A stretch of 64,000 bases of DNA. It comes from Escherichia phage FEC19. The stretch lies in the sequence record MH816966; one strand, 5' to 3'. A program made the position numbers and the translations under genes. Within the stretch, counting starts at the first letter, position 1. The number at the start of each line of letters is the position of its first letter. This document shows, one piece after another, positions 1-64,000 of the stretch. The notes beneath the pieces are model-generated. The model was not told the DNA's origin, did no database searches, and saw nothing but the letters and a program-made list of their open reading frames with translations.

Positions 1-2
1 CT

Positions 3-311
3 ATCGTTACTCGCTTTACCCTCGAAAACGCAACCGCCGAAGTCCAGGGCGTTACGCTTACTTACGGCGAAATTCTCGCGAAATTCTCCGGCGTTCGCTT
101 AGGCGAAGAAATTAACGACGCGACGGTAATCGAGCAACTCGCTGCTTCTCGCTTAGAGCGCGACGAAAACGGATTCTTCGAAGTCGATGCGGAATTAAAT
201 TTATGCGGTAAAACGGCGTTTATTAACGAGTTCGAACTCGCCGTTTTAGTCAATTACGATAGCAAAGCTTATGCCTTCGCCCTCGAATTAATCGAAGACG
301 ACGAAGAGTAA
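3..311 (+). CDS. hypothetical protein, 5'-truncated at window edge, acidic C-terminus
   Basis: Open frame from window start to TAA at 309-311; CG-rich codon style unlike the bulk of the window. Confidence 0.45.
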   Translation: MVTRFTLENATAEVQGVTLTYGEILAKFSGVRLGEEINDATVIEQLAASRLERDENGFFEVDAELNLCGKTAFINEFELAVLVNYDSKAYAFALELIEDDEE

Positions 312-391
312 GAGAGGATTTTTAGAGCGTCGTGCGCGGCGCTTTAATAAAATTCTTTCGCGCCTAGCGCCCTAACAAATAGGAGTTTATT

Positions 392-1018
392 ATGGTTAGC
401 TTAAATCGCTTTTCTACTAGCGGCGACGTTATCGCAACTAAGACCGCCGACCTCGTTGCATTTTATAATGCAAATTCCGGCTCTAAGCCGATTAAGAAAT
501 TTGCGGACCGGCGGACCGCCGAGACTCGCGTAATCGCGCTAATCGAGTCCTTAAACGCGCTCGATGAGCCGTCCAACGAATCGCCCATCCCCGACGCGAA
601 GTCGCGTGAGGAAGTGTCCAGCGATGTAAAAACGCATAAGGCGCGTGCGGTCGTTAAAAAGGCCGAGCCGACTCAGGAAGAACTCGACGCGATGACCGAC
701 GAAGAGTATGAAGCATTCGTTAAAAGCGGCCTAAACGATAGTGCAAATTGCGTAGTGCAAAATGGAACTCCTTCCCATCGCCGTTCGAATAGCGAAGGTA
801 TTGCAAAAAGTTGGGATAATAAGGAAGTGGCGCAAAAGCGTCTCACCCGTAACGGCGTCATGGTCGAGGGAGTAGGCGAGTTCAAATCGGTCCGCGTAGC
901 GTTCGCCGCGCTGGGATTACCGGATAGCAAGCACATTCGCTTCCGCATGAAACTTAAGGAAGCTGGACGCTTGAACTTTGAGTTCGGCAACAAGTCCTAC
1001 ACCTTCCAGATCATCTAA
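392..1018 (+). CDS. hypothetical protein
   Basis: 208-aa ORF with AGGAG RBS at 379-383; contains two ATAGTGCAAAT-type motif copies in frame. Confidence 0.5.
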   Translation: MVSLNRFSTSGDVIATKTADLVAFYNANSGSKPIKKFADRRTAETRVIALIESLNALDEPSNESPIPDAKSREEVSSDVKTHKARAVVKKAEPTQEELDAMTDEEYEAFVKSGLNDSANCVVQNGTPSHRRSNSEGIAKSWDNKEVAQKRLTRNGVMVEGVGEFKSVRVAFAALGLPDSKHIRFRMKLKEAGRLNFEFGNKSYTFQII

Positions 1019-1023
1019 TCGAA

Positions 1024-1046
1024 TGGCGGCCCTTCGGGGTCGCTTT
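1024..1046 (+). terminator. stem-loop (TTCG loop) followed by T-run, putative intrinsic terminator after ORF 392..1018
   Basis: ggcccttcggggtc hairpin then gcttttc. Confidence 0.45.
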
Positions 1047-1068
1047 TCATAGTGCAAATTGGTGGCTT

Positions 1069-1332
1069 ATGAATACGCTTATTCTTATCGCTACGTTGTC
1101 CATCGGAAGCGGTCGCACCTTATCCCTTTACGACCATAGTGCAAATTGCGTTTACCCAACGCGCGTTGCGGCGATAGTTAATAGTGCAAATCGAATGCTA
1201 TTCGAGACTTGTTGGCGGGTTGATAACGAGAAAGGACGCATCGTCTTAGGTTATAGTGCAAATCTGCTGGTGGAGTCGTTCGACTGGACGGCTGAAGGTC
1301 GTAAATTGTTACGTAAAGTGACTAAAAGATGA
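1069..1332 (+). CDS. questionable ORF overlapping the motif array (three in-frame copies encode H/N/Y-S-A-N)
   Basis: 87-aa ORF; the DNA-level identity of the repeats suggests the region may be non-coding. Confidence 0.2.
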   Translation: MNTLILIATLSIGSGRTLSLYDHSANCVYPTRVAAIVNSANRMLFETCWRVDNEKGRIVLGYSANLLVESFDWTAEGRKLLRKVTKR

Positions 1333-1391
1333 CTTATAATAATACACTTTCTAACGCGTTTATGGTTGCAACCTTCCCAGTCGTATTACCG

Positions 1392-1431
1392 ATGGCCCTA
1401 GAAGTGGAGAAAACGTGTTCTAGGGCCATTT
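1392..1431. terminator. perfect 10-bp inverted repeat hairpin (ggccctagaa / ttctagggcc) between converging units, T-run on plus side
   Basis: Inverted repeat read directly; followed by attttat. Confidence 0.5.
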
Positions 1432-1446
1432 TATAGTGCAAATTGG

Positions 1447-1920
1447 CTAGTGGCGGGAGAATTGCTCACCCTCTTTGGCCGCCTCTCCAAAATCCTTGTA
1501 GAAATCATCCATGGAACGGCCCATTTTACTATTGCCGTTTTCATCAATCATTGTGATGCCGTAGATGATATTCAGTTCACGAATGGCATTAAGCTTGGCT
1601 GACGCCGCGACTTCTGGATCACGCACAAGCTTCACTAAATTGTGGATGGAACTCTTTACGCTCCACAATTCTTTCAATGGCATCTCTTCCATACGCTTTT
1701 TGTAGCGCATCTTGTAGTACGGATTGCGCTGAGTGCAGAGGATTCGCTGGCCAGTGTAGTTATCGGTCGCAACCTCCATGCCAAATACTAGTGCAAAAGC
1801 TGCGCGCATGTCATGTCCCTGAATAACAAGGTCAATGAACTCATCGAATAACGCCTGATTATGCTCTGCAAATCGTGGGTCTTCAAAGTCTTCAGGCATT
1901 GCTACATAATCTTGACTCAT
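1447..1920 (-). CDS. hypothetical protein (start moved to internal Met MSQDYV)
   Basis: ORF 1447..2115 trimmed; sigma70-like promoter (TTGAAT / TGTATAAT) at ~1965-1995 lies inside the longer ORF. Confidence 0.5.
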   Translation of the reverse strand: MSQDYVAMPEDFEDPRFAEHNQALFDEFIDLVIQGHDMRAAFALVFGMEVATDNYTGQRILCTQRNPYYKMRYKKRMEEMPLKELWSVKSSIHNLVKLVRDPEVAASAKLNAIRELNIIYGITMIDENGNSKMGRSMDDFYKDFGEAAKEGEQFSRH

Positions 1921-2139
1921 AGTGCAAATCCCATAGTGCAAATTAATAGTGTGAATTATACAATGATTGAACATTATATTCAAGTGCAGATTGATGTTCA
2001 AATTGGCTGTAAACGTACATAAATCATAGTGCTGAATGAATATCGGACCGTGGTGCGTGGTGTACTGTTTGATACGTATAAAAGAAATCCATCCCTTTCG
2101 CCGCTTGTTATGCAAATCAATGACTTAGCCGCAGCTGGC

Positions 2140-2450
2140 TGGTTGAAGCGTATCATGACGTATCATCCGTATCGCCGCAAGTCTTTGTTTTTATTTATAT
2201 CTTACGGATAATACGTATAAATATAAGTTTAGTATAAGTATGAGGATGTAGAAAAAAATTAATTTAAATTAATTCAAAATGGAGTTAATTGTTTTTTTCA
2301 AAGTTGTATAAAGTATAGCGGCGACGCGTATCATCCGTATCATCCGTAAGATGTACCACTGAACCCAGTCGCGGCGCACCATAGAAGTGTGTGGAGTGAA
2401 CTACGGATAGGTCCAAATCTTACGTCATTATACGCTTAAATTCTATGCGT
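2140..2450. repeat. composite intergenic element copy 1: multiple TACGGATGA/TCATCCGTA 9-mers in both orientations, AT-rich palindromic core, GCGTATAATGACGTA box
   Basis: A ~45-bp block (ataaagtat.gcgg..acgcgtatcatccgtatcatccgtaagat) is near-identical to 54420-54468. Confidence 0.8.
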
Positions 2451-2720
2451 AAGGTTAGCCAGCTAACTATATCTCCTTTTTAATTTCAAGCGGCAATCCC
2501 AGAGACGGCGCAGCCTACAGGCCCACACACCACGGTACACGCCCCAAAACCTAGTGATTCCCTCTCCAATACCACAACACCACAGTACAATATTCTTCCA
2601 AATTCGCACACATATTCAAGACACAAAAATCACGTCACAATACTCACACCCCCACCATCCTCTAATAGATTTACACAAATCAATCGCTTTATCCGATAAT
2701 AAAGACTCACAAGCAACAAG

Positions 2721-2744
2721 CAAACAAAAAGGGCCAATCGGCCC
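2721..2744 (-). terminator. intrinsic terminator after gene 2763..3215
   Basis: gggccaatcggccc hairpin; minus strand reads hairpin then tttttgttt. Confidence 0.6.
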
Positions 2745-2762
2745 TCTTAACATTAATCACTA

Positions 2763-3215
2763 TTAAAATATAAAATTCTTCACTCCAAGCCTTTTAAATT
2801 CCTTCCTTATCATCATATTAAACTTCTTCAATTTAGTTTTATTCATCCTTAAAGGATTGTAAGTGAGTACCTCTTCTATTACTTCCTTACGCATCTTTGA
2901 GCGCATATTAGTTAAGTAATAATTCTTGAACATATTAATAAGGTGATTGGCTTCCAGCTTAAGCTCAATTACTTCTTCCGATTCATCAAGCTCAAGTAAT
3001 CCTTTTTGCGTAAGAATATCTCTTAATATATTCTGGCACTTCTTGCAATCACCTTTACCTAAAAGCGAATCGATATAATCGCCGCTGACGCGCTCATCAC
3101 CGAAATATGTTGCGCGACCGCAAAGGCTTTGCACTTCTCCTTCGTCAAAGTAATGCGCACGATGGCCCCACTTCGGTATGGCCCAACCAGCGGCGATAAG
3201 CTTGTTACCCATCAC
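2763..3215 (-). CDS. hypothetical early protein
   Basis: 150-aa ORF in tightly packed minus-strand operon. Confidence 0.5.
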   Translation of the reverse strand: MMGNKLIAAGWAIPKWGHRAHYFDEGEVQSLCGRATYFGDERVSGDYIDSLLGKGDCKKCQNILRDILTQKGLLELDESEEVIELKLEANHLINMFKNYYLTNMRSKMRKEVIEEVLTYNPLRMNKTKLKKFNMMIRKEFKRLGVKNFIF

Positions 3216-3637
3216 CCCTCCTTAACGACGCGATAAGCAATGATGTCGCTGCCCTTTAACGCGCCTATATGGCCCCAGTGAAGATGGTCAGAGAGTCTTG
3301 ACAGTACTTTATCTCCTCCATTGCGCAGCTTGTATTCAACCATCTTCCCAGGCACCGGATTATTGCCACCAAACCACACGGTCCACGCTTCCTCCTTCGG
3401 CGCATCAACGTCCACGCCTATAGTAGCAACAACGTCATGCAACTGCTTAACGAGCGCCGATGCATCACGGACCTGCGAGCGTAATGCAACCAACTCGCGT
3501 TGCGCTTCACTGTATTTCGCTTCCAGCGCGGCGTAGTCCTCATATGCAACAAAACGTCCTTCGTGACTTTCTGGAACAGGAGTGATGTCGAAATCTTCTG
3601 TCGCCACATCGTATGTCAGGTCATAACGTTGTATCAT
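3212..3637 (-). CDS. hypothetical early protein; C-terminal domain paralogous to 4841..5341
   Basis: Shared C-terminal W.GG.NPVPGK...IIAYRVV motif. Confidence 0.55.
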   Translation of the reverse strand: MIQRYDLTYDVATEDFDITPVPESHEGRFVAYEDYAALEAKYSEAQRELVALRSQVRDASALVKQLHDVVATIGVDVDAPKEEAWTVWFGGNNPVPGKMVEYKLRNGGDKVLSRLSDHLHWGHIGALKGSDIIAYRVVKEG

Positions 3638-3854
3638 TTAACTTCTCCAAAATTTCAATAGCGATTTGCGTTTGCTTCTCAAGAGCAAGACGCAACATGT
3701 CAATTTGCAAGTCACGATGGGCCAGTTCAGCAGCGATGTCCGCCTTGCTGTAAAGTCCTTCATGCGTCATGGCAAAGATGTGGCGCGTATAATAGCCGCC
3801 CTCGTCGAGTTGCTCGATGTCACGCTGCCCGACTGCGTATTGCTTATCGGTCAT
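3621..3854 (-). CDS. hypothetical early protein
   Basis: 77-aa ORF, operon packing. Confidence 0.4.
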   Translation of the reverse strand: MTDKQYAVGQRDIEQLDEGGYYTRHIFAMTHEGLYSKADIAAELAHRDLQIDMLRLALEKQTQIAIEILEKLNDTTL

Positions 3855-4183
3855 GATGCATCCTTAGTTGGATAGAATTTAGGGTTGTTCTTATAGAATG
3901 CCTTGAGCCATGCCTTTGCTTCGGCGATGCTGCTGAACTCTTCCTTGGAGAGTCCGGTGCGGTCCTCGCCTGCGACCTTGAAATGGATGCGCACCTTGAG
4001 CCGAAGGTTGGTTGCTCTCGCGTAGTGGCCTTCATAGCCGTCATGGTTGAGACTTACTATCGCGGCGAGCATCTCGCAATCTTCTTTATCGGGATTGCCG
4101 CTGTAACAAGTCGGCCAGCCGCGACGTTGGAATGACCTGTATTGGCCTGTTGGCTCAGGGTCCACGTACCATTTCAATTTCAT
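3851..4183 (-). CDS. hypothetical early protein
   Basis: 110-aa ORF, start overlaps upstream stop. Confidence 0.5.
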   Translation of the reverse strand: MKLKWYVDPEPTGQYRSFQRRGWPTCYSGNPDKEDCEMLAAIVSLNHDGYEGHYARATNLRLKVRIHFKVAGEDRTGLSKEEFSSIAEAKAWLKAFYKNNPKFYPTKDAS

Positions 4184-4503
4184 TCGAATTTCTCCGTTTC
4201 TTTAATGCACTGTAACACTTCTTCAAGGCCCACTTCAACTTGAACATCGCTGTGACGCATCTCATCAATGAAGTCATCTTCACAGCGTATCGGGTTGTGC
4301 ATCGTTAATATTTCAAATACCTTGACGTGACTTACCAAAGGCAGAAGGTGCTTCCTTACTAGTTTGATCAAAACATCGTGGGAGTCTTTGTCTTTTAATT
4401 CTGATTCAATATTGTTTTCTTCACAGAAAAGTGACACAATGTCGCCATCCATGAATCCGAACTTAGATGCAAGCGAACGCGCCTGCAAGTGAAGAGTTTT
4501 CAT
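4180..4503 (-). CDS. hypothetical early protein
   Basis: 107-aa ORF, overlapping start/stop with neighbours. Confidence 0.5.
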   Translation of the reverse strand: MKTLHLQARSLASKFGFMDGDIVSLFCEENNIESELKDKDSHDVLIKLVRKHLLPLVSHVKVFEILTMHNPIRCEDDFIDEMRHSDVQVEVGLEEVLQCIKETEKFE

Positions 4504-4841
4504 TTGACCTTCTCCAATTGGAATCTTGCTTCTGGAAAGCCTGCGACAAACATGTCACGGCCCTCGACATCACGCTTCACGAACCAACGCATTCCGCTGA
4601 CTACCGTGAAGACAATTTGCCTTCCATCAATAATAAGTCCTTTTGCCTCATAAAGCAAATAAGTCTGACCGACTTTGAAGCTTAACATATCCTTGCTTGT
4701 GCTGGTGCACTTGAGCCGCCACTGGGTGAGATTTGATTCGCTTGCTTCGATGTCAACAACCTTACCGCGCAGCGACGATGTGCGCTGAAGCTCTTGCATT
4801 TGCTCGTCGAACGTGAGTTCACGGCCTTCTTGCTCTTCCAT
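4500..4841 (-). CDS. hypothetical early protein
   Basis: 113-aa ORF. Confidence 0.5.
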   Translation of the reverse strand: MEEQEGRELTFDEQMQELQRTSSLRGKVVDIEASESNLTQWRLKCTSTSKDMLSFKVGQTYLLYEAKGLIIDGRQIVFTVVSGMRWFVKRDVEGRDMFVAGFPEARFQLEKVK

Positions 4842-5341
4842 TATTCCTCCACGACGCGATAAGCAATGATGTCATAAACGCTTCCGTTGTGCTGCCACAG
4901 CCATCCTTCTGAATTGGATGAATAAGAAGACTTCTCTTCATTCCTCCACATCAACATGACCTTCTTACCAGGCACCGGATTCTTGCCGCCAGCCCATTCA
5001 ATCCAACCTTCATGAGATTCTTCGGGCTTCTTCAAGTGCTCATGCTTCTCACCGATGTGGGCGACAGGTTGACGGCTTCCGTAATAGAATGCCAACGCAA
5101 CGTCGTAGGATGGATGGGTGTTGGATAAGCAAATGTCATCACACCAAAGCTCCATGGTGCGCGACTTAAGCGTCATCATATTAGTATACCACTCGATGGT
5201 GTAGTGGTCGTTAAGGTTGCCGACAATATAGAAGTTGCGGCAAAAGTGCGCAGCGTCATCCGACTTCTCGCGGCTATAGCTTCTGATTGCGCCTGCCTTT
5301 ACAGCCATTTCCAATACTGCTTCGAGTTGTTCGATTTTCAT
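4841..5341 (-). CDS. hypothetical early protein; C-terminal domain paralogous to 3212..3637
   Basis: C-terminus WAGGKNPVPGKKV...DIIAYRVVEE. Confidence 0.55.
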   Translation of the reverse strand: MKIEQLEAVLEMAVKAGAIRSYSREKSDDAAHFCRNFYIVGNLNDHYTIEWYTNMMTLKSRTMELWCDDICLSNTHPSYDVALAFYYGSRQPVAHIGEKHEHLKKPEESHEGWIEWAGGKNPVPGKKVMLMWRNEEKSSYSSNSEGWLWQHNGSVYDIIAYRVVEE

Positions 5342-5583
5342 TTCTTTACTCCTAGTTCAATTTGATAGCCGATTGACAATTCATTTTCGCCGATGTTGAA
5401 TGCATCAACGGGCTGCGACATCACCGCCTTTAAATATACCTTCTTGCGCCGCTTTGCCTTGTACAAACAACGGTCGCCGCTGCGGTTGTAGATGTTAAGC
5501 CAGGTGCGCTTACTGATCTTATAAGGCACATGCGGCTTGATGAATAATAAACGGGCCTTAAGATTGGATGTCATAGTATTCAC
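5338..5583 (-). CDS. hypothetical early protein (basic)
   Basis: 81-aa ORF. Confidence 0.4.
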   Translation of the reverse strand: MNTMTSNLKARLLFIKPHVPYKISKRTWLNIYNRSGDRCLYKAKRRKKVYLKAVMSQPVDAFNIGENELSIGYQIELGVKK

Positions 5584-5882
5584 TTCCCTCCAAACGTTGC
5601 AACACGGATGTCGCGACGCGAAAAAGTCAGAACAGTGTCAAGGCTGCCAGCACAGGTTATGAATATATCGTCTGCAACAAGGTCATACCCGCCGACGCAA
5701 AGAATAAATGTGTCATCGCTATTCTTTAATAGCATGATTGCTGCAACACCGTCCTTTTTATTCTTAAAGAAGAATACTGGCTCACCGCCTTCTTGCGTCT
5801 CCTTGAACTCTTTAATTGCACCACAGTTCACGGCTTCTTGCAAAGCATTCAAAACCTTTTTCTTCATTGCTTCGTTACTCAT
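5580..5882 (-). CDS. hypothetical early protein (start at internal Met MSNEAM)
   Basis: AAAGGAGA RBS 7 nt upstream of ATG at 5880-5882; the longer ORF would overlap the promoter. Confidence 0.5.
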   Translation of the reverse strand: MSNEAMKKKVLNALQEAVNCGAIKEFKETQEGGEPVFFFKNKKDGVAAIMLLKNSDDTFILCVGGYDLVADDIFITCAGSLDTVLTFSRRDIRVATFGGK

Positions 5883-5910
5883 AATCAATTCTCCTTTGCT
5901 TGATGAACTA

Positions 5911-5957
5911 AGTATAATACAGGCAAATAAAAAGGCAAGCATTTAGCTCACCTTTTT
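5911..5957 (-). promoter_or_regulatory. terminator-promoter cassette copy A: hairpin plus U-run after gene 5961..6221, overlapping sigma70-like promoter (TTGCCT-16-TATACT)
   Basis: 28-bp core aaaaggcaagcatttagctcaccttttt identical to 7470-7497. Confidence 0.6.
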
Positions 5958-5960
5958 GAA

Positions 5961-6221
5961 TTAAATATTCTTCGCCTCTTCGTGGAGGCCGACCGACCTT
6001 AGTTTTCGTCGCAAGTAAGCTTTCTTTTCACTCTCCCGCCCGGCTGGAGTCACGCGCCAGCGTAATGTGTTCTCCAGATTCTTGCGTCGGTTGTGCTTGT
6101 CGAGTAGCTCTACCAGTGCCTTTGCGTCGTCGAGTGTTAATGCCACGGGCCGCGACCCATTAACGGCTTGTCGAAGCTTCCGCGCGGCAACGGCTAACTT
6201 AGTCATCGGACCTTTGTTCAC
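5961..6221 (-). CDS. hypothetical early protein (basic)
   Basis: 86-aa ORF. Confidence 0.5.
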   Translation of the reverse strand: MNKGPMTKLAVAARKLRQAVNGSRPVALTLDDAKALVELLDKHNRRKNLENTLRWRVTPAGRESEKKAYLRRKLRSVGLHEEAKNI

Positions 6222-6613
6222 GGCAACTCCTTATTCATAGGCGTGATAGACAACACCTTTACGTCTGTGATGTCACGGTTGTATTCGCGCTTGATTTGTA
6301 GAATCTGGGATTGGATGCGCGCGATAAAGTGCCACGTGATGCCTTCCTTAACGTTAATCCAGGCCGCAAGCTGAATTGAATCGATTTCACTTCTCAATGT
6401 CATCGGTCTGTAAGCAGCACTTTGTGCACCATAAGCAGGCTGTGTATCGTAAGCTGAATACTTGAATGACACCAAGAACATTCTTTCTTCAAGCTGACTC
6501 TCGCTATTAGGATTCTTATCACAATTAGCCATGTGTCGCAAGAACTCTTCATGCGGAAGATGCATCACATCGTGACAATACGGACAACGTTTCATTCTCA
6601 TTTTACACCTCAT
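6218..6613 (-). CDS. hypothetical Cys/His zinc-finger-like protein, paralog of 6603..6887
   Basis: N-terminal CPYCHDVMHLPHEEFLRHMANC motif. Confidence 0.5.
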   Translation of the reverse strand: MRCKMRMKRCPYCHDVMHLPHEEFLRHMANCDKNPNSESQLEERMFLVSFKYSAYDTQPAYGAQSAAYRPMTLRSEIDSIQLAAWINVKEGITWHFIARIQSQILQIKREYNRDITDVKVLSITPMNKELP

Positions 6614-6887
6614 GCAAGAAAGACAAAGATTTGATGCAGACTATTTCTTTTCCAGATACTTCCTTTATTGTATCCAGCAGGCTTTCATACGCCTTTTTGG
6701 TGATCACCATTTCTTTCGTGGTAACGATTCCTGTTGCGCCTGAGCCGTCGTCTGCTTCCGCGTGATAATGATAATAGTAACGCGTCGAATTTTCAGGATT
6801 AGCTTCACAAACGTTAACGTGATGTAAATATTCTTCAACAGGAAGTCGCATAGTTAACAAGCAATGTGGGCAGCGTTGCACCTTCAT
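6603..6887 (-). CDS. hypothetical Cys/His zinc-finger-like protein, paralog of 6218..6613
   Basis: N-terminal RCPHCLLTMRLPVEEYLHHVNVCE motif. Confidence 0.5.
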   Translation of the reverse strand: MKVQRCPHCLLTMRLPVEEYLHHVNVCEANPENSTRYYYHYHAEADDGSGATGIVTTKEMVITKKAYESLLDTIKEVSGKEIVCIKSLSFLHEV

Positions 6888-7120
6888 TTTGCATACTCCA
6901 TAGCATATTGCTGCAGCTTAAACGCAGCCTTTTGTAATTGTTTGTGACGTTCAAATAACGTCTCACGCTTTTCAGCAGGGCAATCGGCGCGAAGCATTGT
7001 TATGGCAACGCTTGACATAGCATTCAATAAAAACTGAAAACGAGACACCATTCTCAGCTCATTACGCTTGTTGAAAGACAGCTTACCCAGCGCGGCATTC
7101 ATAATTGCACCTCGACACAC
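6884..7120 (-). CDS. hypothetical early protein
   Basis: 78-aa ORF. Confidence 0.4.
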   Translation of the reverse strand: MCRGAIMNAALGKLSFNKRNELRMVSRFQFLLNAMSSVAITMLRADCPAEKRETLFERHKQLQKAAFKLQQYAMEYAK

Positions 7121-7416
7121 GATTCACTAGCCTTGAATCCCCAGCCTTCCAGACCGACTTCGCCGCAGTAACGCGCCATTGCACGCTCATCCAAGAACCA
7201 ACCGTGATATTGCTCTATGTACTTTGGTTTTTCTGAATAACAGTGAATGACTCCGTCGTCATCAATGGCCACGTAACGCGTGCCAGGCGCGACTGGTACA
7301 ACTACGTTTGGGTGGACGATTGGCCAAGGCTTGATGTGTACGGCTGTGTCTAACTTAACGTTTGGCACCCTTGAAAGGTCTTTGTAAGCGCCCTCGTCCA
7401 TTCCTAAGTAAATCAT
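7099..7416 (-). CDS. hypothetical early protein
   Basis: 105-aa ORF immediately downstream of cassette copy B. Confidence 0.5.
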   Translation of the reverse strand: MIYLGMDEGAYKDLSRVPNVKLDTAVHIKPWPIVHPNVVVPVAPGTRYVAIDDDGVIHCYSEKPKYIEQYHGWFLDERAMARYCGEVGLEGWGFKASESCVEVQL

Positions 7417-7448
7417 AATTCACCTCGCTTGTTAGTCTTGATGAAAAG

Positions 7449-7497
7449 AGTATAAGTATTGATAAAAGAAAAGGCAAGCATTTAGCTCACCTTTTTG
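7449..7497 (-). promoter_or_regulatory. terminator-promoter cassette copy B (TTGCCT-17-TATACT)
   Basis: Same hairpin core as copy A, directly after stop of gene 7502..7834. Confidence 0.6.
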
Positions 7498-7501
7498 ATA
7501 T

Positions 7502-7834
7502 TCATTTTACATAGTGGAGTAGGTCAATCTCTATCTCGTGCCTTGTCCTTGTTATCTTTGTATCACCCGTCCTGTGGGAGACTTGATGGAAGAAAGAGTC
7601 TTTGTGAGCGCATCGTTCAAACATCACGCTGGCAAATCTGCAGCCGCATATTGCATCAAGCTTTGCTCCGTTAGACAAAAGGTTGAATGTCAATACAGTG
7701 TTATCCATCCTTGCATTTTGCTTGATGCAGGACTTTAAGAAGGCGTAAGAATCGGCAAATGATTTGTGCCTTTTACAAATATCTTTAACCTTTTCACGCT
7801 CATGCGCGGCGAGTATCTGATCACGTGTCATCAC
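7502..7834 (-). CDS. hypothetical early protein
   Basis: 110-aa ORF. Confidence 0.5.
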   Translation of the reverse strand: MMTRDQILAAHEREKVKDICKRHKSFADSYAFLKSCIKQNARMDNTVLTFNLLSNGAKLDAICGCRFASVMFERCAHKDSFFHQVSHRTGDTKITRTRHEIEIDLLHYVK

Positions 7835-8070
7835 TGCACCTCTGTTATTCCGGTAATGCGAACGATTACGGTGTCATCTAAATTGAACTGCTGCCGCGCG
7901 ACGCGCTTGATGTCGTCCTTAAGGTCCGCAATCAACTCCCTTGTTAACACTGTACGCTCTGAGACGTCATATTGAACGTCAAAGGTATACTCGCCATAAA
8001 ATACCGCGCCATTGGGAAGTTGTACGACATAGAATGCCATGTACATTGCATTGATATAATCTTCCATCAT
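7831..8070 (-). CDS. hypothetical early protein (start trimmed to MMEDY to remove overlap)
   Basis: ATGA-type overlap with upstream stop. Confidence 0.4.
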   Translation of the reverse strand: MMEDYINAMYMAFYVVQLPNGAVFYGEYTFDVQYDVSERTVLTRELIADLKDDIKRVARQQFNLDDTVIVRITGITEVQ

Positions 8071-8414
8071 ACATTCTCCACGGGTCGACGAATGAGTTTG
8101 CGTAATCCTTCGGGCCAGACCTTCTTGATGACGGCCTTTGCTGGGCTGGATGAAAGCTTCTTCAGCTTCAATAGGACACATCCTTCATCATCGTTCGGTT
8201 GCACCTGGATAACGACTCGCGCTTGTCGGTCGATGACCATGACATCCCCAATGCGAATGTCTTTTACCAACACGCCCATCTCCTTCGTGCCGGATACGCC
8301 ATTGATGTGATCAAAACCTTTTCGCAGCGGTTTCATTATTTCTTCTCCTGCCATTTCTCTGACACGCTTCTTAATCTCTGCGCCAAACAACACTTCGTCT
8401 TTAACATGAGCCAT
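8067..8414 (-). CDS. hypothetical early protein (start uncertain)
   Basis: ORF 8067..8492 trimmed to limit overlap with 8401..8880. Confidence 0.35.
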   Translation of the reverse strand: MAHVKDEVLFGAEIKKRVREMAGEEIMKPLRKGFDHINGVSGTKEMGVLVKDIRIGDVMVIDRQARVVIQVQPNDDEGCVLLKLKKLSSSPAKAVIKKVWPEGLRKLIRRPVENV

Positions 8415-8880
8415 GGTCGAGTACCTTATAGAATTTAGTGGTGAATCGCTCATCGCCATAGTAGCGATACTTGCCGCCGCCAGTGTTATCAAACCTTACC
8501 CATTGAATTAAAGTCTGGTCAGCGTCGTGCGACACGTAAATCACCCGGCCATTAACAGGAATTGCGCCCTCTTCCGCGTCCTTGCTTATGATTGAATCGC
8601 CGTTCTTGATGTCAAATATGTCAATCGGCTTAAGGCGCGGCTTTTTATCAACATAAGTTTGAATAGGAACTCTTACGCAACGTGATTGATGATGGACAAG
8701 TCTTTCAACATGCCTTTTGGTTGGCGGTAAAATCTCGAATGACTCAACGCCTGCAAACTCGCTGTCGATAAATTTATTTATTTTCATCCTTAATGGAATT
8801 GGGACGTTACATTGACTTGTTGCTGCTAAAATAATTGCTGCTTCTGTTTTACTTAACATTAAAGGGCGATGAATGATCAT
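8401..8880 (-). CDS. hypothetical early protein
   Basis: 159-aa ORF. Confidence 0.5.
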   Translation of the reverse strand: MIIHRPLMLSKTEAAIILAATSQCNVPIPLRMKINKFIDSEFAGVESFEILPPTKRHVERLVHHQSRCVRVPIQTYVDKKPRLKPIDIFDIKNGDSIISKDAEEGAIPVNGRVIYVSHDADQTLIQWVRFDNTGGGKYRYYGDERFTTKFYKVLDHGSC

Positions 8881-9038
8881 AATTAACCTCTGATTTGTGA
8901 CACAAAACGTTTATAATGTTCTTTGGCTAAGACGCGTGCGCGCTCTTTCGTATGGCCGCTGGCTTCAAGTACGCGACGAAGCTGCTTGATTGCGTCTGCT
9001 TTACTAACCTTGTTATCGTTAAACTGAAATTTATTCAT
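8881..9038 (-). CDS. small basic hypothetical protein (51 aa, not in ORF track)
   Basis: Fills the gap exactly, with start and stop overlapping the neighbouring genes. Confidence 0.35.
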
Positions 9039-9256
9039 GCTTCACAAGCCGCCTTAATTTGACGTGGAGTAACGATGACTACTTCACCAACCAGTGACTT
9101 GTCATCTTCTTTTACCGTATCGATTCGAACGCGATAGTGATTGCGACCGCGTGAATCAGTAAGGTATTGATCCAGCTCAAGGATGGTGCCTGCGCGCATA
9201 TTCTGTCCTGACATCCAACGGATACGGTCGCCAGCCTTAAGAGTTTTCTTTCTCAT
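9035..9256 (-). CDS. hypothetical early protein (start trimmed to MRKKTLK)
   Basis: Longer ORF would overlap 9264..9542. Confidence 0.4.
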   Translation of the reverse strand: MRKKTLKAGDRIRWMSGQNMRAGTILELDQYLTDSRGRNHYRVRIDTVKEDDKSLVGEVVIVTPRQIKAACEA

Positions 9257-9263
9257 CTTCAAC

Positions 9264-9542
9264 TCACTTATAGTATTTAAACATAGCCGCGCAAAAATCC
9301 TGCATGGCATTCTTAATTTGCTTCTTGAACAACGGGTCATGCATCGTTTCAACATTCGTCTTAATCCGAACGTGACCGATAACATCAAACGCAGTTGCTG
9401 GCATCGGCTCATAGATTTCATGATCGTTCAAGATTATATCTAGTCTTGACTCAGAAATCACGGGATAATTCTTTCCAGCAGTAAACTGGTCATCAATCGA
9501 TAACGTGCACTTGACAAAGAATACTTTGTATGTAGTAATCAT
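9264..9542 (-). CDS. hypothetical early protein
   Basis: 92-aa ORF. Confidence 0.45.
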   Translation of the reverse strand: MITTYKVFFVKCTLSIDDQFTAGKNYPVISESRLDIILNDHEIYEPMPATAFDVIGHVRIKTNVETMHDPLFKKQIKNAMQDFCAAMFKYYK

Positions 9543-9748
9543 AGTGAGTCCTTCGGGCCGCAGTAGCGCCCGTCCAGGTAGCGGTCGTATTGGATTAAAG
9601 CGAATGTTTTCAACGAAAGGTTACGGCGCTTAAACAGGTGACCAGTTGATGGATTCTGCTCGTGCGCCGTTGGATAAAGGCGTGTCAGGTAGTGGATGAG
9701 GACTTGTAAAGCTCTACGTTGCTTTGTTATTCTCCCTTGTGTATTCAT
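9539..9748 (-). CDS. hypothetical early protein (alternative: overlapping ORF 9714..9938)
   Basis: 69-aa ORF; ambiguous. Confidence 0.3.
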   Translation of the reverse strand: MNTQGRITKQRRALQVLIHYLTRLYPTAHEQNPSTGHLFKRRNLSLKTFALIQYDRYLDGRYCGPKDSL

Positions 9749-9977
9749 GGTTGAATCTACCCTCTGTCAATATCCGGTCGTGGATTACTATACCAGTACA
9801 GCGCAGGCGGTTGGCATTGCTTCGCGCCTTTGCTGCTTGATGAGGATTGAACAAGCCAAACAAACTAGCCTTAAAGGCAAACTGGTAATATTTGATTAAA
9901 GTACTAAGTGCTAACTCAATCCTGTCTAAATTAATCATAATATCACCTCGTCAGAAAAGCAAATATTTTGATGATAA

Positions 9978-10625
9978 TTATCCTGTGGCCTGCATATTGC
10001 GTACATACTTCTGCTCTAATGAATAGATGAAGTCGGCGACCGTCAATCCTTTTGTGTGCCACTCATACATTGTGTAGCCTGTATTCAGGAAATAGCCGCG
10101 CACCTTGTCCATTGCTTCAGCTTCCTCCATGGAAGCCATCAGCGCGGCGACGTTATCATAAGAAGGCACAAATCCCTTCTTGCGTAGCGCATTGCGCAAA
10201 TCTTTAGTTCTGAATCCAATCTTGCACAGGTCATCACGGCCCGTTGAAGATGCAACCTTCGGCAGTGCAAGGAACTCTTTGAGGAACATCGAGATGTTCA
10301 GGTCGCCTGCATCATCAAGCTTCTGGAGTCGGTTGCGACCGCGACCCTTGAATTCACTTGCACGAGGGTGAGCGCCAAAACAATGCGCCCCTTCCAATTT
10401 AGGGTCGATGATCATCAAATCTTTGCCTACGCGCAATTCAACGTAGTAAAGGTATGTCTCATCGACAAGCTTCGTGCGTTTACAGGTGATGGAGTCCTTA
10501 TCGTACCCAAAACCACGCAACACGGTTGAAATCATCCGGTTCATTTCTTCTCCATGAACGTCACTCTCTTTGTTCAGTTCACCGAGATGTTGAAAGAATT
10601 TAGCGATGTTGATTGCTTTATTCAT
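9978..10625 (-). CDS. hypothetical protein
   Basis: 215-aa ORF; stop overlaps start of upstream NTPase gene. Confidence 0.5.
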   Translation of the reverse strand: MNKAINIAKFFQHLGELNKESDVHGEEMNRMISTVLRGFGYDKDSITCKRTKLVDETYLYYVELRVGKDLMIIDPKLEGAHCFGAHPRASEFKGRGRNRLQKLDDAGDLNISMFLKEFLALPKVASSTGRDDLCKIGFRTKDLRNALRKKGFVPSYDNVAALMASMEEAEAMDKVRGYFLNTGYTMYEWHTKGLTVADFIYSLEQKYVRNMQATG

Positions 10626-12295
10626 CAGAATTCATCCTTATCTCTTCCTAAAGAACGTTTGCGTTCAATAACCTTCTTCAAGAATTCAATATCTTCAGGG
10701 TCAGACTCGTCGCGGATAAGATACGCTAAGATAGTCATCAAATCAGAAATGTATTCCCCTGCTTCATTCTTAATCAGCGGCGTAAAGTAACCACGCTGGT
10801 TGCGATAGGTTGCAGGCTCAAATCCAAGCTTCGACATGTGCGGCGCAAGGGTACGTGAGAAAGGCGACTTGCCGCACTTAGCTCTGAATCCCATAGCGAT
10901 TGCACCACTGGTGATGTGCCAGCGTCCGCTGTGATGTCGGTCATAAGGCGCGGTGATGACGACTTCAACAAGGTCGTTGTCGACCATCTCGTCACGGATA
11001 ACGCCGCGAGCGCGTTCCATTTCGTTCTTGCTGAACTCAGTAAGCATACGAGATGTCTCACCGACAAAGGCGTTATAACCTGCTTCGCCGTGCTTCTCCA
11101 TCCACGCAGCGCACTCAGCCATCAGCTGCCAAACGTCTTCTTTCAAAGTTGAAAGGTCAGCTTGGAAGTCTTTAGACCAGTTCGGTTGCCCGTCCTTGTC
11201 GGCGAGTTGGCCAACAAAGATAGGATACACACGACGGTTGCCTGTATCGTCACGTTGCATGCCTGCGTATTCGTTGCCGTCCATGATAGCAATCCACTGG
11301 CGTGGTTTAACCTGCGTGTCTTCAAATTTGAAGTCCAGGTCATCTTCCGTCTTAGTCAGGAATGCTTTCATGTTTTCGATGTCGGCCTTTTTAAAGCCTG
11401 TCATCTCACCAACGTTCGCGATAATTGAGCGACCCGTAATAGCTCGCAAGAACGGGTTGAAGTTCTGCGCGGCCAAGTTCAACGGAATCGGTGTTGCGTG
11501 GCGGTCGTTCATAATAGCTTCGCAAAGTAGCTTACTAAAATAACTCTTCCCTGCGTTCTGGCCGCCGATGAGCGCAATGGAGATTGGCGCTTGACAGCCA
11601 GGGTTGGTCAGGCGGTTATAGAGCGATAGCCAAAAATACACACCGATTTGTCGGTTTAACTCTGTATCGAACGGTCGGAATAGCTCGATAAGGTATTTCT
11701 CGATGCGCGCAGTGCCGTCCCATTCAGGAAGCTTCTTGTAGAAGAAGTCCATCAGGTCGTCGCGCTGATAACGCATGGCCCATTCCTTATAGGATTGAGC
11801 GACCTGACGTGAGTTTGGGTTGGACAGACCTGCTGCGTCGACAGCGGCAACTATCTCTGTGACTTCCAATGTACGGTCGGTGAATGTTTCGCCGCGATGG
11901 TCGACTAAGCGTCCACGAAAAGTATCTTTGTGAGGGAATGGGACAATGCCGCTTCCCTTATCAAACAACGCGTCGAAAACCGCATAACGGTTCATGTCAC
12001 TCGTCCGGTCCGCCTGAAGAACAAAATCATCTTTCGTCGGTTTGTAGTGAGGGAACTTGATTACCTGAAGTGAGGCGAGCAAACGTGCTCTTTCAACCAA
12101 GTCTTCTTCGCCGTAGCACTCCATGCGCTCTGCATCTTTCTCAACAGCCTTATGCTGGAGGCTGATTTTAGCTCTGGTGCCTTGCTGCTCTGCCGCTTGC
12201 ATCTCTTCTGACACACCAGCGTCTTGAATTTCGTCAAAGATTGCACCAAATTCATCACCTGTATCCTCTGGAAGATTGTCATGTTCAATTGACAT
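10625..12295 (-). CDS. VirE/D5-like P-loop NTPase, putative replication helicase
   Basis: Walker A IALIGGQNAGKSYFSKLL; size and layout like phage/plasmid primase-associated helicases. Confidence 0.6.
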   Translation of the reverse strand: MSIEHDNLPEDTGDEFGAIFDEIQDAGVSEEMQAAEQQGTRAKISLQHKAVEKDAERMECYGEEDLVERARLLASLQVIKFPHYKPTKDDFVLQADRTSDMNRYAVFDALFDKGSGIVPFPHKDTFRGRLVDHRGETFTDRTLEVTEIVAAVDAAGLSNPNSRQVAQSYKEWAMRYQRDDLMDFFYKKLPEWDGTARIEKYLIELFRPFDTELNRQIGVYFWLSLYNRLTNPGCQAPISIALIGGQNAGKSYFSKLLCEAIMNDRHATPIPLNLAAQNFNPFLRAITGRSIIANVGEMTGFKKADIENMKAFLTKTEDDLDFKFEDTQVKPRQWIAIMDGNEYAGMQRDDTGNRRVYPIFVGQLADKDGQPNWSKDFQADLSTLKEDVWQLMAECAAWMEKHGEAGYNAFVGETSRMLTEFSKNEMERARGVIRDEMVDNDLVEVVITAPYDRHHSGRWHITSGAIAMGFRAKCGKSPFSRTLAPHMSKLGFEPATYRNQRGYFTPLIKNEAGEYISDLMTILAYLIRDESDPEDIEFLKKVIERKRSLGRDKDEF

Positions 12296-12349
12296 TTAAT
12301 CCTCCTGATACGGCTTTGTTATATTGTTGCATGGATATATCCTTTCAGG

Positions 12350-12381
12350 GTGCGGTAAATAAACGCCAGAAATCTGGCGTT
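12350..12381 (-). terminator. hairpin (aacgccag / ctggcgtt) with modest U-run
   Basis: Perfect 8-bp inverted repeat with aaat loop. Confidence 0.4.
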
Positions 12382-12431
12382 GTATATTAATATAGTAAAA
12401 CTCAGTTTAAAGCAATATAACTGGTGAACTA

Positions 12432-12722
12432 TCAGCAAGGAAATTGGTCAGCGTATGCCTTTCTCAATTTGTTTACTGACTGAACAGAATGAAGGTATTG
12501 GCAATCGGTGAAGATGCGGCGCAAACAATCCATAGAAGACAGGTCATCGTTAGTAACCACCAGAATCTCTTCCGAAGGGCAACCAGCTTCTTTGGCAATC
12601 TCATTAAGATTTGAGCCATTAATTTCTTCAACACGTTTCACCTCATCGATACCGTAAACATCAACGGCAACTTCGATGTCGTCATCGCTGATATTCTCAC
12701 CATAAAGAATTACAATATTCAT
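12432..12722 (-). CDS. hypothetical early protein (acidic)
   Basis: 96-aa ORF. Confidence 0.5.
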   Translation of the reverse strand: MNIVILYGENISDDDIEVAVDVYGIDEVKRVEEINGSNLNEIAKEAGCPSEEILVVTNDDLSSMDCLRRIFTDCQYLHSVQSVNKLRKAYADQFPC

Positions 12723-12823
12723 TTACTCACCCCTGCCAAATAATGTGCCATATCCAATACATATAATAGCCCCAGGATGATAACAAGGGAAATGATTAAT
12801 GTGTATTTCTTTACGGCTTTCAT
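12719..12823 (-). CDS. small hydrophobic peptide (34 aa, one predicted TM), not in ORF track
   Basis: MKAVKKYTLIISLVIILGLLYVL...; stop overlaps next start. Confidence 0.3.
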   Translation of the reverse strand: MKAVKKYTLIISLVIILGLLYVLDMAHYLAGVSK

Positions 12824-12841
12824 ATGTATCTATACCTAAAT

Positions 12842-13105
12842 TTACTGTTGAGGATCACCGATGGAGTCTGTCGCATCCCATTCAACGCGTGCTGTACGTT
12901 CTGCTGGTGGACAACCTTCTCCGGCGTAAAGCTCCACCACACCTTCGTGAGAGCAGCACTGGCACTCTACAAGGTCGCCGTCCTCCCAGGCACCTTCTTC
13001 TGCATTGCGATGCTGCCGCACCTTGATCACATCGCTTGCACAGTTAGGACAAGTCGAAAGACTGCTTGTGACGTTCCAAACGAACTCGTTGCGGAAAGCA
13101 CCCAT
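12842..13105 (-). CDS. hypothetical zinc-ribbon protein (CPNC...CQCC)
   Basis: Start trimmed to MGAFRNEF to abut upstream stop. Confidence 0.45.
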   Translation of the reverse strand: MGAFRNEFVWNVTSSLSTCPNCASDVIKVRQHRNAEEGAWEDGDLVECQCCSHEGVVELYAGEGCPPAERTARVEWDATDSIGDPQQ

Positions 13106-13106
13106 G

Positions 13107-13397
13107 CTACACCTCTTGATCTCGCTGTTGTTGAATCGCGGCTGCAGCTTCTTCAAAATTGACGGGCTCAACGGTAAATGTCGCGCTGACAGTGAAGTTG
13201 TTAATCGTCAGCAAAGTATTGAAACGCTCTGCATTCAGATTCATCGCCACGTGCGTCGACACATTAAGGATTGCACCAACGACTTCTTCCACCGCATAGC
13301 CTTTAAACAGAGGAAGAATTTCATTGACAAGCTTCAGCTCGTTCTCCACGCGAAGTTTTTGTGCTTCTTCAGTGGTCATCATTTTTGGTTCGTTCAT
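13107..13397 (-). CDS. hypothetical early protein
   Basis: 96-aa ORF. Confidence 0.5.
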   Translation of the reverse strand: MNEPKMMTTEEAQKLRVENELKLVNEILPLFKGYAVEEVVGAILNVSTHVAMNLNAERFNTLLTINNFTVSATFTVEPVNFEEAAAAIQQQRDQEV

Positions 13398-13399
13398 TT

Positions 13400-13546
13400 T
13401 TATTCCTTAACAAATTCAGAGTAGTGTTTGGCCGCAGCCGATTGGTGGTGAGCCATGACACCTTCAAGGGTGGGAAGCTCTACGTGCTTAGGTTCTAACG
13501 AATTTAACAGACCTTCAAGCTCGATGTTCAATTCTTCGCTTTGCAT
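13400..13546 (-). CDS. small hypothetical protein (48 aa, not in ORF track)
   Basis: GAGGTGA RBS upstream of ATG at 13544-13546. Confidence 0.35.
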   Translation of the reverse strand: MQSEELNIELEGLLNSLEPKHVELPTLEGVMAHHQSAAAKHYSEFVKE

Positions 13547-13604
13547 AAATCACCTCTGCTTCAGTTCATAAAATGATTATAGTTGCTAGAAAAATAAAAG
13601 CAAA

Positions 13605-14687
13605 CTATTTTATGCCACCTGCGCGACGATTTATCATATCAAGTTGATTCTCAATATAAGGCATGACTACTGCTTCAACAAAAGCGGTCCAGCCTTTCTT
13701 GCCTTCACCTTTCCGGTGACAGTCGTGAGCGCAACCGAAAACGAATTCATGTTCAGCGCCAGGGATTGGGCCTCGAAAATAAGCGCCGTATGGGTCGCCG
13801 TTGGTGTGCTCTTCACCCCAAGGACAGATGATGCGGCATTTACCTGACATGTTTTCAACCACATCGCCATCGGACCCTTCGCCCATCTTATTGCGCGCAA
13901 GGATTTGCTGGGCTATTTTATACCAAACAGCATCATATTTGTATTCGTCAACGTCGATTTGAATTTCACGCTTTTGCGGCATAACGACGTGGAAACCGAA
14001 GGCTTGGCAAATCTCTTCGATTGTGTAGCGCAAGGAATAGTCTGCATGGACAAGTCGGCAGCGGAACGGGTCGCCGTTCTCATCGACATATTTATAGGGG
14101 CCGTCGTGAGTCACACGCTTGTTGTTGATGCACCCAGGAACACGGCCCACGCGCGTCACGTCTTTAATCGTGTTGTCGCCGCCCTTCTTGAGTACCATGT
14201 TTACGAAAGACCCAAGGAATGCTTTGAACTGAATAAGATGGTCAATCGGTTCTTTAAAGAAGTACCACAGCTGATGGTTGTTCGGCGAAGTCTCGACGAT
14301 GACGGTTGGTTTTAGGCGCTCGAAAAAGAATTCCAAATCTAAATCGCCCTTTGACCCTTTACCGTGCCCAATGTCGTCGACCATCATCGCCATGCCATGA
14401 CCAAAGGCCGATTCCGTGCGCCAGTATCGCATCTCGCCTGTCTTTGGGTTGGGAGACTTACGCATTGAACTTATGCAGGCGTAACCGTTCTGATGTTGCA
14501 TCAGCGGCTTGCCAAGCTTCCAAGGCTTAGGCCAGAAGCTGCTGTTAATCTTTTTGCCGCGCTCGTCAGTCTGCACTGTTGCTTCAGGCGCAAACACGGT
14601 CATGACGCGTTCATCTTCTGGAATGCCTCTTTGGAGTTCCGTCAAAAACTCTTCGATTATTTTTGCTTCTTCTCTTAAACTAGCCAT
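13605..14687 (-). CDS. archaeo-eukaryotic-type primase (prim-pol-like) with C-terminal Cys/His zinc motif
   Basis: Ordered AEP-like motifs: MVDDIG (DxD), TSPNNHQLWYFF (sGxGxH-like), KDVTRV; C-terminal CPWGEEH...CAHDCH. Confidence 0.55.
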   Translation of the reverse strand: MASLREEAKIIEEFLTELQRGIPEDERVMTVFAPEATVQTDERGKKINSSFWPKPWKLGKPLMQHQNGYACISSMRKSPNPKTGEMRYWRTESAFGHGMAMMVDDIGHGKGSKGDLDLEFFFERLKPTVIVETSPNNHQLWYFFKEPIDHLIQFKAFLGSFVNMVLKKGGDNTIKDVTRVGRVPGCINNKRVTHDGPYKYVDENGDPFRCRLVHADYSLRYTIEEICQAFGFHVVMPQKREIQIDVDEYKYDAVWYKIAQQILARNKMGEGSDGDVVENMSGKCRIICPWGEEHTNGDPYGAYFRGPIPGAEHEFVFGCAHDCHRKGEGKKGWTAFVEAVVMPYIENQLDMINRRAGGIK

Positions 14688-14716
14688 CTTTCTTTCCTTC
14701 GGTGATCAATACCTGC

Positions 14717-14744
14717 AGTATAATATTGAGTGATACAAAGTCAA
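14717..14744 (-). promoter_or_regulatory. sigma70-like promoter (TTGACT-16-TATACT) for the primase operon
   Basis: Read from reverse complement upstream of ATG 14687. Confidence 0.5.
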
Positions 14745-14780
14745 CAATATTTACCATTTAGTTCACAATTTCGATTTACT

Positions 14781-14809
14781 TTGCTTTATACTATATCTGC
14801 AATTATACT
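14781..14809 (+). promoter_or_regulatory. sigma70-like promoter (TTGCTT-17-TATACT) for the plus-strand replication block
   Basis: Divergent from the minus-strand promoter in the same gap. Confidence 0.5.
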
Positions 14810-14847
14810 ATCAGAAAATATTTCCGCACTAACAAAGGTCGCCTGAA

Positions 14848-15174
14848 ATGAACGAAAAAGATACGAAGCAACGCGAACGTGCAACACACGTCGGCATCGT
14901 TGAGTCCTTCCTTAATACAAGACTGAATTCAAGTCTTACAATTATGCGATTCCTGGGTCAACCAGACAGAATCAAATTCATCTTTGCCGCAAATCCGGTA
15001 TCGCTTTACATCCCTGTTGAATCCATGGCGTACCTGGTGCGCGACGAGCAAGGGTGGAAGATACCAAACACGACTGTTTTCTTCAGCCACGTTGACGGTG
15101 AGATGTTTGAACGAAAAGAAGATTGCCATTTTATTCCAGTATATCTGGACCTTGAAAGCGTAGTGGAGTTATAA
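14848..15174 (+). CDS. hypothetical protein, first gene of plus-strand block
   Basis: 108-aa ORF; stop overlaps helicase start. Confidence 0.45.
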   Translation: MNEKDTKQRERATHVGIVESFLNTRLNSSLTIMRFLGQPDRIKFIFAANPVSLYIPVESMAYLVRDEQGWKIPNTTVFFSHVDGEMFERKEDCHFIPVYLDLESVVEL

Positions 15175-16358
15175 TGAACATTCCAGAATTTAATAATGAG
15201 CCAGTGATTCAGTTCAACGCGCAACAGATTGATGCCATCGAAAAGGCCGTTGCATGGTACAAGCGATTGCAGGACGGTAAAACGACGAAGCGCGTGTTTT
15301 TCATCGCTGGCTATGCAGGAACAGGTAAAACCTCTATTGCGCGTGAGATTGTGCGCCGTTGTGTCGGTGAGTACGGTGCCATTTATATTGCGCCGACCGG
15401 AAAGGCCGCCAGCCGATTGAAGCAGAAAGGGTGTCGTGGCGCGAAGACCCTTCACCAGTTCATCTATAACGTGCGCGGCGTAAATGACGACAATGAGCCA
15501 ATATTTTCGAGAAAGTCAAAGCTGGACGAAAAGCCGCATCTTGTAGTCCTTGATGAAGCTTCAATGGTTGGCGAGTGGGATACAGAGCGCCTTCTTGATC
15601 ACCGCATCCCTGTGCTGGCATTAGGCGACATTGGACAAGTCCCTCCAGTAAAAGCCGCCGCCTACTTTACTGAAGATGCCGTTGACGTCCTGTTAACCGA
15701 AATCATGCGGCAGGGGAAAGAGTCCAACATAATCCGCGCTTCCTTCTTCGTGCGACAGGGCAACCGACTTCCTCCGCGTGAATACGATGACGTAAAGGTG
15801 TTGGCTGAATCGCCGCGCGTTACCGCGCTGAAGAAATTCATGGGCGAAGATGATCAAATTATTTGTTCATATAATAGCACTAAAGATAAATGGAATTCAT
15901 TATTGCGACAAGTGAGCGGACGTATAACGCCAATGCCAGGAATCGGCGAGAAAGTTATTTGCACATTCAACCAACACGGGCCAGGATTCTGTAATGGCGA
16001 GCAAGGGATTGTTATTAGTTATGAGCCAGTGCCGGACTTTGAAAGGGATGAAGACGAGTCTAATGAAATCATGTATGTCAATTTGCGCTCGCTTACCGAT
16101 GGCAAGGATATAAAGGTTAAGATCAATCCTCTTTCCTTCTCTACTGATCAGGAAGTGCGCAAAGAGGCTCAACGCGCTGTTGGAGGTATGGACTATGGCT
16201 ATGTCATAACGGTGCACAAATCGCAAGGCAGCGAGTGGGACAATGTGTGCGTGCTGGAAGAAATCTTGCGCGGCGTTCCGTATGCCAAGATGATGTACAC
16301 AGCCATCACCCGCGCTAAGAAGAATCTGACCGTGTACCGTGATTTGAAAGCGCGTTAA
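15174..16358 (+). CDS. SF1 DNA helicase (RecD/Dda-like)
   Basis: GYAGTGKT Walker A, VVLDEASMV motif II, C-terminal ITVHKSQGSEWDNV. Confidence 0.8.
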   Translation: MNIPEFNNEPVIQFNAQQIDAIEKAVAWYKRLQDGKTTKRVFFIAGYAGTGKTSIAREIVRRCVGEYGAIYIAPTGKAASRLKQKGCRGAKTLHQFIYNVRGVNDDNEPIFSRKSKLDEKPHLVVLDEASMVGEWDTERLLDHRIPVLALGDIGQVPPVKAAAYFTEDAVDVLLTEIMRQGKESNIIRASFFVRQGNRLPPREYDDVKVLAESPRVTALKKFMGEDDQIICSYNSTKDKWNSLLRQVSGRITPMPGIGEKVICTFNQHGPGFCNGEQGIVISYEPVPDFERDEDESNEIMYVNLRSLTDGKDIKVKINPLSFSTDQEVRKEAQRAVGGMDYGYVITVHKSQGSEWDNVCVLEEILRGVPYAKMMYTAITRAKKNLTVYRDLKAR

Positions 16359-16517
16359 TGTTGACGTAAATTTACGAAAAATAAAACTGAAAATCAGTTT
16401 AATTAAAGTGGCATCGCCGCCAGAGTTTTTAGTTGCTACTGGCGGCGACTGAAGGCATAATTAAGTTATCCCAAACGGGGAATATAAAATAAACTAATTT
16501 ATTTAAGGACTGTGAAT

Positions 16518-17357
16518 ATGGCCGAAGCAATCAAAGTATTATCTAAAGAAGAAAAACAAGCAGCTGCAGCAGAACGTCGTCGCGTGGCTGAAGAAAAACG
16601 CCTGGCTAAAAAGAAAGAAGCCGAAGAAAAACGCCAGAAGCGTGAGCAGGAAAAACAAGCCAAGCGTGAAGAAGCTGCGCTGAAACGCAAGCAGGCTGCT
16701 GATGAGAAGGCTCAGAAGCGTGCTGAAGAAGCAGCGAAGAAAGCCAAAGAGCGTGCAGAAAAGGCTGCTGCTAAGAAAGCAGAGCGTGAAGCCGCTAAAG
16801 CAGCAAAAGAAATCGAAAAGGCAAAGGCTAAAGAAGAAGCCAAGCGCCTGAAAGCTGAACAAGCTGCTGCTAAGAAAGCAGAGCGTGATCAAGCCCGTGC
16901 TGCAGCGAAGGCCGAAAAAGAGAAGGCCAAAGAAGAAGCTAAAGCGAAACGCAAGGCAGAGCGTGAAGCTGCTAAGATTGCGGCTAAAGAAGCTGCAGAA
17001 AAGCAGAAAGAACAGCGTAAGAAAGAAGCTGAAGAACGTCGCAAAGCCATCGCAGAACGTAAGGCTGCTAAAAAGGCAAACGGTCAGCGTCGTGCAAAAG
17101 CAACCCACTTCATCTACACTGGCAATGGCCTGAGCCAGCCGCAAGAGCATTCCACCCGTGGACGCGTTCTGGCGGCGATCAAAGAAGGCGAAGTTGGCGT
17201 GGCGCAGTCTATCGATGAGCTGGGCGAAAAAGTTAAAGATCAACTGTTTGGCGCTTCCGTTCGCTCCTACCTGAGCAAGCTGGAAGAGATGGGCCACATC
17301 GAGTTTGTCGATGTTGAATCCAACGAAGATGCCGAAGACGGTGATCAAGCGGAATAA
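16518..17357 (+). CDS. K/A/E-rich low-complexity charged-repeat protein with small globular C-terminal domain
   Basis: ~200 aa of AEEKR/AKKAER-type repeats; ATG at 16518 preferred over GTG at 16512 (AAGGA RBS). Confidence 0.55.
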   Translation: MAEAIKVLSKEEKQAAAAERRRVAEEKRLAKKKEAEEKRQKREQEKQAKREEAALKRKQAADEKAQKRAEEAAKKAKERAEKAAAKKAEREAAKAAKEIEKAKAKEEAKRLKAEQAAAKKAERDQARAAAKAEKEKAKEEAKAKRKAEREAAKIAAKEAAEKQKEQRKKEAEERRKAIAERKAAKKANGQRRAKATHFIYTGNGLSQPQEHSTRGRVLAAIKEGEVGVAQSIDELGEKVKDQLFGASVRSYLSKLEEMGHIEFVDVESNEDAEDGDQAE

Positions 17358-17384
17358 CCTTAGGACGGTTATGCAGCGGTAATT

Positions 17385-17411
17385 GACCCACACTTGTTGT
17401 GGGTCTTTTTT
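17385..17411 (+). terminator. intrinsic terminator
   Basis: gacccaca / tgtgggtc stem followed by tttttt. Confidence 0.7.
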
Positions 17412-17489
17412 CATCTGTACTAAATAAAATGACTTGTTGCTGTAAAATAATTTAGCTATTATACTTCTCATATCACCCACAAAGGACAA

Positions 17490-18485
17490 ATGAACATGAA
17501 ACAACCTGTAATGATTATCGGCGGCGGACTGGCAGGACTTATCACCGCGTGTCACTTCCCGAACTCTGTTGTGTACGAAGCAGGGGAACGAGCGCAACAG
17601 CACAAGGCGCTGCTACGCTTTCGCAGCGAAGAAGTAAGCCGTATTACCGGAATCCCTTTTAAGGCCGTGACAGTTGACAAGGCTGTGTATTTTCGCGGCA
17701 ACTACTATCACGACCATTGCCCAATCAACCTTGCCAATATGTATTCCATGAAGGTCACCAATCAATTTGGCAGCCGTTCAATCATGAAGCTTAAGACTGC
17801 AACGCGTTATATTGCGCCTGATGACTTTTATGATCAGCTTGTCGACAAACTGGGTGACCGCATATTCTTTGATACTCCGGTTGATACTCTTTGCGGCTAT
17901 AGCGAGACGCCAATCATCAACACGTCGCCGCTGCCAGTAATGATGAAGCTTGCTGGGATTGATCAAAAGCTTGATTTCTCATTTGATAAAGCAAACATTC
18001 GCGTTTACCGCTTTAAGATTAAACGTAAGTGTGATTTGTATCAGACAATTTACTTCCCTGACTACTCCGTCAGAACTTACCGCGCATCAATTACTGGTGA
18101 CACGCTTATCATTGAAACAATTCCTTTGGTCAGCGTGAGTGAAGCTGCAGTTGAAGCCGCTGGCGGCATCACTCGTTACCGTGACATGAAGCTGCGCGCA
18201 GAAGTCGACGAAGTGTTGACAGCCTTTGGCCTCTCATGGAGTGACATTGCTCTTGAAGAAGTTGAAAAGGTCGACCAGAAATATGGCAAGATTGTCGACA
18301 TTCCGAAAGACTTGCGACACGCCCTACTCCTGCAGCTGACTATGGATTTGAACGTGTTCAGTGTCGGTCGATTTGCTACCTGGCGCAACATTTTGCTTGA
18401 TGACGTTGCCCATGACCTTGTTGAAGTTGAAAAACTCATCAAAGCAAATAACTATCAAAAATTTGCTTATATTGCTAATAAATAA
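17490..18485 (+). CDS. FAD/NAD(P)-binding Rossmann-fold oxidoreductase
   Basis: N-terminal VMIIGGGLAGLITA (GxGxxG) followed by acidic residue. Confidence 0.55.
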   Translation: MNMKQPVMIIGGGLAGLITACHFPNSVVYEAGERAQQHKALLRFRSEEVSRITGIPFKAVTVDKAVYFRGNYYHDHCPINLANMYSMKVTNQFGSRSIMKLKTATRYIAPDDFYDQLVDKLGDRIFFDTPVDTLCGYSETPIINTSPLPVMMKLAGIDQKLDFSFDKANIRVYRFKIKRKCDLYQTIYFPDYSVRTYRASITGDTLIIETIPLVSVSEAAVEAAGGITRYRDMKLRAEVDEVLTAFGLSWSDIALEEVEKVDQKYGKIVDIPKDLRHALLLQLTMDLNVFSVGRFATWRNILLDDVAHDLVEVEKLIKANNYQKFAYIANK

Positions 18486-18550
18486 TTTGCTTTCTGCTTC
18501 AATGGGCGTATACTTTAATCATTGAAGCAGAACTCATAGAGGAAACGAAA

Positions 18551-18997
18551 ATGAAACGAATCACTGGAATCGCGCTTGCCGCTACTGCTATTCTCGGCAC
18601 CATGTATATGGAAGCGACTGAAGCTGCCATCCGTACTTCCGATTCAATCGCTGTTTACGATTGCGAAGCGATGGACGGCAAGACCTCAGCAACGACTGGT
18701 GCAAAGATTACCACTTACATCGGTGTGAACGAGCAAGAAGGTCTGAATATTCAGATTCAAGGATTCACAGGGAAAGGTACCAACCGTACTCCGTGGATGC
18801 AACGTTTCACTTTCGTCCAACCTCGTTCAACTGGCGACTTTATCAATCTGATTGGTGAAAACCGTTCTGGTGCAGAAATCTTTACATCAATGAGTTCTAA
18901 TAATGAACCAAAGAAAAGTTTTCAGTTGCTTTATAACGCACAATTCGTTTATCATTGCACCTTCTCTGGTGATCAGCAACTAGTGAATTACCGTTAA
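18551..18997 (+). CDS. hypothetical protein with N-terminal signal-peptide-like segment
   Basis: MKRITGIALAATAILGTMYMEA; preceded by 11-bp perfect inverted repeat flanking TATACT. Confidence 0.45.
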   Translation: MKRITGIALAATAILGTMYMEATEAAIRTSDSIAVYDCEAMDGKTSATTGAKITTYIGVNEQEGLNIQIQGFTGKGTNRTPWMQRFTFVQPRSTGDFINLIGENRSGAEIFTSMSSNNEPKKSFQLLYNAQFVYHCTFSGDQQLVNYR

Positions 18998-19010
18998 TAG
19001 GATAATTAAA

Positions 19011-19841
19011 ATGAAAGTTGAATTAATTCGATACACCCAAGATGCACTTGACCTTTTGCTGGAAACAAAGAACACGCGCATGACTGGTAAGCCTGTCTCT
19101 GAGATGACGGAATCAGAGAAGCAAGAGCATTGGCGCTACATGCTTGATACAATCAAGTCGCCTTTTGACTTTGTGGACTATATCTTTGACATCACCGATG
19201 TTTCAAAGAATATGACCCATCAGATGGTGCGCACACGCACAGGCGCATATCAAGAACGCACCAGCCGCGCTCAGGAGTCGTCTGCATTTGATGCGATTCG
19301 TCCGAAGGCATTCTCACACCAAAATCCAGAGTTGATTGATCAATGTGAAGCATTTGGGACTGATGAAGAGCACCAGTCTTTACTTCAAAAGCAATACTTA
19401 GCAGAGAAGTGGGATGATGCGATGGCGACTATCGATGTTTTGTATCAAGAGCTTCGCGCGGCTGGCGCAGAGATTCAAGATGCACGTGCCGTGTTGCCTT
19501 CTAATATGCAAACGCATATCATGGCAAAGTTCAACTTGCGCACGCTGCAACAGATGGCGTCAAACCGCTTGTGCACGCGCACTCAAGGCGAGTATCAAGA
19601 AGTATTCCGCGCGATGGTTGCTGAAGTCCTCAAGGTGCACCCGTGGGCAAATCCATTATTACAGCCGCAATGCATCGGTATGGGTAAATGCGCGTTTCCT
19701 CGTCATGGCAAAGCCCATTGCCCTTGGTATCGTGATTGGATGGATACCACGGCACAGCAAGAAGAGTTGCGCATCCAGTTTTGGAGTGCGATGCCAATCA
19801 CCAACAATCCAGTTGCTAAAGATGGAGTATCAAAAGGATGA
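19011..19841 (+). CDS. ThyX-like protein (flavin-dependent thymidylate synthase family), divergent
   Basis: Segment DITDVSKNMTHQMVRTRTGAYQERTSR resembles the ThyX RHR-x7/8-S region but with RTR; Cys/His-containing C-terminal extension. Confidence 0.5.
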   Translation: MKVELIRYTQDALDLLLETKNTRMTGKPVSEMTESEKQEHWRYMLDTIKSPFDFVDYIFDITDVSKNMTHQMVRTRTGAYQERTSRAQESSAFDAIRPKAFSHQNPELIDQCEAFGTDEEHQSLLQKQYLAEKWDDAMATIDVLYQELRAAGAEIQDARAVLPSNMQTHIMAKFNLRTLQQMASNRLCTRTQGEYQEVFRAMVAEVLKVHPWANPLLQPQCIGMGKCAFPRHGKAHCPWYRDWMDTTAQQEELRIQFWSAMPITNNPVAKDGVSKG

Positions 19842-20710
19842 GCATTAAAAACAGCGAAATCTTAAACGTATTCGACCTTGACGGAACGCTGTTTGATGAC
19901 CGTTGGCGCTTAGACCGCATCAAGGTGGCAGGTCCGTTGTCAGACTATGATGACTATCACAGCGGTATTGGTTATGATCAGTTCTATCCTCACATTGCAT
20001 CAGCAGTAGAGTCGGCATCTCTTCGCGGTGAGGCGGTTGAATATTGGACTGCAAGGCCAGAAAAATACAGACAAGTGACTTTTGAACGTCTGGATAATGT
20101 TTTTCCTTTTGATGAATTTACAATCAAGATGAGAGACTATGGCGACAAACGTCCATCAACTATTATGAAATCTGCATGGCTATCGCACGCATTGCGGCAC
20201 GGCGATTATCGAATCATCAATGTATTCGACGACCGACAAGACGTACTCGCGCGGATGCAAGATGAAGCATTGTATTATAATTCCGTTGCTCAAAATAAAA
20301 TCGCTTTTACATTTAATCTTTGCAAGGCAGGTGAAGTGGTGCAACAATTAGCAATTGATCCAAGCGCAACAGGGCAAGAAGAGACTAAGGCTGTGGAAGT
20401 TGAACAATCTCCGGCAACTGCCGCCGATATTCTTGATGCAATGGCAGCAACCTTCCGTGAGCGCAACGCTGTCTATGGTGATAACGCTGTGATGGTAGGT
20501 CAGGTTATGCAAGTGCTTTTCCCTAATGGCGTGACGTTGAAAACGCCGGAAGACTACCACATGTGGCATCTGTTCGAGCTTAAGATTGTCAAGCTTACAC
20601 GCTTCGCAATCAGCGGCCTGAAGCACGAAGACTCTATACACGATGATGGTGTTTACAGCGCCATGTGTGAACGTCTTGTTAACGCCCATAATATTAATTT
20701 CAATAAATAG
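19838..20710 (+). CDS. HAD-superfamily phosphatase with additional C-terminal domain
   Basis: VFDLDGTLFDD (DxDGT) and NVFDDRQD motifs; ~130-aa C-terminal region of unknown function. Confidence 0.55.
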   Translation: MSIKNSEILNVFDLDGTLFDDRWRLDRIKVAGPLSDYDDYHSGIGYDQFYPHIASAVESASLRGEAVEYWTARPEKYRQVTFERLDNVFPFDEFTIKMRDYGDKRPSTIMKSAWLSHALRHGDYRIINVFDDRQDVLARMQDEALYYNSVAQNKIAFTFNLCKAGEVVQQLAIDPSATGQEETKAVEVEQSPATAADILDAMAATFRERNAVYGDNAVMVGQVMQVLFPNGVTLKTPEDYHMWHLFELKIVKLTRFAISGLKHEDSIHDDGVYSAMCERLVNAHNINFNK

Positions 20711-20775
20711 TTTACTTGTGCGTTTCGATGAGTTATATTTATCTCATCGAAACGAAGTCCAAAAAGGATAAATAA

Positions 20776-21459
20776 ATGAAAAAAGTAATTGTTGTAACTG
20801 GCTGCAATTCCGGTCTTGGTAAATCCATTTTTGACACCCTTGGCGCTTACGGTCATGAAGTTGTCGGTATTGATTTGGAGAACGGCTATGACATCCGTAA
20901 CGCGAAACAGATGAAAGAGCTTCTCTCTCAATACGACGTAGAAGGCTTGATCAACTGCGCTGGCGTCAACTCCAACAACTGGTTCGAAGATGTTAACTAC
21001 GAAGAGTTCAATCGCGTTATGCACACCAACGCCTTCTCTTTCGTCAACACGACTCAGGCCGCGCTGAAAAGTCTTATCGACAACAAAGGTTTTGTGATCA
21101 ATATCGTTTCTAACGCTGCGCATATTCCTATGACGTCCAGCTTGTGTTATAATGCTTCCAAGGCTGCTGCGCTCATGATTAGCAAGCAGATGGCTCACGA
21201 GCTTACGCCTAAATACGGGATCACGGTATTCTCTATTAGTCCTAACAAGCTACGTGGTACTGGCATGTCCAAACAAATTGAAGATGCTGTTTGCGCGACT
21301 CGCGGCTGGACTCCTGAGTATGCTGCTGAATACCAGAAAAAGGCGTTGATGAATGGATTGGAGACTGAGCCGCAAGTAATTGCTGACTTCATTCGCCATA
21401 TCTTAATTACGGGCGCATGGCGCTTTATGTCTGGTACTGATATTCCATTTGGGAAATAA
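20776..21459 (+). CDS. short-chain dehydrogenase/reductase (SDR)
   Basis: VTGCNSGLGKS cofactor motif and YNASK catalytic motif. Confidence 0.8.
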   Translation: MKKVIVVTGCNSGLGKSIFDTLGAYGHEVVGIDLENGYDIRNAKQMKELLSQYDVEGLINCAGVNSNNWFEDVNYEEFNRVMHTNAFSFVNTTQAALKSLIDNKGFVINIVSNAAHIPMTSSLCYNASKAAALMISKQMAHELTPKYGITVFSISPNKLRGTGMSKQIEDAVCATRGWTPEYAAEYQKKALMNGLETEPQVIADFIRHILITGAWRFMSGTDIPFGK

Positions 21460-21462
21460 ATC

Positions 21463-21633
21463 ATGACTATCAAAGTTGTTGTAGAAGTGATTGGCGACGT
21501 GGCAGAAGTGAAGATTGATCAAGAAGGCGTTGGATTTGAAGTAATAAGAATCGAAAACGCAAAGATTAACCACGAGCGCGTCGGTTCAATTGAGACTTAT
21601 TCCATAGAAGGCAACACAGTAATTAATCAATAA
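21463..21633 (+). CDS. small hypothetical protein (56 aa, not in ORF track)
   Basis: Fills gap between SDR and VOC genes; weak RBS. Confidence 0.3.
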   Translation: MTIKVVVEVIGDVAEVKIDQEGVGFEVIRIENAKINHERVGSIETYSIEGNTVINQ

Positions 21634-21653
21634 TATTTAATTAAGGAAACAAA

Positions 21654-22205
21654 ATGCCACATTTTAAAATTGAACAAATCGCCCTGTCAATTCCAGATGC
21701 TCAGCGCGCACAGGATTTTCTGGCTAAAATCGGCCTGACAGAATGGTTCCATGATCATGTTGTTGCTACTGGTCGCGTATTTGAAGCTGATGACTTTAAA
21801 GGTCAGCGCGGCGATTGCACCAACGAAGCTGACTTGCGCTTCAACTATCAAGCTGGCAACGGCACCGATGGCGGCGCTGGTAAGCCTCTTGAACTTGAAA
21901 TTCTTGACTACACGAAAGGCCGCAACTGGATTAACGAAAACATCGAATACATCGATGCACATGACAATCAGGTTAGCCATCTTGGTATGCACGTGACTGC
22001 CGCTGAACTTGCTGAATGGCGCAAGTTCTTTAAAGAAGAAGGCATTCAGGTTGCGCAGGAAGTTGTGACCGACTCTCACACCAACCCAAACATTGCTGGT
22101 CAGCGTCGTTACAACTATGTGATCTTTGATACGCGTGAAATCATTGGTGTCGACCTTAAGTTCATCGTGCGGTTGAATCAAGACGGTACTCCGTACACTG
22201 TATAA
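21654..22205 (+). CDS. VOC-fold (glyoxalase/dioxygenase-like) protein, putative
   Basis: Two beta-alpha-beta-like modules with His residues (HFKIEQIALSIPD, SHLGMHV); weak. Confidence 0.4.
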   Translation: MPHFKIEQIALSIPDAQRAQDFLAKIGLTEWFHDHVVATGRVFEADDFKGQRGDCTNEADLRFNYQAGNGTDGGAGKPLELEILDYTKGRNWINENIEYIDAHDNQVSHLGMHVTAAELAEWRKFFKEEGIQVAQEVVTDSHTNPNIAGQRRYNYVIFDTREIIGVDLKFIVRLNQDGTPYTV

Positions 22206-22221
22206 CGAATCGTGAATCTGT

Positions 22222-22247
22222 GGCCGTCCTAATGGGCGGCCTTTTTG
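22222..22247 (+). terminator. intrinsic terminator
   Basis: ggccgtcc taat gggcggcc then ttttt. Confidence 0.6.
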
Positions 22248-22259
22248 TAGGAGGCCAAT

Positions 22260-22802
22260 GTGTTATTTCTCCCTTATGACTTCGAAACAACCGGATTAAC
22301 CGTGCACCCGAAAGCGCCGCTTGGAATGCAGCCGCGCCCTATTGAATTTGCAGGCCTGTTGACGGATGGAAAAGAGATTCTTGAAACTTTCGAGTTCATA
22401 ATTAATCCTGAAATTGTGATTGAAGAAATCATCACAAAGATTACCGGATTAACCAATGAAGACCTTGAGTGCAATCCACCCTTTATTCATTTCGTTCCGC
22501 AACTAAAAGACATCTTCAAGAAGACTGATGCCACTATCGCGCACAACCATGCGTTCGATAAGAACATCCTTGATTATGCATTGCAGCGCGAAGGTCTTAC
22601 ACTTGGTGATGTTAATTTTCCAGAAATAAACATTTGTACAGTCGAGCAAACCTTGCCTATTTTTGGCCGAAGAGTTAAGCTTCAAGAGCTGTATGAATTA
22701 TATTTCGGAAAATATGAACAGAAGCACCGTGCATTAGACGACGTAATATTACTGCACAAAGTCTGCCAACAAATTGGCGTATATGACATCTGGAGTAAAT
22801 AA
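22260..22802 (+). CDS. dnaQ: DnaQ-like 3'-5' proofreading exonuclease
   Basis: Exo I YDFETTG, Exo II AHNHAFD, Exo III HRALDD; GTG start with strong GGAGG RBS. Confidence 0.8.
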   Translation: MLFLPYDFETTGLTVHPKAPLGMQPRPIEFAGLLTDGKEILETFEFIINPEIVIEEIITKITGLTNEDLECNPPFIHFVPQLKDIFKKTDATIAHNHAFDKNILDYALQREGLTLGDVNFPEINICTVEQTLPIFGRRVKLQELYELYFGKYEQKHRALDDVILLHKVCQQIGVYDIWSK

Positions 22803-25699
22803 TGTTTCCACAATTGAGAGTTCGCAGCGGTTACACGTTCAAAGAAGTATATGGACGGCATCCTGAAATTATAGCACGGCTCAAAGAGTTGGGCTGCGAA
22901 GTCGCGGCATTAGTTGATAACAATACATGGGGTCACGTTCGCTGGGAAAAGGAATGCCAGAAAAATGATATTAAGCCTATGTTCGGCATGGAGATTCCAA
23001 TCATCGACCCTGATGCGGACCCGAAAAAGGGATTCAAACCGAAGGCTTGGATATTGGCGCTTGACCTGAAATCCTTTTACAATGCGACCACGCTTGCAAC
23101 ACAGCGCGGCGGATTGACCCGTGCAGAGTTCGGGGCGCTGGATGGCGTCGTTAAATTCTGTGGCGGTGCCGTGGAGCTGCTGCGGCCAGAGGACTACGAT
23201 TATATAGACGTCAACCCATCATCGTTCCTTTTGGCCAAGCGCCAGGTATTGGCTCACCGCAGCAACGGAAGGCCGCTGGTTTTAACCGGATACAACCACA
23301 TGCCTTCACCTGAGCACGTTGACTTTGCTTATGCTTGGGAAGTGCGCGACACGGTTAAGCCGCACTGCATCGTTGACGCGGAAGACTTGCGCAAACAGCT
23401 TAAAGGAATCCTGACCGAAGATGAGTTGAATCAAGCAACGGCCAATGCGGTTGATATTGCAAACGGAATCGTTGGGCTTGACCTGAAGCTGCGCAAGGCA
23501 CCGATTATCCACCTTGCTGGTGACATGGTAAAGCTTGCTCGTGAGGGGATGGAGTACCGCCTCAAAGCAGGTCACATCAAAGAATGGACGCAGGAATATG
23601 AGGACCGATTCAACGAAGAGATTCACCAGATTCAGCTGAAAGATTTCGACTCATACTTTCTGGTGGTAGCGGACCTTGTACGATTTGCAAAAACAAAAAT
23701 GCTCGTCGGACCCGCTCGCGGCTCATCGGCTGGTTCACTGGTTTGTTATTGCCTCGGCATCACGGAAGTTGACCCAATCCCGTATAAGCTGCTATTTGCC
23801 CGATTCATCGACGTAAGCCGCGCCGACCTCCCTGATATTGATATTGACTTTGAGGACACCAAACGCTATATGGTGTTTGATTACCTCAAAGAAAAATACG
23901 GCGAAATGAACGTTGCAAAGCTTGGAAACATCAACACGCTTAAGGCCAACTCAGTAATGGCTCAGGTTGGTAAGAAGTTCAACATTGGATATCACGAAAC
24001 GGCCAACATTAAAAACGCATTGCTTGAATACTCATCCGGTGACGCCCGTTATGGTCACGGTCTGGAGGATACCTTTGCAACAACGACCACGGGCCAAGAG
24101 TTCGTGGCGAAATATCCTGACGCCGCGCGATGCATGGGTGACCTTGAGATTCACCCTTCTCACACTGGCGTTCATGCAGCGGGAATCATTGTGTGTAATG
24201 ACCCAATCTCTGATTACTGTACTGTAACGGCGGAAGGGATTGCGCAAATTGATAAGCCTGACAGCGAATACCTTAACCTTTTGAAGCTTGATGCGTTGGG
24301 CCTTCGTACCCTCGGCATCATTTCTGATACTGGCGTGATAGATGCTGAAACGCTGTACGGAATCAAGCTTGATGATCAAAGCGTCCTTGACATCCTTAAC
24401 GAAAACAAAATGTCAGGCATCTTCCAGTTTGAAGGTGACGCTGTACGCTCAGTAACCAACTTTGTGCACGTTGATAACTTTAACAAAATCGATAACCTGA
24501 CAGCACTTGGTCGACCTGGCCCGTTGTCATCCGGTATGGCCCAAAAATACATCGAACGCGCGGCAGGACGTGCGCCGATTGAGTACGACGTGCCGCAGCT
24601 TGAGCCGTACTTAAAAGAGACTTACGGCGTGTTCCTTTACCAAGAGCAAATCATGGCCGTGGTTAAAGAGATTGGTTCATTTGACTGGGCGAAAACATCA
24701 GCCGTGCGTAAGGCGATGTCAGGTCGTAAGGGTGAGGAATACTTTAACAAGCTTGGCGAAGACTTCGTTGCAGGCGCAATAAATAACGGCGTACCGGAAG
24801 CGGATGCAAGAAAGCTTTGGCAGGCGATGGCGACGTTCGGGTCATGGGGCTTTAACAAGTCACACTCCGTGTCATACGCGGTCGTAACCTACTGGACCTT
24901 GTGGCTTAAACGACACTACCCGTTGGAATTTGCCGCTGCTTGCTTACGCGCTGCTAAGGACGAAGACCAGACGATTGCGATATTACGTGAACTTGCGAAG
25001 GAAGGCGTGGATTATGTGCCAATCGACCCTGATCACTCTTCAATGAACTGGACCATCGCTAACGGAAAGCTAATCGGCGGCATCATGAACGCTAAAGGGT
25101 ACGGAATGGTGAAGGCGATGAAGTACATCGAAGCACGTGAAGCCGGAACCTTAACGCAAAAGCAGAAGGATGCATTGGCCAATGCTGAAGTCAAATACGG
25201 CGACCTTACAGAGATGCACACCAAGTTCGGCTGGGCATATAATGACCCATATCTTATTGGCGTCACTTCCGGCGCTTCAATACGCCAGATGAAGGAAGTA
25301 GGCGATGATGAGCGTGCAATAGTAATCGGCAAACTGACCAAGAAAGTGCTGGCAGACGAGAACGAAGCAACACGCATCCGTAAACGTCTTGAGCGCGGCA
25401 TTTACACAAAGCACGGCAAACTTAAAAAGGGTCTTCAAGCTGATGGTCGCTACGCAGAGTTTGACCAGTATGGAAACAAGCTTGAAACTCAATTCATCGA
25501 CCTTATGTGCAAGGACGATTCGACCGACTCGCCAATGCGCTTCAGGATTCGCCCAGAGAAGTTCCAGAAATACGGGAAGTACATTGCAGAGAACGTCGGG
25601 AACGGTGCATTCTTCCTGATGAAAGGCCGCAAGCTTGAAGGTATTGATATGTTCATCGTCGACGTTATCAAACAGGTGTATCCAGATGGCAACAAATAA
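22802..25699 (+). CDS. dnaE: DNA polymerase III alpha-like (DnaE family, PHP N-terminus)
   Basis: N-terminal LRVRSGYTF PHP-like start, PDIDIDFED catalytic aspartates, LLKLDALGLRTL motif; 965 aa. Confidence 0.85.
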   Translation: MFPQLRVRSGYTFKEVYGRHPEIIARLKELGCEVAALVDNNTWGHVRWEKECQKNDIKPMFGMEIPIIDPDADPKKGFKPKAWILALDLKSFYNATTLATQRGGLTRAEFGALDGVVKFCGGAVELLRPEDYDYIDVNPSSFLLAKRQVLAHRSNGRPLVLTGYNHMPSPEHVDFAYAWEVRDTVKPHCIVDAEDLRKQLKGILTEDELNQATANAVDIANGIVGLDLKLRKAPIIHLAGDMVKLAREGMEYRLKAGHIKEWTQEYEDRFNEEIHQIQLKDFDSYFLVVADLVRFAKTKMLVGPARGSSAGSLVCYCLGITEVDPIPYKLLFARFIDVSRADLPDIDIDFEDTKRYMVFDYLKEKYGEMNVAKLGNINTLKANSVMAQVGKKFNIGYHETANIKNALLEYSSGDARYGHGLEDTFATTTTGQEFVAKYPDAARCMGDLEIHPSHTGVHAAGIIVCNDPISDYCTVTAEGIAQIDKPDSEYLNLLKLDALGLRTLGIISDTGVIDAETLYGIKLDDQSVLDILNENKMSGIFQFEGDAVRSVTNFVHVDNFNKIDNLTALGRPGPLSSGMAQKYIERAAGRAPIEYDVPQLEPYLKETYGVFLYQEQIMAVVKEIGSFDWAKTSAVRKAMSGRKGEEYFNKLGEDFVAGAINNGVPEADARKLWQAMATFGSWGFNKSHSVSYAVVTYWTLWLKRHYPLEFAAACLRAAKDEDQTIAILRELAKEGVDYVPIDPDHSSMNWTIANGKLIGGIMNAKGYGMVKAMKYIEAREAGTLTQKQKDALANAEVKYGDLTEMHTKFGWAYNDPYLIGVTSGASIRQMKEVGDDERAIVIGKLTKKVLADENEATRIRKRLERGIYTKHGKLKKGLQADGRYAEFDQYGNKLETQFIDLMCKDDSTDSPMRFRIRPEKFQKYGKYIAENVGNGAFFLMKGRKLEGIDMFIVDVIKQVYPDGNK

Positions 25700-26108
25700 C
25701 CGCGAGCAAAAATACATATTCGTTCCTTTGAAGAAGCATTCAGAATCAATATTGAAGCTTCAACGAATCGAATCGATGACTGGTGATGGCGTGCCGGACG
25801 TAATCGGCACCAACCGGAAAGGTCGCGGCTTTTGGCTTGAAATGAAGTTCTTTGAATCGTGGCCTGCAAGGGCCACCACTGCACCTTTCAGAAATGCATT
25901 TGAGAAAGGTCAGTGCAGCTTTCTTTCTTCGTGGAATGATTGGAAATACCCATCATTTGTTTTGCTTAAAGTCGATTCTGAGAAGATGTTTTATTTAGTC
26001 CACCCTTCGATTGAATTAAAGCGTTATAATATTGCAGACGTTCAACGTGAGATAATCGTGAAGGGAACTATTCACCACATCATTAAGTATTTAGAGGAAT
26101 TGTCATGA
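25686..26108 (+). CDS. VRR-NUC / PD-(D/E)xK-type nuclease, putative
   Basis: PDVIG...GRGFWLEMK arrangement; start at ATG overlapping dnaE stop. Confidence 0.5.
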   Translation: MATNNREQKYIFVPLKKHSESILKLQRIESMTGDGVPDVIGTNRKGRGFWLEMKFFESWPARATTAPFRNAFEKGQCSFLSSWNDWKYPSFVLLKVDSEKMFYLVHPSIELKRYNIADVQREIIVKGTIHHIIKYLEELS

Positions 26109-27628
26109 AAACACAAGGGATGCGCCACCAGCTTCTGGCGCTTGATAAAGCAGGCCGCAGAAAATACTTTGCCTATTTCATGGAACAGGGTCTTGGTAAA
26201 ACTTGGACCGCTTTGGCAGAGTTTGAAAAGCACTTCACCGCTGGCGCGTTCGATGCCATGGTAGTCATCGCTCCAAACGGTGTCCACTCAAACTGGATTC
26301 GTCGTGAAGCGCCAGAGCACCTTTCCATCAAGTGGATTGGGCACTACTGGCGCGGCAACGATAAGATGAAAACTAAAAAGGGCAAGGCGCTTTGGGAGAA
26401 GATGTTTGCTGATCACTACCCCGAAGGCGAAGTGCCTGCGCGCATCTTCTCATTCAACATCGATACTGTCAACACACCAGTCGGTTATCAACACATCGAG
26501 TCGGTCTTGAAGAAGTACCGCTGCCTGATGATCATCGACGAATCAACGCGCATCAAGAATAACACAGCCAAACGCTCCATCAAGGTTGTGGAATTGGGAC
26601 GGCTGGCAAAGGCCCGTCGAATCCTTTCTGGCACGCCGTTGCCGCGCTCGCCTGCGGATATTTACATGCAATACCACTTCCTTGAAGCAGGATTGCTCGG
26701 CACCAAATCATTCCGTGCCTTTAACTCTGAATTTACAGTGCTGCTTGAAGCGCACGACCCAGAGATGCAAGCCATCCTCAAGAAAATCGGCGGCAATGGC
26801 TATGGGATTCCGCAAGTGCCGCGCAAAGACCAGTTTGGCCGACCGATGTACAAGAACCTTGACAAGCTTATCCGGCTGATGGAACCGCACTATTTTCGTG
26901 CAACAAAAGCAGAATACTTGCCTGACCTTCCAGAGAAGGTGTACAAGTTTATTGACTTCGAGTTGTCGCCTAAACAACGCGATGTTTACGATGAACTCAA
27001 GAATGAGTACAACTATTTGATGGAATACAAGGGCGAAGAAGAAAACGTCAAGTTTGAGATGATCGCGTCGCGCACTAAGATGAAGCAGGTGACATCCGGC
27101 TTTGTTAAGGTGTATGATGAGATGGTCTACATGGAAGACAACCCACGATTCACGGCCTTTAAGGATTATGTGGAAGGTGTGCTGGAAGATGACCCAGAGC
27201 GCAAATTCATCGTTTGGGCCATCTTTAAGGAAGAGATGAACCAGATTAAGGACTGGCTTGAGTCTGAAGGCGTGGTCACTGGTGTATACAATGGTGAAAC
27301 GTCCAAAGAGCAGCGAGAGTTCTTAATTGATGACTTCCAGAAGAATACAGTCGAGAACGGCGGAACGCAAGTCTTGGTTTGCCACGCTGCAGCGGCAGGC
27401 ATCGGCATCACTCTTACCGCCGCTGACTTGGCAATTTATTATTCTTGCAACTACGACAACGAGCTGCGCAAACAATCCGAAGACCGAAATCACCGCATCG
27501 GCACCAAATCAAGCGTGTTGTATGTTGATTTTATTGGTGTTGATACCATCGACGAAGAAATTCAGCGTTCACTCAGTATGAAGTCAATGCTTGCTGATCA
27601 CATCCTCGACGGCAAAAAGATGAATTAA
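26105..27628 (+). CDS. SNF2-family helicase/ATPase
   Basis: GLGKTWTAL motif I, MIIDESTRIKN motif II, C-terminal helicase region. Confidence 0.8.
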   Translation: MKTQGMRHQLLALDKAGRRKYFAYFMEQGLGKTWTALAEFEKHFTAGAFDAMVVIAPNGVHSNWIRREAPEHLSIKWIGHYWRGNDKMKTKKGKALWEKMFADHYPEGEVPARIFSFNIDTVNTPVGYQHIESVLKKYRCLMIIDESTRIKNNTAKRSIKVVELGRLAKARRILSGTPLPRSPADIYMQYHFLEAGLLGTKSFRAFNSEFTVLLEAHDPEMQAILKKIGGNGYGIPQVPRKDQFGRPMYKNLDKLIRLMEPHYFRATKAEYLPDLPEKVYKFIDFELSPKQRDVYDELKNEYNYLMEYKGEEENVKFEMIASRTKMKQVTSGFVKVYDEMVYMEDNPRFTAFKDYVEGVLEDDPERKFIVWAIFKEEMNQIKDWLESEGVVTGVYNGETSKEQREFLIDDFQKNTVENGGTQVLVCHAAAAGIGITLTAADLAIYYSCNYDNELRKQSEDRNHRIGTKSSVLYVDFIGVDTIDEEIQRSLSMKSMLADHILDGKKMN

Positions 27629-27702
27629 TATCAAAAATAATTTGACTTGTCACGGAAGATGAGTCATAATTACTTCATCGAAACGAAATAGAGGAATACA
27701 AA

Positions 27703-27966
27703 ATGGTACGCATCCTTGAACGTTACAAAAATGAAGCTACTGGCGCAATCGCGTTCAAACGTCTTTTGGTCAAAGAAATTGACGGTATGTTCCGCGTTGT
27801 AAAAGAGTTTGATTATGGCAACGGTGCTGGGGTGAATACCGTAATTATGCCTGGCATCAAGGCATATAAGACTTTAAAAGGCGCTGAGAAGGCTTTGGCG
27901 GCTTGGAAACCTGAACGTTATCAAATGACCCGTGTTGAAGGGCTAATGCAAGAAGGTAAAATATGA
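27703..27966 (+). CDS. hypothetical protein
   Basis: 87-aa ORF with promoter-like TTGACT-18-ATAATT upstream. Confidence 0.45.
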   Translation: MVRILERYKNEATGAIAFKRLLVKEIDGMFRVVKEFDYGNGAGVNTVIMPGIKAYKTLKGAEKALAAWKPERYQMTRVEGLMQEGKI

Positions 27967-28520
27967 GCAATATTAATTGGGAAGATGATTTGCCGCAGGT
28001 TGCTCCTGAGAGCATTCAGGAGCGTCTTGCGCGCTTAGTATCTGAATTGGCAGAGCGCCAAGAAGCTTTGACAGAGCTTGAAGATGAAGCTGATATGCAA
28101 AAGCAGCGCATCAGTGAAATCAAAACTGTTCTGCTTCCTGGCGTTATGGATGAGCTTGGCGTGTCCGAAATCAAGCTTGAAGACAAGACCAAAATCAAGG
28201 TCGAGTCAAAAGTAAACGCTTCAATCAAGAAAGAAAATGAATTGAAGGTATTCGATTGGCTTGTCAACAATGGTTACGGCGGCTTGATCAAGTCCAGCGT
28301 CACGGCTGAGTTCGGTCGCGAAGAAATCGAGCAAGCGCAAGAGATTGTTGCCGCGCTGCGTGAAGATGGTGTTGAAGCCACGTTGAAACAAGGCGTTCAT
28401 TCTGCTACACTGAAGTCGTTTGTAAAAGAACAGCTGGAAGCGGGCAATCCAGTTAGTGAAGATATTAGCGTTTTTGAATACAAAGAAGCTAAAATAACCT
28501 TGCCTAAAAGCAAAAAGTAA
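27963..28520 (+). CDS. hypothetical acidic coiled-coil protein
   Basis: 185-aa ORF. Confidence 0.45.
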   Translation: MSNINWEDDLPQVAPESIQERLARLVSELAERQEALTELEDEADMQKQRISEIKTVLLPGVMDELGVSEIKLEDKTKIKVESKVNASIKKENELKVFDWLVNNGYGGLIKSSVTAEFGREEIEQAQEIVAALREDGVEATLKQGVHSATLKSFVKEQLEAGNPVSEDISVFEYKEAKITLPKSKK

Positions 28521-28579
28521 TTTAACCTTTATCTTGAAATCAGGTTGCCACGAAACTTGATACTATAGGAAAATATCAA

Positions 28580-29440
28580 ATGTCTAAGAAAGAAACCACC
28601 GAAGTTGCAGTGAAAAACACCCAGATGTCCGCTATGGCTGATTTTGTCGACATGACCGATTTTGGCGCTGGTTTTGAAGGTGCCGATGCCGATGCGTATG
28701 CCATTCCTTTTATCGTCGTACTGCAGAAGATGTCTCCTATGGTCGACGAAGATGATCCAAAACACGTTCCTGGCGCAAAGGCTGGCATGCTTTACAACAC
28801 CGTTACTGGTGAGTTGTATGACGGCAAGAAAGGCGTGCAGATCATCCCTTGCGCATTCAAACGCACCTTCATTCTTTGGGGCGGTCGCGAGTCCGACGAT
28901 AAAGGCTTTAAAGGTGAATTCACCAAAGAGCACGTTGATGCAGAAGTCGCGGCAGGCCGCGCTGTTGAGATCAACGGTAAGGTATTCGTGCCGGACGAAA
29001 ACGGCAAGGTGCACGAGAAGAAATCTCCTTACTACGCAGATACACGCAACCACTTCGTAATTCTGTTGAACGAAGAAACTGGTGAATTTGGTAGCGCAAT
29101 GCTGTCTCTGACTTCTTCCATGATCAAGCCGTCTCGCATGCTGATGACCGCTCTGCAGCAGAAGAAAGTTCAGACTCCGCAGGGTCTGAAAACGCCGCCG
29201 ACCTTTATGAACATCGTTCGCATGGGTACTGCATCCCAGTCCAAAGACGGCAACACCTGGTCTGTTCTGAAGTTTGAGCTGGAAGGTCTGGTGCAGGACA
29301 AAGGCCTGTACGAAGTCGCCAAGGCATTCCACAACGACGTAGTGGGCGGTAACGTTAACATCGACCGCAGCAAGCAGGAAGAAGCAAGCGGTGCCGCTGG
29401 TCCTGTCAATGAAACTCCTACCGACGCAGAAGAGTTTTAA
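28580..29440 (+). CDS. putative single-stranded DNA-binding protein
   Basis: Acidic C-terminal tail ending ...TDAEEF, reminiscent of SSB tails; position in replication block. Confidence 0.35.
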   Translation: MSKKETTEVAVKNTQMSAMADFVDMTDFGAGFEGADADAYAIPFIVVLQKMSPMVDEDDPKHVPGAKAGMLYNTVTGELYDGKKGVQIIPCAFKRTFILWGGRESDDKGFKGEFTKEHVDAEVAAGRAVEINGKVFVPDENGKVHEKKSPYYADTRNHFVILLNEETGEFGSAMLSLTSSMIKPSRMLMTALQQKKVQTPQGLKTPPTFMNIVRMGTASQSKDGNTWSVLKFELEGLVQDKGLYEVAKAFHNDVVGGNVNIDRSKQEEASGAAGPVNETPTDAEEF

Positions 29441-29459
29441 TCGACAATCAAATCAACAA

Positions 29460-29485
29460 GGCTGCCGATTGGCGGCCTTTTATTT
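29460..29485 (+). terminator. intrinsic terminator
   Basis: ggctgcc gatt ggcggcc then ttttatttat. Confidence 0.55.
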
Positions 29486-29497
29486 ATCTGGTGCATC

Positions 29498-30016
29498 ATG
29501 ATAGAAAGAATTGTACCGCTCTTGAAGATTCTGGCCCTTGTTGGCGCGTTTGCCGCTGGATCATACGTTGAAGACCTGCAGCAAACCAACGCATCACTGG
29601 CCAAGGATAATCAATATCTGACATCGCTTAATGAGCGTAAGGACAAGATAAATGCACTCGAAGAGCAAATTGCATCTTTACAGGTTGAATCGGCATCGGC
29701 ATATGAGAAAGGTCGCCAGGAAGCGCAACTGGTTGCTGATGACACTATTGCTCGTTACAAGTCTGGGAATATCAAGTTGCGCGCGCAACTCAGCTGCTCC
29801 CGTGAGTTACTCAGGAGTATGCCCGACTCTGCGACCACTGGACGCCTCTCTATCCCAGAAGGAAACTGTGGACTATCAGAAGAAGATGTCAGTTTTCTTG
29901 TTCAGTTCGCCGCAGAAACAAATCGATTAAAAGAGAAAGTTAATAGCTTGATTGATACTTATAATCAGGCTAAAATAAAAATCGATCAATTCAATGCATC
30001 AAAGGAAAATAAATGA
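29498..30016 (+). CDS. Rz-like i-spanin, putative
   Basis: N-terminal TM segment, coiled-coil periplasmic region, NIKLRAQLSC resembling the Rz RRRLHIKAVC region. Confidence 0.45.
   Translation: MIERIVPLLKILALVGAFAAGSYVEDLQQTNASLAKDNQYLTSLNERKDKINALEEQIASLQVESASAYEKGRQEAQLVADDTIARYKSGNIKLRAQLSCSRELLRSMPDSATTGRLSIPEGNCGLSEEDVSFLVQFAAETNRLKEKVNSLIDTYNQAKIKIDQFNASKENK
29739..29930 (+). CDS. Rz1-like o-spanin embedded in +1 frame of the Rz-like gene, putative
   Basis: MTLLLVTSLGISSC lipobox-like signal then short Pro-containing mature part with second Cys. Confidence 0.4.
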   Translation: MTLLLVTSLGISSCARNSAAPVSYSGVCPTLRPLDASLSQKETVDYQKKMSVFLFSSPQKQID

Positions 30017-30636
30017 AACAGATTTATGCAAACATTCGCCAGTGGGCTTCTGACCGTAACATCATCCAAGGTTGCGACCTTAAGGACCAATACCCGAAGC
30101 TTATCAGCGAGTTCGGGGAGTTAACCGACCACGTTGATCAACTCCATGACCTTGTGTTCTTCGACCCTGAAATTGGATATACAGAGCAAGCCATCTGTGA
30201 CTTGCAGGCAGCAATTAAGGACGACATCGGCGATTGCCTTGTTGTGTTGACCATCCTGGCGGCGCAAAACGGTACTGAAATCGAAAACATTAATGGCGGC
30301 GGTTGTGCTGATAAAGGCGCTCACCCTCATTCATTCATCCTTCGCCTGGCAAAGACCCTTGGACGGCTTGGTGATGCTATTGCTAAGAATCAGACCATGG
30401 ATATTGACGTCACCATCATGGCCGCAGTCGATTACCTTTCCGGCGTAGCTCATGATTATGGCCTTCGCTTATCCGACTGTGCGCAAGCGGCCTACGAAGA
30501 CATCAAGGACCGCAAAGGTGTCATGTACAACGGAACGTTCATCAAATCTACTGATCCAGCTTATGAGCACTCCTGCAAAATGGTAAAGAAGCTGGAACTT
30601 GAAGACCGTGTGATCAGAGAAGTTACAGGACAATAA
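30013..30636 (+). CDS. mazG: MazG-like nucleotide pyrophosphohydrolase
   Basis: LISEFGELTDHV and DDIGDCLVVLTILA resemble MazG EExxE / metal-binding helices. Confidence 0.55.
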   Translation: MKQIYANIRQWASDRNIIQGCDLKDQYPKLISEFGELTDHVDQLHDLVFFDPEIGYTEQAICDLQAAIKDDIGDCLVVLTILAAQNGTEIENINGGGCADKGAHPHSFILRLAKTLGRLGDAIAKNQTMDIDVTIMAAVDYLSGVAHDYGLRLSDCAQAAYEDIKDRKGVMYNGTFIKSTDPAYEHSCKMVKKLELEDRVIREVTGQ

Positions 30637-30638
30637 TT

Positions 30639-31601
30639 ATGACAGCATTAAAACCAATGAAGGGTTGCCAACGTAAGCAGATTATCGAGCGCGGCGAGGA
30701 CGTGCCGCTGCCTTGCGGACTGTCATTCAAGGTCGATGGCATACGTGCAATGGCGTATGACAACTTGCCAATGGGCACTTCCGGCATGCCGTTGCGCAAC
30801 GTTCAAATCAAAAAAGAGTTCCTCTTTTTGGGTGAACTAATTCACGGACTTGATGGAGAGCTAATCGACGGCAATCCAAATGATAAGAACGTCATGCAAC
30901 AGGCCTATACTGCATGCATGAATACTGATGCAATCACTAACTTTACATGGTGGGTGTTTGATGACTTCAGCGACCCTGATCTGCCTTTTGAAAAGCGTTA
31001 TGCAAACTATCGAGCTAGAGTTGCTGAGGTCAATCAGCATCTCATCAACCATGGTCGACGCCCATTCCTTCGCGCTCTCGAATATCGAAACATCGAAAAT
31101 ATGGAACAGTACGCGGCGATGCAAATCGAAGCAGACCAGCTTGGATATGAAGGCTTGTATGGCAAGTCTTGGACGGGCAAATACAAGCATGGCCGCGCGA
31201 CGCCGAAGTCACGTGATGTGTGGAAGGACAAGCCGTGGACGGATGAAGAAGGATTGATCATAGACTTCGTTGAGATGATGGAGAACAACAACGAAGCATT
31301 CATTGACGAATTGGGTCGCACCAAGCGTTCAAAAGAGGCTGAAGGTTTAGTTGCAAAAGGATACCTTGGCTCATTCGTAGTCGTCAATCCGAAATATGTG
31401 GATGAGAAAGGTGAAATGATTCCTTTCCGCGTATCCGCTGGTTCAATGCCTATGGCAGAGAGAAAAATGCTTTGGGAGAATCGCGAGAACTATCGCGATA
31501 AATATCTAACGTATAAATTCTTTAACTTCGGCATTGTTGATGTGCCGCGCTCTGCTTTGTATAAATGCTTCCGTGATATTACCGATATGGAGTATTTTTA
31601 A
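30639..31601 (+). CDS. ATP-dependent DNA ligase
   Basis: Motif I FKVDGIRA (KxDG), DGELI, EGLYGK downstream. Confidence 0.7.
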   Translation: MTALKPMKGCQRKQIIERGEDVPLPCGLSFKVDGIRAMAYDNLPMGTSGMPLRNVQIKKEFLFLGELIHGLDGELIDGNPNDKNVMQQAYTACMNTDAITNFTWWVFDDFSDPDLPFEKRYANYRARVAEVNQHLINHGRRPFLRALEYRNIENMEQYAAMQIEADQLGYEGLYGKSWTGKYKHGRATPKSRDVWKDKPWTDEEGLIIDFVEMMENNNEAFIDELGRTKRSKEAEGLVAKGYLGSFVVVNPKYVDEKGEMIPFRVSAGSMPMAERKMLWENRENYRDKYLTYKFFNFGIVDVPRSALYKCFRDITDMEYF

Positions 31602-31676
31602 GACACTAGATAAATAATTGGTGCGGATAATCTATCGCGTTGTTTTATAGAATTTAATATACAGTGTATACATAAA

Positions 31677-31701
31677 GCCGGAAATCTCCGGCTTTTCTTT
31701 T
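31677..31701 (+). terminator. intrinsic terminator after ligase
   Basis: gccgga aatc tccggc then ttttctttt. Confidence 0.65.
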
Positions 31702-31777
31702 ATTTACCTTTCGCCTTATTTACTTTCAAAACCTTCGGCCTATACTATTAATATTCGTAATCAAAAGGTGAATTATA

Positions 31778-32320
31778 ATGAAATCGAAAACTTTAAAGAT
31801 TGTTTTGATCACCATCATGGCTATGCTGACAGTCTTGTTCTTCACCAAAAGTGCAGCGGCTGAAAGTATGTTTACGCCGCCAAATAGTAATGCCAAAGTG
31901 TTAACGAGATATTTTAACAACGGCCAATCGTTCGAATTTTGCTGGAACAAATATGATGTGATAAAGGAAAGGTTTGATAAGGAAAAGATGTGCGTAATGA
32001 ATGATCGCGGTCGCCAAGTCGTTTCGTTTGTGTTCGGAATGTCAATTGCAAAAGTTGATGCCGCTGAAATCGTTGTCAGGTATAATACATTGGACAGCGG
32101 CCTTGTCGACAAGACATACCCTGTTGCAGTAGACAGCAGGACAGGCGGCGCACTCATACTCACTCCAGAAGATAAATCAGATGTCGTTAACATGCTCATC
32201 AACAGCAAAGACGTAATCGTGTTTTATCATGTTGAAGGCGTATCAGACTACCAAATGGCCTACTATCCACTGCCCTTAAGAGATGCTTCAGGTAATGTTA
32301 AGACACAGGATGTGCGTTGA
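31778..32320 (+). CDS. secreted/periplasmic hypothetical protein (signal peptide)
   Basis: MKSKTLKIVLITIMAMLTVLFFTKSAAAE. Confidence 0.5.
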   Translation: MKSKTLKIVLITIMAMLTVLFFTKSAAAESMFTPPNSNAKVLTRYFNNGQSFEFCWNKYDVIKERFDKEKMCVMNDRGRQVVSFVFGMSIAKVDAAEIVVRYNTLDSGLVDKTYPVAVDSRTGGALILTPEDKSDVVNMLINSKDVIVFYHVEGVSDYQMAYYPLPLRDASGNVKTQDVR

Positions 32321-32547
32321 CATGGGTGGTAGTTATGCAGAAAGATTTGGAAGAAAACAAAAGGCTGAAAAAGGCTTTGACGTCTCAAATCTTGTCCCTG
32401 TTGGTAAAGCTTATTGGGGAGTCAATTAGCAACAAGGTGGCACGGGCCGCGATTGTTGGCGTGATTGGCATGGCGGGGTATTACTTCGACTTGCCAGACA
32501 TTGATACAAGTTCCGCGCCGCCAGTCCAGGTTGAAGCCGTGAAATAA
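32317..32547 (+). CDS. small membrane protein (one TM), possible holin or lysis/exclusion factor
   Basis: AAIVGVIGMAGYYF hydrophobic segment; adjacent to endolysin. Confidence 0.35.
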   Translation: MTWVVVMQKDLEENKRLKKALTSQILSLLVKLIGESISNKVARAAIVGVIGMAGYYFDLPDIDTSSAPPVQVEAVK

Positions 32548-32551
32548 ACAA

Positions 32552-32571
32552 AGGCCCATATGGGCCTTTTT
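32552..32571. terminator. bidirectional intrinsic terminator between converging blocks
   Basis: aggccca ta tgggcct flanked by A-run and T-run. Confidence 0.65.
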
Positions 32572-32572
32572 C

Positions 32573-33217
32573 TTACATAACTGCTAGTGCATCCTTGTAA
32601 CGCTTCCGTCGCAAATCCCCATGGTTAGCCGTATTCGGCGCGGCCCCGTTAATCCGCTTCACGGTCGAATCAAATGCACCCGCATCGGCAAGTGGAATGC
32701 AACCGCTGTTCTTGAAGAACCACGCTGCGCTGTCAGCGATGTATTTCGGCTCAGTCAAAATGTCAGGGTTATTCAAGGCGTCATACCCTGATTGCTTTGA
32801 ATACTCTGCATAGTTATCCTTTCCAGTCAGCTGAATGGCACCACGGCCACGGTACTTCCAACCGTCGCCAGATGCTACCGAACCATTTCCCATTCGGTTT
32901 GCATATGTATTATTGGCGATTTCCATTGGTTTACGGGCAATCGACAACGCCAAGGAGTTTGGTGCGCCACCGAAACGACCGCTGACGCTGTAACGGCTAG
33001 GCCACGTGTTGGCAAGACCCTGTGCAGAGTAGTTGAGATTTTCCACAAATGTTCTCAAGCTGCCTGTCTCTACTCCTACGTTTGCAAGGAATGCCGCGAT
33101 GGCATTCTTGCTTTTGATTCCGTAGTGCTCACAAGCCTGCTTGAAAGGGTCCACCCATTTCTCTGCGACATCCATGCTGCATCCGGTCCCTTTAGATATT
33201 ACGTTTGCATTAATCAT
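32573..33217 (-). CDS. endolysin, glycoside hydrolase family 19-like
   Basis: AIAAFLANVGVETGSL and GRGAIQLTG motifs typical of GH19 lysins. Confidence 0.75.
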   Translation of the reverse strand: MINANVISKGTGCSMDVAEKWVDPFKQACEHYGIKSKNAIAAFLANVGVETGSLRTFVENLNYSAQGLANTWPSRYSVSGRFGGAPNSLALSIARKPMEIANNTYANRMGNGSVASGDGWKYRGRGAIQLTGKDNYAEYSKQSGYDALNNPDILTEPKYIADSAAWFFKNSGCIPLADAGAFDSTVKRINGAAPNTANHGDLRRKRYKDALAVM

Positions 33218-33225
33218 AAATCACC

Positions 33226-35013
33226 TTATGCGCTTCTGTACCAGCCGTTCAAGACGACATATCGCGGCAGAGTTGAAACAGCCGTTGGGACGGACTGCCC
33301 TGCATCGCCAGTGTTACCGACCACATCGTGAGTGTGAGCGGGGAGGGTATATCCATGGCTGTGATTGCCAGCGTAATTTATATTCAACCCATGAGTGTGT
33401 GACCCAGAAGATTGAATATTGTGAACGTGGTTGCCGTTAGTTGAGGTGTTGTATTTATAGTTGTCCCAGTCGCCGCCCTTTCGACTTCCGAAGTTGTTGT
33501 GCGTCCCATCATACACGCCATACCGCGCATCATTCGTATTTGCTTCACCCCAGCTACTGTCATGGTGGTGGTTGCCTGCTGAATCCATTCCGTGCACGTG
33601 AGCACCGTTTTGACTGGTATCGCCTGTGTGGTTATGGTTGCCTGCGTCTCCAGTGGTATTGGACCATGGACCACTCTGTCGCGTAGTTATGTTCACGCTG
33701 TGATTGTGCAGAGGAAGCATGGCGGCGGTAAGAGTAACAGAGTCTGCACCTCCAGTGTCAAGACCGTTTCTTGCCGTGCCAGACGTCCTGATGACCATGT
33801 TATCAGGCAACCTGGTCCATACCTGACCGTAAGCGCCCAGTTTAGTATTTGGGTTAGTGCCATTAGTCAAGAATCGAGTCTCACCGACTTCGAATACATC
33901 ACCCATAGTTATCAACTTCGCGGCCAAAGCATCGAGTTGGCGCTTTGTGACAAACTGTTGCGGCTCACTAGCATCGACACCGATTTGCGCCGCGCCGAAT
34001 GCTTGAAGAAGACGCCAAACGGTGCCGTCATAAATAATAGTAAAAGGAAGAAGACCGACGATGGACCCTGCTGGCAGCTCGCCGCCGTCGAATCCAAGGA
34101 CTGCAACTTTGTTTGCACCAATGGTCACGGTAACAGGTCCGGTGGTCGTTACATCATTGACAATTGTCAGGCGACTACCTGCTGACGGAGGCCATGAATA
34201 ACCTGCTGGAACGGTAAGGATTATATCTTGTGCGCCTTTACCTGATGCAAGATTCGGCGTTCCAATTTGCACGTCTTGAACAGTTGCATTTTGAATCCAA
34301 GCACTCCAAGCGCCAGACGTATAAGAGCGGGTGAAAACATATCCGTTCATTGACGTGTATTGTTGCAGGGCGAAAGTCTGCGCATTAACCTGCCAAGCGC
34401 AAACCTGGAGACGACCTGCAACCTTCGTCGCACCAACCGCGTTCGGGATGTTAGAGCAGAGAGCGGCGACTGCGTCAGATTGAATAACAATAGTTGTGGA
34501 AGTCGTGATATTATCAAAGTCCACAAAGTTTGAAATCAGTCCGCGAACAAAATACGGGTTTTGCGCATCGCCGCCAGCAGGCATAGGAATATATTTTCGC
34601 GCTTCGCTAGGCAGCGTCAATTCCTGCCAAGATTCCGTTTCGCCGTTAGCTGGGACTGCGCTGGTGTTGCCGTCAACCACGCTCTGGAAAATGCGCCATT
34701 CAGGCGCTGAAGGGGTGCCAGAGTTGCTTACAACGATGGCATTTTTCGGGTATCCATCTGGCTTCAAGTCAGACGAGAAATACTGTTGAGCGCCGTGGTC
34801 CTGGATGAACATAAGGTTGTCGGTGATCAGATTCAGCAACCAGTTCATCGACTCACGTTCAACTGCTTTCGCGGCGACGTTTCCGGCTTCCAGCGCAAGT
34901 GCATAGTCAGGGGTGTAGCCGCGCTGGAAGTTCACATAACCGCTTGGACTTGCATCCGGCACCACGGATACATCACCGCTTTGCGCGAAAGGTCTGTTAA
35001 TAAGTGTTGGCAT
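33226..35013 (-). CDS. tail fiber protein with C-terminal His-rich HxH repeats
   Basis: N-terminal fiber-like region; C-terminus with many HxH/HNH triplets; GAGGA RBS before trimmed start. Confidence 0.7.
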   Translation of the reverse strand: MPTLINRPFAQSGDVSVVPDASPSGYVNFQRGYTPDYALALEAGNVAAKAVERESMNWLLNLITDNLMFIQDHGAQQYFSSDLKPDGYPKNAIVVSNSGTPSAPEWRIFQSVVDGNTSAVPANGETESWQELTLPSEARKYIPMPAGGDAQNPYFVRGLISNFVDFDNITTSTTIVIQSDAVAALCSNIPNAVGATKVAGRLQVCAWQVNAQTFALQQYTSMNGYVFTRSYTSGAWSAWIQNATVQDVQIGTPNLASGKGAQDIILTVPAGYSWPPSAGSRLTIVNDVTTTGPVTVTIGANKVAVLGFDGGELPAGSIVGLLPFTIIYDGTVWRLLQAFGAAQIGVDASEPQQFVTKRQLDALAAKLITMGDVFEVGETRFLTNGTNPNTKLGAYGQVWTRLPDNMVIRTSGTARNGLDTGGADSVTLTAAMLPLHNHSVNITTRQSGPWSNTTGDAGNHNHTGDTSQNGAHVHGMDSAGNHHHDSSWGEANTNDARYGVYDGTHNNFGSRKGGDWDNYKYNTSTNGNHVHNIQSSGSHTHGLNINYAGNHSHGYTLPAHTHDVVGNTGDAGQSVPTAVSTLPRYVVLNGWYRSA

Positions 35014-35023
35014 TGCCGTTCCT

Positions 35024-37762
35024 CTACACGATGTATTTAATTTTTGATAAAAGGGTTGATGCCCAATCACCAGTTAAGTCAGTTATGTTCATGCTTGAAA
35101 CATAACCACCAGCAGCACTTCTCGGAAAGTTTACTGTTGCTACAACATCACCATTAGAAGCAATCAATTGAATTCCAGTGGCAAGTGATCCTGGGTTTTT
35201 GATGTATATAGAAGTCGCAGTTTTCTTTGCGAAATCTTCGCTTGTTGAAATTGCAAGCGCATTCATCGTACTACCAGACACAAGCATCAAGCTTAAAATA
35301 TCAAGTTCAAGAGTCGTACCAACTTCGGTCGGCAAGTCTTTCCCTGATATCAAACCGATGCTGATGCCGCCTGTCGATCCATCCCAGGTAGAGCCTTCAA
35401 CAATCTCAGCGGCAAGGTCAATTTCGATACGTTGCAAATCACCTGCGCCTATGTTGTAGAATTTAGGGATATAGCCACCCATCCCATCCGGTACAGTTAC
35501 AAAAAGTTTTTGACCGTTAACCGTGTTGTTTTTGACTATTGCGATAAACGACAAAGGGCCAGTCAGGGTGCCAGTGTATTTAGTAGCAAGTACAGCGCGT
35601 GCATAACCGGACGCTGGCACAGTCCCTATTGTAGCGGAAAGCTTGAATGATGGGAACTGGTTGGGCACACCGCTGATTGGCGTCGCTGTGACAGTGTTTA
35701 CGCCATCCTCAATGATATTGCCAAAAGATGTACCGTCGTTTGGCTGTGTGTAGCGCCAATAGTTAGTGATTGCCGTGCGTGGTATTTCACGACCAAAGTC
35801 ATCTCTTGATGCTTTTGAGATTGAATAGTCGTTGACAAGCGCGCCGTCGACGACCTGGTTCACACCTTTCAAAGATTCAAGCTGGCGTATCACACCGTTG
35901 AAGTTGTTCAGCGGCCACTCGTTAATGCCGCCAACTCTGATGATACCGTCAGTGTTAATCCACGCAACACCTTCCGTTTCAAATCCTACGCGCGTGTCTG
36001 TTATGTCGCTGACAGTCAAATCGATATCAGATAAGTCTGCGACTTCTTGGTAAAGCTGCCATCGTATTCCGGCATTTGCTGGCAAGAATCCTTCATTCCT
36101 GTCGCCAACTAGCGTCTTAAAGTTGTCAGACAGGTTGTTGGCGAAATAAGGTCCGATGACGTATTCCATGTAATAGTCGGCGGTCGGAGGCGGCGGTACT
36201 CCATCCAGCCTGCTAACGTTCCATGAGCGTCTGATTCCATCAGTCTCTGCAATCAGCGTGGCGTTCCCTGGGTACGGGTAGCCGCCGATTGAGCCAGAGT
36301 ATGCAAGTGATGAGCCAGGTTGCATGAATGACTCGCCAACTACACCGTTTCTTGTCGTCAGCGGTCCGTTTGCACAGGAGATGTTATTGAGCGTTCCCGC
36401 CGTTACAGACAGGATTGCTGTTCCGTCAGAAGGAGGGTTTTGCGTTCCATAAAAATAAGGCTCAGGCCCATTTGGATTCTGAACAGGGTCGCAGACGCAA
36501 ATCGAGTATCCAAACAAAAGGGCATCAGACCCTTCAGGCAATTCACGAGTTTGAGTTGATCCAGCGGCAGTCGCCTTCAACTCTATTGAAAAGCTGGTAC
36601 TTACTCCAGAAGCAGCGGTTGCCGTCTGCTCTACAATCCAGATTCGATACCAATCGCCGCCAATTGCTTTTATGCCACCACGGTTTGATTCCCTTCTTAC
36701 TCCATCGAATTTGCCTTTGATGAAATAGCTCAATGACGGGTCCAAGTTGAACTGGCCAGTGACGGGGTCAAACAGCTTTCCATTACTCGATGCATCACTA
36801 TTCTCTGTAACAGAAACAGAAGCGACGTTTTCAGAAAGCACCTTTATGTAGAAGCTATAGCAAACGTTGACGCCAGCCTGCGAAGGAAGCGAAATTGATT
36901 TGGCACTTGGATTATTGGCCAAAGAATACACAGGCTCACCGCTTGAAGCCGTCTTGATGACCCTTACTGCGTTGGCAAAATTCTCTATGGCCTCGCCTGG
37001 GTAATCGCCACACAACTGCCCATAGTAATCAGGCCCACCATACTGTCTGGTATCGCCGCCGACAAGCCCTGCGCCGGAACCATTTCCCCATGAGTACCAA
37101 TCTGGGTGCGCCATCCGTGACACGGTGCCTGACACTCCGCTGATGGTCAGCCCGGCGTTGTTGCCATGGCTTAAAAGTATCTGCTTATAATCATGCTGAA
37201 TCTCAGTTGACCCCTGCCAGTCGTACAGAAGGAATGAGCCATTGGTTGATTCAGACGAAGACACCGCGCCTTGAGTATTGTCGGTCACATATGCGTAGCG
37301 TGATGAAGAGTAATCCCAAGACTCTCCACGGTTGAAAATCCACTTAAGCATGCGGTTGATACTTTCGATGCGGCCATCACTTGTAAGCGTCAGATAACGA
37401 AGCTTAAGAAGTATGCGCGCTTCTTCGATATTCTTTACAACCTTCCCGCCAGCACCAAAGAAGTTGCCGCCGATGTTGTCCGCACCTTCAAAGTTGTCGC
37501 GCGTCGGTCCAAACGCCCAGTTGTGCTCATAATTGCTTAAGTCCACAAAGTCTCTTGGTATGCAAAGAATGTCGCACCAAATATAAATTCCCATTGCATC
37601 ACAAGTGTCAATGTTAAAAATGTTATTGTACCAGTCAGTCCAAAACTGATCTTGGTATCTTTCATACCAGTCACTTTTCTTTTGCACCAAAGATGTAATG
37701 TTTGGTGCATTGTTCTGCATCCACTTAAGGTTTTGCAACAGGTTTGTGTCAAACTTTTGCAT
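35024..37762 (-). CDS. large tail/baseplate-associated structural protein
   Basis: 912-aa ORF within tail module. Confidence 0.5.
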   Translation of the reverse strand: MQKFDTNLLQNLKWMQNNAPNITSLVQKKSDWYERYQDQFWTDWYNNIFNIDTCDAMGIYIWCDILCIPRDFVDLSNYEHNWAFGPTRDNFEGADNIGGNFFGAGGKVVKNIEEARILLKLRYLTLTSDGRIESINRMLKWIFNRGESWDYSSSRYAYVTDNTQGAVSSSESTNGSFLLYDWQGSTEIQHDYKQILLSHGNNAGLTISGVSGTVSRMAHPDWYSWGNGSGAGLVGGDTRQYGGPDYYGQLCGDYPGEAIENFANAVRVIKTASSGEPVYSLANNPSAKSISLPSQAGVNVCYSFYIKVLSENVASVSVTENSDASSNGKLFDPVTGQFNLDPSLSYFIKGKFDGVRRESNRGGIKAIGGDWYRIWIVEQTATAASGVSTSFSIELKATAAGSTQTRELPEGSDALLFGYSICVCDPVQNPNGPEPYFYGTQNPPSDGTAILSVTAGTLNNISCANGPLTTRNGVVGESFMQPGSSLAYSGSIGGYPYPGNATLIAETDGIRRSWNVSRLDGVPPPPTADYYMEYVIGPYFANNLSDNFKTLVGDRNEGFLPANAGIRWQLYQEVADLSDIDLTVSDITDTRVGFETEGVAWINTDGIIRVGGINEWPLNNFNGVIRQLESLKGVNQVVDGALVNDYSISKASRDDFGREIPRTAITNYWRYTQPNDGTSFGNIIEDGVNTVTATPISGVPNQFPSFKLSATIGTVPASGYARAVLATKYTGTLTGPLSFIAIVKNNTVNGQKLFVTVPDGMGGYIPKFYNIGAGDLQRIEIDLAAEIVEGSTWDGSTGGISIGLISGKDLPTEVGTTLELDILSLMLVSGSTMNALAISTSEDFAKKTATSIYIKNPGSLATGIQLIASNGDVVATVNFPRSAAGGYVSSMNITDLTGDWASTLLSKIKYIV

Positions 37763-37768
37763 AGTTCC

Positions 37769-39040
37769 TCACACAAATTTAACGTTGATGAAGCCGCGCA
37801 TAGTATTCGCCTTATCCCAAGGGTTGGCAATCCACTCGCTGCCGTAATCGGATGGATAATTTGGCGCTGCCTGTCCGCTTTTTACTGCTGCAATTTTGCA
37901 ATCTTTAATGTACAGACCTGGATACTCGCAAGACACTGCTGAAGCAATCTCAAAAGAAGATTGAGATTGGCCCACTGCATATCCTTGCTCGCCGTTAAAA
38001 TTTCCATTACCGTAATTCAACACAGCGGCAATAATGGATTCGGCATCGGCGGTTGCGGTGCCTCTTACAACAGTAATATCGACATACAAGTCATATATGA
38101 CAGCAGTGTTGAACTTTACGAAATAAGACAGTTGCGATTCTTCGTCGACAACTTCTATTCCATCAGGCGAGTTGACTGGATCACCCTGGTTGGTAGCACC
38201 AAAGTCCCACGGCTGGCCGCCCATCTTTGCCTTGAAAATAGTCTCAGCAAAAACTTGCTTATCGAACGTTCCGCTTGCGCACACCCAGACACCGTTAGGC
38301 GTTGAAAAGGTGATGCCGCGCACCGTTCCAGGCAATCCCGTGTCGTTCTCCACGACCATCACCGATTCCACGCCGTCGACCGACATGGCGCGAGCGCGAA
38401 TAGCACCAAGCGATGCAATTCCCTGCTGGTAAAGGCGCTTAACGCGAGCGGCCTTTAACGCTCCGTCGCCCATGTATTGTGTTCCTGGCACGGTCGTCGT
38501 TTCCGACGTTGAATAAGTTCTTGACCATCCGATGACGTCATAACCTTGCACCACTGTGAACTCTTCATCAGGTGCAACAGTGAATGATCCATAGTCTTTT
38601 GACGCAAGAGTCATATTGCTTGTCTTGCCAGTCGAAGCGATTTGAACGTCTTCCAGCACATACCAGTATGTACCATTTGAATCAGTAAGAAGACTTCCAG
38701 CAGGAATTTCCAGCAGCGGCGTTCCCTCTGCAGTCACACCTTTCAGCATCGTGCTTACGTTTTTTGTGCGCTCGATACCAAGAAACGCCGCGATTGCATC
38801 AAGATATACTCCATATGAGTAGTTAGGGTTGATGAGACTTCCCAATTCGGCATTGTTCTTCATCACTGAAGTTCTTGCCAACGTCTCTGTTGCGATTAGC
38901 GTGCCTTGCGGCGTCGAAGCATCAACATCAAGCCCGACCCCTAAAGACTCAATCCATTCACCTTGAACATCAGCCAATAAATCTGCCGTGTCAATGGTGA
39001 TCACACCAGTACTTACTATGTAAGAATATTGTGCACTCAT
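37769..39040 (-). CDS. baseplate protein (gpJ-like?), putative
   Basis: 423-aa ORF in baseplate position. Confidence 0.4.
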   Translation of the reverse strand: MSAQYSYIVSTGVITIDTADLLADVQGEWIESLGVGLDVDASTPQGTLIATETLARTSVMKNNAELGSLINPNYSYGVYLDAIAAFLGIERTKNVSTMLKGVTAEGTPLLEIPAGSLLTDSNGTYWYVLEDVQIASTGKTSNMTLASKDYGSFTVAPDEEFTVVQGYDVIGWSRTYSTSETTTVPGTQYMGDGALKAARVKRLYQQGIASLGAIRARAMSVDGVESVMVVENDTGLPGTVRGITFSTPNGVWVCASGTFDKQVFAETIFKAKMGGQPWDFGATNQGDPVNSPDGIEVVDEESQLSYFVKFNTAVIYDLYVDITVVRGTATADAESIIAAVLNYGNGNFNGEQGYAVGQSQSSFEIASAVSCEYPGLYIKDCKIAAVKSGQAAPNYPSDYGSEWIANPWDKANTMRGFINVKFV

Positions 39041-39765
39041 TCTATCATATTCCCAGTTCTGTTTCCAGGCCCGTTACCGATATGCCCGTGAGTGGATACA
39101 TCAATGCCGCCGACCGTTGTGCCAGTCGGAAGCGTTGCCGTCGTTCCTTCTTTGCCTTCTATCCCACCATTGAATGTTGCTTTTCCATTTACTATCAATT
39201 GTTGATCGATAGTGGTTATCGGGGTCTTGACGTTTACTCCAGCAGACGCAGTTATGTTTATTGAGTCATCGCTTAGTGCAATTCTCACAGCGCCGCTGAG
39301 GGATTGAATTACCATTGACCCCGCATCCTCTCCGCTTATGGTGTATTTTCGGAATACATCCGGTATGAACAGTCCATCAGCGAAAGTTTTTACACGGCCA
39401 TTGGTAGGCGCGGTCGGCTTCAATTCTTCAAGGAATGTCGACAACTCGCGGTCGCCAGCGAATATCCAGCCCAAGTCGCCTTCCTTCAAAGGGAAGTTGA
39501 TCACGAATCCGCCGCCGCCGATTGCCAGTACCGGAATTGACACCAAAGGTTGACGCTCCACTGGCTTATCATCAAGACTTACGAAATGAATAACAGGTTT
39601 TATGACTGCTAAATTTTTCTTGCGGTCATAAGATATTACTTGCGCAGGAATCATGCCATCAGTGGTATACTTGCCACGGTCCAGCATTCCCTGAAGCGCG
39701 GCAAACATACTTGATTTGTCAGTTTGGTTGGGGCTTGTAAGTTGGGTTAACTTTTCTGCCATCAT
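39037..39765 (-). CDS. tail/baseplate structural protein
   Basis: AGGAG RBS before trimmed start MMAEKL. Confidence 0.45.
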   Translation of the reverse strand: MMAEKLTQLTSPNQTDKSSMFAALQGMLDRGKYTTDGMIPAQVISYDRKKNLAVIKPVIHFVSLDDKPVERQPLVSIPVLAIGGGGFVINFPLKEGDLGWIFAGDRELSTFLEELKPTAPTNGRVKTFADGLFIPDVFRKYTISGEDAGSMVIQSLSGAVRIALSDDSINITASAGVNVKTPITTIDQQLIVNGKATFNGGIEGKEGTTATLPTGTTVGGIDVSTHGHIGNGPGNRTGNMIE

Positions 39766-39822
39766 AGACTCCTTATATCTGATCAACAAATTATAATCTA
39801 TAAGGAGTCTATAAGCAATATT

Positions 39823-40344
39823 TTAGCGATTTGACTTTGATTCTTTAATGGCAGCTTCGTTTGAGTAGGCTTCATTAAGTGATTTTGCTATTAAACCATC
39901 AAACATGGCAAATGCATCACGCAGTGAATAGTATTCTTCCAACTCCTTTAAAGATGCAAGGCCGTTATTTATTAGACTTGCAACCATTGGCTCAAGATAA
40001 TTAGGCTCTACTGTCGGTGCATCAGCCAAGAATCTATTTGGAATTTTGGTGCTTTTCCAATCGCTAAGGAATCCAAAGTTGTGCTTTTTAACGGCTTCCA
40101 TCAATACTTTCAACACAAGATTAGGCGGCAAGTGATTAGGAATACTTTTCACTTCCTCACTAATTACTTTTTCAGAATTAAGCCTTACTTTGGACCCGTC
40201 ATATTTGATCACATAACATTCACTCAATAATTCAAGTGGAGTTAATATACTTATGTCATCCACCATTTCAAATGCATCTATTGCGCTAAATTGATGAATT
40301 TCATAAGTCACGCCAAACAAGTCGATTATTTTATTCTTTCTCAT
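39823..40344 (-). CDS. tail module hypothetical protein
   Basis: 173-aa ORF. Confidence 0.45.
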   Translation of the reverse strand: MRKNKIIDLFGVTYEIHQFSAIDAFEMVDDISILTPLELLSECYVIKYDGSKVRLNSEKVISEEVKSIPNHLPPNLVLKVLMEAVKKHNFGFLSDWKSTKIPNRFLADAPTVEPNYLEPMVASLINNGLASLKELEEYYSLRDAFAMFDGLIAKSLNEAYSNEAAIKESKSNR

Positions 40345-40346
40345 AT

Positions 40347-41219
40347 TTATGCCGATGGTGCAACGCCGCCCGTCACCGTAAATATATCATCACGACTCGC
40401 TAAATCATATTCAAGTTGCATGATGACAAATGTGGTGTCGTTCAAGCTTGGGTTTAAGACTGATTTGAATTTAACACCTTGTGCAAGCTTCAAATCTGCG
40501 TTATACATACAAGTGAAGTCTGCACCCCACTCGTTCCACATCGGTATTCCGACAAATTCCTCAATGACTGTAATCTGGTCTGGATTTAGAATTTTGTCTT
40601 TATCCTTAACAATTAACGTATCGTCATCAATGTATGCCGCGATGGAGTTGCGTTGATAGTTCTGGATCTCAAGCAGCAGCGCAGCAGCAACATATGTCGT
40701 TCTTCCTGGATTCACAAGGCGCTGATTATTAATCGACGTGTCGCAAATAACAGTATCGATGTCCATTTGTTTTGCAGACCATTCCACGAACTCTTTGAAA
40801 GTCGGGTTGGATGGCGCAGCTTGAGTTATGAACTTCGTTCTGTTTATTTGGTTGGTGTAACAAGTGATTCTGATGACTATATTCGGCGGCGGCGCTGTTA
40901 TCTCAACTGTCGTCACCTGTCCCTTGTATACCAAGTTGCTGCTGATTACGTTTCCCTCTCTGTATCCAGCTTCAATAGTCACGTTGACGTAGTTCGCCGC
41001 CAGCTGACCTTGATCACGCAGACGTTTGTTGAATGCCGTGAAGTTGGAAAGCAGGTACTCTCTCAAGTACCCTGTTAATCCTGCGACTTCAATCGTGGCC
41101 TTATTCTGAACGGAAAGTGCTGCCTTTTTGATTCGGCATCTAAGCATCAATCCTTCATCAAGCACTTGGCTTGTGCCATCCGGCATAAATAAGGTGACTT
41201 TAAGGATTCTCTTTTTCAA
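40347..41219 (-). CDS. tail structural protein immediately after tape measure
   Basis: 290-aa ORF. Confidence 0.45.
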   Translation of the reverse strand: MKKRILKVTLFMPDGTSQVLDEGLMLRCRIKKAALSVQNKATIEVAGLTGYLREYLLSNFTAFNKRLRDQGQLAANYVNVTIEAGYREGNVISSNLVYKGQVTTVEITAPPPNIVIRITCYTNQINRTKFITQAAPSNPTFKEFVEWSAKQMDIDTVICDTSINNQRLVNPGRTTYVAAALLLEIQNYQRNSIAAYIDDDTLIVKDKDKILNPDQITVIEEFVGIPMWNEWGADFTCMYNADLKLAQGVKFKSVLNPSLNDTTFVIMQLEYDLASRDDIFTVTGGVAPSA

Positions 41220-41223
41220 ATTA

Positions 41224-43404
41224 TCACCACTTCAAAGGTGTAGCAGTAAGGTTGTTTATGTCGTTGATATCATCTTGTTCAAGCACACGCTTAGTCTCAA
41301 TCGCCGTGCTTCTTGGGTCTTGAGCGCCGTTGACGTTGATGACAACGTTTTTCTGACCCATAGTGATATCACGCCCACCAGGTCGACTATTCGCGGAAAG
41401 GTCACTGCCGTATTTCTGGAATGCCTCAAGCTGAAATGCCGCAAGACGAGCATTCTTCATCGCTTCGGCCTGAATGTTCGGTCTTACACCTGGAGTTGAA
41501 GCCAGCTGCATGTTTTTAATATAATCCCTTTGCGTTCCAAGTTTAAGGTAAGTTTGAGCAAAGTCAATATCACCTTTGTTTACTTGTCCTTGCATCAGCT
41601 GCTCAACTGGCACGTTGAGGTATCCTGCAATAGCTTCTTGCAGCTGTCTGTATTGCACCGTTTGGCGGGATTGTCCCTGTACTGGAGCGTAGCTGCCTTT
41701 TGGCGCTTCTACTCCGCTACCGCTAAGCACTGGAGTAACTGGTGCACCTTGCGGCGCTCCCGTGGCGTATTCTCCATTCGCCTGTCGTTCGAGAGCGGCC
41801 ATTACCTTGCCAGGGTATGCACGGGTGTTCTTTCCCCATCCGCTGCGGTCATATCCGCCGTGATACATAGTCAGCGCAAGATTCCAATCGCCATTAGCAG
41901 CGGTGAAATATTCCTTGAGAAGTTGAGCGCCGCCCATAATGTTTTGTCTAGGGTCGTTGCCGTCTGTGATGCCAAGACCCTTGAAGTTGGAAGGCATTAT
42001 TTGCATCAGTCCGGTCGCGCCTGCTCCGCTTACGGCATTAGGGTTGAATCCAGATTCGACTTCTGTGACGGCCTTCATCATCGCAACAGGTATTCCATAA
42101 CGCTTGGAGGCTTCCTCATAGATTGAGTCGTAAGCGGTCGGATTGCCTGACCCCAAGTTATTGCCTACGGTCGCACCAGTACTTAGTGCTGGTGTTCCAG
42201 GTATGGCGGATTGGCCTGCGCTTCGTCCTATCTCACCAGCCCATGCAGCCCACGCTTGTCGCTCATCAATGACTCCAGCAAAGGTTGAAACGGCGCTTGA
42301 AAACAGGTTTATATCGCGAGTGAAAAGTGCTTGCGCAGAACGTTGTTCAGCCGCGTTTTGCTCCTGGTTCCTCTGGCGTTTCACATCGCCGTCGGCCATC
42401 TGCGTGATCCATCTATCAACGGCACGCTCGTGACGCTCGTTAACAGCCGCTTGTTTATCAAACGGGTGTTTCAAGTCAGCGATGAAATTGTCGACAAATT
42501 CAGACCATCCATCAGACATTCTTTGGAACATCATCTGGAATCCTTCGACTGTATCGGCAGTCTTGCTGACAAGCGTCGAGAATGCCGGCATCACGTTCTC
42601 GCCGATTACCAGTTCAATGCGTCGCCAGTCTTCTTGAATTTGGCCCATGCTGTTTCGTATCGTTTCAAGTGCGGCCTGCTGTCTTTGCAGCTTCGCGGTT
42701 TCTTCGTCGCTTATACGGGTGCTTTCTTTGACTGATTGATTTCGCTCACGAAGCGCACGGACTTCATCAGCGGTAAAACCTGCCAGAGCACCAATAGCAC
42801 GAGCGGTTTGCTCATTTACACTTCTCAGCTTTGTGCCAATTTCATCAAGCAGCTGGTTTGTGTCTTTTATGCCGCCGTTACTGTTGAAAGGACTGGTTCC
42901 CATCTTGTTAAGCAACAAGTTGTCCTTGTTCATAACATCTGGGTTGGTGTATGCGTTGAATGCGAGATTAGAAGCCTTGCTGATCAAATCCCTTGACCCT
43001 TGCGCACCAAGAACTCCGCCTGAACTCTCATTCAATTGTCGCTGTAATTGCTCCACGCCAATTGGTGAAAGTCCTGCTTCAAATCCCAGCTTCCTTTGCG
43101 CTTCGTATTCTTTTCGAACATCAACAATGGATTTGACGACGACAGCCAATCCTGCGACAACAGGAACGAGCGCGGCAAAGCGATAAGTAAGCCGCGCAAG
43201 GATTCCGTCAATAGACCCCAGTTCAGCTGTGAGAGGCTTCAGCTCACCAAACACATCTTTGAATGCTCCGGTGAAGTCTTTACCAGCGGCCTTTGCCTTT
43301 TTGTTTGTCTGATCAACCTTATCTTGCAATTGCTCAAGACGATTGATGGACTCTTTCAAGTCCACCGTATATTGAAGAACAAATTTTTCTAATGAGTCAG
43401 ACAC
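41224..43404 (-). CDS. tape measure protein with lytic transglycosylase (SLT-like) domain
   Basis: Coiled-coil N-terminal part, hydrophobic segment, TEVESGFNPNAVSGAGATGLMQIMP motif. Confidence 0.7.
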   Translation of the reverse strand: MSDSLEKFVLQYTVDLKESINRLEQLQDKVDQTNKKAKAAGKDFTGAFKDVFGELKPLTAELGSIDGILARLTYRFAALVPVVAGLAVVVKSIVDVRKEYEAQRKLGFEAGLSPIGVEQLQRQLNESSGGVLGAQGSRDLISKASNLAFNAYTNPDVMNKDNLLLNKMGTSPFNSNGGIKDTNQLLDEIGTKLRSVNEQTARAIGALAGFTADEVRALRERNQSVKESTRISDEETAKLQRQQAALETIRNSMGQIQEDWRRIELVIGENVMPAFSTLVSKTADTVEGFQMMFQRMSDGWSEFVDNFIADLKHPFDKQAAVNERHERAVDRWITQMADGDVKRQRNQEQNAAEQRSAQALFTRDINLFSSAVSTFAGVIDERQAWAAWAGEIGRSAGQSAIPGTPALSTGATVGNNLGSGNPTAYDSIYEEASKRYGIPVAMMKAVTEVESGFNPNAVSGAGATGLMQIMPSNFKGLGITDGNDPRQNIMGGAQLLKEYFTAANGDWNLALTMYHGGYDRSGWGKNTRAYPGKVMAALERQANGEYATGAPQGAPVTPVLSGSGVEAPKGSYAPVQGQSRQTVQYRQLQEAIAGYLNVPVEQLMQGQVNKGDIDFAQTYLKLGTQRDYIKNMQLASTPGVRPNIQAEAMKNARLAAFQLEAFQKYGSDLSANSRPGGRDITMGQKNVVINVNGAQDPRSTAIETKRVLEQDDINDINNLTATPLKW

Positions 43405-43407
43405 AGT

Positions 43408-43824
43408 TTACCCCTTGTTTGGAGTCTCGCCGCTGAGGAATGGCGCGATTAATCGCATCGATTCGCCAATAAATGCTGCAGCCATTTCGCCGCCAGCTTG
43501 TTCCCAGTATCCTTCACGTTCAGCGTGAGTCTCTGGGTTGATTCCGTTTTCCATCAACACTGCTTCGAAAACCAATTTCAAGTTTTCCCAGTCGCCAAGA
43601 TGGTTGTCAATAAGTGCGCCAGTGCTCAGCGGAATTTCTTGCCCGACATCAAGTTCAACCTTTGCAAAGCTTAACACTTCCATTGTGTATTCTGAACGGA
43701 ATGCAGGGTCTTTTGACATTGCAAATTCGATGAATCGGCGCTGTATGTTCCAACCTTCCATCGCAGTCATTTTGCTGATTTTAATTTCTACTTTACGACC
43801 AGTTTGTTTATTGGTGATCTTCAT
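43408..43824 (-). CDS. tail assembly protein, putative
   Basis: 138-aa ORF directly upstream of tape measure. Confidence 0.4.
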   Translation of the reverse strand: MKITNKQTGRKVEIKISKMTAMEGWNIQRRFIEFAMSKDPAFRSEYTMEVLSFAKVELDVGQEIPLSTGALIDNHLGDWENLKLVFEAVLMENGINPETHAEREGYWEQAGGEMAAAFIGESMRLIAPFLSGETPNKG

Positions 43825-43825
43825 T

Positions 43826-44386
43826 TTATATTCCTACTGTTGATTTTATTTTATTATATAACGAACTCACAGTTGTAGTCAAACTGACTGGCTCTTTAAT
43901 AGCCACGCCATTTGACGATTCATCTGCGGACTGTTTAGGGTCAAAGCTTCCTTGAATACTAAATGACGTCTGTTCAAATGTTATTACAATTGAGACTCCA
44001 TTCAGGTTTTCTTCTGACTGAGTTATTTCGACATCAGACATCGACATTTTGCTTGCAATTATGCTTCGAGAAGTTATTGAAAATGTGACTTCATCATTGT
44101 CGAATGTATTAATTATGTTTTCAATAGTCGATTGGTCGTTGCAAATTACGTTTAGCGCCATGTGCGCTGGCATTATTACTTTTGCCGCCTGTAGATTGCT
44201 TACTGAGGATGTACTTGATACTTCCACCACCTGCATCGCCGTTCCAGCAATTGGAAATTGAGTAGTTTCTGCTGGTGATGTTATTTCTGCAGACACTGGA
44301 GAAAGCCTTGTCCAGACAGGAAGCCCTGTCGACTCATTCGTTATGGTCAGAGATTGACCAGAAAGCAGAATCGAAACAAAGTCCAT
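43826..44386 (-). CDS. tail module hypothetical protein
   Basis: 186-aa ORF. Confidence 0.45.
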   Translation of the reverse strand: MDFVSILLSGQSLTITNESTGLPVWTRLSPVSAEITSPAETTQFPIAGTAMQVVEVSSTSSVSNLQAAKVIMPAHMALNVICNDQSTIENIINTFDNDEVTFSITSRSIIASKMSMSDVEITQSEENLNGVSIVITFEQTSFSIQGSFDPKQSADESSNGVAIKEPVSLTTTVSSLYNKIKSTVGI

Positions 44387-44919
44387 CAGAACATCCCCTT
44401 GATGCCATTCATCACCTTTGTTGCAACGCCAGTGACGCTGGCAGTAGTCTCTTTTATATAAGCGATGCCGCGCTCAATGACAGTGGAGTCGGCTGCTTGC
44501 GCTGTTTGAATAGACACATCCTGCTGTGTTAATATCTCGTGGAAGACCAGTTGTATGGGTTGTGAAGTTATATTGTCAGCATCTTGGCTGAGATTGTTAT
44601 TTTGCAGCACCATACGTTCAAATATTAGCCCACGAGAATTTATTGTGTATATAGTGGACCTATTTTGCAGCATCTTTGCGATTGCTTCGGACGCGCTTTT
44701 TGTCTGTGCTATTACAGTCACAGTCAATATTCTAGGCATTTTGACCCTGCCATCGACAATATAGCTTCCATCCTCCCTTTGGTTCTTGAATATCTTTGCT
44801 TGGAGTCTTATTTTAACGTTAACAATCGCCCAACCAAGCGTTGACACTTCCCCAAGGTTGAAGCTTCTTATTGTGAAGCTTCTGTTGGAAAGACTATATG
44901 ACAATAAATCGATAGCCAT
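44386..44919 (-). CDS. tail module hypothetical protein
   Basis: 177-aa ORF. Confidence 0.45.
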   Translation of the reverse strand: MAIDLLSYSLSNRSFTIRSFNLGEVSTLGWAIVNVKIRLQAKIFKNQREDGSYIVDGRVKMPRILTVTVIAQTKSASEAIAKMLQNRSTIYTINSRGLIFERMVLQNNNLSQDADNITSQPIQLVFHEILTQQDVSIQTAQAADSTVIERGIAYIKETTASVTGVATKVMNGIKGMF

Positions 44920-45416
44920 TAAATTGACCCCAATATACTCTGCACCACGCCTTTTGCAATTTGTGATGTGCTCTGTGCGCCGCCGTAGCTGGCAAACACG
45001 AATGTGTATCTGTTTGTCTTACGACGACCGGATTGCTCAATGGAGTCGCCAAGCGGACCGCTGATGATGGTCCCGTTCGAAAATGCTACTCTGCCGCCAT
45101 CAGGATATGTAATAAGCATTGATGTGACATCCTGTATAGGAAGCCACTTGAATCCGCCTTTACGAGCGGAAAGCAAAAGCTTTAGATTTATGTCGTCTTC
45201 AGTGTTTGGGATCACTGCAATGGATACGCGAACGACGGCGGCCTTGTCATAAATACAAATGCCGCCGTCATAAGTAAGTTGATAGCCTACTGATTCAACT
45301 TCCTCAATAATTAGCGAATCCTGGTCATCAGACAAAGAACTGATATTCAGCCCAACAGGAAAAGATTGGAGAGCGACAATTCTAATGCTTGTGCCAAATC
45401 CACTAATATTGACCAT
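44919..45416 (-). CDS. tail tube-like protein, paralog of 46367..46834
   Basis: N-terminus MVNISGFGTSIRIVA. Confidence 0.45.
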   Translation of the reverse strand: MVNISGFGTSIRIVALQSFPVGLNISSLSDDQDSLIIEEVESVGYQLTYDGGICIYDKAAVVRVSIAVIPNTEDDINLKLLLSARKGGFKWLPIQDVTSMLITYPDGGRVAFSNGTIISGPLGDSIEQSGRRKTNRYTFVFASYGGAQSTSQIAKGVVQSILGSI

Positions 45417-45418
45417 GT

Positions 45419-45685
45419 TTACTCCGCAGATGCAGATTTAACTGCTGCAAGAATTTCATCCTTATAAGAAAGACCTTTGATGTCAATCTCATGTTCCTTT
45501 GCATAAGCCTTCAATTCAGAGACGCTCATTGAATCAAAATCAACTTTCGATTCCACTGCCTTCTCTTCAACCTGTTCTTTCTTCTCCGCAACAGGGTTTG
45601 AAGTCTTTTTGAATAATTCCGATGCGTCTTCAAATTTTTCGCCAAATTTCATGACGCCATTAGCAAAATGAATTACTTGTGCCAT
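45419..45685 (-). CDS. tail module hypothetical protein
   Basis: 88-aa ORF. Confidence 0.45.
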   Translation of the reverse strand: MAQVIHFANGVMKFGEKFEDASELFKKTSNPVAEKKEQVEEKAVESKVDFDSMSVSELKAYAKEHEIDIKGLSYKDEILAAVKSASAE

Positions 45686-46041
45686 TATTGATTACTCACC
45701 TTTATACGTTCGCCATAAATAGTCACCACTTCAGCGGTGAATCCAAGAATACCGTTTTGGATGGTGACAGTCAATGAGTCGATTCCGGCAACGTCTGCTT
45801 TCTTCAGAATAGCATCTGCAATCGACTTTCTCGCACCGTCTTCATCAACGGGCGATTTGAAAACAGTGCCTAAATAATCGACTCCGTTTTCAACATCGTA
45901 CAAGTCTTCACCAAGTCGCATTTGATGCGCTGCCTTGATAACTTGTACCATGGCCTTTTCTCCTGACAGAATATTCAAATTTCTTCCATCAGGCAGAAAC
46001 AGGTCGTTGTTATCATTAACTTCAATCGTTAGAGTTGTCAA
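45685..46041 (-). CDS. tail module hypothetical protein
   Basis: 118-aa ORF. Confidence 0.45.
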   Translation of the reverse strand: MTTLTIEVNDNNDLFLPDGRNLNILSGEKAMVQVIKAAHQMRLGEDLYDVENGVDYLGTVFKSPVDEDGARKSIADAILKKADVAGIDSLTVTIQNGILGFTAEVVTIYGERIKVSNQ

Positions 46042-46367
46042 ATTGCAAACTCCGCTTCAGCAGTTTTCTGGAATTCAGCCAACTCAGATTCTGACATGTA
46101 ATATAAATTACAGCCGCCAGAGTTAAAATTCTCATAATCGGGTGTGCTGTCAAAAATAAAATTGCCGTACCCAATCATGAGATATTTATAAGGCACCATT
46201 GGTATACCACCAAAACAACGTACCCCCTGAATCAACAATTCGCCATTGCGGTAAACATCTGCGCACATGTGCTCAATTGCGGCGAATATGTGCAGCTGCC
46301 AATAAGCACCGTCAACGTTAAAGCTGATATTCTGGTTAGGTACGCTGTCAAGTGGTATTTGATACAT
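46038..46367 (-). CDS. tail module hypothetical protein
   Basis: 109-aa ORF. Confidence 0.45.
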   Translation of the reverse strand: MYQIPLDSVPNQNISFNVDGAYWQLHIFAAIEHMCADVYRNGELLIQGVRCFGGIPMVPYKYLMIGYGNFIFDSTPDYENFNSGGCNLYYMSESELAEFQKTAEAEFAI

Positions 46368-46834
46368 TATAAAATCTCTTGGTTGCTCACGCCAGTTTTG
46401 ACTACGTTCTCAAACTTAAAGCGATATTGACGTGTTTTTACACGACCCTGAGACTGGATGCCAGGAATTACTGAGCCAGTCGTCAAAGTGCCCTTGTTCA
46501 GTGTAATGACCATGCCAGAAGGGTAGGTCAGAATAAGGGTGATCACGTCTTTCGCAGAGTTCTTTCGCTTGCCTACACGGTTAGCCGCTGCCAGAACATC
46601 TAAGTTCACATCGCTTTCAGAAGTAGGGATGATGTTGACGCCTACTTCAAGAGGGTTGGCACGGTTCCATACTACCAGGTCACCGTTCAATCCCATTGCT
46701 GCTTCAGAGATTTGAAGATCAGGCGCGTCAATCGGATCAGCATCATCTGCGAAATCAGAAAGAGTTACACCATTTGGAAAAGTGTTTGATGCCACTAAAC
46801 GAATCGAAGCGCCAAAACCGGAAACGTTAATCAT
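46367..46834 (-). CDS. tail tube-like protein
   Basis: N-terminus MINVSGFGASIRLVA; follows large tail protein. Confidence 0.45.
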   Translation of the reverse strand: MINVSGFGASIRLVASNTFPNGVTLSDFADDADPIDAPDLQISEAAMGLNGDLVVWNRANPLEVGVNIIPTSESDVNLDVLAAANRVGKRKNSAKDVITLILTYPSGMVITLNKGTLTTGSVIPGIQSQGRVKTRQYRFKFENVVKTGVSNQEIL

Positions 46835-46881
46835 TACAGATTCCTCTCAGAGAGATGGCCGCCAGTTACGGCGGCAATTAT

Positions 46882-48420
46882 TTAGATAAGAACGTCACGA
46901 CCTTCAACGCGACGCACAGCATCATCTTTAGAGTAGATTAGCGTGTATGTTGCATAGTATTCGGTGCGCCCATCGGAAGTGGTTTCAGTATCAAAATCTA
47001 CAGTCAGCCAGTAACCGATAGTTTCAACCTGCCGCCAAGCAGTGTTGTCACCGGAAGTTTGCGTGATGTATTGTTTCTGAATCTCAGTCAGCGCCTTGCC
47101 AACAGAGATGGTGCCGTTCACTTTTGCGTTATCCACAGCAACCTGAATCATGGCTTGCACAGTCGCTTTCCCTTCTTCGTTAGCAGGGACGCGACCAAGA
47201 TTCAAGAACATGCTGAACAGCTGAGATGTAATAGCAGACTTGAGCCACATTTCGTTGGCATAAGTGTTCATATCAACTGCTGCTGTTGACCCGCCCATCA
47301 ATACGCCGCGCTGGAAGAATGCCAAGGTTTGTCCGGCCTGCTGAGTAGCACCGATGTAGTTCGCACGGTTTTGATCAGCAGTATCTGCGCGAGAGTCAGT
47401 TGAAACAGTCACGTTGCGAGTATCAAACTGATAATACATGTAGTTTTGAGTCGCATTCACAGTATTATAGTTTGTTGCCGCGAGGATTTCAGCAGGTGCT
47501 TGGTCGATGTAATCGTTGGCAAGGTTAGTTGCGCGAATCATCATGCCAACGCCTGAGTACCCTTTCAGAGCGGTGTAGTATGACCCGATATTAGCGAACG
47601 AAGTCGAGAATAAATACATGTACATATTATTCTGCGAATGAGTCCACGCTGCCACAGCGGTAATCTCTTCCAGAGTTCGGTCTGCTCCAGCGAAAAGGAA
47701 TGAGCCGAAGTTGTTGGAGATTTCCACAGATGCTGCGATTGCTTCTACCGGACTTGAAACGCCCTGGCCTGCAACGGTTACGGTGCCAGTGGTGGTCCAA
47801 CCCAACGCTTGAGACGGGTCGGTCGGTTGGCCTGTGACGTTGATAGACAGGTTGCCTGCACCAGCGGTAGACGGTGCTGCTTCCAGCGTGAACTGCTGAG
47901 TATTAGCATTCCAATACACTTCTGCATCAGCAAGTGCAGGCACCGATGTGCCACCTTCTGCTGCAAATTTAGTATTGATTGCCGTTTCCAGAAGTTCAGC
48001 AACATTTGCCAGACTTGTCGCTGCTGAAAGGTTAATTGCGTCAGTCAGGTAGTCTGTGCCATCGTAAGTGATGCTTAAGATAGCGCCAGTGAATGCCTGA
48101 AACGTAGCAAGCACTTTAGGCTCAGTATCACCGATTACCATTGCTGGAATCGCAGTCGACACAATACGCGAGAAGCTGATCGAATCAGGCGAGTTAATTT
48201 GCTTGCTGATGAATCCAAAATATAATGCTGCGCGCTTATATTCTTCGGAAGAATAACCGAAATATGATCCAACAGCATCAGCCGTTGAAAATTCTGCTAC
48301 AATGCCAGGCGGCAGAACTGTATTAGAAGTCATGACGCGAAGAGACAGTTTGCGAACTGCAACAGCCGCGCCTGCTCCGACCCCTGATACAATTTTAATA
48401 TAACGAGATTGACTGATCAC
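46882..48420 (-). CDS. major tail structural protein (sheath-like?)
   Basis: 512 aa, immediately upstream of tube-like gene; no motif confirmed. Confidence 0.4.
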   Translation of the reverse strand: MISQSRYIKIVSGVGAGAAVAVRKLSLRVMTSNTVLPPGIVAEFSTADAVGSYFGYSSEEYKRAALYFGFISKQINSPDSISFSRIVSTAIPAMVIGDTEPKVLATFQAFTGAILSITYDGTDYLTDAINLSAATSLANVAELLETAINTKFAAEGGTSVPALADAEVYWNANTQQFTLEAAPSTAGAGNLSINVTGQPTDPSQALGWTTTGTVTVAGQGVSSPVEAIAASVEISNNFGSFLFAGADRTLEEITAVAAWTHSQNNMYMYLFSTSFANIGSYYTALKGYSGVGMMIRATNLANDYIDQAPAEILAATNYNTVNATQNYMYYQFDTRNVTVSTDSRADTADQNRANYIGATQQAGQTLAFFQRGVLMGGSTAAVDMNTYANEMWLKSAITSQLFSMFLNLGRVPANEEGKATVQAMIQVAVDNAKVNGTISVGKALTEIQKQYITQTSGDNTAWRQVETIGYWLTVDFDTETTSDGRTEYYATYTLIYSKDDAVRRVEGRDVLI

Positions 48421-48432
48421 GTCGGTGTCCTC

Positions 48433-48918
48433 TTATTTAATGACTTGGCTGTTGACAGATTGCCACATAAGACTGCTGTGGATTAAAGGCTTGTCGAATC
48501 CCTTCACACGTACAGTATATCTGGCGTTTCTTTGCCACGGTCCGTTTTTAATTGATTCGACAATCTTTGCTTCCATCGCAAGCCCAATTTGACCCAATGC
48601 CTGTCTAGCGTCTATTTTACCGGAAAAAATCTTTTTAGCAATTTTATTCTCTATTTCACTGCGCTCACTAACGAATAATTCATAGGCATATCTCATGAAT
48701 GGTCTGGGTGGCACTTCTACCCTGACTGGGCCTTGTCCAAAGTTCAAAACGGCTATGTGACCAAATTCGTTAAGCCGCGCGACTTCTGAAACCAACATTC
48801 CTTCTCCACCAGTTTCTGAAGGGTATCTGGTAGAATCAAACCATCCCGCCTCGACAGTAAGACCCTTCATAGATTGAAGCGCCTTAATCTGTTTTTCTAT
48901 CATTTTTGATTTTGTCAT
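48433..48918 (-). CDS. head-tail joining / tail completion protein, putative
   Basis: Position; start trimmed to MTKSKM. Confidence 0.4.
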   Translation of the reverse strand: MTKSKMIEKQIKALQSMKGLTVEAGWFDSTRYPSETGGEGMLVSEVARLNEFGHIAVLNFGQGPVRVEVPPRPFMRYAYELFVSERSEIENKIAKKIFSGKIDARQALGQIGLAMEAKIVESIKNGPWQRNARYTVRVKGFDKPLIHSSLMWQSVNSQVIK

Positions 48919-48919
48919 A

Positions 48920-49501
48920 TTACACCGGAACGTCACCCAAATCATTATTAACAGCTCTTGCCACTGCAGGAGTATCAATTGAAATTGCGTTTCTGTGAAG
49001 TATTACCAAATCAAAAGAAGGGAATGATTCAAATTGCGACATATCATCATAAAACTTTTCATTATTATTCATGTCGATTCGATATACTGAGGCCTGATGC
49101 TTTTTGAACCAATCTCTCAGATTAGCTTTATGAGTTATGAATCTTGCCAAATAAGTCAATACGTCATTAGCAGTAGGCTTTTCTGGGTCACCAGGGACTT
49201 CTGGAAATAAGCCACTAATTTGAAAACGTGTTGCGTATATCTGATCTTCAATATCTTTAAATTTGCCGTTTACAAATTGAGACTCATCATTGACAAATTC
49301 ACTTTTCCTCATGGACCATCCAAACGGAACTGAGAATAAAAGGTTAAACCAAATTTGGTCACCAGTCGGAATGCCCTGTTGAGTCGGTTGATACTTTTTC
49401 TGGACCGGAACAGCAGAAAGGTCTGCACGACTATACGCCGCCAGACCTTCTTCAATTCGCGTTGCCAGCATGTCAATCAGGTCGACATCTGTCATATACA
49501 C
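48920..49501 (-). CDS. head-tail connector region hypothetical protein
   Basis: 193-aa ORF. Confidence 0.45.
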   Translation of the reverse strand: MYMTDVDLIDMLATRIEEGLAAYSRADLSAVPVQKKYQPTQQGIPTGDQIWFNLLFSVPFGWSMRKSEFVNDESQFVNGKFKDIEDQIYATRFQISGLFPEVPGDPEKPTANDVLTYLARFITHKANLRDWFKKHQASVYRIDMNNNEKFYDDMSQFESFPSFDLVILHRNAISIDTPAVARAVNNDLGDVPV

Positions 49502-49502
49502 C

Positions 49503-49889
49503 TCAAGTAGACACTGGAAAGCTTTGTTTTATTTCCACGGCAAGGCAAGTCGTCCAACCATCTTGGTCAAACCATGTCGTTTCATCTTCCATTTTATACG
49601 TTTTCCCACCAAACACAAAATAGTCGCCGGAAGCGTCGCGGTCAAGGTCAACAATGTCTTTGTCTACCCAGATTTTGACATAGTTCTTTTGAAGCTCCAA
49701 TCCAAGCTCGACGTATTGATTTCGAAGAACAGCCTGCACCGAAGCAAGTAGCGTGATTGGTTCTTCATAAGTGGTAACGTAGTTGCGCATTTTATCAAGA
49801 GTGCGCCCCTTGTACATGTAATATTGAATCGGTTGGCGACCGATGACCTTTGTCGCAACTCGATATAAGTTTACGCCAGGAATCCTCAC
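49503..49889 (-). CDS. head-tail connector region hypothetical protein
   Basis: 128-aa ORF. Confidence 0.45.
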   Translation of the reverse strand: MRIPGVNLYRVATKVIGRQPIQYYMYKGRTLDKMRNYVTTYEEPITLLASVQAVLRNQYVELGLELQKNYVKIWVDKDIVDLDRDASGDYFVFGGKTYKMEDETTWFDQDGWTTCLAVEIKQSFPVST

Positions 49890-50350
49890 CAGAATACCCC
49901 ACCAATTTTACGAAATCCTTCGCGCTCTGGAAGACCGCCAAACGACAAGCCGCCGACAGCCAGTGCTTGCAGAAGCGCCCAAAGCGCCATGCCATAAGGA
50001 GTACTTGAAAGCCAGTATTCCCAACCATCACTTGCAGGCGGCGCTACCTTATTCACGGTGATGTCACCGATTGTTGCACCAGTCACGAAGCCGCCTTGTT
50101 CAACTCCGTCACCAGAAGACACAGACACCTGTTGGTCTGTGGCTATGCATAAAAGATGAGCCGTCATATATTCCAATGCCAGCTCCAATTTACTGCCATT
50201 TAAAACACGACAAGGACTGTCTTGTGATTCAATAAATTCACATGCCATGTCATAGAAAACTTGAAGCGTTGTGTCAGGGAATTTTACCTGATCAGCAAAC
50301 TGTGGAAATTTTATTCTGAACTTTTCGTAATCTAATGACATGGCATTCAC
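49886..50350 (-). CDS. head-tail connector region hypothetical protein
   Basis: 154-aa ORF. Confidence 0.45.
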   Translation of the reverse strand: MNAMSLDYEKFRIKFPQFADQVKFPDTTLQVFYDMACEFIESQDSPCRVLNGSKLELALEYMTAHLLCIATDQQVSVSSGDGVEQGGFVTGATIGDITVNKVAPPASDGWEYWLSSTPYGMALWALLQALAVGGLSFGGLPEREGFRKIGGVFW

Positions 50351-50355
50351 CTTAT

Positions 50356-50820
50356 TTAAACGCGGAACAAATCATCTTCTTGTTCGCCGCTCAATTTAAC
50401 CTTGATGCGCTTGTCAGCCGTCTCACGCGTCATAGGTGCGAACGGGTCATCTGACATGCCGCGCACTTCTTTAGCGACAGCTTTATGATTGCCAACGATG
50501 TCGTGGTTAACCACTTTAACCAGACCTTTTTCAAGGTGCTGCTTGAATACGTGATGATCTTTTAAATGTTCAAAATCAGCATCGCTTACAACGGTGACGA
50601 TTCCTTCAGGAGTCCACAAAGGTGCACCATCAGCGCCTTTTGCCATTTCACCAAAGCCGGAAGTTGCCGAAGTAAGACCAGCACCGCCCTTGATCAGAAT
50701 CTGTTTGCGAATATTTGGAAGAGCGCCTGAACCAGCTTTTGCATTCGGGTTTTCTTTCACTTCCGTATAGAAAGTGTAGTTGACTGACATAGACATAGTT
50801 GAAACGATGTATTTTGGCAT
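50356..50820 (-). CDS. structural hypothetical protein
   Basis: 154-aa ORF. Confidence 0.45.
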   Translation of the reverse strand: MPKYIVSTMSMSVNYTFYTEVKENPNAKAGSGALPNIRKQILIKGGAGLTSATSGFGEMAKGADGAPLWTPEGIVTVVSDADFEHLKDHHVFKQHLEKGLVKVVNHDIVGNHKAVAKEVRGMSDDPFAPMTRETADKRIKVKLSGEQEDDLFRV

Positions 50821-50880
50821 TTTGTAGTCCTATTTATATAAGCCTCAGATAAGCCCCTACAGCCCTTGAGGTCTATTGAT

Positions 50881-50910
50881 ATGGGGCGAAGCCTTTCGAC
50901 CACGCCCCAT
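50881..50910. other. strong stem-loop (atggggcg / cgccccat) just downstream of capsid gene
   Basis: Perfect 8-bp inverted repeat; U-run only on plus side. Confidence 0.4.
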
Positions 50911-50935
50911 GTGTTTTACTGTGTAATCACAGCAA

Positions 50936-52075
50936 TTAGATACCAGTCATACGGACGACTGCGAAAGGACGCTTGAGCAGAACGCCTGCTGTTGCGTTTG
51001 CGTAGTCTTCAACGTAGCTCTTAGCACGTTTCTCAACGCCCAGAGTCATGAACTTAGTCTGAACCAGCTGGCTGAATACGGAACCATCGTCGCTTGAACC
51101 ATCAATTGAGGAATCGATGTGATCAGCGTACAGATATGCCACGTTCAGGAAAGTCGGGTCACTGCCAAGTGCGCCGTTGAGTTCCGGTGCAGATTTGATC
51201 TTCATCTTCGGATAAGTCTGGGTGATCCAGTCACGTACAGAAATACCGAAGTCGGTGGTGTTTGACAGCCAATCAATAGAGTTGGTCGGCAGCGCCAGAG
51301 TCATATCAACCTTCTCTGGATCAATCTGGTCCTGAGAGTTGACACGGATTTGACGAACCATCAAACGGATGTCTGCAGTCACCTGTTGGAAGGTCGCAGT
51401 AGCCCAGCCGGAAGTGGTGTTTGAAGTCATCGCCGCTGGCAGGTTTGGATCATTCAGGAAGCCGAACGTGCGGTTGTTCCCGTTGTACCAGCCATAGAAG
51501 CCGATTGCGTTACGCATGATTTCCAGAGATACAGCAGCCTGCTGGCGCTTGGTCTCTGCGGAGTTCAGACGCATCGCAGACGCGCGACCTTCTTCCAGCA
51601 TGCCGACTGCCATGCCCATTTCACCACGAACGATGGAGCGGCGTTCAAAGTTTACGTTCCAGCTTGCCAGAGGAATAGAGGTGAAATCACCATATTCAAC
51701 TGCGGTGCCAGCTGGTTCAACGATACCCTGAACGATTTCCGCATCTTCCCACTGACCAACGGTGTCAATACCAACCAGCTCATCGATTTTACGAGCGGCG
51801 GTCATGATTTTGACGAAGCCAGGCAGCCACTGTTGCAGGAATTGCAGCGGGGTCGGGATTGATGGCGTGGTCTGCGGCGCAGTAAACGCGGCGTCACCTA
51901 CGCGGAAAGCGCCTGCACGGTTTAAGTGCTCAATCTGATCACGCACAATCGCGGAATCAAACACAATACCGATACGAGCAAGCTGGGAAACAGCCGCGTC
52001 GGTTACGGATTGCATATCAAAAGGACGCACCTTGCTCGCTGGGAGGCGAGAGTGTGTTTGGCTAATGCGAGTCAT
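50936..52075 (-). CDS. major capsid protein, putative
   Basis: 379 aa, position after protease/scaffold, followed by stem-loop. Confidence 0.6.
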
Positions 52076-52089
52076 TATTCACCTGCCTA

Positions 52090-52707
52090 TTAACGAGTCA
52101 ATTGTACAATGGTATAAGTGGAAGACTGGACGCTTGGGCCGGAAAGGGCAATAGTCGTCGGGTCAATCACAATACCGCCTGGGATGGCAACCATGCCAGT
52201 TGGCAATGAGCCAGTATAGGCGATAATTGCACCAATAGGCAAGTTGTTCGGGTTGTTACCGCTGGAAATGCCTTTAGGTACATAAGCAAGCAGGTCGCCA
52301 TAGTTAAGCGTCTGCGGACTGGTGCTTGGGTTGAATACTTCAACTACGAGGCCCGTGCACATATCATAGAACTCGCCTTCGCTATATTGAGGCAGAACCA
52401 TGCTGGCACCCAAAGGGCCAGTAGAGTTGCCATACAGCGCGTAACGCTTGCTATTGCCGAGGATGCCGTAGTAGTTAGTGCCGCCCAGCTCAACTTCAAA
52501 GTCCTGCGCGCCCAAAGTTTTGGTTTGACCAGTACCCATTAAGGATACGTCAGTCTTAAAACCGAACACACGGCTGATGGCGTTTACGTTTGCGCCTTCG
52601 TTAGCGTTGGCAATTCGGCCTGGCTTCCCACGCTGTGGGCCGTCGCGAACGATGTCGCCAGGAAAGCCAGTTGTATATTGACGGCCTACACTAGTTTGGA
52701 AAGTCAT
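52090..52707 (-). CDS. capsid-associated structural protein
   Basis: Start trimmed to MTFQTS; lies between scaffold and capsid genes. Confidence 0.45.
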   Translation of the reverse strand: MTFQTSVGRQYTTGFPGDIVRDGPQRGKPGRIANANEGANVNAISRVFGFKTDVSLMGTGQTKTLGAQDFEVELGGTNYYGILGNSKRYALYGNSTGPLGASMVLPQYSEGEFYDMCTGLVVEVFNPSTSPQTLNYGDLLAYVPKGISSGNNPNNLPIGAIIAYTGSLPTGMVAIPGGIVIDPTTIALSGPSVQSSTYTIVQLTR

Positions 52708-52709
52708 GT

Positions 52710-54128
52710 TTATTCCCCTTTCAACCAAGCTTCAAACGCTTCGTCAGTTGCTGCAGAATCCGCAGCGGCCTTTTGTTTTGCGACTACACGCTGTTTTTGA
52801 CCGTGTTCAACGCCGCGCAGATAATTATCCACCACGTCAAACTCAGCACCATCAACGCACTTCAAGCCTAACTTTTTAGCGCCATATTTCGCTACGGACT
52901 TGGAGTCCATAGTTGCATGATCAAAGGCACCAACAACTTTAGACAGGCGCTGGTAGAGGCTATTCTTACGAGCAGAATCAGCGTAGAAAGCAGCAACTGC
53001 TGAATCAGATGCCATTGAGTGTTCCCCTTTTGCTGGACCTGGCGACGCTTTCGCCGCTTTTGTCGGTTTGTCATCTTTTTCGACCGAAGCCCCCTTTACG
53101 TTGCTGTTTTGCAGGCCGCTAACCACATCTTCAGCTTTGTCGCAAGGTGATACATCTTCAGCCTTGACTTCAACTTCTTCGTCTTTGACTTCGGCTTCAA
53201 CTTCTTCTTCATCACCTACCGCGCCACCTTTCAGTTTTGCAATAAGTGCTTCGATTTGGCTGATCAGTTGCGGAAGCTCGCCGCCAGCGTGAGATTCAGT
53301 TTCAACTTCAAACTTCTCTTCACCTTCTGGAGTCTCTTCAGCTTCTGCTTTGACTTCTGGATCAACCATCACTTCTTCACGTTCTTCGGTTGAATCCTTC
53401 TCTTCTGCTTTCACTTCAACTTCGTCCTGATGAGCAGCTTCGGTGCTCTCTTCATTCAGAAATTGTTCGAGCGCAGGGATCAGTGACTTCAGCTGTTCAA
53501 CAGCATTATCACGCGCTTTACCTTTTAACGGTTTTGGCATGTCTAAATCCTCGTTGGATGGTGTTACAGTCGTCAAACAAAGATGGTCAAAGCAACGACC
53601 ATCCAGCACCCGTGCACCTGGTACTCGACCAACGTCCACGAGAGCAATGTGGTTGCCGCGAAGAGTTGTCTGTACCACTTCATACGGCTGCCCGTCAAAC
53701 TCTCCAGACTGTATGATGAATTCACAGTCATAGCCCAAAGACAAGTCAACCTTTCCAGAATCGATGGCTTTCTTCAGACGACGGCTAAAAACTTTAAGGT
53801 CGCCGCGCATCCATGGCTTGTCATAATAAACATTGCCAGTTAGAACGCCATCAACGCCATACTCTTCGGGTGCTGTGTTATCCTCATCACCTTCGAATCC
53901 AGAAAGCATTTCGTGATTGTCGATGAAAGGGATATTTTTGAATGAATCTATCGCTTCGGGGTCTTTCACCGCTGACTCTGGGCGATAAACTTTTACGATG
54001 CGATTCGGATCACCATCAAGTCCAACCTGACCTGCAGAATAATCAAAAATGCCAAATGACGAAATGGGACAACCCACAATCGTCAAGAATCCATTTTTGT
54101 CAATTTCGCGTGCCGTTTGCATTCGCAT
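52710..54128 (-). CDS. prohead protease-like N-terminal domain fused to acidic scaffold-like region
   Basis: Long E/K/V-rich acidic repeats (EVEAEVKDEEVEVKAED) after a ~200-aa N-terminal domain. Confidence 0.5.
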   Translation of the reverse strand: MRMQTAREIDKNGFLTIVGCPISSFGIFDYSAGQVGLDGDPNRIVKVYRPESAVKDPEAIDSFKNIPFIDNHEMLSGFEGDEDNTAPEEYGVDGVLTGNVYYDKPWMRGDLKVFSRRLKKAIDSGKVDLSLGYDCEFIIQSGEFDGQPYEVVQTTLRGNHIALVDVGRVPGARVLDGRCFDHLCLTTVTPSNEDLDMPKPLKGKARDNAVEQLKSLIPALEQFLNEESTEAAHQDEVEVKAEEKDSTEEREEVMVDPEVKAEAEETPEGEEKFEVETESHAGGELPQLISQIEALIAKLKGGAVGDEEEVEAEVKDEEVEVKAEDVSPCDKAEDVVSGLQNSNVKGASVEKDDKPTKAAKASPGPAKGEHSMASDSAVAAFYADSARKNSLYQRLSKVVGAFDHATMDSKSVAKYGAKKLGLKCVDGAEFDVVDNYLRGVEHGQKQRVVAKQKAAADSAATDEAFEAWLKGE

Positions 54129-54151
54129 CCACCCTCAAATAAGTATTGTGT

Positions 54152-54180
54152 ATTATATCTAATGAAAAAAACTTAGGCAA
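54152..54180 (-). promoter_or_regulatory. sigma70-like promoter (TTGCCT-17-TATAAT) for capsid operon
   Basis: Read from reverse complement; GAGGGTGG RBS before ATG 54128. Confidence 0.55.
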
Positions 54181-54224
54181 ACAATAATTATGGTTTGAAT
54201 ATGTATAACAACCGATATAGCCGC

Positions 54225-54530
54225 GCCTTAATTAGTGTGATACGGATGATACGGATAAAATGAGGCGTATTTTTATCCGTATCGGTGTATAAGCCGCGCT
54301 ATCACTGGTGTGCTACGGATGATACGGATGATACGGATACTTTTCATATATAAGAGTTTATAAAAAAAATAAAATTAAATTAGATATATAATTTTAAATT
54401 AATTTATTTGAATTCCTATAAAGTATCGCGGCAACGCGTATCATCCGTATCATCCGTAAGATTCTTTTGAAAACAACTACTTACTTGATACGGATGATAC
54501 GTCATTATACGCGTAAAATCCTGCGGCAAT
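54225..54530. repeat. composite intergenic element copy 2 (TACGGATGA 9-mers, 13-bp perfect inverted repeat, AT-rich core, GCGTATAATGACGTA box)
   Basis: Homologous to 2140-2450; triple tandem tacggatga at ~54282-54308. Confidence 0.8.
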
Positions 54531-54545
54531 CCATTGCCAGGCGAT

Positions 54546-54683
54546 TCAGTGAATATTAAAAAGCACTCCAGCAACTAAAACGCCAATCAGCATCGAGTCG
54601 TAAACAGCCCATTTCCAAGAAAGCAAAGAGTTGCAATTAATATTTCGCACTTTAACGTAACGTGACTGAATAATCTTTTGCAT
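54546..54683 (-). CDS. small membrane protein (45 aa, C-terminal TM), not in ORF track
   Basis: AAGAGGA RBS; MQKIIQSRYVKV...MLIGVLVAGVLFNIH. Confidence 0.35.
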   Translation of the reverse strand: MQKIIQSRYVKVRNINCNSLLSWKWAVYDSMLIGVLVAGVLFNIH

Positions 54684-54693
54684 AACTTCCTCT

Positions 54694-55614
54694 TTAGTTC
54701 AACTTAATTGCGGTGATCTGTCCGTAAACGGTAGATGTCAATGCGTCTGTGCATTGATAGTTTAGATACACATTGCCAGGCGCGGCAAGAGTAATTATCT
54801 TTGTTGGAATATTGCCGCCGAAACGACCTGCAGCCCGAATGCCAGCAGACATCGTGAATGCATCATCCGTAATATCTGAATTACTTGTTGACAATTTTAC
54901 TGTAATTCCGGTATTCGCTTGAACTCCTTCTGTTGCGACAGTCAACTGACTTGCTGTCACAAGCCATTTCCCTGCAGGCAGGTTTAATGTTGCCAGATTC
55001 ACCAGAGTTGTCGGAGGATTGCTTACACTATTGCTTGTGTTTTGCACATTGCTTGCAGCAGCATTAAGAACTCCAGAACCATCAATTGATAGTGTCGTTC
55101 CTACTTTTACGCCACCCAAGGTTGATGCTGATGCAATCGGTAACGAGTATTGAGTAACACTAATTGTACCGTCACCTGCAACACTTATGCCACTTCCTAT
55201 CTTGACACCGCCGAGAACAGAAGCCGTTGCCGCTGGTAACGTGTATTGGTTGCCGCTGGATTTGACTACCTTAACGGCGACAGCATTCTTGGACCCTCCA
55301 GACTCCATGCCTATAATCACCGCTTCTCCAAAAGCGATGGTGATTGTAGATGCAGTTAAACCAGTCTGCACGTCTGTTATGTTCATTTTGGGAACTGAAA
55401 GTGTCAGATTCGGCTTGCTGGTAGAATCGCCATCATTACCGATCATAAAGAATTGACCAACTGAATTGTATCCAGACGCCAATGGCGGACTCAATGGAAC
55501 AATCAGGTTTTTATCGGATGTAAATTCTGAAACAATCGCCAAACCGTTAGCATATACAGCAGGCAATACTGGCGTTTGTCCAGATAGAGGAAACGTGCTG
55601 ATTGGTATCGTCAT
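54694..55614 (-). CDS. fiber-like structural protein with internal tandem repeat
   Basis: Repeat YTLPAATASVLGGVKIGSGISVAGDGTISV / YSLPIASASTLGGVKVGTTLSIDGSGVLNA. Confidence 0.5.
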   Translation of the reverse strand: MTIPISTFPLSGQTPVLPAVYANGLAIVSEFTSDKNLIVPLSPPLASGYNSVGQFFMIGNDGDSTSKPNLTLSVPKMNITDVQTGLTASTITIAFGEAVIIGMESGGSKNAVAVKVVKSSGNQYTLPAATASVLGGVKIGSGISVAGDGTISVTQYSLPIASASTLGGVKVGTTLSIDGSGVLNAAASNVQNTSNSVSNPPTTLVNLATLNLPAGKWLVTASQLTVATEGVQANTGITVKLSTSNSDITDDAFTMSAGIRAAGRFGGNIPTKIITLAAPGNVYLNYQCTDALTSTVYGQITAIKLN

Positions 55615-55621
55615 AATGACC

Positions 55622-56473
55622 TCAAATGATTGGTATTTTTCTGCACTTGCAGTGTATTGCCCATCCAGGAGGACCGATGTCACCCTTTTTGAACTTCAAT
55701 TCGCCGCCAACTTCCCATAGGCGCTTGTCATCAAGTTTAAATCTCATTCCGTCGACGTGTTCATGAGAGATTCGCGGCTCCTTTCCTGCTCCTGAGTGCG
55801 CCCATTCAAATTCTTCAACTCCATTCTGGCGCATTCTTTCATCGCTCAGAACGCAATACAATTTGCTTGTCTGGTCTTTGGCGATTAAGTCGACTCTCTT
55901 TGCAGAGAAGTGTTTTACGTTTCGCAGCGCCGCCTGAATGCCTGACGTGCCTTGCTGGGCTGGGTCGGGCGAAGTCAGTGAAAGCATAACTGCTTCGTAC
56001 ACTCTGTTGTGAATATCCTCGCCAACCTTGGTCACTAGAGTCGTGTTGAACGTCTCGCTTGTTCTAAGAGTGTTCTCAACGAATTTGTTATATGTGGCCT
56101 TTGGCGCTTCTATGCCTGCGGACTTAAGGCTGGCGAATGTAGCAGAAGTGGCACCCTTTTCGACCGACTTGATAAAATCAGCGGCAATCTTCGACCCAAC
56201 ACGCGCAAACGCCTTTGCCCATTTCAGCTGCAGACGTTTCATAAGAGTTTGGAATGTTGAATCAGCAGAGTCTTGCGCAAAGAACTTCTGCACCTGCTTC
56301 TTTTCAAGCCATTCTGAAATGCCTGCCTGATAGTCATCAATCATCGCATAGCAAAGACCTTTCATCTCACGACGGTAGGCCATCGCAATAGCGTTTGATG
56401 GGATTATCGGACTGCCGCGCCCGATTCTATCGGGTGAGCGGCGTTCACGTTTTTTCGAAGCTTTAAAAGCCAT
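55622..56473 (-). CDS. head morphogenesis protein, MuF/SPP1 gp7-like
   Basis: C-terminal EEFEWAHSGAGKEPRISHEHVDG motif; start trimmed to MAFKAS. Confidence 0.7.
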   Translation of the reverse strand: MAFKASKKRERRSPDRIGRGSPIIPSNAIAMAYRREMKGLCYAMIDDYQAGISEWLEKKQVQKFFAQDSADSTFQTLMKRLQLKWAKAFARVGSKIAADFIKSVEKGATSATFASLKSAGIEAPKATYNKFVENTLRTSETFNTTLVTKVGEDIHNRVYEAVMLSLTSPDPAQQGTSGIQAALRNVKHFSAKRVDLIAKDQTSKLYCVLSDERMRQNGVEEFEWAHSGAGKEPRISHEHVDGMRFKLDDKRLWEVGGELKFKKGDIGPPGWAIHCKCRKIPII

Positions 56474-56474
56474 A

Positions 56475-58850
56475 TCAACCTTGCTTCGGTGAATTAGTAG
56501 GATTATTGAGTGCTCCGTATGCTTGAGAGCAATCACCCTTCAACCACTCTTTGAATGAGTTCACATCTAATTCGTGGATTGAGTCGAATCCGTTCCAACC
56601 GTTACCAAATGATGCCTGATAAGCTTCTTTTGCTTCTTCTGCTGAATCGAATCCAAGCATGCACTTGTGTTCATCGAACTCGCCAGAGTAGTTATCGTTT
56701 TGGTTCACGATAAAGACCTTCGGCGACTTCAGATTTGTGCCAACAAAGCAGTCGACTTCATCGCCGTCCGCGCCCTTGGTGCCTTTGATGAATCCGTAGT
56801 GGTGCGGCATCTTGACTGCCCATTCACCGTCAAGGCTGTTTCCTCTACGGATGCTGTTGCGAGGATTCTCAATCCCAAGAATCAGCCCATGCAACTTCAT
56901 CTTAGGTAATGATGCTGCGTCCATCTTTCCAACGTTGTGTCGTAAGTTGACGACATTACCTTTGACGCTTGGAAGGGTAGACGGTTGCACCGACCGTGAA
57001 TCTTTTTGAGGGTCAAAATCCACATCCTGACCTTCTTTCAGGTAGTAATCCGCAATACCCTCCAGACCTTCTTTCAACTGCGTTAGGACATCAACCTGAT
57101 GGCTTGATTCATCGTCGGTATCGTCCATGTTGATTTCGACAGGCGCTCTGTCAGGGTTTTCCGCCAACTCACCGCGCGCGGCACCTTCTGGCATAATGCC
57201 TGTTTCACTGTAGAACTGGCCGCCCATCTTAACGACATCAGCTTTCGCCTGTTCAATATCGGCCTTACCTTGTAGGACTTCACCAGCAGACTTGCCAAGC
57301 AATGCCATATTCTCTGGAGACATCCCTGGTGTTTCTTCTGCCGCATCTTCCGGCAGACGGTTGTAGCCGCTGTTTTTGTCGTCTTTGATGCGGTCGCGCT
57401 CTTCATCAGGAGAAATGACGCCAGCATCAATAAGAGTTTTGCCAGTGTTGGCTCGCTTATCATTGATTTCTGCAAGTTGAGTAGCAGTAAGTGAGCCAAC
57501 TGGTTCCCATGCAACCTTAACATCGACATCCACCCCTTCTGATTTGAGAAGGATTTTGTAATGGCGGTCGAGAATTTTTGTCAGGTCATGCTGCTGGCAC
57601 GTTTCCAACTCTTCGTGATAGCTGACCATCTCGAATTCACCAGTGGCGTTAAAGCCTTTTGGCGAAGTCCCAAGCAGTTTGGTCGACGGAACTTTTGCGA
57701 TTGCGGCCACCAGCTGGTACTGGTTCATGATGATGCTGTCGAAGTCTGACAAGTTGATATCAAACTGGTCCATCTCTTCTTTTTGGCCAAGCACTTTGAC
57801 TGCATAGTTGTCGCGGTACTTGATCCACATCATCAGACGTTCTGCAAAAGACCGCTCATTGGCAATCGCCTTGTCAACGTCGGTCCGCAGCGTGGTTGTA
57901 CGCTTGGACATCGCCAGCAATGGCGCTTCGTTAGCGGTACGTTCAGCGGCATAGATGCGTTCATAAATCTGCTGAGTCAGAGGAATGCCGCCGTAAATAT
58001 AAGTTGGCTTGAGAATATCAGCTGGCTCATCATTGCGCAAGATGATGAGGTGACTTCGATGATAACGTTGTCCACTGATCACCCAGTATTCTGGATCATA
58101 GAAGTGCTGTGATGCAGGGTCGGCGGTGTTTTCAGACGTCAAAAATGGCATCATCCAATAAGGGTCGACCTGAATGATTCCCTTATAAGACCCCTTTGTC
58201 ACACCATCAATGTTAAAAGGCTTGCTGTAATATTCTGGGTCATCGCTACGCACATCAAATATGATGACGCGGATACCAAAAATATTTTTGAATCGTTCGG
58301 CTTCAACTAAGTGCTCTTTGATATTAAATTCTTTATCAATTTGCTTTAGGCGTTCGCTTGCCTGTACTGACAATTCTGACTCAGAACTGGATTTGACTTC
58401 CCATCCTTTACGGACCGCATCGCGGCCTACCATGGAACAAGCCTTGTTCACCAGCCAGTGCTGCGCGATGATGGCGCAAGCTTGATATCCGATAAATGAT
58501 TGCGATAAGTACCAGTTTTGCAACTGAATAGGTACTGTGTATGGGTTGACTTGCCCTTCTGAACTGATGTTCTTTAAGGCATTATCCATAACTTTTTTGG
58601 ATACTGTTGCGGAATCGACTGAGCGACCTTTTATGATTGCAACACCATCGCCATTAATATCAGGCTCATATAAAGGGAAGTCATCAACCGTTTTAAAGGT
58701 CGGTCGATTGCTTTCAGTCTTTTCCCAGCGTTGACCGCTGCCGCGCCTTTCAAGGCGTTCAAACGGTGCCAATGGGTCGCCTGGCGGCATCTCCGCTGGT
58801 TCGGCTTCTGGTTGCGTCTTCTCCCAGAGTTTTATGCCAAGAATTTTCAT
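56475..58850 (-). CDS. portal protein with C-terminal extension
   Basis: 792 aa between terminase and MuF; AGGTGG RBS before trimmed start MKILGIK. Confidence 0.65.
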   Translation of the reverse strand: MKILGIKLWEKTQPEAEPAEMPPGDPLAPFERLERRGSGQRWEKTESNRPTFKTVDDFPLYEPDINGDGVAIIKGRSVDSATVSKKVMDNALKNISSEGQVNPYTVPIQLQNWYLSQSFIGYQACAIIAQHWLVNKACSMVGRDAVRKGWEVKSSSESELSVQASERLKQIDKEFNIKEHLVEAERFKNIFGIRVIIFDVRSDDPEYYSKPFNIDGVTKGSYKGIIQVDPYWMMPFLTSENTADPASQHFYDPEYWVISGQRYHRSHLIILRNDEPADILKPTYIYGGIPLTQQIYERIYAAERTANEAPLLAMSKRTTTLRTDVDKAIANERSFAERLMMWIKYRDNYAVKVLGQKEEMDQFDINLSDFDSIIMNQYQLVAAIAKVPSTKLLGTSPKGFNATGEFEMVSYHEELETCQQHDLTKILDRHYKILLKSEGVDVDVKVAWEPVGSLTATQLAEINDKRANTGKTLIDAGVISPDEERDRIKDDKNSGYNRLPEDAAEETPGMSPENMALLGKSAGEVLQGKADIEQAKADVVKMGGQFYSETGIMPEGAARGELAENPDRAPVEINMDDTDDESSHQVDVLTQLKEGLEGIADYYLKEGQDVDFDPQKDSRSVQPSTLPSVKGNVVNLRHNVGKMDAASLPKMKLHGLILGIENPRNSIRRGNSLDGEWAVKMPHHYGFIKGTKGADGDEVDCFVGTNLKSPKVFIVNQNDNYSGEFDEHKCMLGFDSAEEAKEAYQASFGNGWNGFDSIHELDVNSFKEWLKGDCSQAYGALNNPTNSPKQG

Positions 58851-58956
58851 TGTTAACGCCACCTGACAGTGAAAGGGAATCAATCTATATTATAAATATT
58901 CATGTGTTTGTAAGCAAATGATATGTATGGTGATCATAAATAGTTCATAAAATATT

Positions 58957-58985
58957 TTGCTTTTGTATCATTTTGAGTTATATTT
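58957..58985 (+). promoter_or_regulatory. sigma70-like promoter (TTGCTT-17-TATATT) for opposite-strand cassette
   Basis: AT-rich gap; AAAGGAGA RBS before ATG 59013. Confidence 0.45.
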
Positions 58986-59012
58986 TAGTTAACCAAACGA
59001 AAGGAGATTGAA

Positions 59013-59429
59013 ATGAGCACAACAATTGTATTTGTCGTCCTACACAACGGCGAAGTCGTTAACGTATGCGAATATGAAGAACTGGCAAAGGCCACTGCTG
59101 CGCGATACGAAGGTGCTACTATTGACCCGTGGATTTTAGATGCGCGCAACGTCTTGCAGGCGACTTTGGATGAGTGGCTGTTGGGTCGCAAAGTCTATCC
59201 AGTAGACGACATCGACTCAATTCAAGGTGAAACAGTATATTTTGAAGATGAATGCGTTCGCGGCATCGGCAAATTTATGGGATTGTGCCCATCTTCATCC
59301 AAAAATAAATTTTATCGTATTCAAGTTGAAGAAAACGATATGTTTGACAAAGTTACGCGCTCGATTGTTCCTGACGGCGGCACTCCAATCTTTATGGCAG
59401 AATCAGACATCAAGGGGATCATCAAATGA
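59013..59429 (+). CDS. hypothetical protein in opposite-strand cassette
   Basis: 138-aa ORF with strong RBS. Confidence 0.5.
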   Translation: MSTTIVFVVLHNGEVVNVCEYEELAKATAARYEGATIDPWILDARNVLQATLDEWLLGRKVYPVDDIDSIQGETVYFEDECVRGIGKFMGLCPSSSKNKFYRIQVEENDMFDKVTRSIVPDGGTPIFMAESDIKGIIK

Positions 59430-59665
59430 GAACGTTAACCGAACTCGATGTTTTGAAAGACGTTGCAGCCGCGCTGGGCGTAGAATTATCCGAAAAGGCG
59501 ACACTAGGTGCTTTGCGTCGGGATTTACTCGAAGCTGTTGACCGCAACGATTTTGACCGTAAGTGTATGCAAAAGAAGATTCGGCAGGCGGTGAGAGCGG
59601 GTAAGCGATTCCGTGCCAGGTCGTTTGCCGCAAGAAAGCTTGACCTTCAGCACGGAATGCTTTGA
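59426..59665 (+). CDS. hypothetical basic protein in opposite-strand cassette
   Basis: 79-aa ORF; start overlaps upstream stop. Confidence 0.45.
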   Translation: MRTLTELDVLKDVAAALGVELSEKATLGALRRDLLEAVDRNDFDRKCMQKKIRQAVRAGKRFRARSFAARKLDLQHGML

Positions 59666-59668
59666 TTG

Positions 59669-61129
59669 TTAAAGGTTAGAGAAGAAGCCGGATGCTGCAA
59701 CGATTGGTTTCATCAATGCCATGATTGCTGCGTCCGCTTTGTTAGGTGATTTGACTCCACGCTTTGCCATATCCTTTTTGGATTCAACTTTGAACTTGCC
59801 AAGAACAGACGTATCTTTGCGCGGCGCTGACATCTCAAAAAGAAACGTCTCAATCTCTTCAGTAGTCCAAGCTGGAATCCCAAGTTCCGGTATACCATCG
59901 GTGTCGATTGAAATCAATTCATCAGTCGGATATACGGCTTGCCCAGTTGCATATTCGTATGTCTTTCTGAATCTCTCTGCAATTTCAGTCCACTTTTGCG
60001 CTTTTATGTTTGCGAAATGGTCTTTATTGAGTATTTCAACGTGTGGTAGCTCAAGAAAAACGTCATCAGGATCATCAACAGACCCTTGCGCGTTGAACGC
60101 ATTAAATTCGATTCTTGGAAATGATGGATTTTCATGTATTGCATACTCGTTTAGTTCATCAAACTTTGAACCAGCAAAAGCGCCGACACCGATGGCGTCA
60201 TAAGTTATGGAAGCGCCGAATGTAAGCGCATCTTTCCAAACTCCGCTTGCCGATTTCAACAATTCATCTTCCAGGCCTTCCCACGTCTTGATGCCGCGCA
60301 ATACGTTTCCTGTGACGAATGCAGTGGCGTTAAGGTCGTCGCCATCGTCCGCTACGTCAAAGCCTATACGGTTAGACCCTGACAAACTCCAGCCCAGCGT
60401 TGGGTGCTTGTGGAGATTAAGCGCGGCCTTAACGAATGCGCGGTTGATTACAGATTTGTCGCCGCCAGTCTTCGGCACGCCGCCATAAACGTGCTCTGCC
60501 TTTTTCGGGTCACGCTCGTACATGCCTGCAATAACGTCCAACATTGTTTGCGACAAGAATGGATTATCTTGCCAGTTTATCTTTTTAACAATTGCATTCT
60601 TCGGCGGTCGCATAACAAAGTTTTGATATACGAAATCGGCCTCTTCATCAGGGTTAAAGATGATCCATATTTCGGACCCTTCTTTACGTATTGTCGGCTC
60701 AATAATGTCCCACTGTTCTTCAGTAAGCGCGTGCGCTTCTTCCAGCCAAAGAACATCAACGCCTTCTGTTGATTTGATTTCATCAACGTTACGTGCGATA
60801 CCATAAAATAGAAATTCAGATTTAGTTCTTTTGTGTTCGATAGAGTTCTTTAATAAATTGAACTCATCTTTAAAATCAGAAATCTCTATTTTGTCTTTTA
60901 ATAGTGTATATACAGATTCAGAAATCTTGTTCTGGAATTGTCGAACGCAAAGGAATTTTAATTTGAAGTTTGCCGCCAAATAAATAGCAAAACCAGCGGC
61001 ATCGTGCGATTTGGAAGATGCACGACCGCCGTATATTACTTTGTATCGCGCTTTTGTCTTCCAGACTTCTTTTAAAGCAGGATTCAACTGGTACATGAAT
61101 TTCCAATTATGTGTTAATATTTTATTCAT
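59669..61129 (-). CDS. terL: terminase large subunit
   Basis: Walker A YKVIYGGRASSKS; acidic nuclease-like C-terminal half. Confidence 0.85.
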   Translation of the reverse strand: MNKILTHNWKFMYQLNPALKEVWKTKARYKVIYGGRASSKSHDAAGFAIYLAANFKLKFLCVRQFQNKISESVYTLLKDKIEISDFKDEFNLLKNSIEHKRTKSEFLFYGIARNVDEIKSTEGVDVLWLEEAHALTEEQWDIIEPTIRKEGSEIWIIFNPDEEADFVYQNFVMRPPKNAIVKKINWQDNPFLSQTMLDVIAGMYERDPKKAEHVYGGVPKTGGDKSVINRAFVKAALNLHKHPTLGWSLSGSNRIGFDVADDGDDLNATAFVTGNVLRGIKTWEGLEDELLKSASGVWKDALTFGASITYDAIGVGAFAGSKFDELNEYAIHENPSFPRIEFNAFNAQGSVDDPDDVFLELPHVEILNKDHFANIKAQKWTEIAERFRKTYEYATGQAVYPTDELISIDTDGIPELGIPAWTTEEIETFLFEMSAPRKDTSVLGKFKVESKKDMAKRGVKSPNKADAAIMALMKPIVAASGFFSNL

Positions 61130-61205
61130 ATTATAGTTTGCTTGTACAAGCTATATCAAGTAAAATTATGATTCCAGCTTAGTAGTGGATAAAGGGTGAT
61201 CTTTC

Positions 61206-61232
61206 GGCCAGATTTTTTCTGGCCATTTTTTT
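61206..61232 (+). terminator. stem-loop with T-run (ggccagattttttctggcc attttttt)
   Basis: Inverted repeat read directly; orientation uncertain. Confidence 0.35.
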
Positions 61233-61252
61233 GATTAAAATTCACAAAAAGT

Positions 61253-61280
61253 TTGCCTTTCTGAAACTCTGCGTTATAAT
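61253..61280 (+). promoter_or_regulatory. sigma70-like promoter (TTGCCT-16-TATAAT) for right-end plus-strand genes
   Basis: Consensus -10 and near-consensus -35. Confidence 0.55.
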
Positions 61281-61306
61281 CATATTAACTCAAAACCGGA
61301 GGTAAT

Positions 61307-61522
61307 ATGAAACTCATCGACCGTGCCATCAAAGCCATAGATAACCATTCCACAGCTATTGCATTTGTAATGGGATTCTGTTTTACTGCTGCGTTTGGCG
61401 ACGTTCACACATTCAAGTCTGTCATCTTGTGCTGGTCTATCTGGTCCCTCATTTCTCTGGTTTTGATTCTTCCGATGACGTGGCTTATCCTTACTTGTCT
61501 GGAATCTCAAGGTGAAGACTGA
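61307..61522 (+). CDS. small membrane protein (two hydrophobic segments), holin candidate
   Basis: 71 aa with two hydrophobic stretches. Confidence 0.4.
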   Translation: MKLIDRAIKAIDNHSTAIAFVMGFCFTAAFGDVHTFKSVILCWSIWSLISLVLILPMTWLILTCLESQGED

Positions 61523-61743
61523 TGAGACTATCAATCAAAGAGCGGGCAAAACGTCCCAAAAGGAGTGAGCCAAAAGCGAAATATACATGCGTAGGCGGTC
61601 CATTCGACGGTCAAGCGATGTGGCTTTCAAAATCTAATCCATCGACGGTTGAGTTTAGCCTTCATGGAATGCGCGGCAGATACCTGCTAAACAGAGAAAC
61701 AATCGGCAGCACATTTGTGGAGTGGAAAGAAAATGGCAAGTGA
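61522..61743 (+). CDS. hypothetical basic protein
   Basis: 73-aa ORF. Confidence 0.4.
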   Translation: MRLSIKERAKRPKRSEPKAKYTCVGGPFDGQAMWLSKSNPSTVEFSLHGMRGRYLLNRETIGSTFVEWKENGK

Positions 61744-61966
61744 ATTAACTTTAAAAGTACCAAAAGAAGTGCTAGATAAGGCATATGCAGATTCTGTAAA
61801 AGAATTGGCCGTGGTGCTTGGGATTGAAAATGAATTTAACGTTCAATTGCAATTCCTTAAGGACACGCTTCAAATTAAAGAGAATAGAGAGGCTGGAAGC
61901 GGTGCGCCTTTAGCTCTGGCAATCCTCTATACAGGTCTGATTTTGCAATCTGGAGACGAACTGTGA
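61733..61966 (+). CDS. hypothetical protein (start uncertain)
   Basis: ORF 61715..61966, internal ATG preferred. Confidence 0.3.
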   Translation: MASELTLKVPKEVLDKAYADSVKELAVVLGIENEFNVQLQFLKDTLQIKENREAGSGAPLALAILYTGLILQSGDEL

Positions 61967-62162
61967 ATCGTTGGTGCAGTTGGAAGTTGAAACGTCTTGC
62001 CTGGGCCAATGCCGCCAATTCTGCTGGCCCAATCACCGCTGGCGTTGGGTCGGTATGGGATGGCGAAGGCCGTTGGGACTCGCTGTGTGGTACGCGCCTA
62101 TTCTTTCGCGTAAAATAATTATCACCCTTCCCACTTCGGGAAGGGAATTTAAAGAGGTTATC

Positions 62163-62504
62163 ATGAACAACACTTTATCACAACTGCTAATCTGGACTAT
62201 CGCCGCTATCATCGGCACCGTCATTATGATGTCAAGCGCAAAGGCGCAAACTGATATTTGCGGCAGACTTATTTCTGAGAATGGCGAGATTTATTATGGC
62301 AACTCAAAAGGCGATTATATATCACCTGAAGTTTGCGCTCAGAAGAAGGCGGAAATGCAAAAGCAGTATCATGAAGATCAATCCATATCTCAGGCCGCGC
62401 TGATTGAATTAAGTATATCAGCCATCATCTTTCTGATCGTTTTTATGCTCATTATTAAACCAAATAATGACAGCAACCGTCATATTCCTCTCAAAAGAAA
62501 TTAA
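62163..62504 (+). CDS. membrane protein with N-terminal signal/TM and C-terminal TM
   Basis: AAAGAGG RBS 5 nt before ATG; hydrophobic segments at both ends. Confidence 0.4.
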   Translation: MNNTLSQLLIWTIAAIIGTVIMMSSAKAQTDICGRLISENGEIYYGNSKGDYISPEVCAQKKAEMQKQYHEDQSISQAALIELSISAIIFLIVFMLIIKPNNDSNRHIPLKRN

Positions 62505-62542
62505 GGCTATAATACGGTTGTCGACAAAACGAGGACCGTAAA

Positions 62543-64000
62543 ATGCCAAGGCTAATATTCAAAAACAACTTTGAGGTCGCGCTTGCTCAGCCAACGACGA
62601 CTTCAGACACCACAATTACAATCCGCTCAGGGTCGGGCTTTCCGACCTTGGCCGCAAACGAGCGTGTAGTGGCGACAATCGTCGACGCTGCAACAGGCCT
62701 CCAATTCGAAATCATCACAGTAACAGCCGTCGTTGGTGATGTCCTGACCGTTCAGCGTGCACAGGAAGGGACTGCAGCGCGTGCATGGGCGGCTGGCGAC
62801 ATGCTTTCCATTCGAACAACTGCTGCGACTTTGACGGGTACTGTCCGAAACTTTGGCGTAATTCCTAATGGAGTAAACCTTAACGCGCTGAACGGAAGCT
62901 GGTTCGGGCAGTATTACCAACTGGCTGATTCTGGGGCATCAATATCACTCAACTATCCTGTCGCACAAGCGGGAATACTTGAAGTTTTACAAACGGGAGT
63001 TTCAACGAACGGATGTGTTCAGCGATACACACCTTACAACACTAACACTGTATACCAGAGGCTGTATAATGCCATCACATCAACTTGGTCTGATTGGGTT
63101 CAAGTTTATAATACGCAAAGCGTTATACCAGTCGCAAATGGCGGTACAGGACAAACGACCATCCAAGGGATGAAGTCTGCTTTTGGATTCGGAACGGTCG
63201 CTGATCAAAACATTGTTCCCACTTCAATGGGCGGTACGGGATCAGCAGACAATGCGCAGGCATGGCTTAACATTCGTCCACAAGGGTCGACTCCGCTGGC
63301 TGGCGACCCTGTGAATGATTATGATGCCGCAACTAAGCGTTGGGTTGAGAACTTAGTAAATACTGGCACCGTTGGCCCAAGCATGAACGGTGTTATGAAC
63401 TATGGCGTCGGTGACTTCCACTTACGCGACAGTCGTGCTTATATTCAACCATATGAAGTCGTTGCTGATGGGCAGTTGTTAAACCGCGCTGACTGGCCTG
63501 AACTTTGGGCGTATGCGCAAATGCTTTCTCCTATTGCTGATGCCGACTGGCTTGCTGACCCAGCGAAACGCGGCAAGTATTCACTTGGTAATGGCACAAC
63601 GACATTCCGTGTACCAGACAGAAATGGTGTCCAGACCGGTTCCATACAAGCCTTATTTGGCAGGGGTGACGGCGGTAATTCATCGGCCAACGGAGTCGTT
63701 TCTGAGTCAGGTGCACCAAATATAACTTACTCCGCGCCGCACACAATGGTCACGTTGGCTTCTGCGCCAAGTCAGGTGGCGACTAATGGCGCTTTTCAGT
63801 CGATCACTTCTGGGGACTCTCCAGCAGCAGCAGGTTCTGGTTCAAGATTCATACAAACAAACTTTGACGCTTCTCGATCAAGCCCTGTATACGGAAGATC
63901 AGCAGCGGAAATCGTTCCGCGTAACTTTGTTGGCGTTTGGGTGATTCGTGCATCGGGTGGCTTTGTTGCCGCGAATACGACTTGGAGCGTTATTAATGGT
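62543..64000 (+). CDS. tail fiber protein with tail-collar-like domain, 3'-truncated at window edge
   Basis: Own translation: VANGGTGQTT, PTSMGGTGSADNAQAWLNIRP, DYDAATKRWVEN, LLNRADWPELWAYA...GNGTTFRVPDRNG. Confidence 0.65.
   Translation, partial: MPRLIFKNNFEVALAQPTTTSDTTITIRSGSGFPTLAANERVVATIVDAATGLQFEIITVTAVVGDVLTVQRAQEGTAARAWAAGDMLSIRTTAATLTGTVRNFGVIPNGVNLNALNGSWFGQYYQLADSGASISLNYPVAQAGILEVLQTGVSTNGCVQRYTPYNTNTVYQRLYNAITSTWSDWVQVYNTQSVIPVANGGTGQTTIQGMKSAFGFGTVADQNIVPTSMGGTGSADNAQAWLNIRPQGSTPLAGDPVNDYDAATKRWVENLVNTGTVGPSMNGVMNYGVGDFHLRDSRAYIQPYEVVADGQLLNRADWPELWAYAQMLSPIADADWLADPAKRGKYSLGNGTTTFRVPDRNGVQTGSIQALFGRGDGGNSSANGVVSESGAPNITYSAPHTMVTLASAPSQVATNGAFQSITSGDSPAAAGSGSRFIQTNFDASRSSPVYGRSAAEIVPRNFVGVWVIRASGGFVAANTTWSVING

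What the first reader, a model, noticed from the sequence alone, without database searches (positions are those of the whole stretch)
18497..20760. Perfect inverted repeats flanking -10-like hexamers upstream of plus-strand genes
An 11-bp perfect inverted repeat (ctgcttcaatg ... cattgaagcag) flanks TATACT at 18497-18533, and a 12-bp perfect inverted repeat (cgtttcgatgag ... ctcatcgaaacg) flanks TTATATTTAT at ~20726-20759. A related partial palindrome with the same catcgaaacgaa arm occurs at ~27660-27685, and the leaders share a TAGAGGAA ribosome-binding region. These look like operator-embedded promoters or RNA processing hairpins controlling the middle genes.
Basis: seen in the sequence. Interest (0 to 1): 0.45.

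Follow-up and report, generated by a model that had tools for sequence, protein, structure and literature searches.

The report
Phage promoters embedded inside RNA hairpins
Two short gaps between genes of an E. coli phage (genus Wifcevirus) each hold a host-type promoter wrapped in a perfect inverted repeat, so RNA reading through from upstream can fold a hairpin that RNA started at the promoter cannot; this layout is already known from T4-like phages and is new here only for this phage group.

Summary
The window is a Wifcevirus, a myophage of E. coli distantly related to Pseudomonas PB1-like phages. Site 1 is a 13-bp perfect inverted repeat (18492-18504 / 18520-18532) enclosing TATACT. Site 2 is a 12-bp perfect repeat (20721-20732 / 20743-20754) enclosing TATATT. 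Six perfect repeats of at least 12 bp occur where 0.10 are expected.

Both sites are sigma-70-type promoters. The 5' arm lies in the -35/-10 spacer, the -10 hexamer in the loop, and the 3' arm begins at the predicted transcription start. A third element of the same build lies on the minus strand at 39764-39812, before the baseplate-spike gene. Its 3' arm is the ribosome-binding site.

The arm sequences are unrelated, which argues against a shared repressor operator. The few substitutions, the G-U pairs and the sense/antisense energy difference point to a sense-strand RNA hairpin.

At sites 1 and 2 the hairpin does not cover the ribosome-binding site. Its likely role is to insulate, attenuate or stabilise the 3' end of upstream transcripts. 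At the spike gene it masks translation of read-through RNA, as at T4 gene e, and relatives in other genera keep this structure with different sequences.

The closest known kinds are the PeSL promoter/stem-loop cassettes of T4-like phages and the T4 gene e hairpin. This is a new member of a known kind, and no function has been tested.

The parts
18487..18492 (+). Site 1 -35 hexamer TTGCTT, preceded by A/T-rich AATAAATAAT. It begins 2 nt after the stop codon of gene 17490-18485.
   Evidence: PWM 10.5 bits, spacer 16
18492..18504 (+). Site 1 5' arm TTCTGCTTCAATG, lying in the promoter spacer.
   Evidence: clamp z -4.5
18509..18514 (+). Site 1 -10 hexamer TATACT, in the hairpin loop.
18520..18532 (+). 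Site 1 3' arm CATTGAAGCAGAA. The predicted +1 is A at 18521, so promoter-initiated RNA lacks the 5' arm.
   Evidence: inference for +1: 7 nt after the -10
18537..18553 (+). Site 1 ribosome-binding site TAGAGGAA and the ATG (18551) of a 148-aa gene with no Pfam match. This stretch is not covered by the hairpin.
   Evidence: opening energy 1.9 vs 2.8 kcal/mol
20711..20716 (+). Site 2 -35 hexamer TTTACT, immediately after the TAG stop (20708-20710) of the PNK-phosphatase-like gene.
   Evidence: (13.3 bits, spacer 17)
20721..20732 (+). Site 2 5' arm CGTTTCGATGAG, lying in the spacer.
   Evidence: clamp z -4.0
20734..20739 (+). Site 2 -10 hexamer TATATT, in the loop.
20743..20754 (+). Site 2 3' arm CTCATCGAAACG. 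The predicted +1 is A at 20746. The leader AUCGAAACGAA is identical to that of site 3.
20764..20778 (+). Site 2 ribosome-binding site AAGGA and the ATG (20776) of the FabG-like short-chain dehydrogenase gene.
27642..27703 (+). Site 3: promoter TTGACT (27642-27647)-17-CATAAT (27665-27670). A hairpin inside the promoter core pairs 27643-27651 with 27658-27666 and includes two G-U pairs. The leader CATCGAAACGAA is at 27676-27687, TAGAGGAA at 27689-27696 and the ATG at 27703. The element is 77-78% identical to site 2 over 65 nt.
16414..16461 (+). Neighbouring element of the same class. The 10-bp repeat TCGCCGCCAG / CTGGCGGCGA (16414-16423 / 16439-16448) has the -35 hexamer TTGCTA (16433-16438) in its loop; the -10 hexamer CATAAT is at 16456-16461. 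It is the only site with a compensatory change among relatives: C-G to U-G to U-A.
   Evidence: z -4.8
39764..39818 (-). Third -10-enclosing repeat, on the minus strand before the baseplate-spike gene (39037-39765). The -35 hexamer TTGCTT is at 39818-39813, the 5' arm ATAGACTCCTTATA at 39812-39799, the -10 hexamer TATAAT at 39795-39790, and the 3' arm TATAAGGAGTCTAT at 39777-39764. The 3' arm contains the ribosome-binding site AAGGAG and the first two bases of the ATG.
   Evidence: z -4.5; z -5.8; 18.1 vs 1.9 kcal/mol

Best explanation
Sites 1 and 2 are composite promoter/stem-loop elements. Each is a sigma-70-type promoter, read by the host RNA polymerase, that starts an internal transcription unit: the first covers the 148-aa gene, thyX and the PNK-phosphatase gene, and the second covers the FabG-like gene and what follows.

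A 12-13-bp inverted repeat is laid over each promoter in the only way that leaves both hexamers free. The 5' arm sits in the spacer, the -10 hexamer in the loop, and the 3' arm in the first transcribed bases.

The consequence depends on where a transcript begins. RNA that reads through from the upstream promoter contains both arms and folds a stable hairpin (about -17 to -19 kcal/mol) between the two cistrons. RNA started at the embedded promoter (predicted +1 at 18521 and 20746) begins inside the 3' arm and has an unstructured leader of about 30 nt.

At sites 1 and 2 the hairpin stops 5-8 nt short of the ribosome-binding site. I therefore infer that it acts on the upstream transcript, insulating the units by pausing or attenuating polymerase and/or by forming a 3' end that resists exonucleases. 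It does not appear to act on translation of the downstream gene.

The same build at 39764-39812 does cover the ribosome-binding site. There it should silence translation of read-through RNA, as at T4 gene e.

Shown: the repeats, their non-randomness, the promoter geometry, the predicted folding energies, strong purifying selection on the gaps, and structure-not-sequence conservation at the spike gene. Inferred: the transcription start positions, that the hairpin forms in vivo, and what it does.
For: Non-randomness.
- Six perfect repeats of at least 12 bp are found against 0.10 expected.
- Three of them enclose a -10 hexamer. The other three are an iteron array (two) and a terminator-like hairpin.

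Specific to a few real promoters.
- Pairing between the spacer side and the transcribed side is extreme only for site 1 (z -4.5), site 2 (z -4.0) and 39790 (z -5.8), out of 17 intergenic promoters.
- None of 45 promoter-like matches inside genes falls below -2.1.

Promoter reality.
- Promoter-like hits are enriched in the 7.6% of the window that is non-coding.
- The -35/-10 hexamers are kept at homologous gaps in Kyle and MyoSmar while the spacers differ.
- Sigma-70-like promoters are mapped in the related phage 14-1.

RNA rather than DNA or protein.
- The arm sequences are unrelated between sites.
- The only substitution in a site 2 arm changes G-C to G-U on the sense strand.
- At 16414 the series C-G, U-G, U-A is seen.
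- Sense-strand folds beat antisense folds in 16 of 21 elements, by 2.0 kcal/mol on average (Wilcoxon p = 0.001; 13 of 18 if variants of one site are counted once).

Constraint. Intergenic mismatch among 9 relatives is 1.0%, against 11.3% at third codon positions. Site 1 has 0 mismatches in 585 aligned cells and site 2 has 4 in 585.

Effect on translation. Opening the ribosome-binding site and start codon costs about the same in both RNA forms at site 1 (1.9 vs 2.8 kcal/mol) and site 2 (5.2 vs 3.7). At the spike gene it costs 18.1 vs 1.9.

Spike hairpin in other genera, with different arms.
- Kyle: z -5.35, opening energy 19.7 vs 9.5 kcal/mol.
- PA1-like contig: z -3.1, opening energy 22.5 vs 2.8 kcal/mol.
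- Phage 14-1: weaker, z -1.9.

Precedent. PeSL cassettes place stem-loops between the -35 and -10 boxes or over the -10 box (PMC2839356). T4 genes e, soc, 49 and I-TevI follow the same transcript-origin logic (PMC3014915).
Against: - There are no transcript data for any Wifcevirus, so the start sites and read-through are predictions.
- The long -10-enclosing repeats of sites 1 and 2 are confined to this genus. At the homologous gaps, Kyle and MyoSmar have only short hairpins (5-8 bp) inside the spacer, and whole-gap folding z-scores there are not significant (-0.8, -1.8, +0.1).
- Within the genus the gaps are almost invariant, loops included, so there is no real covariation test for sites 1 and 2, and the constraint cannot be assigned to pairing specifically.
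- Neither hairpin is followed by a U-tract, so neither fits a canonical intrinsic terminator.
- A simple count of promoter hits falling in repeat loops is only marginal: 3 observed against 0.95 expected at a 9-bit threshold.
- The outgroup promoter set was chosen by eye.
Confidence: 0.6

Rival explanations
1. The hairpins are RNase III (or other endonuclease) processing sites, as between phage T7 early genes. Cleavage would separate the cistrons of read-through RNA and leave a protective 3' hairpin on the upstream message.
For: The hairpins are intercistronic, lie just upstream of a ribosome-binding site, and form only in read-through RNA. The spike-gene hairpin reaches about 19-21 bp with an internal bulge.
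Against: The stems at sites 1 and 2 are 13-15 bp with loops of 4-15 nt, shorter than the roughly two helical turns of classical substrates (my own knowledge). No Rfam family matches. There are no cleavage data.
Confidence: 0.12
2. The repeats act at the DNA level, either as operators for a dimeric phage or host repressor that covers the -10, or as cruciforms that make promoter activity depend on supercoiling.
For: The symmetry is perfect in DNA. The centre of site 2 is A/T-rich (TTATATTTAT), which favours extrusion. The arms bracket exactly the region melted by polymerase.
Against: The three enclosing repeats share no arm sequence, so three different proteins would be needed. The elements span 34-49 bp with loops of 10-21 bp, which is unfavourable both for HTH dimers and for cruciform extrusion. 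The observed changes give G-U pairs on the sense strand but A-C on the other, and sense folds are systematically more stable. Related genera keep a hairpin but move it relative to the hexamers.
Confidence: 0.1
3. The hairpins at sites 1 and 2 mask translation, as at T4 gene e. Read-through RNA would be poorly translated and only promoter-initiated RNA would express the downstream gene.
For: The architecture matches the spike-gene element, where masking is clear, and the T4 paradigm.
Against: The 3' arms end 5 and 8 nt before the ribosome-binding sites. The computed opening energies for the ribosome-binding site and start codon are about the same in the two RNA forms: 1.9 vs 2.8 and 5.2 vs 3.7 kcal/mol.
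Confidence: 0.08
4. The repeats have no function of their own. They would be by-products of template-switch mutation in already conserved intergenic DNA, kept because the whole gap is constrained as promoter and leader.
For: The repeats are perfect and genus-specific. Loops are as invariant as arms. Outgroups lack them at these two gaps.
Against: It is unlikely that three independent repeats of at least 12 bp arose by chance, all centred on a -10 hexamer in the orientation of the downstream gene. The spike-gene hairpin recurs in other genera with different sequences. Outgroup promoters carry hairpins in the spacer well beyond shuffled expectation (Fisher p = 1.8e-8).
Confidence: 0.1

Closest known systems
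PeSL (promoter-early stem-loop) composite promoter-terminator cassettes of T4-like phages RB49/phi1, PST/T4 and nt-1/KVP40 (Arbiol et al. 2010, PMC2839356; Comeau et al. 2014, PMC4122927)
   Same: A short intergenic cassette made of an A/T-rich stretch, a sigma-70-like -35/-10 pair with a spacer of about 17 nt, a stem-loop placed between the boxes or over the -10 box, and then the ribosome-binding site and ATG of the next gene. The stem-loop is thought to act on transcription coming from upstream.
   Different: - This is not a T4-like phage.
- The stems are long (12-14 bp), perfect and not G/C runs.
- No U-rich tail follows them.
- The cassettes are not a repeated family; only sites 2 and 3 resemble each other (78% over 65 nt).
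- They lie in the conserved replication and nucleotide-metabolism block, not in hyperplastic regions.
- No insertion or deletion among relatives maps to them.
- Terminator activity is untested.
T4 genes e, soc, 49 and I-TevI: an inhibitory hairpin whose 5' strand carries a late promoter (McPheeters et al. 1986, as reviewed in Uzan and Miller 2010, PMC3014915)
   Same: The logic depends on where the transcript begins. Long upstream-initiated RNA folds, while RNA from the promoter inside the structure lacks the 5' strand. The element at 39764-39812 matches fully, because its 3' arm is the ribosome-binding site and start codon.
   Different: At sites 1 and 2 the 3' arm does not reach the ribosome-binding site. 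The embedded promoter is sigma-70-like rather than a TATAAATA late promoter read with gp55. The temporal classes are unknown.
Intercistronic hairpins that stabilise upstream mRNA segments (REP-type elements, 3' hairpins left by T7 RNase III) - from my own knowledge
   Same: A stable hairpin without a U-tract between cistrons of a polycistronic RNA.
   Different: Those elements are not overlaid on a promoter, and no processing or decay data exist here.
Phage N4 early promoters (DNA hairpins read by the virion RNA polymerase) - from my own knowledge
   Same: An inverted repeat at a promoter.
   Different: N4 hairpins have stems of 5-7 bp, 3-nt loops and conserved sequence, and they need a giant virion polymerase. 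The largest ORF in this window is the 965-aa Pol III alpha, and the hexamers here are of sigma-70 type.

Membership tests
PeSL composite promoter/stem-loop cassette | Sigma-70-like -35 and -10 boxes about 17 nt apart, with an A/T-rich region upstream | tested here: met
   TTGCTT-16-TATACT, TTTACT-17-TATATT and TTGACT-17-CATAAT, each preceded by AATAAATAAT-like sequence.
PeSL composite promoter/stem-loop cassette | [quoted passage not shown] | tested here: met
   Sites 1 and 2 enclose the -10 hexamer. Site 3 bridges the -35 and -10 hexamers. The repeat at 16414 encloses the -35 hexamer.
PeSL composite promoter/stem-loop cassette | Ribosome-binding site and start codon of the next gene at the 3' end of a short intergenic cassette | tested here: met
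   The gaps are 65 nt, 65 nt and 74 nt, each ending in a ribosome-binding site and ATG.
PeSL composite promoter/stem-loop cassette | Many copies in the genome that are conserved in sequence | tested here: inconclusive
   Sites 2 and 3 are 77-78% identical over 65 nt. Site 1 and 39764-39812 share only the promoter consensus.
PeSL composite promoter/stem-loop cassette | Location in hyperplastic regions, next to insertions, deletions or gene swaps between close relatives | tested here: not met
   Breakpoints among 5 relatives lie at about 2300-8900, 19303-19401 and 21463-21607, none at the three gaps.
PeSL composite promoter/stem-loop cassette | The stem-loop terminates or attenuates upstream transcription | not testable with these tools
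   This needs reporter or in vitro transcription assays. There is no U-tract after either stem, and neither is called by the terminator scan.
T4 gene e-type translational masking with an internal promoter | The 3' strand of the hairpin sequesters the ribosome-binding site and/or the AUG | tested here: not met
   Sites 1 and 2: opening energies are 1.9 vs 2.8 and 5.2 vs 3.7 kcal/mol. The feature is met only by 39764-39812 (18.1 vs 1.9).
T4 gene e-type translational masking with an internal promoter | The promoter lies in the 5' strand or loop, so the primary transcript lacks the 5' strand | tested here: inconclusive
   The geometry fits: the predicted +1 lies 7 nt after the -10, at 18521 and 20746, inside the 3' arm. 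No 5' ends have been mapped.
Canonical intrinsic terminator | A G/C-rich stem followed directly by a U-tract | tested here: not met
   CTCATAGAGG follows site 1 and AAGTCCAAAA follows site 2. Genuine terminators in the same block (17385, 22222, 29458, 31674) are detected by the same scan.
Repressor operator | A half-site sequence shared by the regulated promoters, with a size fitting a dimer | tested here: not met
   The arms are TTCTGCTTCAATG, CGTTTCGATGAG and ATAGACTCCTTATA, which are unrelated. The elements span 34-49 bp.
RNase III processing site (T7 R1.1 type) | About 20 bp of coaxial helix, cleaved by RNase III | not testable with these tools
   The stems are 13-15 bp at sites 1 and 2. 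Cleavage needs an enzyme assay. No Rfam hit.

The most novel reading that the evidence does not exclude
In the PB1-like group of phages, which have no RNA polymerase of their own, placing promoters inside hairpins could be a general regulatory device without any protein. The same stretch of RNA would be structured or open depending on which promoter made it, and that would set termination, decay and translation unit by unit, and so much of the timing and stoichiometry of expression. A DNA-level version is also not excluded: the perfect A/T-centred palindromes could be cruciform switches that tie these promoters to the supercoiling state of the injected genome.
Probability: 0.12. Interest if true: 0.6.

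Novelty: new member of a known kind. Interest (0 to 1): 0.3.

Why it matters
The work gives a concrete, testable transcription map for a phage genus that has no transcript data. It predicts starts at 18521, 20746, 27677 and about 39783 on the minus strand, together with hairpins specific to read-through RNA. Wifcevirus is of practical interest for its very fast growth and its action against O157 strains.

It also extends the promoter/stem-loop cassette idea beyond T4-like phages. The T4 gene e trick, a promoter inside a hairpin that hides the ribosome-binding site, appears at the baseplate-spike gene in at least three related genera (four if the weaker 14-1 hairpin is counted).

For annotation and engineering, these 65-nt gaps are dense and strongly constrained. 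They vary about as little as non-synonymous sites, so they should not be treated as neutral spacers or used as insertion points.

Tried and rejected
- Covariation within the genus. Eleven Wifcevirus genomes or contigs are almost invariant at these gaps, so no formal test was possible. Scans of viral and metagenome contigs with ThyX added only 10 loci and no new variants.
- Shared operator motif. The arms are unrelated, so this was rejected.
- Canonical terminators. Neither site is called.
- Rfam. There are no hits in the whole window.
- PeSL-style link to gene shuffling. No breakpoints fall at the sites.
- Translational masking at sites 1 and 2. Rejected on opening energies.
- The idea that all promoters of this phage are clamped by repeats. 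Only 3 of 17 are.
- A loop-occupancy test at a 9-bit promoter threshold was only marginal: 3 observed against 0.95 expected.
- Literature. No Wifcevirus transcription study exists. The 14-1 ONT-cappable-seq paper mentions no promoter hairpins, and its supplementary start-site table is not held.
- The two repeats at 54.2-54.5 kb proved to be an iteron array and are unrelated.
Full report
IDENTITY AND CONTEXT

The window is 98% identical to Escherichia phage vB_EcoM-Ro157lw and 90-98% identical to 27 Wifcevirus genomes. More distant relatives are Pantoea phage Kyle, Serratia phages MyoSmar and MTx, and the Pseudomonas PB1-like Pbunavirus phages.

The finding lies in a plus-strand block of replication and nucleotide-metabolism genes at 14848-32320. 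The genes in order are:
- a Dda-like helicase;
- a gene annotated as UDP-galactopyranose-mutase-like in phage Mansfield (no Pfam match here);
- a 148-aa gene with no Pfam match;
- ThyX;
- a PNK-phosphatase-like gene;
- a FabG-like dehydrogenase;
- Pol III alpha, helicases and a ligase.

No Wifcevirus transcription study was found.

THE OBSERVATION

Both inverted repeats are real, and both are slightly larger than reported.

Site 1 has arms TTCTGCTTCAATG at 18492-18504 and CATTGAAGCAGAA at 18520-18532. The loop is 15 nt and holds TATACT at 18509-18514.

Site 2 has arms CGTTTCGATGAG at 20721-20732 and CTCATCGAAACG at 20743-20754. The loop is TTATATTTAT and holds TATATT at 20734-20739.

Perfect repeats of at least 12 bp with loops of 3-32 nt occur 6 times. 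The mean in 200 shuffles is 0.10, and no shuffle reached 6. The six sort as follows:
- two belong to an array of the 9-bp unit GATACGGAT at 54.2-54.5 kb;
- one, at 1392-1429, is followed by TTTTAT and looks like a terminator;
- three enclose a -10-like hexamer: site 1, site 2, and a 14-bp repeat at 39764-39812 on the minus strand.

The 12-mer CATCGAAACGAA is exact at only two places, sites 2 and 3. TAGAGGAA is present at sites 1 and 3 but not at site 2.

THE SITES ARE PROMOTERS

Each site reads as an A/T-rich stretch, a -35 hexamer, a 16-17-nt spacer and a -10 hexamer:
- site 1: TTGCTT-16-TATACT;
- site 2: TTTACT-17-TATATT;
- site 3: TTGACT-17-CATAAT.

Each starts within a few bases of the upstream stop codon and ends about 30 nt before a ribosome-binding site and ATG.

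High-scoring sigma-70 matches are enriched in the 7.6% of the window that is non-coding: 17 of the top 60.

At the homologous gaps of other genera the hexamers and their spacing are kept while the spacer sequence changes. Kyle has TTGCTT-17-GATAAT and TTGACG-17-TATTCT. MyoSmar has TTGACT-17-GATAAT.

In the related phage 14-1, ONT-cappable-seq mapped 26 sigma-70-like promoters, and a tested subset (P001, P018, P036, P038) drove a reporter in E. coli (PMC10914365).

The predicted start, 7 nt after the -10, is an A in every case: 18521, 20746 and 27677. The messages from sites 2 and 3 would begin with the same 11 bases, AUCGAAACGAA. Kyle and MyoSmar keep a similar leader without the complementary spacer.

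GEOMETRY AND WHAT IT IMPLIES

In all three enclosing repeats the 5' arm occupies the spacer, the -10 hexamer lies in the loop, and the 3' arm begins at or just after the predicted start. This is the only way to lay a stem of at least 12 bp over a promoter without touching either hexamer.

It follows that only RNA arriving from upstream carries both arms. Predicted hairpin energies are about -17 to -19 kcal/mol for sites 1 and 2 and -23 kcal/mol or lower for 39764-39812.

A test of pairing between the spacer side and the transcribed side shows the feature is specific. The z-scores are -4.5, -4.0 and -5.8 for the three sites. The other 14 intergenic promoters are not significant, and none of 45 promoter-like matches inside genes falls below -2.1.

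Neighbouring gaps carry other combinations of the same two parts:
- a canonical terminator followed by a promoter, at 17385 and at 31674;
- a 10-bp repeat enclosing the -35 hexamer, at 16414;
- a hairpin bridging the -35 and -10 hexamers, at site 3, with p = 0.004.

RNA, DNA OR PROTEIN?

The three arm sequences are unrelated, so one sequence-specific protein cannot explain them.

Variation within the genus is very scarce, but what exists fits sense-strand RNA pairing. In Bas99 a C-to-T change in the 3' arm of site 2 gives G-U. At 16414 the window has C-G, most relatives have U-G, and Bas99 has U-A.

Across 21 promoter-associated hairpins from four genera, the sense strand folds better than the antisense strand in 16. 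The mean difference is 2.0 kcal/mol, Wilcoxon p = 0.001, and the sense strand has more G-U pairs. Counting variants of one site only once gives 13 of 18.

This evidence is modest but consistent.

CONSTRAINT

Among nine relatives, the mismatch frequency is 1.0% in intergenic DNA. It is 1.4%, 0.7% and 11.3% at codon positions 1, 2 and 3. Site 1 has 0 mismatches in 585 aligned cells and site 2 has 4 in 585.

The gaps are therefore under selection as strong as that on protein sequence. Because loops are as invariant as arms, this cannot be credited to pairing alone.

WHAT THE HAIRPIN DOES

I compared the energy needed to open the ribosome-binding site and start codon in read-through RNA and in promoter-initiated RNA:

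| Site | Read-through RNA (kcal/mol) | Promoter-initiated RNA (kcal/mol) |
|---|---|---|
| Site 1 | 1.9 | 2.8 |
| Site 2 | 5.2 | 3.7 |
| 39764-39812 | 18.1 | 1.9 |

The two reported sites therefore do not mask translation, and the spike-gene element does.

For sites 1 and 2 the remaining roles all act on the upstream transcript: pausing or attenuation, a 3' end that resists exonucleases, or an endonuclease site. Neither hairpin has a U-tract, so they are not canonical terminators. Their stems are short for RNase III. I favour an insulating or 3'-stabilising role, by analogy with PeSL cassettes and intercistronic hairpins. This step is inference.

COMPARATIVE SUPPORT

The gap before the baseplate-spike gene carries the same build with different arms in other genera.

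- Kyle has TTTACT-17-TATAAT with arms ACCTCTTACAGT / ACTGTAAGAGGT. The folding z-score is -5.35 and the opening energy is 19.7 vs 9.5 kcal/mol.
- A PA1-like 69-kb contig has arms TCTCTCCCGGTG / CACCGGGAGAGA around TATAAT. The z-score is -3.1 and the opening energy is 22.5 vs 2.8 kcal/mol.
- Phage 14-1 has a weaker hairpin (z -1.9). Its 5' arm contains CTGGG, the core of the phage-specific promoter motif reported for that phage.

At the equivalents of sites 1 and 2, Kyle, MyoSmar and the PA1-like contig have short G/C-rich hairpins inside the promoter core. Eight of ten are more stable than spacer-shuffled controls at p of 0.072 or less, and the combined Fisher p is 1.8e-8. The promoters in that test were chosen by eye. 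Whole-gap z-scores there are not significant.

The association of a hairpin with a promoter is therefore old in this lineage. The long -10-enclosing version at sites 1 and 2 is specific to Wifcevirus.

COMPARISON WITH KNOWN SYSTEMS

The architecture matches PeSL cassettes of T4-like phages. [quoted passage not shown] One of their stem-loops was shown to terminate transcription (PMC2839356; PMC4122927).

Features not shared here:
- G/C-run stems;
- a multi-copy family, since only sites 2 and 3 are alike;
- location in hyperplastic regions;
- association with insertions and deletions.

The spike-gene element matches the T4 e/soc/49/I-TevI paradigm (PMC3014915).

VERDICT

The promoter reading is supported, the operator reading is not, and the RNA-hairpin reading is plausible once recast as a structure specific to read-through RNA.

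This is a new member of a known kind, in a phage group where it had not been described. Function is untested and interest is moderate to low.

Noticed in passing
window 54219-54501 (565-nt gap 54129-54693 between minus-strand genes): An array of the 9-bp unit GATACGGAT, at least 10 copies in both orientations, including a 22-bp perfect inverted pair 101 nt apart. It looks like iterons: a replication origin, a packaging site or a regulator-binding array. It accounts for two of the six long inverted repeats in the window.
   Followed up: partly
window 39764-39818 (minus strand); L028 338-400; L017 about 2940-2993; L029 331-385: The baseplate-spike gene is preceded by a promoter inside a hairpin that hides its ribosome-binding site. 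The structure is kept, with different sequences, in Wifcevirus, Kylevirus and a PA1-like contig, and more weakly in Pbunavirus 14-1.
   Followed up: yes
window 61138-61222: Promoter-like TTGCTT-17-TAAAAT (-10 ends at 61166) is followed after about 30 nt by a strong terminator, GGCCAGA-TTTTT-TCTGGCC plus a T7 run (61196-61222). This would give an RNA of about 50 nt with no ORF, a candidate small RNA or attenuated leader. The 12-bp palindrome GCTTGTACAAGC (61140-61151) is shared with a divergent minus-strand promoter.
   Followed up: no
window 61253-61310: Promoter TTGCCT-16-TATAAT (-10 at 61275-61280) is followed directly by the hairpin TCATATTAACTC / GAGGTAATATGA (61280-61291 / 61299-61310). 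The hairpin covers the ribosome-binding site and ATG (61307) of the next gene. The predicted start falls inside the 5' arm. Opening energy is 8.7 vs 4.7 kcal/mol.
   Followed up: partly
window 22206-22260: The exonuclease / Pol III alpha / helicase operon has no promoter of its own. It starts 19 nt after a strong terminator (GGCCGTCC-TAAT-GGGCGGCC-TTTTT, 22222-22241), so replication genes would depend on read-through. Kyle has the same arrangement.
   Followed up: no
window 14688-29800: Intergenic DNA varies as little as non-synonymous codon positions among nine relatives: 1.0% against 11.3% at third codon positions.
   Followed up: yes
window about 2300-8900; 19303-19401; 21463-21607: All insertions, deletions and replaced segments among Wifcevirus genomes fall in three places: the block of small minus-strand early genes (often whole genes removed cleanly), a stretch of about 97 nt inside thyX, and the 56-aa ORF after the FabG-like gene.
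   Followed up: partly
window 9400-9470 (minus strand): The early-region promoter-like site GTGATT-17-TATAAT has an imperfect repeat around the -10 hexamer: TCAAG...CTTGA plus an outer GATTTC/GAAATC pair. It was not significant in the pairing test (z -1.1).
   Followed up: partly

What the first reader, a model, noticed from the sequence alone, without database searches (positions are those of the whole stretch)
19011..19841. ThyX-like protein with an altered signature motif and a Cys/His-rich C-terminal extension
The region DITDVSKNMTHQMVRTRTGAYQERTSR aligns by eye with the ThyX signature (RHR-x7/8-S) but has RTR in place of RHR. The protein is also ~30-50 aa longer than typical ThyX, ending in a Cys/His-containing tail (GKCAFPRHGKAHCPWY). 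An altered substrate-binding motif could mean a changed substrate or product, such as hydroxymethylation or another pyrimidine.
Basis: inference. Interest (0 to 1): 0.65.

Follow-up and report, generated by a model that had tools for sequence, protein, structure and literature searches.

The report
Atypical phage ThyX-like flavoenzyme
A phage gene labelled "thymidylate synthase" belongs to a large, untested branch of the flavin-dependent ThyX family that lacks residues the textbook enzyme needs, and it may start the unusual thymine modifications recently found in related phages rather than make ordinary thymidylate.

Summary
ORF 19011-19841 (+, 276 aa) of this Wifcevirus-type coliphage has a ThyX fold, RTR where ThyX has RHR, and a 64-aa tail.

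Tm His53, Tyr91, Ser88 and His178 are replaced by Ile48, Ala87, Thr84 and Arg190, while the dUMP/FAD-binding arginines are kept. It scores below NCBI's thyX equivalog cut-off.

This pattern defines a large phage/metagenome branch, about 1,500 clusters at 50% identity. I found no characterised member.

The tail holds three of four all-or-none cysteines (C188, C221, C227, C237), a probable metal site. The histidines are not conserved, and the module also occurs with canonical active sites.

The gene sits in a conserved cassette with a UGM/PPOX-like flavoprotein and a HAD-phosphatase fusion, beside a DnaE-type polymerase and MazG.

Pbunavirus relatives carry the orthologue (48% identity). They were reported in 2025 to have sugar-bearing hypermodified thymidine with no biosynthetic genes assigned. 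Wifceviruses resist most tested restriction systems without explanation.

- **Best reading (0.45):** a flavin-dependent dUMP C5-hydroxymethyl-type transferase feeding that pathway.
- **Main rival (0.38):** a true thymidylate synthase with a relocated aromatic residue and a partner reductase.

Only biochemistry can decide.

The parts
19011..19841 (+). ThyX-like ORF, 276 aa (non-canonical Thy1-family flavoenzyme)
   Evidence: ORF. Pfam Thy1 E = 6.6e-29. AF2 pLDDT 87.2. Foldseek 1o26_A E = 4.8e-11, TM 0.75 normalised by target. TIGR02170 score 78.8, below the 87.9 cut-off.
19230..19238 (+). R74-T75-R76 codons, in place of the ThyX RHR
   Evidence: Invariant in 120 of 120 close homologues.
19260..19271 (+). 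T84-S85-R86-A87, equivalent to Tm S88-G89-R90-Y91. The 'lid'/acid Tyr is replaced by an invariant Ala.
   Evidence: Alignment. R86 and A87 invariant. Role of Tyr91.
19152..19154 (+). I48, equivalent to Tm His53 (which stacks on folate/flavin and H-bonds Tyr91)
   Evidence: I/L/V in 112 of 125 representatives. Role of His53.
19593..19595 (+). Y195 (Tm Ile183): aromatic residue that covaries with loss of Tyr91
   Evidence: Y/F/W at this position whenever position 91 is not Tyr, and Ile when it is. Invariant in A1.
19572..19721 (+). Cys4 module: C188 (19572-4), C221 (19671-3), C227 (19689-91), C237 (19719-21), spacing Cx32Cx5Cx9C. Probable metal site.
   Evidence: Invariant. All four present in 66 of 125 representatives and almost never in part. 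Same Cx5Cx9C spacing in Gordonia phage Sampudon gp84.
19647..19841 (+). C-terminal extension (residues 213-276) beyond the Thy1 domain
   Evidence: No solved ThyX structure covers it.
17490..18485 (+). Partner flavoprotein, 331 aa, GxGxxG motif, UGM/PPOX-like two-domain FAD fold
19838..20710 (+). HAD (PNKP-type) phosphatase fused to a conserved ~100-aa helical domain. Its start overlaps the ThyX stop (ATGA).
   Evidence: Pfam HAD_PNKP E = 5.4e-8. PHROG 4889. Orthologues follow the ThyX-like gene in R12, WTB, F8, 14-1 and TM30.
20776..21459 (+). Short-chain dehydrogenase/reductase (FabG-like). An insert found in the Wifcevirus locus only.
   Evidence: Pfam adh_short E = 1e-31. Detected only in the Wifcevirus locus.
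22260..25699 (+). 3'-5' exonuclease plus DnaE-type DNA polymerase, immediately downstream
   Evidence: Annotation of relatives. tblastn.
30013..30636 (+). MazG-like nucleotide pyrophosphatase of the same replication module
   Evidence: PHROG 1992 E = 3e-62. Annotation.

Best explanation
The ORF encodes a ThyX-fold enzyme that still binds FAD and a pyrimidine 5'-mononucleotide and still moves a one-carbon unit from the flavin N5 onto C5 of dUMP. It belongs to a non-canonical, phage-dominated branch that has lost the His53/Tyr91 pair and the RHR histidine. I propose that it does not finish the reaction as thymidylate. In canonical ThyX the exocyclic 5-methylene-dUMP intermediate is reduced by FADH-. 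Here I propose that it is captured by water, giving 5-hydroxymethyl-dUMP, or by another hydroxyl nucleophile. On this reading it is the flavin-dependent counterpart of the ThyA-type dUMP hydroxymethylases that start every known thymidine-hypermodification pathway. The co-conserved UGM/PPOX-like flavoprotein, the HAD phosphatase fusion, MazG and the phage's own DnaE-type polymerase would supply the remaining pre-replicative functions: flavin or sugar chemistry, removal of dTMP/dTTP, and incorporation. The Cys4 module is a metal site (Zn or Fe-S) next to the FAD-binding helix and is not specific to this chemistry. What is shown: the fold, the family branch, the residue changes, the cassette and its co-occurrence. 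What comes from the literature: the hypermodification in Pbunavirus and the restriction resistance of Wifcevirus. What is inferred: the product, the roles of the partners, and that Wifcevirus DNA is modified at all.
For: (1) ThyX fold, with the dUMP/FAD arginines kept: Tm Q75, R78, R80, R90, R147, R165 and R174 correspond to Q71, R74, R76, R86, R159, R177 and R186. (2) Residues needed for the late steps are lost. Tyr91 is replaced by an invariant Ala87, His53 by Ile48, Ser88 by Thr84. Tyr91 is the lid over C5/N5 and is called strictly conserved and critical. Y91 mutants are 100-1000-fold slower, and PolB Y99A is almost inactive. (3) The score is below the TIGR02170 thyX equivalog cut-off, 78.8 against 87.9. 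(4) The ThyX mechanism passes through an exocyclic methylene nucleotide, so the proposed diversion needs no new chemistry. (5) In PhiW-14, SP10, ViI and M6 the phage-encoded TS homologue is a dUMP hydroxymethylase. It is accompanied by a dTTPase, a dTMPase and a phage polymerase. 5-hmdU is later converted in sequence-specific contexts to hyper-T or to T (PMC8989533). (6) Pbunavirus F8 and 14-1 have hypermodified T in TG context, about a quarter of all T, with nucleoside masses 362 and 390 and no genes assigned. Both masses equal 5-hmdU plus a tetritol or a pentose, minus water. These phages carry the orthologue (48% identity, all branch-specific residues kept) and no other annotated TS homologue. 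Pfam scans of 10 of their unassigned proteins found no glycosyltransferase, kinase or TET/JBP. [quoted passage not shown] (8) The flavoprotein/ThyX-like/HAD cassette is conserved in PB1-like myophages, in the Ss1 and PVA7 podophages and in a Rhizobium T4-like phage. Counts of the two genes in the phage collection are near-identical.
Against: No biochemical datum exists for any member of this branch. Loss of Tyr91 covaries with gain of an aromatic residue at position 195, which reads like compensation that preserves the original reaction. The branch is very broad (about 1,500 clusters at 50% identity). It includes phages with ordinary nucleotide-metabolism genes nearby, such as RNR and dUTPase in Rhizobium TM30, where a plain thymidylate synthase is the simplest expectation. 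The downstream enzymes of known 5-hmdU pathways were not recognised in the proteins scanned: no 5-HMUDK P-loop kinase, no aGPT-Pplase, no dNMP kinase. Not every ORF of the window was scanned. A nucleotide-level step does not explain the TG specificity. Three quarters of Pbunavirus T is canonical. DNA modification has not been shown for any Wifcevirus, and its in vivo resistance to EcoRI/EcoRV (sites without TG) does not match the Pbunavirus pattern.
Confidence: 0.45

Rival explanations
1. It is a genuine flavin-dependent thymidylate synthase (dUMP to dTMP) whose active site has been rebuilt. An aromatic residue from the R186 helix (Y195) takes over the stacking/lid role of Tyr91. Thr75 replaces His79 as an FAD-phosphate ligand. 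The adjacent UGM/PPOX-like flavoprotein, possibly through the Cys4 metal site, supplies electrons in place of direct NADPH oxidation. The HAD fusion and MazG shape the dUMP/dUTP pools. Thymine hypermodification in relatives would then be made from T in DNA by other, unrecognised genes.
For: There is strict covariation: non-Tyr at position 91 goes with Y/F/W at 195, and Tyr91 goes with Ile. All nucleotide- and FAD-binding arginines, including the dUMP-activating R174 equivalent, are conserved. The branch is widespread in many phage types, some with RNR and dUTPase next to it. It is embedded in replication modules. 75% of Pbunavirus T is ordinary. No downstream 5-hmdU-processing genes were recognised. 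Every ThyX-family enzyme I found characterised so far is a C5 methylase.
Against: All the characterised family members examined here are of the canonical type, including phage L5/D29 gp48 (GHES...RHRx7SQRY). The score is below the equivalog cut-off. F and W are common at position 195, so the acid function of Tyr91 is not replaced. A phage that hypermodifies T by the known logic would not want a dTMP synthase. This model gives no reason for the tight linkage to a UGM/PPOX-like protein, a fold class not typical of simple flavin reductases.
Confidence: 0.38
2. The enzyme attaches a sugar-derived group at nucleotide level. One route is capture of the exocyclic methylene by a sugar or polyol hydroxyl. 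The other is use of an aldose, not formaldehyde/CH2-THF, as the carbonyl that forms the flavin-N5 adduct, as UDP-galactopyranose mutase does with its sugar. The product would be 5-(polyhydroxyalkyl)- or C-glycosyl-dUMP. The neighbouring UGM-like flavoprotein, the HAD phosphatase and (in Wifcevirus) the SDR would prepare the sugar.
For: The reported masses fit equally well as dU + aldopentose + 2H - H2O = 362 and dU + aldohexose - H2O = 390. ThyX can use free formaldehyde through an N5-carbinolamine. The best structural match of the partner, by two methods, is UGM, an enzyme that forms a flavin-N5-sugar adduct. SDR and sugar-phosphatase-like genes are in the operon. The folate-stacking His53 and Glu144 are changed.
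Against: This is purely arithmetic and analogical. PPOX and amine oxidases score nearly as well as UGM. The preprint text read here does not specify a C-C linkage. The TG specificity is unexplained. The ThyX-like proteins of F8 and 14-1 are 94% identical although their modifications differ. No polymerase is known to accept such bulky dNTPs.
Confidence: 0.07
3. It acts on a different pyrimidine nucleotide (dCMP, UMP, CMP), or it is a catalytically degenerate nucleotide-binding or regulatory subunit.
For: PolB shows that ThyX-family enzymes can shift substrate, to UMP. Several active-site positions differ, namely R74 to H, S88 to T and E144 to Q.
Against: The residues that read uracil and the phosphate in ThyX are conserved. 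There is strong purifying selection on the whole active-site loop across about 1,500 clusters. No cytosine modification has been reported in the lineage.
Confidence: 0.1

Closest known systems
Canonical flavin-dependent thymidylate synthase ThyX (T. maritima TM0449, PDB 1O26; also M. tuberculosis, H. pylori, PBCV-1 A674R, mycobacteriophage L5/D29 gp48)
   Same: Same fold (Foldseek E = 4.8e-11, TM 0.75 normalised by target). Same Pfam family. Same set of arginines and the Gln that bind dUMP and FAD.
   Different: RTR in place of RHR. His53 to Ile, Ser88 to Thr, Tyr91 to Ala, His178 to Arg, Arg74 to His, Glu144 to Gln. Below the TIGR02170 cut-off. A 64-aa tail with a Cys4 module. Obligate genomic partner flavoprotein. 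About 20% identity. L5 gp48 is fully canonical.
ThyA-type dUMP hydroxymethylases of hmU and thymidine-hypermodifying phages (SPO1, PhiW-14, SP10, ViI, M6)
   Same: The proposed role is the same: the phage's only TS homologue, placed with a pyrophosphatase, a phosphatase and a phage polymerase, in a lineage whose relatives have hypermodified T.
   Different: No sequence or structural relationship, because ThyA and ThyX are unrelated folds. The chemistry would be flavin-based. The partner DNA kinase and aGPT-Pplase genes of those systems were not found here. The role is inferred, not shown.
PolB / SVIThyX2 (ThyX homologues that C5-methylate UMP in polyoxin biosynthesis)
   Same: A precedent that the ThyX scaffold has been recruited for something other than dTMP supply.
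   Different: PolB keeps the canonical catalytic residues. Its Tyr99, the equivalent of Tm Tyr91, is essential (Y99A almost inactive). It is still a methylase and has 38% identity to ThyX proteins. The present protein lacks that Tyr.
UDP-galactopyranose mutase / protoporphyrinogen oxidase class of two-domain flavoproteins (for the 331-aa neighbour)
   Different: 11-17% identity. About 140 residues shorter than 4dsg. No Pfam or NCBIfam hit. UGM, PPOX and amine oxidase cannot be told apart at this level.

Membership tests
Thy1/ThyX superfamily (Pfam PF02511) | HMM score above the Pfam gathering threshold | tested here: met
   101.5 bits against a cut-off of 24.8, residues 5-212.
Thy1/ThyX superfamily (Pfam PF02511) | ThyX alpha/beta fold | tested here: met
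   AF2 pLDDT 87.2. Foldseek 1o26_A E = 4.8e-11, probability 1.00, TM 0.75 normalised by target.
Canonical FDTS, EC 2.1.1.148 (NCBIfam TIGR02170 equivalog) | Score at or above the curated equivalog cut-off | tested here: not met
   78.8 bits against a cut-off of 87.9.
Canonical FDTS, EC 2.1.1.148 | ThyX signature RHR-x7-S | tested here: not met
   RTR-x7-T at residues 74-84. No RHR elsewhere in the protein. 120 of 120 close homologues have RTR.
Canonical FDTS, EC 2.1.1.148 | Conserved Tyr91 (lid/general acid) and His53 (folate/flavin stacking) | tested here: not met
   Ala87 (invariant) and Ile48. Roles of these residues.
Canonical FDTS, EC 2.1.1.148 | dUMP- and FAD-binding Arg/Gln set (Tm Q75, R78, R80, R90, R147, R165, R174) | tested here: met
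   Q71, R74, R76, R86, R159, R177 and R186 are present. They are conserved in 117-125 of 125 representatives.
Canonical FDTS, EC 2.1.1.148 | FAD-bound homotetramer; NADPH- and CH2-THF-dependent dTMP formation; thyA complementation | not testable with these tools
   Needs protein biochemistry or genetics.
Pre-replicative thymidine-replacement module of hyper-T phages (PMC8989533) | Phage TS homologue acting as dUMP hydroxymethylase | tested here: inconclusive
   It is the only TS homologue annotated in Wifcevirus (27-56 kb of Bas99) and Pbunavirus records. The active-site changes are compatible with this role. The product is unknown.
Pre-replicative thymidine-replacement module of hyper-T phages | dTTPase/dUTPase and dTMPase | tested here: inconclusive
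   A MazG-like pyrophosphatase (30013-30636) and a HAD phosphatase (19838-20710) are present. Their specificities are unknown.
Pre-replicative thymidine-replacement module of hyper-T phages | dNMP kinase for the modified nucleotide | tested here: not met
   None was recognised among the window proteins scanned. A DUF3310 'nucleotide kinase'-type domain occupies the equivalent fusion position only in podophage Ss1. It is unrelated to the window's C-terminal domain.
Post-replicative thymidine hypermodification (5-HMUDK + aGPT-Pplase) | P-loop 5-hmU DNA kinase and HhH aGPT-Pplase genes | tested here: not met
   No such Pfam or PHROG hits in the cassette, the other unknown proteins scanned, or the scanned F8/14-1 variable genes. 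Not every small ORF was scanned.
Post-replicative thymidine hypermodification | Non-canonical thymidine in virion DNA | not testable with these tools
   Reported for Pbunavirus F8 and 14-1. For Wifcevirus there is only unexplained RM resistance.
Cys4 metal-binding module (Zn or Fe-S) | Four co-conserved Cys | tested here: met
   C188, C221, C227 and C237 are invariant. All-or-none pattern: 66 of 125 representatives have CCCC, with only two partial patterns.
Cys4 metal-binding module (Zn or Fe-S) | Spatial clustering of the four Cys, and metal identity | not testable with these tools
Metal analysis needs protein.

The most novel reading that the evidence does not exclude
The ThyX-like enzyme, working with the UGM-like flavoprotein, uses a flavin-N5-sugar (aldose) adduct, not the N5-CH2OH carbinolamine. 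It would forge a C-C bond between C5 of dUMP and C1 of a pentose or hexose, giving 5-(tetrahydroxypentyl)-dU (362 Da) and a C-glycosyl-dU (390 Da). That would be a flavin-dependent nucleotide C-glycosylation/alkylation with no precedent, and a new route to hypermodified thymidine.
Probability: 0.07. Interest if true: 0.95.

Novelty: new variant of a known kind. Interest (0 to 1): 0.66.

Why it matters
If the branch makes something other than dTMP, it would be the first flavin-dependent, ThyX-type pyrimidine hydroxymethylase or alkyl-transferase. That would be a convergent counterpart of the ThyA-type hydroxymethylases. It would also give the missing first gene for the thymidine hypermodification just reported in Pbunavirus, the P. 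aeruginosa phages said to be most used for personalised therapy (PMC11990801). The same gene could explain why Wifcevirus coliphages resist restriction.

It would further mean that hundreds of database entries called 'thymidylate synthase ThyX' in phages are mis-annotated. The cassette of flavoprotein, ThyX-like gene and HAD fusion could then serve as a genomic marker for hypermodified genomes.

If the branch is instead a true thymidylate synthase, it shows that residues described as strictly conserved and critical (His53, Tyr91, the RHR His) are dispensable when an aromatic residue is relocated and a partner flavoprotein is present. That matters for ThyX mechanism and for inhibitor design.

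Either result is directly testable with one protein and one LC-MS run.

Tried and rejected
- **RHR elsewhere in the protein:** none.
- **Cys4 tail as the signature of the altered chemistry:** rejected. The same CCCC pattern occurs in representatives with His53/His79/Ser88/Tyr91, such as P0223, whose cluster includes a Methanobacteriota MAG protein. It is absent from RNR-type relatives that still have the partner flavoprotein.
- **His residues of the tail as ligands:** rejected, because they are not conserved.
- **The 281-aa upstream gene as an enzyme of the pathway:** rejected. It is a Lys/Glu/Ala-rich low-complexity protein with a small conserved C-terminal domain, called TolA-like elsewhere.
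- **The C-terminal domain of the HAD fusion as a DUF3310/T7 gp1.7-type nucleotide kinase, as in podophage Ss1:** hhalign found no relationship, and Pfam found nothing.
- **Cellular homologues as sole TS of a genome.**
  - Patterns from the close-clade alignment found no relative in 185,579 GTDB genomes.
  - The diverse alignment was too variable to search with.
- **Names for distant representatives:** almost all are unnamed metagenome proteins.
- **A characterised member of the non-canonical branch.**
  - The literature searches found none.
  - The one characterised actinophage enzyme, L5/D29 gp48, is canonical.
- **Recognisable glycosyltransferase, kinase or TET/JBP among the Pbunavirus proteins scanned:** none by Pfam.
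- **A TG-only modification as the explanation of the BASEL restriction pattern:** it does not fit. EcoRI and EcoRV sites lack TG, yet Wifceviruses are not restricted.
- **Sequence-only PDB searches for the 331-aa partner:** uninformative. Only fold comparison worked.
Full report
**Source of the window.** The window is nearly the whole genome of a Wifcevirus-type E. coli myophage. Positions 17000-22000 are 98% identical to vB_EcoM-Ro157lw and 94-98% identical to WFH, Bas98/99 and ECML-117. More distant relatives carrying the same gene are Serratia MyoSmar (78% amino-acid identity), Burkholderia WTB (52%) and about 290 Pseudomonas Pbunavirus (PB1-like) genomes (48%).

**Observation check.**
- It matches Pfam Thy1 (PF02511) at E = 6.6e-29 over residues 5-212 and PHROG 85 'thymidylate synthase'.
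- HMMER against solved ThyX chains aligns VRTRTGAYQERTSR with fRHRTasvnEisgR. MAFFT with T. maritima (Tm) ThyX gives the same register.
- R74-T75-R76 (nt 19230-19238) therefore stands where ThyX has R78-H79-R80, and T84 stands where ThyX has Ser88. There is no RHR elsewhere.
- All 120 nearest homologues have RTR, and T75 is invariant in a 54-sequence alignment.
- The tail is real. Residues 213-276 lie beyond the Pfam domain and beyond the 215 columns that Foldseek aligns to 1o26, yet residues 210-260 are modelled confidently.
- It is Cys-rich, not Cys/His-rich. C221, C227 and C237, with C188 in the core, are invariant. H232 and H236 vary.

**Family and fold.** An AlphaFold2 model built on 54 homologues has mean pLDDT 87.2. 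It matches T. maritima ThyX with E = 4.8e-11 and TM 0.75 normalised by target, at about 20% identity. Sequence similarity to solved ThyX chains is marginal (E about 1e-3). The protein scores 78.8 bits against NCBI's thyX equivalog model, whose cut-off is 87.9. It is a member of the ThyX superfamily, but by the curated test it is not an equivalog of the characterised enzyme.

| T. maritima ThyX | This protein | Note |
|---|---|---|
| His53 | Ile48 | |
| Arg74 | His70 | |
| His79 | Thr75 | the RHR histidine |
| Ser88 | Thr84 | |
| Tyr91 | Ala87 | invariant Ala |
| Glu144 | Gln156 | |
| His178 | Arg190 | |
| Q75, R78, R80, R90, R147, R165, R174 | Q71, R74, R76, R86, R159, R177, R186 | all retained |

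What the literature says about these residues:
- The RHR residues hydrogen-bond the phosphates and ribityl of FAD, so the His is a cofactor ligand and not a substrate ligand. The Tyr forms a lid over uracil C5 and flavin N5 (PMC6514825).
- Tyr91 and Ser88 are described as strictly conserved and critical. Y91 mutants are 100- to 1000-fold slower. His53 stacks on the folate pterin or the reduced flavin and hydrogen-bonds Tyr91 (PMC11940539 and PMC8316439).
- In the UMP methylase PolB, the equivalent Y99A mutant is almost inactive (PMC5003785).

**This is a large branch, not a quirk.** A search of 1.84 billion cluster representatives found 1,504 clusters at E <= 1e-3 and 337 at E <= 1e-10.
- Canonical ThyX proteins would not reach these E-values, because T. 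maritima ThyX scores only about 1e-3 in a database 10,000 times smaller (my inference).
- Among 125 full-length representatives the pattern is general:
  - Tm position 53 is I/L/V in 112.
  - Position 79 is T in 70, H in 26, and Q/S/N in 25.
  - Position 91 is Tyr in only 11.
  - Position 178 is Arg in 90.
- Rhizobium phage TM30 has RNR and Gordonia phage Sampudon has RQR.
- The branch is found in PB1-like myophages, 41-kb podophages (Cronobacter Ss1, Vibrio PVA7, Ralstonia), Rhizobium T4-like phages, Xanthomonas and Xylella phages, haloviruses and actinophages.
- Patterns from the close clade found no relative in 185,579 GTDB species genomes.
- The one characterised actinophage ThyX, L5/D29 gp48, is fully canonical, with GHES...RHRHLSFSVVSQRY. 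I found no characterised member of the non-canonical branch.

**Two covariation results temper the interpretation.**
- Loss of Tyr91 is tightly coupled to gain of an aromatic residue at query position 195 (Tm Ile183). That position is Y, F or W when 91 is not Tyr, and Ile when it is. His53 survives only together with Tyr91. This looks like relocation of an aromatic stacking residue and is the strongest argument that the original reaction could be preserved. Because F and W are common there, the proposed acid role of the Tyr91 hydroxyl is not replaced.
- The four cysteines are all-or-none: 66 of 125 representatives have all four, and only two partial patterns were seen. They also occur with canonical active sites, as in P0223, whose cluster includes a Methanobacteriota MAG protein. 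The Cx5Cx9C spacing recurs in Gordonia phage gp84. The module is therefore an independent metal site, Zn or Fe-S. C188 lies two residues after the FAD/dUMP-binding R186, so the site is probably close to the cofactor (inference). It does not mark the RTR change.

**Genomic context.**
- The gene lies between terminator-like hairpins at 17385-17405 and 22222-22241 (pattern matches only).
- The genes in that interval, in order:
  - a 331-aa protein at 17490-18485;
  - a signal-peptide protein;
  - the ThyX-like gene;
  - a HAD (PNKP-type) phosphatase fused to a conserved helical domain at 19838-20710, whose start overlaps the ThyX stop;
  - an SDR at 20776-21459;
  - a weak VOC-like protein.
- Downstream come a 3'-5' exonuclease, a DnaE-type polymerase, helicases, MazG and a ligase.
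- The trio of flavoprotein, ThyX-like gene and HAD fusion is conserved in several lineages:
  - Pbunavirus (R12, F8, 14-1) and Burkholderia WTB;
  - Cronobacter Ss1, as overlapping orf34-33-32;
  - Vibrio PVA7;
  - Rhizobium TM30, more loosely.
- In the phage collection the flavoprotein occurs in 360 records. Its host distribution mirrors that of the RTR/RNR-type ThyX: Pseudomonas 292 and 292, Escherichia 25 and 25, Serratia 9 and 9, Xanthomonas 6 and 6. It is not among the listed hits from Gordonia, Mycobacterium, Bacillus, Sulfolobus or Clostridium phages, which carry other ThyX types.
- In Ss1 the domain fused to the HAD is DUF3310, PHROG 'nucleotide kinase'. It is unrelated to the window's C-terminal domain.

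**Biological context from the literature.**
[quoted passage not shown] EcoP1_I is the exception (PMC11990801). Bas99 has 38 EcoRI, 8 EcoRV, 92 EcoCFT_II and 89 EcoP1_I sites.
- A 2025 preprint (PMC12191111) reports on Pbunavirus F8 and 14-1.
  - Their DNA had been thought unmodified, but it contains hypermodified thymidine in TG context, about a quarter of all T.
  - The nucleoside masses are 362 and 390.
  - These are interpreted as a tetrose sugar-alcohol derivative and a cyclised aldopentose derivative.
  - No biosynthetic genes were named.
- In every characterised thymidine-hypermodifying phage (PMC8989533):
  - the encoded TS homologue is a dUMP hydroxymethylase;
  - it works with a dTTPase, a dTMPase, a dNMP kinase and a phage polymerase;
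  - 5-hmdU first replaces T completely;
  - it is then converted, in sequence-specific contexts, to the hypermodified base or back to thymine.
- Pbunaviruses encode exactly one annotated TS homologue, the orthologue of this protein, next to a HAD phosphatase and near MazG. Pfam recognises no glycosyltransferase, kinase or TET/JBP among the 10 unassigned proteins scanned.
- Both masses equal 5-hmdU plus a tetritol or a pentose, minus water. They equally equal dU plus a pentose (reductively) or a hexose (with loss of water) joined through carbon (my arithmetic).
- Between F8 and 14-1 the ThyX-like protein is 94% identical and the flavoprotein 97%. The HAD fusion (80%), gp058 (78%), gp012 (73%) and gp070 (56%) diverge more.

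**Most likely mechanism.** I commit to this at 0.45. The enzyme binds FAD and dUMP as ThyX does. It transfers the methylene from the N5-carbinolamine or iminium to C5 and eliminates to the exocyclic 5-methylene nucleotide, steps established for ThyX. Lacking the Tyr91 lid and the His53-Tyr91 gate, it lets water, or another hydroxyl, add to the intermediate before hydride transfer can occur. The product would be 5-hydroxymethyl-dUMP or an alkoxymethyl-dUMP. That is the same divergence that separates ThyA from the ThyA-type hydroxymethylases (established knowledge). The HAD phosphatase and MazG would trim the dTMP/dTTP or dUTP pools. The DnaE-type polymerase would incorporate the analogue. Unidentified DNA-level enzymes would then produce the context-specific final bases.
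- Shown here: fold, residue pattern, cassette, co-occurrence.
- From the literature: the modification in Pbunavirus and the RM resistance of Wifcevirus.
- Inferred: the product, the partner roles, and the existence of a modification in this phage.

**Rivals.**
- **A true thymidylate synthase (0.38).** It would have a relocated aromatic residue (Y195) and a partner reductase. This is supported by the covariation, the conserved arginines, the breadth of the branch, the nearby RNR and dUTPase in TM30, and the absence of recognisable downstream genes.
- **A sugar-carbon or sugar-hydroxyl transfer at nucleotide level (0.07).** The UGM-like partner and the mass arithmetic suggest it. This is the most novel reading not excluded.
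- **Another substrate, or a degenerate protein (0.10).**

**Unresolved points.** These count against all the models. The origin of the TG specificity is unexplained. In vivo EcoRI/EcoRV resistance of Wifcevirus does not match the cleavage of F8 DNA by EcoRI. The role of the UGM/PPOX-like protein is open. The metal in the Cys4 site is unknown.

**Novelty.** The protein is annotated everywhere as 'thymidylate synthase/ThyX', so the gene itself is known. I did not find any description of the following in the searchable literature:
- that it belongs to a coherent branch lacking His53, His79 and Tyr91;
- that this branch travels with a specific second flavoprotein and a HAD fusion;
- that this is the only TS homologue in a lineage now reported to hypermodify thymidine.

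I rate it a new variant of a known kind, with a testable and potentially important functional hypothesis.

Noticed in passing
[not shown]
   Followed up: yes
window 19838-20710 (+): A HAD (PNKP-type) phosphatase is fused to a conserved ~100-aa helical domain (FRxRxxxYGxN...LFPNG...K[LV]TR...DS..D..Y) of unknown family. Its ATG overlaps the ThyX stop codon (ATGA). In podophage Ss1 the fused domain is instead DUF3310, PHROG 'nucleotide kinase', and hhalign finds the two domains unrelated.
   Followed up: partly
window 20776-21459 (+), 21654-22205 (+), 18551-18997 (+): Three genes are inserted in the cassette only in Wifcevirus: an SDR (FabG-like), a 183-aa protein with a weak Glyoxalase_4/VOC hit, and a 148-aa protein with an apparent signal peptide. 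None was detected in the Pbunavirus, Burkholderia or podophage loci.
   Followed up: partly
window 16512-17357 (+): A 281-aa protein has a Lys/Glu/Ala-rich low-complexity N-terminal part and a ~90-aa conserved C-terminal domain, annotated TolA-like elsewhere. Its N-terminal part differs between Pbunavirus F8 and 14-1.
   Followed up: partly
window 17385-17405 and 22222-22241 (+): Two 8-bp-stem, T-tailed terminator-like hairpins bracket the run of genes from the flavoprotein through ThyX, HAD and SDR to p183, suggesting one transcription unit. The total number of terminator-like sites in the region is not above the shuffled expectation.
   Followed up: no
whole window: There are 13 EcoRI, 7 EcoRV and 78 EcoP1I sites, none of which contains TG/CA. 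26% of T are followed by G. Published data say Wifceviruses are restricted only by EcoP1_I, so a purely TG-specific modification like that reported for Pbunavirus would not explain their EcoRI/EcoRV resistance.
   Followed up: partly
L009/L010 (F8) against L011/L012 (14-1): These two phages are reported to carry different thymidine hypermodifications. Against a 95-99% identical backbone, the most divergent proteins are gp070 (56%, phrog_5310, weak CxxCxGxG-like hit), gp012 (73%, DUF6011), gp016 (74%), gp075 (77%), gp058 (78%), the HAD fusion gp057 (80%) and the N-terminal half of gp066. 14-1 also has an extra 'methyltransferase', gp13. gp069-gp071 have no counterpart in Wifcevirus.
   Followed up: partly
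window 27963-28520 and 28580-29440 (+): A pair of Pam3 gp33-like (DUF7307) and Pam3 gp34-like proteins is conserved in Pbunavirus (F8 gp052/gp051), within the replication-lysis region. Their function is unknown.
   Followed up: no
window 19414-19848 (+): A 144-aa ORF in another frame lies wholly inside the ThyX-like gene. It is probably spurious and I saw no evidence for it.
   Followed up: no

What the first reader, a model, noticed from the sequence alone, without database searches (positions are those of the whole stretch)
29498..30016. Embedded Rz/Rz1-like spanin pair located in the replication block, far from the endolysin
The 172-aa protein has an N-terminal TM segment and coiled-coil body like i-spanins, and the +1 frame inside it encodes a lipobox-like peptide (LGISSC) followed by a short Pro-containing region, like embedded o-spanins. 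It sits between the SSB-like gene and MazG, ~2.5 kb from the GH19 endolysin on the opposite strand, and no holin is adjacent. Lysis genes appear dispersed; holin candidates are the small membrane proteins at 32317..32547, 61307..61522, 54546..54683 and 12719..12823.
Basis: partly seen in the sequence, partly recalled or inferred. Interest (0 to 1): 0.5.

Follow-up and report, generated by a model that had tools for sequence, protein, structure and literature searches.

The report
Embedded Rz/Rz1-type spanin gene pair
The window is an E. coli Wifcevirus phage, and the flagged locus is a real two-gene spanin that breaks the host outer membrane at lysis, but it was already catalogued in 2018 and is annotated in sister genomes, so it is ordinary.

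Summary

- **The genes.** 29498..30016 (+) encodes a 172-aa protein with an N-terminal transmembrane helix and a helix-linker-helix body. It matches PHROG 'Rz-like spanin' (E=1.4e-26). A profile of its homologues links to lambda Rz (52/60 hit Pfam PF03245; hhalign 94%). Its +1 frame holds a fully embedded outer-membrane lipoprotein gene (29652 or 29703..29930; lipobox ISS|C; 50-aa mature peptide with one further Cys).
- **Evidence that the embedded frame is coding.** It is kept in four diverged lineages whose i-spanins are only 52-66% identical. Third-codon-position divergence of the outer gene drops from 0.54 to 0.28 across the overlap (p=2e-9). Homologous embedded o-spanins occur in PY54, Mica and LIET2. 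In PY54 and Mica the pair sits in a holin-endolysin-spanin cassette.
- **Prior knowledge.** The window is 98.7% identical to phage vB_EcoM_WFC. The orthologous pair of ECML-117 is listed in Kongari et al. 2018. It is annotated as i-/o-spanin in phages Mansfield and Bas98-101.
- **Location.** Spanin genes unlinked to holin and endolysin are known from T4.
- **Holin.** It remains unidentified. The best candidates by topology are 61307..61522 and 62163..62504.

The parts
29498..30016 (+). i-spanin gene (172 aa): type-II inner-membrane protein with an N-terminal TMD (about residues 5-24, 29510..29569). The periplasmic body is helix (to residue 88), linker (89-127, with invariant Cys100 and Cys124) and helix (128-171).
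   Evidence: ORF. phrog_1327 'Rz-like spanin' E=1.4e-26. Hydropathy. AlphaFold mean pLDDT 88.4, helices 6-88 and 128-171. Invariant cysteines. Profile link to PF03245 and lambda Rz.
29652..29930 (+). o-spanin gene, long form (92 aa), in the +1 frame and fully embedded. This start is the one annotated in phages Mansfield and Bas99.
   Evidence: ATG 29652 and the AAGGA 8 nt upstream are kept in 5/5 diverged lineages, although the overlapping i-spanin residue varies N/H/Y/D.
29703..29930 (+). o-spanin gene, short form (75 aa): MRKVARKRNWLLMTLLLVTSLGISS|C, then a 50-aa mature lipoprotein. This start is the one used by Kongari et al. 2018 for ECML-117.
   Evidence: Purifying selection on this frame begins about here.
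29639..29643 (+). Shine-Dalgarno-like AAGGA, 8 nt upstream of ATG 29652, lying inside the i-spanin codons for R47-K48-D49.
   Evidence: Conserved in 5/5 lineages. Lys is always AAG, against a background AAG share of 0.33-0.55.
29769..29780 (+). Lipobox I-S-S-C. The Cys codon (29778..29780) is the predicted lipidation and signal peptidase II cleavage site. The +2 residue is Ala, not Asp, which predicts outer-membrane sorting.
   Evidence: Sequence. Rule-based test. Lipobox kept as ISSC, MSSC, ISGC or TSSC in all relatives.
29778..29927 (+). Mature o-spanin (50 aa): CARNSAAPVSYSGVCPTLRPLDASLSQKETVDYQKKMSVFLFSSPQKQID. It has one further invariant Cys (in GVCPTL). This is the most constrained part of the overlap.
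   Evidence: third-position divergence 0.12-0.13 at 29822-29860. Shared motif with the PY54, LIET2 and Mica o-spanins.
29458..29489 (+). Intrinsic terminator-like hairpin plus T-tract, 9 nt upstream of the i-spanin ATG.
   Evidence: 9-bp stem, 6 GC pairs. Annotated as a terminator in Mansfield. Hairpin conserved in the diverged lineages.
30013..30016 (+). ATGA overlap of the i-spanin stop codon with the MazG-like start codon, suggesting translational coupling.
   Evidence: The same overlap appears in the called genes of L007-L010.
31674..31695 (+). Terminator-like hairpin that closes the spanin-MazG-ligase unit.
   Evidence: Mansfield annotates a terminator at the equivalent place.
32573..33217 (-). 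GH19 endolysin with no N-terminal hydrophobic (SAR) segment. It is the peptidoglycan-degrading partner on which spanin action depends.
   Evidence: Pfam PF00182 E=2.3e-7 and phrog_181 E=1.9e-70. Sequence.

Best explanation
The locus is the two-component spanin of a Wifcevirus phage, in the lambda-like 'embedded' gene architecture.

**Shown here**
- The 172-aa product has the anatomy of an i-spanin: an N-terminal transmembrane helix, then two long helices separated by a Cys-containing linker.
- The +1 frame encodes a small protein with a lipoprotein signal (lipobox ISS|C) and no Asp at +2.
- Both frames are under purifying selection.
- Both proteins have homologues that form embedded spanin pairs in the lysis cassettes of other phages.

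**Inferred from established lambda Rz/Rz1 biology**
- The i-spanin is anchored in the inner membrane.
- The mature 50-aa lipoprotein is sorted by Lol to the inner leaflet of the outer membrane.
- The two bind through their C-terminal regions and form disulfide-linked homodimers through the conserved periplasmic cysteines.
- The resulting complex spans the periplasm but is held inactive inside the peptidoglycan meshwork.
- Once a holin releases the GH19 endolysin (32573..33217) and the wall is degraded, the complexes oligomerise and fuse the inner and outer membranes, completing lysis.

**Inferred about expression**
- The genes lie in a terminator-bounded unit with MazG and DNA ligase, and are translationally coupled to MazG.
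- They are probably made with replication-phase genes and stored harmlessly until the wall is removed, as with T4 pseT.3/pseT.2.
For: - **Family match.** phrog_1327 'Rz-like spanin' E=1.4e-26 over residues 6-160.
- **Wider homologues.** An HMM profile of the Wifcevirus i-spanins finds 226 proteins at E<=1e-3. Of 60 aligned members, 52 hit Pfam PF03245 (Rz lysis protein). hhalign against lambda Rz gives 94% probability, E=1e-7.
- **Structure.** AlphaFold mean pLDDT 88.4. Helix 6-88, linker 89-127 carrying invariant C100 and C124, helix 128-171.
- **Lipoprotein signal.** A PROSITE-type rule is met in the window and in all four diverged lineages, always with Cys at position 26, and with Ala or Val at +2. 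The same script recovers lambda Rz1 as a positive control.
- **Conservation of the embedded ORF.** It is kept in L007, L008, L009 and L010 (i-spanin 52-66% identical), with the start, the lipobox and the motif GVCPTL..L..SLS..ET.DYQ..MS..LF retained.
- **Dual-frame constraint.** Third-position divergence of the i-spanin frame is 0.277 in the overlap (75 codons) against 0.535 outside it (98 codons), Mann-Whitney p=2.3e-9. The third base is invariant in 34/75 codons inside against 15/98 outside, Fisher p=1.8e-5. Neighbouring genes show 0.53 and 0.59.
- **Simulation.** o-spanin identity between lineages is 0.59-0.83, against 0.27-0.33 expected from the i-spanin constraint alone.
- **Homologues in cassettes.** Yersinia PY54 (29.5% identity, E=6e-14) and Burkholderia Mica (31.6%) carry the gene in holin-endolysin-spanin cassettes. 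They hold homologous embedded lipoproteins, as does Pantoea LIET2.
- **Prior curation.** ECML-117 EIS/EOS in Kongari et al. 2018, PMC6139136. Also annotated in Mansfield and Bas98-101.
Against: - The window protein itself does not reach E<=0.01 against any Pfam model, and BLASTP against lambda Rz finds nothing. The link to Rz is by profile only.
- No holin is adjacent, and none is identifiable by sequence anywhere in the genome.
- The genes are 2.56 kb from the endolysin, on the other strand, behind a conserved terminator and among replication genes. Their expression class is unknown.
- No dedicated lipoprotein predictor (LipoP, SignalP) was available. From the SD-supported start at 29652 the signal peptide would be an unusually long 42 residues.
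- The mature o-spanin has only 8% proline, against 24% in lambda Rz1.
- No experiment exists for any member of this genus.
Confidence: 0.9

Rival explanations
1. The embedded +1 ORF is a chance open frame with a fortuitous lipobox. Only the 172-aa protein is made.
For: The +1 frame stays open in 13-54% of synonymous recodings of the i-spanin, so openness alone is weak evidence. A PROSITE-type lipobox rule also fires on about a dozen other, mostly spurious, ORFs in the six-frame window.
Against: The ORF, its start, the lipobox and a 25-residue mature motif are conserved in four lineages at 52-66% i-spanin identity. Silent variation of the outer gene is halved exactly over the overlap (p=2.3e-9). 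Homologous embedded peptides occur in PY54, LIET2 and Mica.
Confidence: 0.02
2. The pair is a periplasm-spanning envelope complex with a non-lysis role suited to its early or middle genomic position. One possibility is superinfection exclusion, as with Cor/Llp-type lipoproteins or T4 Imm/Sp. Another is envelope remodelling.
For: The location is among replication genes, behind a terminator and coupled to MazG, away from the endolysin. No experiment has been done for this genus. Small phage outer-membrane lipoproteins with exclusion functions exist (my own knowledge, not tested here).
Against: Both partners are homologous to spanin pairs that sit as the last genes of canonical holin-endolysin-spanin cassettes. 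The i-spanin family overlaps Pfam Rz. The genome has no other spanin candidate, neither a u-spanin-type ORF nor a homologue of the Pbunavirus u-spanin. Unlinked spanin genes are known from T4 (PMC6139136).
Confidence: 0.05
3. Only the i-spanin-like protein acts in lysis, working with a different outer-membrane partner or alone. The embedded lipoprotein would then be a relic.
For: The i-spanin and o-spanin are each listed as 'singleton' families in Kongari et al. 2018.
Against: The strongest dual-frame constraint falls on the mature o-spanin region, where third-position divergence is 0.12-0.13. The lipidated Cys and the second Cys are invariant. A relic would decay.
Confidence: 0.02

Closest known systems
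ECML-117 embedded i-spanin/o-spanin (EIS/EOS) in Kongari et al. 2018 (PMC6139136); the same genes are annotated in phage Mansfield (CPT_Mansfield_057/058) and Bas98-101
   Same: This is the orthologue. The i-spanin is 98.3% identical, with the same 172-aa and 75-aa products, the same lipobox (GISS|C) and cysteine counts, the same embedded architecture and the same genomic position.
   Different: Only a few substitutions: window E96A, V107M and R132S in the i-spanin, and S28R and D63V in the o-spanin. Published annotations disagree on the o-spanin start: 75 aa in Kongari, 92 aa in Mansfield and Bas99. My comparison shows that both ATGs are conserved and that only the upstream one has an SD.
Lambda Rz/Rz1
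   Same: An embedded +1-frame outer-membrane lipoprotein gene lies inside a gene for a type-II inner-membrane protein. That protein has an N-terminal TMD, two helical segments and periplasmic cysteines. The mature lipoprotein has one extra Cys. Profile-level homology of the i-spanin gives hhalign 94%, E=1e-7.
   Different: There is no pairwise similarity and no direct Pfam PF03245 hit. The o-spanin is longer (50 against 41 aa in the mature form) and much less proline-rich (4 against 10 Pro). The genes are not the last genes of an S-R-Rz cassette. They sit between a Pam3_Gp34-family gene and MazG.
Yersinia phage PY54 ORF63, Burkholderia phage Mica i-/o-spanin and Pantoea phage LIET2 gp065
   Same: These are the nearest spanins outside the Wifcevirus clade (27-47% identity, E=2e-5 to 6e-14). 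All carry an embedded o-spanin sharing the motif CP..PP.D..L..ETADYQ..MS.FLF with the window.
   Different: In PY54 and Mica the pair directly follows the holin and endolysin. In LIET2 it lies among small genes of unknown function. In the window it lies in the replication block.
T4 pseT.3/pseT.2 spanin
   Same: A two-component spanin whose genes are unlinked to the holin (t) and endolysin (e) genes (PMC6139136, Fig. 8 legend).
   Different: T4 has the 'separated' architecture rather than the embedded one. No sequence relationship was tested or expected.
PB1-type unimolecular spanin (AWAC lipobox) of Pbunavirus, the sister group of Wifcevirus
   Same: It performs the same lysis step in the nearest related phage group. 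Those lysis genes are also dispersed: a holin-like gp34, DUF2786 gp35 and the AWAC u-spanin gp36 of Epa13 sit near the terminase gene, far from the endolysin.
   Different: It is a single polypeptide with a lipobox and a C-terminal TMD. It has no homologue in the window or in the complete Wifcevirus genome Bas99. In Pbunavirus and Serratia MTx the slot that holds the spanin pair here is filled by an unrelated 201-aa membrane and coiled-coil protein, phrog_1544.

Membership tests
Two-component spanin (Rz/Rz1 type), embedded architecture | The i-spanin is an integral inner-membrane protein with a single N-terminal TMD (type II, N-in/C-out). | tested here: met
   Residues 1-19 have a Kyte-Doolittle mean of 1.75, and there is no other hydrophobic segment. 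The segment lies in AlphaFold helix 6-88. Kongari's table gives a 24-aa N-terminal part and a 148-aa periplasmic domain for the orthologue. Topology itself was not tested.
Two-component spanin (Rz/Rz1 type), embedded architecture | The i-spanin periplasmic domain is mostly alpha-helical or coiled-coil, in two segments joined by a linker. | tested here: met
   AlphaFold with a 60-sequence alignment gives mean pLDDT 88.4: helix to residue 88, non-helical 89-127, helix 128-171. Kongari's supplement lists 62.8% helix and one coiled-coil region for ECML-117.
Two-component spanin (Rz/Rz1 type), embedded architecture | The o-spanin is a small outer-membrane lipoprotein: a signal peptidase II signal with a lipobox and Cys, and no inner-membrane retention residue (Asp) at +2. 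| tested here: met
   A PROSITE PS51257-type rule is met (Cys26, basic n-region, 14-residue h-region, ISS|C, +2 Ala) in the window and in four diverged lineages. Lambda Rz1 passes as a control. LipoP and SignalP could not be run. The orthologue is in Kongari's curated o-spanin set, which that paper screened for a LipoP lipoprotein signal.
Two-component spanin (Rz/Rz1 type), embedded architecture | The o-spanin gene lies entirely within the i-spanin gene in the +1 frame, and both frames are functional. | tested here: met
   Coordinates are 29652 or 29703..29930 inside 29498..30016. Dual-frame purifying selection is shown by third-position divergence of 0.277 against 0.535, p=2.3e-9, and by o-spanin identity far above the recoding null.
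Two-component spanin (Rz/Rz1 type), embedded architecture | Periplasmic cysteines are available for homotypic intermolecular disulfides (near-universal in two-component spanins, per Kongari 2018). | tested here: met
   i-spanin C100 and C124 are invariant in six sequences. The mature o-spanin has one invariant non-lipidated Cys in GVCPTL. Disulfide formation itself is not testable here.
Two-component spanin (Rz/Rz1 type), embedded architecture | Sequence homology of the i-spanin to Rz (Pfam PF03245 Phage_lysis). | tested here: inconclusive
   Directly there is no Pfam hit at E<=0.01 and no BLASTP similarity to lambda Rz. Indirectly, phrog_1327 'Rz-like spanin' gives E=1.4e-26, 52/60 profile-found homologues hit PF03245, and hhalign to lambda Rz gives 94%, E=1e-7. 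Homology is likely, but the protein lies outside the Pfam model's own threshold.
Two-component spanin (Rz/Rz1 type), embedded architecture | Linkage to the holin and endolysin in a lysis cassette (typical, but not defining; T4 is the known exception). | tested here: not met
   The endolysin is 2.56 kb away on the opposite strand, and no holin is adjacent. More distant homologues in PY54 and Mica are cassette-linked.
Two-component spanin (Rz/Rz1 type), embedded architecture | Function: required for outer-membrane disruption, complements lambda RzRz1, and the i- and o-subunits bind through their C-termini. | not testable with these tools
   No experimental data for any Wifcevirus spanin were found in the literature searched.
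Unimolecular spanin (T1 gp11 / PB1 type) | [quoted passage not shown] | tested here: not met
   The embedded lipoprotein has no C-terminal hydrophobic segment. No ORF in the window combines a lipobox with a C-terminal TMD. The Pbunavirus AWAC u-spanin (Epa13 gp36) has no tblastn match in the window or in Bas99 at E<=1.

The most novel reading that the evidence does not exclude
The evidence does not exclude several linked readings.

- **A deliberate timing arrangement.** The Wifcevirus spanin lies in a terminator-bounded replication-phase unit and is translationally coupled to MazG. If it is made early, the envelope would be pre-loaded with spanin complexes. That could contribute to the unusually short infection cycle reported for this genus (3-5 min, as cited in PMC11990801).
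- **In-situ gene displacement.** The pair may have displaced an unrelated membrane and coiled-coil protein (phrog_1544) that holds the same slot in Pbunavirus and Myosmarvirus. Those relatives use a u-spanin encoded elsewhere.
- **Two starts for the o-spanin.** It may be translated from two conserved in-frame starts, 29652 (with an SD) and 29703. The precursors would differ by a basic 17-residue extension. This would be formally reminiscent of dual-start lysis regulators.
Probability: 0.12. Interest if true: 0.4.

Novelty: already known. Interest (0 to 1): 0.15.

Why it matters
There is little new biology in this finding. The pair was catalogued for the sister phage ECML-117 in 2018 and is annotated in several GenBank records. 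Spanins unlinked to the lysis cassette are textbook from T4.

The practical value is for annotation:
- About half of the 27 Wifcevirus records found still call the i-spanin gene 'hypothetical' (only six annotate the o-spanin gene). These genes can now be labelled with confidence.
- The two published o-spanin start coordinates can be reconciled.
- It is clear that the holin, not the spanin, is the missing piece of the Wifcevirus lysis system. These phages are of interest for O157 biocontrol and for their very fast lysis.

Tried and rejected
- **Direct Pfam assignment.** No hit for either protein. PHROGs has no family for the o-spanin.
- **BLASTP against lambda Rz.** Nothing. Only profile methods connect the two.
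- **IMG/VR scan with the i-spanin.** It returned only near-identical phages plus one weak 31% hit, L006, whose lipoprotein gene is overlapped or separated rather than embedded. The diverged lineages came instead from the protein database and Logan contigs.
- **phrog_1544 as a GTA_holin_3TM-type holin.** I guessed from memory that this slot protein of Pbunavirus and MTx might belong to that family. Pfam gave no such hit at E<=0.01, so I do not claim it.
- **Holin by homology.** The PY54 and Mica holins and the Pbunavirus holin-like gp34 have no tblastn match in the window or in Bas99.
- **PDB sequence search.** Searches with the i-spanin profile and with the upstream Pam3_Gp34-like protein found nothing meaningful.
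- **Sigma-70 promoter scan.** It found no more sites than shuffled sequence gives (10 against 8.3 expected) and none between the terminator and the spanin start. The promoter serving the unit is unknown.
- **Announcement paper for phage Mansfield.** It says nothing about lysis genes.
- **Not attempted.** I did not run a fold search on the helical-hairpin model, because such matches are uninformative.
Full report
**What the window is.** A 3.2-kb stretch around the finding is 98.7% identical to Escherichia phage vB_EcoM_WFC. It is 92-98% identical to 26 other records, all E. coli or Shigella myoviruses of the genus Wifcevirus, which are PB1-like. Gene order here is:
- SNF2 helicase;
- DUF7307 (Pam3 gp33-like), 27963..28520;
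- Pam3_Gp34-family protein, 28580..29440;
- the flagged ORF;
- MazG-like pyrophosphatase, 30013..30636;
- ATP-dependent DNA ligase, 30639..31601;
- a 180-aa secreted protein;
- a 76-aa phrog_5165 protein;
- then, convergently, the GH19 endolysin (32573..33217, minus strand) at the end of the tail-fibre operon.

**Check of the observation.** All elements are present at the stated coordinates.
- The ORF 29498..30016 encodes 172 aa with a hydrophobic N-terminus.
- The +1 frame contains an ORF 29652..29930 carrying ...LLMTLLLVTSLGISSC....
- From the internal ATG at 29703 the product is MRKVARKRNWLLMTLLLVTSLGISS|CARNS... .
- That form satisfies a PROSITE PS51257-type lipoprotein rule: five basic residues in the n-region, a 14-residue h-region, lipobox ISSC, Cys at position 26, and Ala at +2, which predicts outer-membrane sorting.
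- The same script recovers lambda Rz1 as a positive control.
- Two details need correcting. The upstream gene has no support as an SSB; it is Pfam Pam3_Gp34 / phrog_2402 of unknown function, with no PDB relative. The mature lipoprotein has only 4 prolines in 50 residues.

**Is the embedded frame really coding?** Openness alone is weak evidence, because 13-54% of synonymous recodings of the i-spanin keep the +1 frame open. The decisive evidence is comparative.
- A protein search found four diverged lineages in metagenome assemblies, with i-spanins 52-66% identical. All have the same gene neighbourhood.
- In all of them the +1 frame keeps a basic start (MRK or MKK), a lipobox (ISSC, ISGC or TSSC), Cys at position 26, a second invariant Cys, and the mature motif GVCPTL..L..SLS..ET.DYQ..MS..LF.
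- Between lineages the o-spanin is 59-83% identical. The i-spanin constraint alone would give 27-33%, with a maximum of 49% in 2000 simulations.
- The simulation ignores shared ancestry, so the better control is internal. Third-codon-position divergence of the i-spanin frame is 0.277 over the 75 overlapped codons and 0.535 over the 98 non-overlapped ones (Mann-Whitney p=2.3e-9).
- The third base is invariant in 34/75 overlapped codons against 15/98 non-overlapped ones (Fisher p=1.8e-5).
- The neighbouring genes show 0.53 and 0.59.
- The trough (0.12-0.13) lies over the mature o-spanin at about 29822-29860. The signal-peptide part is less constrained, as expected.

**What the outer protein is.**
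- It matches phrog_1327 'Rz-like spanin' (E=1.4e-26) but no Pfam model.
- An HMM built from the Wifcevirus-clade sequences finds 226 proteins at E<=1e-3 in 1.8 billion representatives.
- Of 60 aligned members, 52 hit Pfam PF03245 (bacteriophage Rz lysis protein) and 23 hit DUF2514.
- Profile comparison with lambda Rz gives 94% probability, E=1e-7. Pairwise BLASTP finds nothing.
- AlphaFold on that alignment gives a confident model (mean pLDDT 88.4). It has one long helix from residue 6 to 88 (TMD plus first periplasmic helix), a non-helical linker at 89-127 carrying the two invariant cysteines C100 and C124, and a second helix at 128-171. This is the Rz layout.

**Independent support from other phages.**
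- tblastn finds more distant homologues annotated as spanins in Yersinia phage PY54 (29.5%, E=6e-14), Burkholderia phage Mica (31.6%) and Pantoea phage LIET2 (46.5% over the C-terminal 71 residues).
- In PY54 and Mica the gene is the last member of a holin-endolysin-spanin cassette.
- All three carry an embedded +1-frame lipoprotein. Its mature part aligns with the window's o-spanin through the motif CP..PP.D..L..ETADYQ..MS.FLF.
- Both partners therefore belong to a wider spanin lineage that elsewhere sits in canonical cassettes.

**It is already known.**
- Kongari et al. 2018 (PMC6139136) list Wifcevirus ECML-117 among phages with an embedded two-component spanin.
- Their supplement gives the 172-aa i-spanin (148-aa periplasmic domain, 2 Cys) and a 75-aa o-spanin (signal MRRVARKRNWLLMTLLLVTSLGISS, mature 50 aa). 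[quoted passage not shown]
- Phage Mansfield (CPT annotation) and the BASEL phages Bas98-101 annotate the i-spanin and o-spanin at the orthologous coordinates.
- About half of the other records still call the i-spanin gene hypothetical.
- The same paper notes that the T4 spanin genes are not near its holin and endolysin, so the dispersal is not new either.

**Fine points added here.**
1. *Start codon.* Kongari used ATG 29703 (75 aa). Mansfield and Bas99 use ATG 29652 (92 aa).
   - Both ATGs are present in 5/5 diverged lineages.
   - The upstream ATG is kept even though the overlapping i-spanin residue varies (N, H, Y, D, N). That residue is always a NAT codon followed by a G-initial codon.
   - The upstream ATG is preceded at 8 nt by AAGGA in all five lineages. 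Lys is always AAG, against a background share of 0.33-0.55.
   - ATG 29703 has no SD within range.
   - The 17 intervening codons are not constrained in the +1 frame; third-position divergence there is 0.53.
   - Initiation at 29652 is therefore likely. It would give a long, basic and sequence-tolerant n-region. The mature product is the same from either start.
2. *Transcription context.*
   - A conserved intrinsic-terminator hairpin (29458..29479 plus T-tract) ends 9 nt before the i-spanin ATG (annotated in Mansfield).
   - The i-spanin stop overlaps the MazG start (ATGA).
   - A second terminator (31674..31695) follows the ligase gene.
   - No sigma-70-like promoter stands out.
   - The spanin is thus in one unit with MazG and ligase, probably fed by read-through or by an unrecognised promoter.
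3. *Comparative genomics.*
   - In Pbunavirus (Ab27) and Serratia phage MTx, the slot between the Pam3_Gp34-like gene and MazG holds an unrelated 201-aa protein. It has a Gly-rich N-terminus, a coiled coil and two C-terminal TMDs (phrog_1544, function unknown). It has no counterpart in the window.
   - Pbunaviruses use a unimolecular spanin with the AWAC lipobox.
   - I located it in Epa13 as gp36, next to DUF2786 gp35 and a three-TMD holin-like gp34, near the terminase gene.
   - None of these has a homologue in the window or in the complete Bas99 genome.
   - The two sister groups therefore solve outer-membrane disruption with non-homologous genes at different loci.

**The holin question.**
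- No holin is annotated in Bas99. The announcement paper for Mansfield does not mention lysis genes.
- The endolysin lacks a hydrophobic N-terminus, so a holin that permeabilises the membrane to it is expected (inference).
- 12719..12823 (34 aa) and 54546..54683 (45 aa) are single-TMD peptides, shorter than typical holins.
- 32317..32547 is a conserved phrog_5165 protein. It sits next to the endolysin in Wifcevirus, Pbunavirus and MTx. Its hydrophobic stretch is short and weak, and it was not called at a Kyte-Doolittle threshold of 1.6.
- Across the annotated Bas99 proteome, the only non-spanin proteins of at least 60 aa with two TMDs correspond to window 61307..61522 (71 aa) and 62163..62504 (113 aa, with N- and C-terminal TMDs). 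Both are co-oriented with the second tail-fibre gene.
- These two are the best topological candidates. They remain untested.

**Mechanism, with status of each step.**
- *Shown:* gene structure, dual-frame selection, the signal and TMD features, the helical architecture, the conserved cysteines, and homology to cassette-borne spanins.
- *Inferred from the lambda Rz/Rz1 paradigm (established knowledge, not tested here):*
  - the i-spanin inserts in the inner membrane;
  - the o-spanin is lipidated, cleaved by signal peptidase II and sorted to the outer membrane;
  - the two form a disulfide-stabilised complex across the periplasm;
  - the complex is restrained by the peptidoglycan and, after endolysin action, fuses the two membranes.
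- *Inferred:* co-expression with replication genes is harmless, because spanins are inert until the wall is degraded.

**Verdict.** The feature is already known, so interest is low. What remains open is the expression class of the unit, the true o-spanin start, and above all the identity of the holin.

Noticed in passing
window 29458..29489, 30013..30016 and 31674..31695: The spanin-MazG-ligase unit is bracketed by two terminator-like hairpins. The upstream hairpin ends 9 nt before the i-spanin ATG and is conserved in four diverged lineages. The i-spanin stop overlaps the MazG start (ATGA). No promoter was recognisable.
   Followed up: partly
window 29639..29654 versus 29703: Published annotations disagree on the o-spanin start (75 aa against 92 aa). 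ATG 29652 and an AAGGA 8 nt upstream are kept in 5/5 lineages despite amino-acid turnover in the overlapping frame. ATG 29703 is also kept but has no SD. The 17 codons between them are not constrained.
   Followed up: yes
L017 5792..6397 (Pseudomonas phage Ab27 ORF69); L018 5940..6545 (Serratia phage MTx gp064): In PB1-like relatives, the slot that holds the spanin pair here is occupied by an unrelated 201-aa protein (phrog_1544, unknown function). It has a Gly-rich N-terminus, a coiled coil and two C-terminal TMDs. It has no homologue in the window. It may be a lysis or membrane protein.
   Followed up: partly
L019 23568..25275 (Pseudomonas phage Epa13 gp34-gp36): A three-TMD holin-like protein, a DUF2786 protein and the AWAC-lipobox u-spanin (lipobox plus C-terminal TMD) cluster near the terminase gene, far from the endolysin. 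RefSeq calls all three hypothetical. None has a homologue in the Wifcevirus window or in Bas99.
   Followed up: partly
L007 11078..11530 and L008 11065..11520 (minus strand): Two diverged Wifcevirus-like lineages carry a 150-aa phrog_90-type lysozyme in the endolysin slot instead of the GH19 enzyme. The spanin pair and all neighbouring genes are retained. This looks like an endolysin swap at a fixed position.
   Followed up: partly
window 32317..32547 (more likely from ATG 32335): A small phrog_5165 protein lies immediately next to the endolysin in convergent orientation. It is conserved in Wifcevirus, Pbunavirus (Ab27 ORF66) and Myosmarvirus (MTx gp058). It has a basic N-terminus, an amphipathic and Gly/Ala-rich weakly hydrophobic core, and an acidic, Pro-rich tail. 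Its function is unknown and a lysis role is not excluded.
   Followed up: partly
window 61307..61522 and 62163..62504: These are the only non-spanin proteins of at least 60 aa with two predicted TMDs in the Wifcevirus proteome (71 aa, and 113 aa with N- and C-terminal TMDs and a basic tail). Both are co-oriented with the second tail-fibre gene. They are the best holin or antiholin candidates by topology. Neither has a family match.
   Followed up: partly
window 31778..32320: A 180-aa protein with a clear N-terminal signal or anchor (MKSKTLKIVLITIMAMLTVLFFTKSAAAE) lies between the ligase and endolysin genes. It is conserved in all diverged lineages, and a similar-sized signal-bearing protein sits at the same place in MTx (gp059). 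It has no Pfam or PHROG match.
   Followed up: no
window 27963..28520 (DUF7307, Pam3 gp33-like): A paper on Pbunavirus JJ01 (PMC9583000) labels a 621-nt gene at the position of the Pbunavirus DUF7307 gene (Ab27 ORF71) as 'U-spanin'. The DUF7307 proteins of the window, Ab27 and MTx have no signal peptide, lipobox or TMD. That label is probably an annotation error that has propagated.
   Followed up: partly
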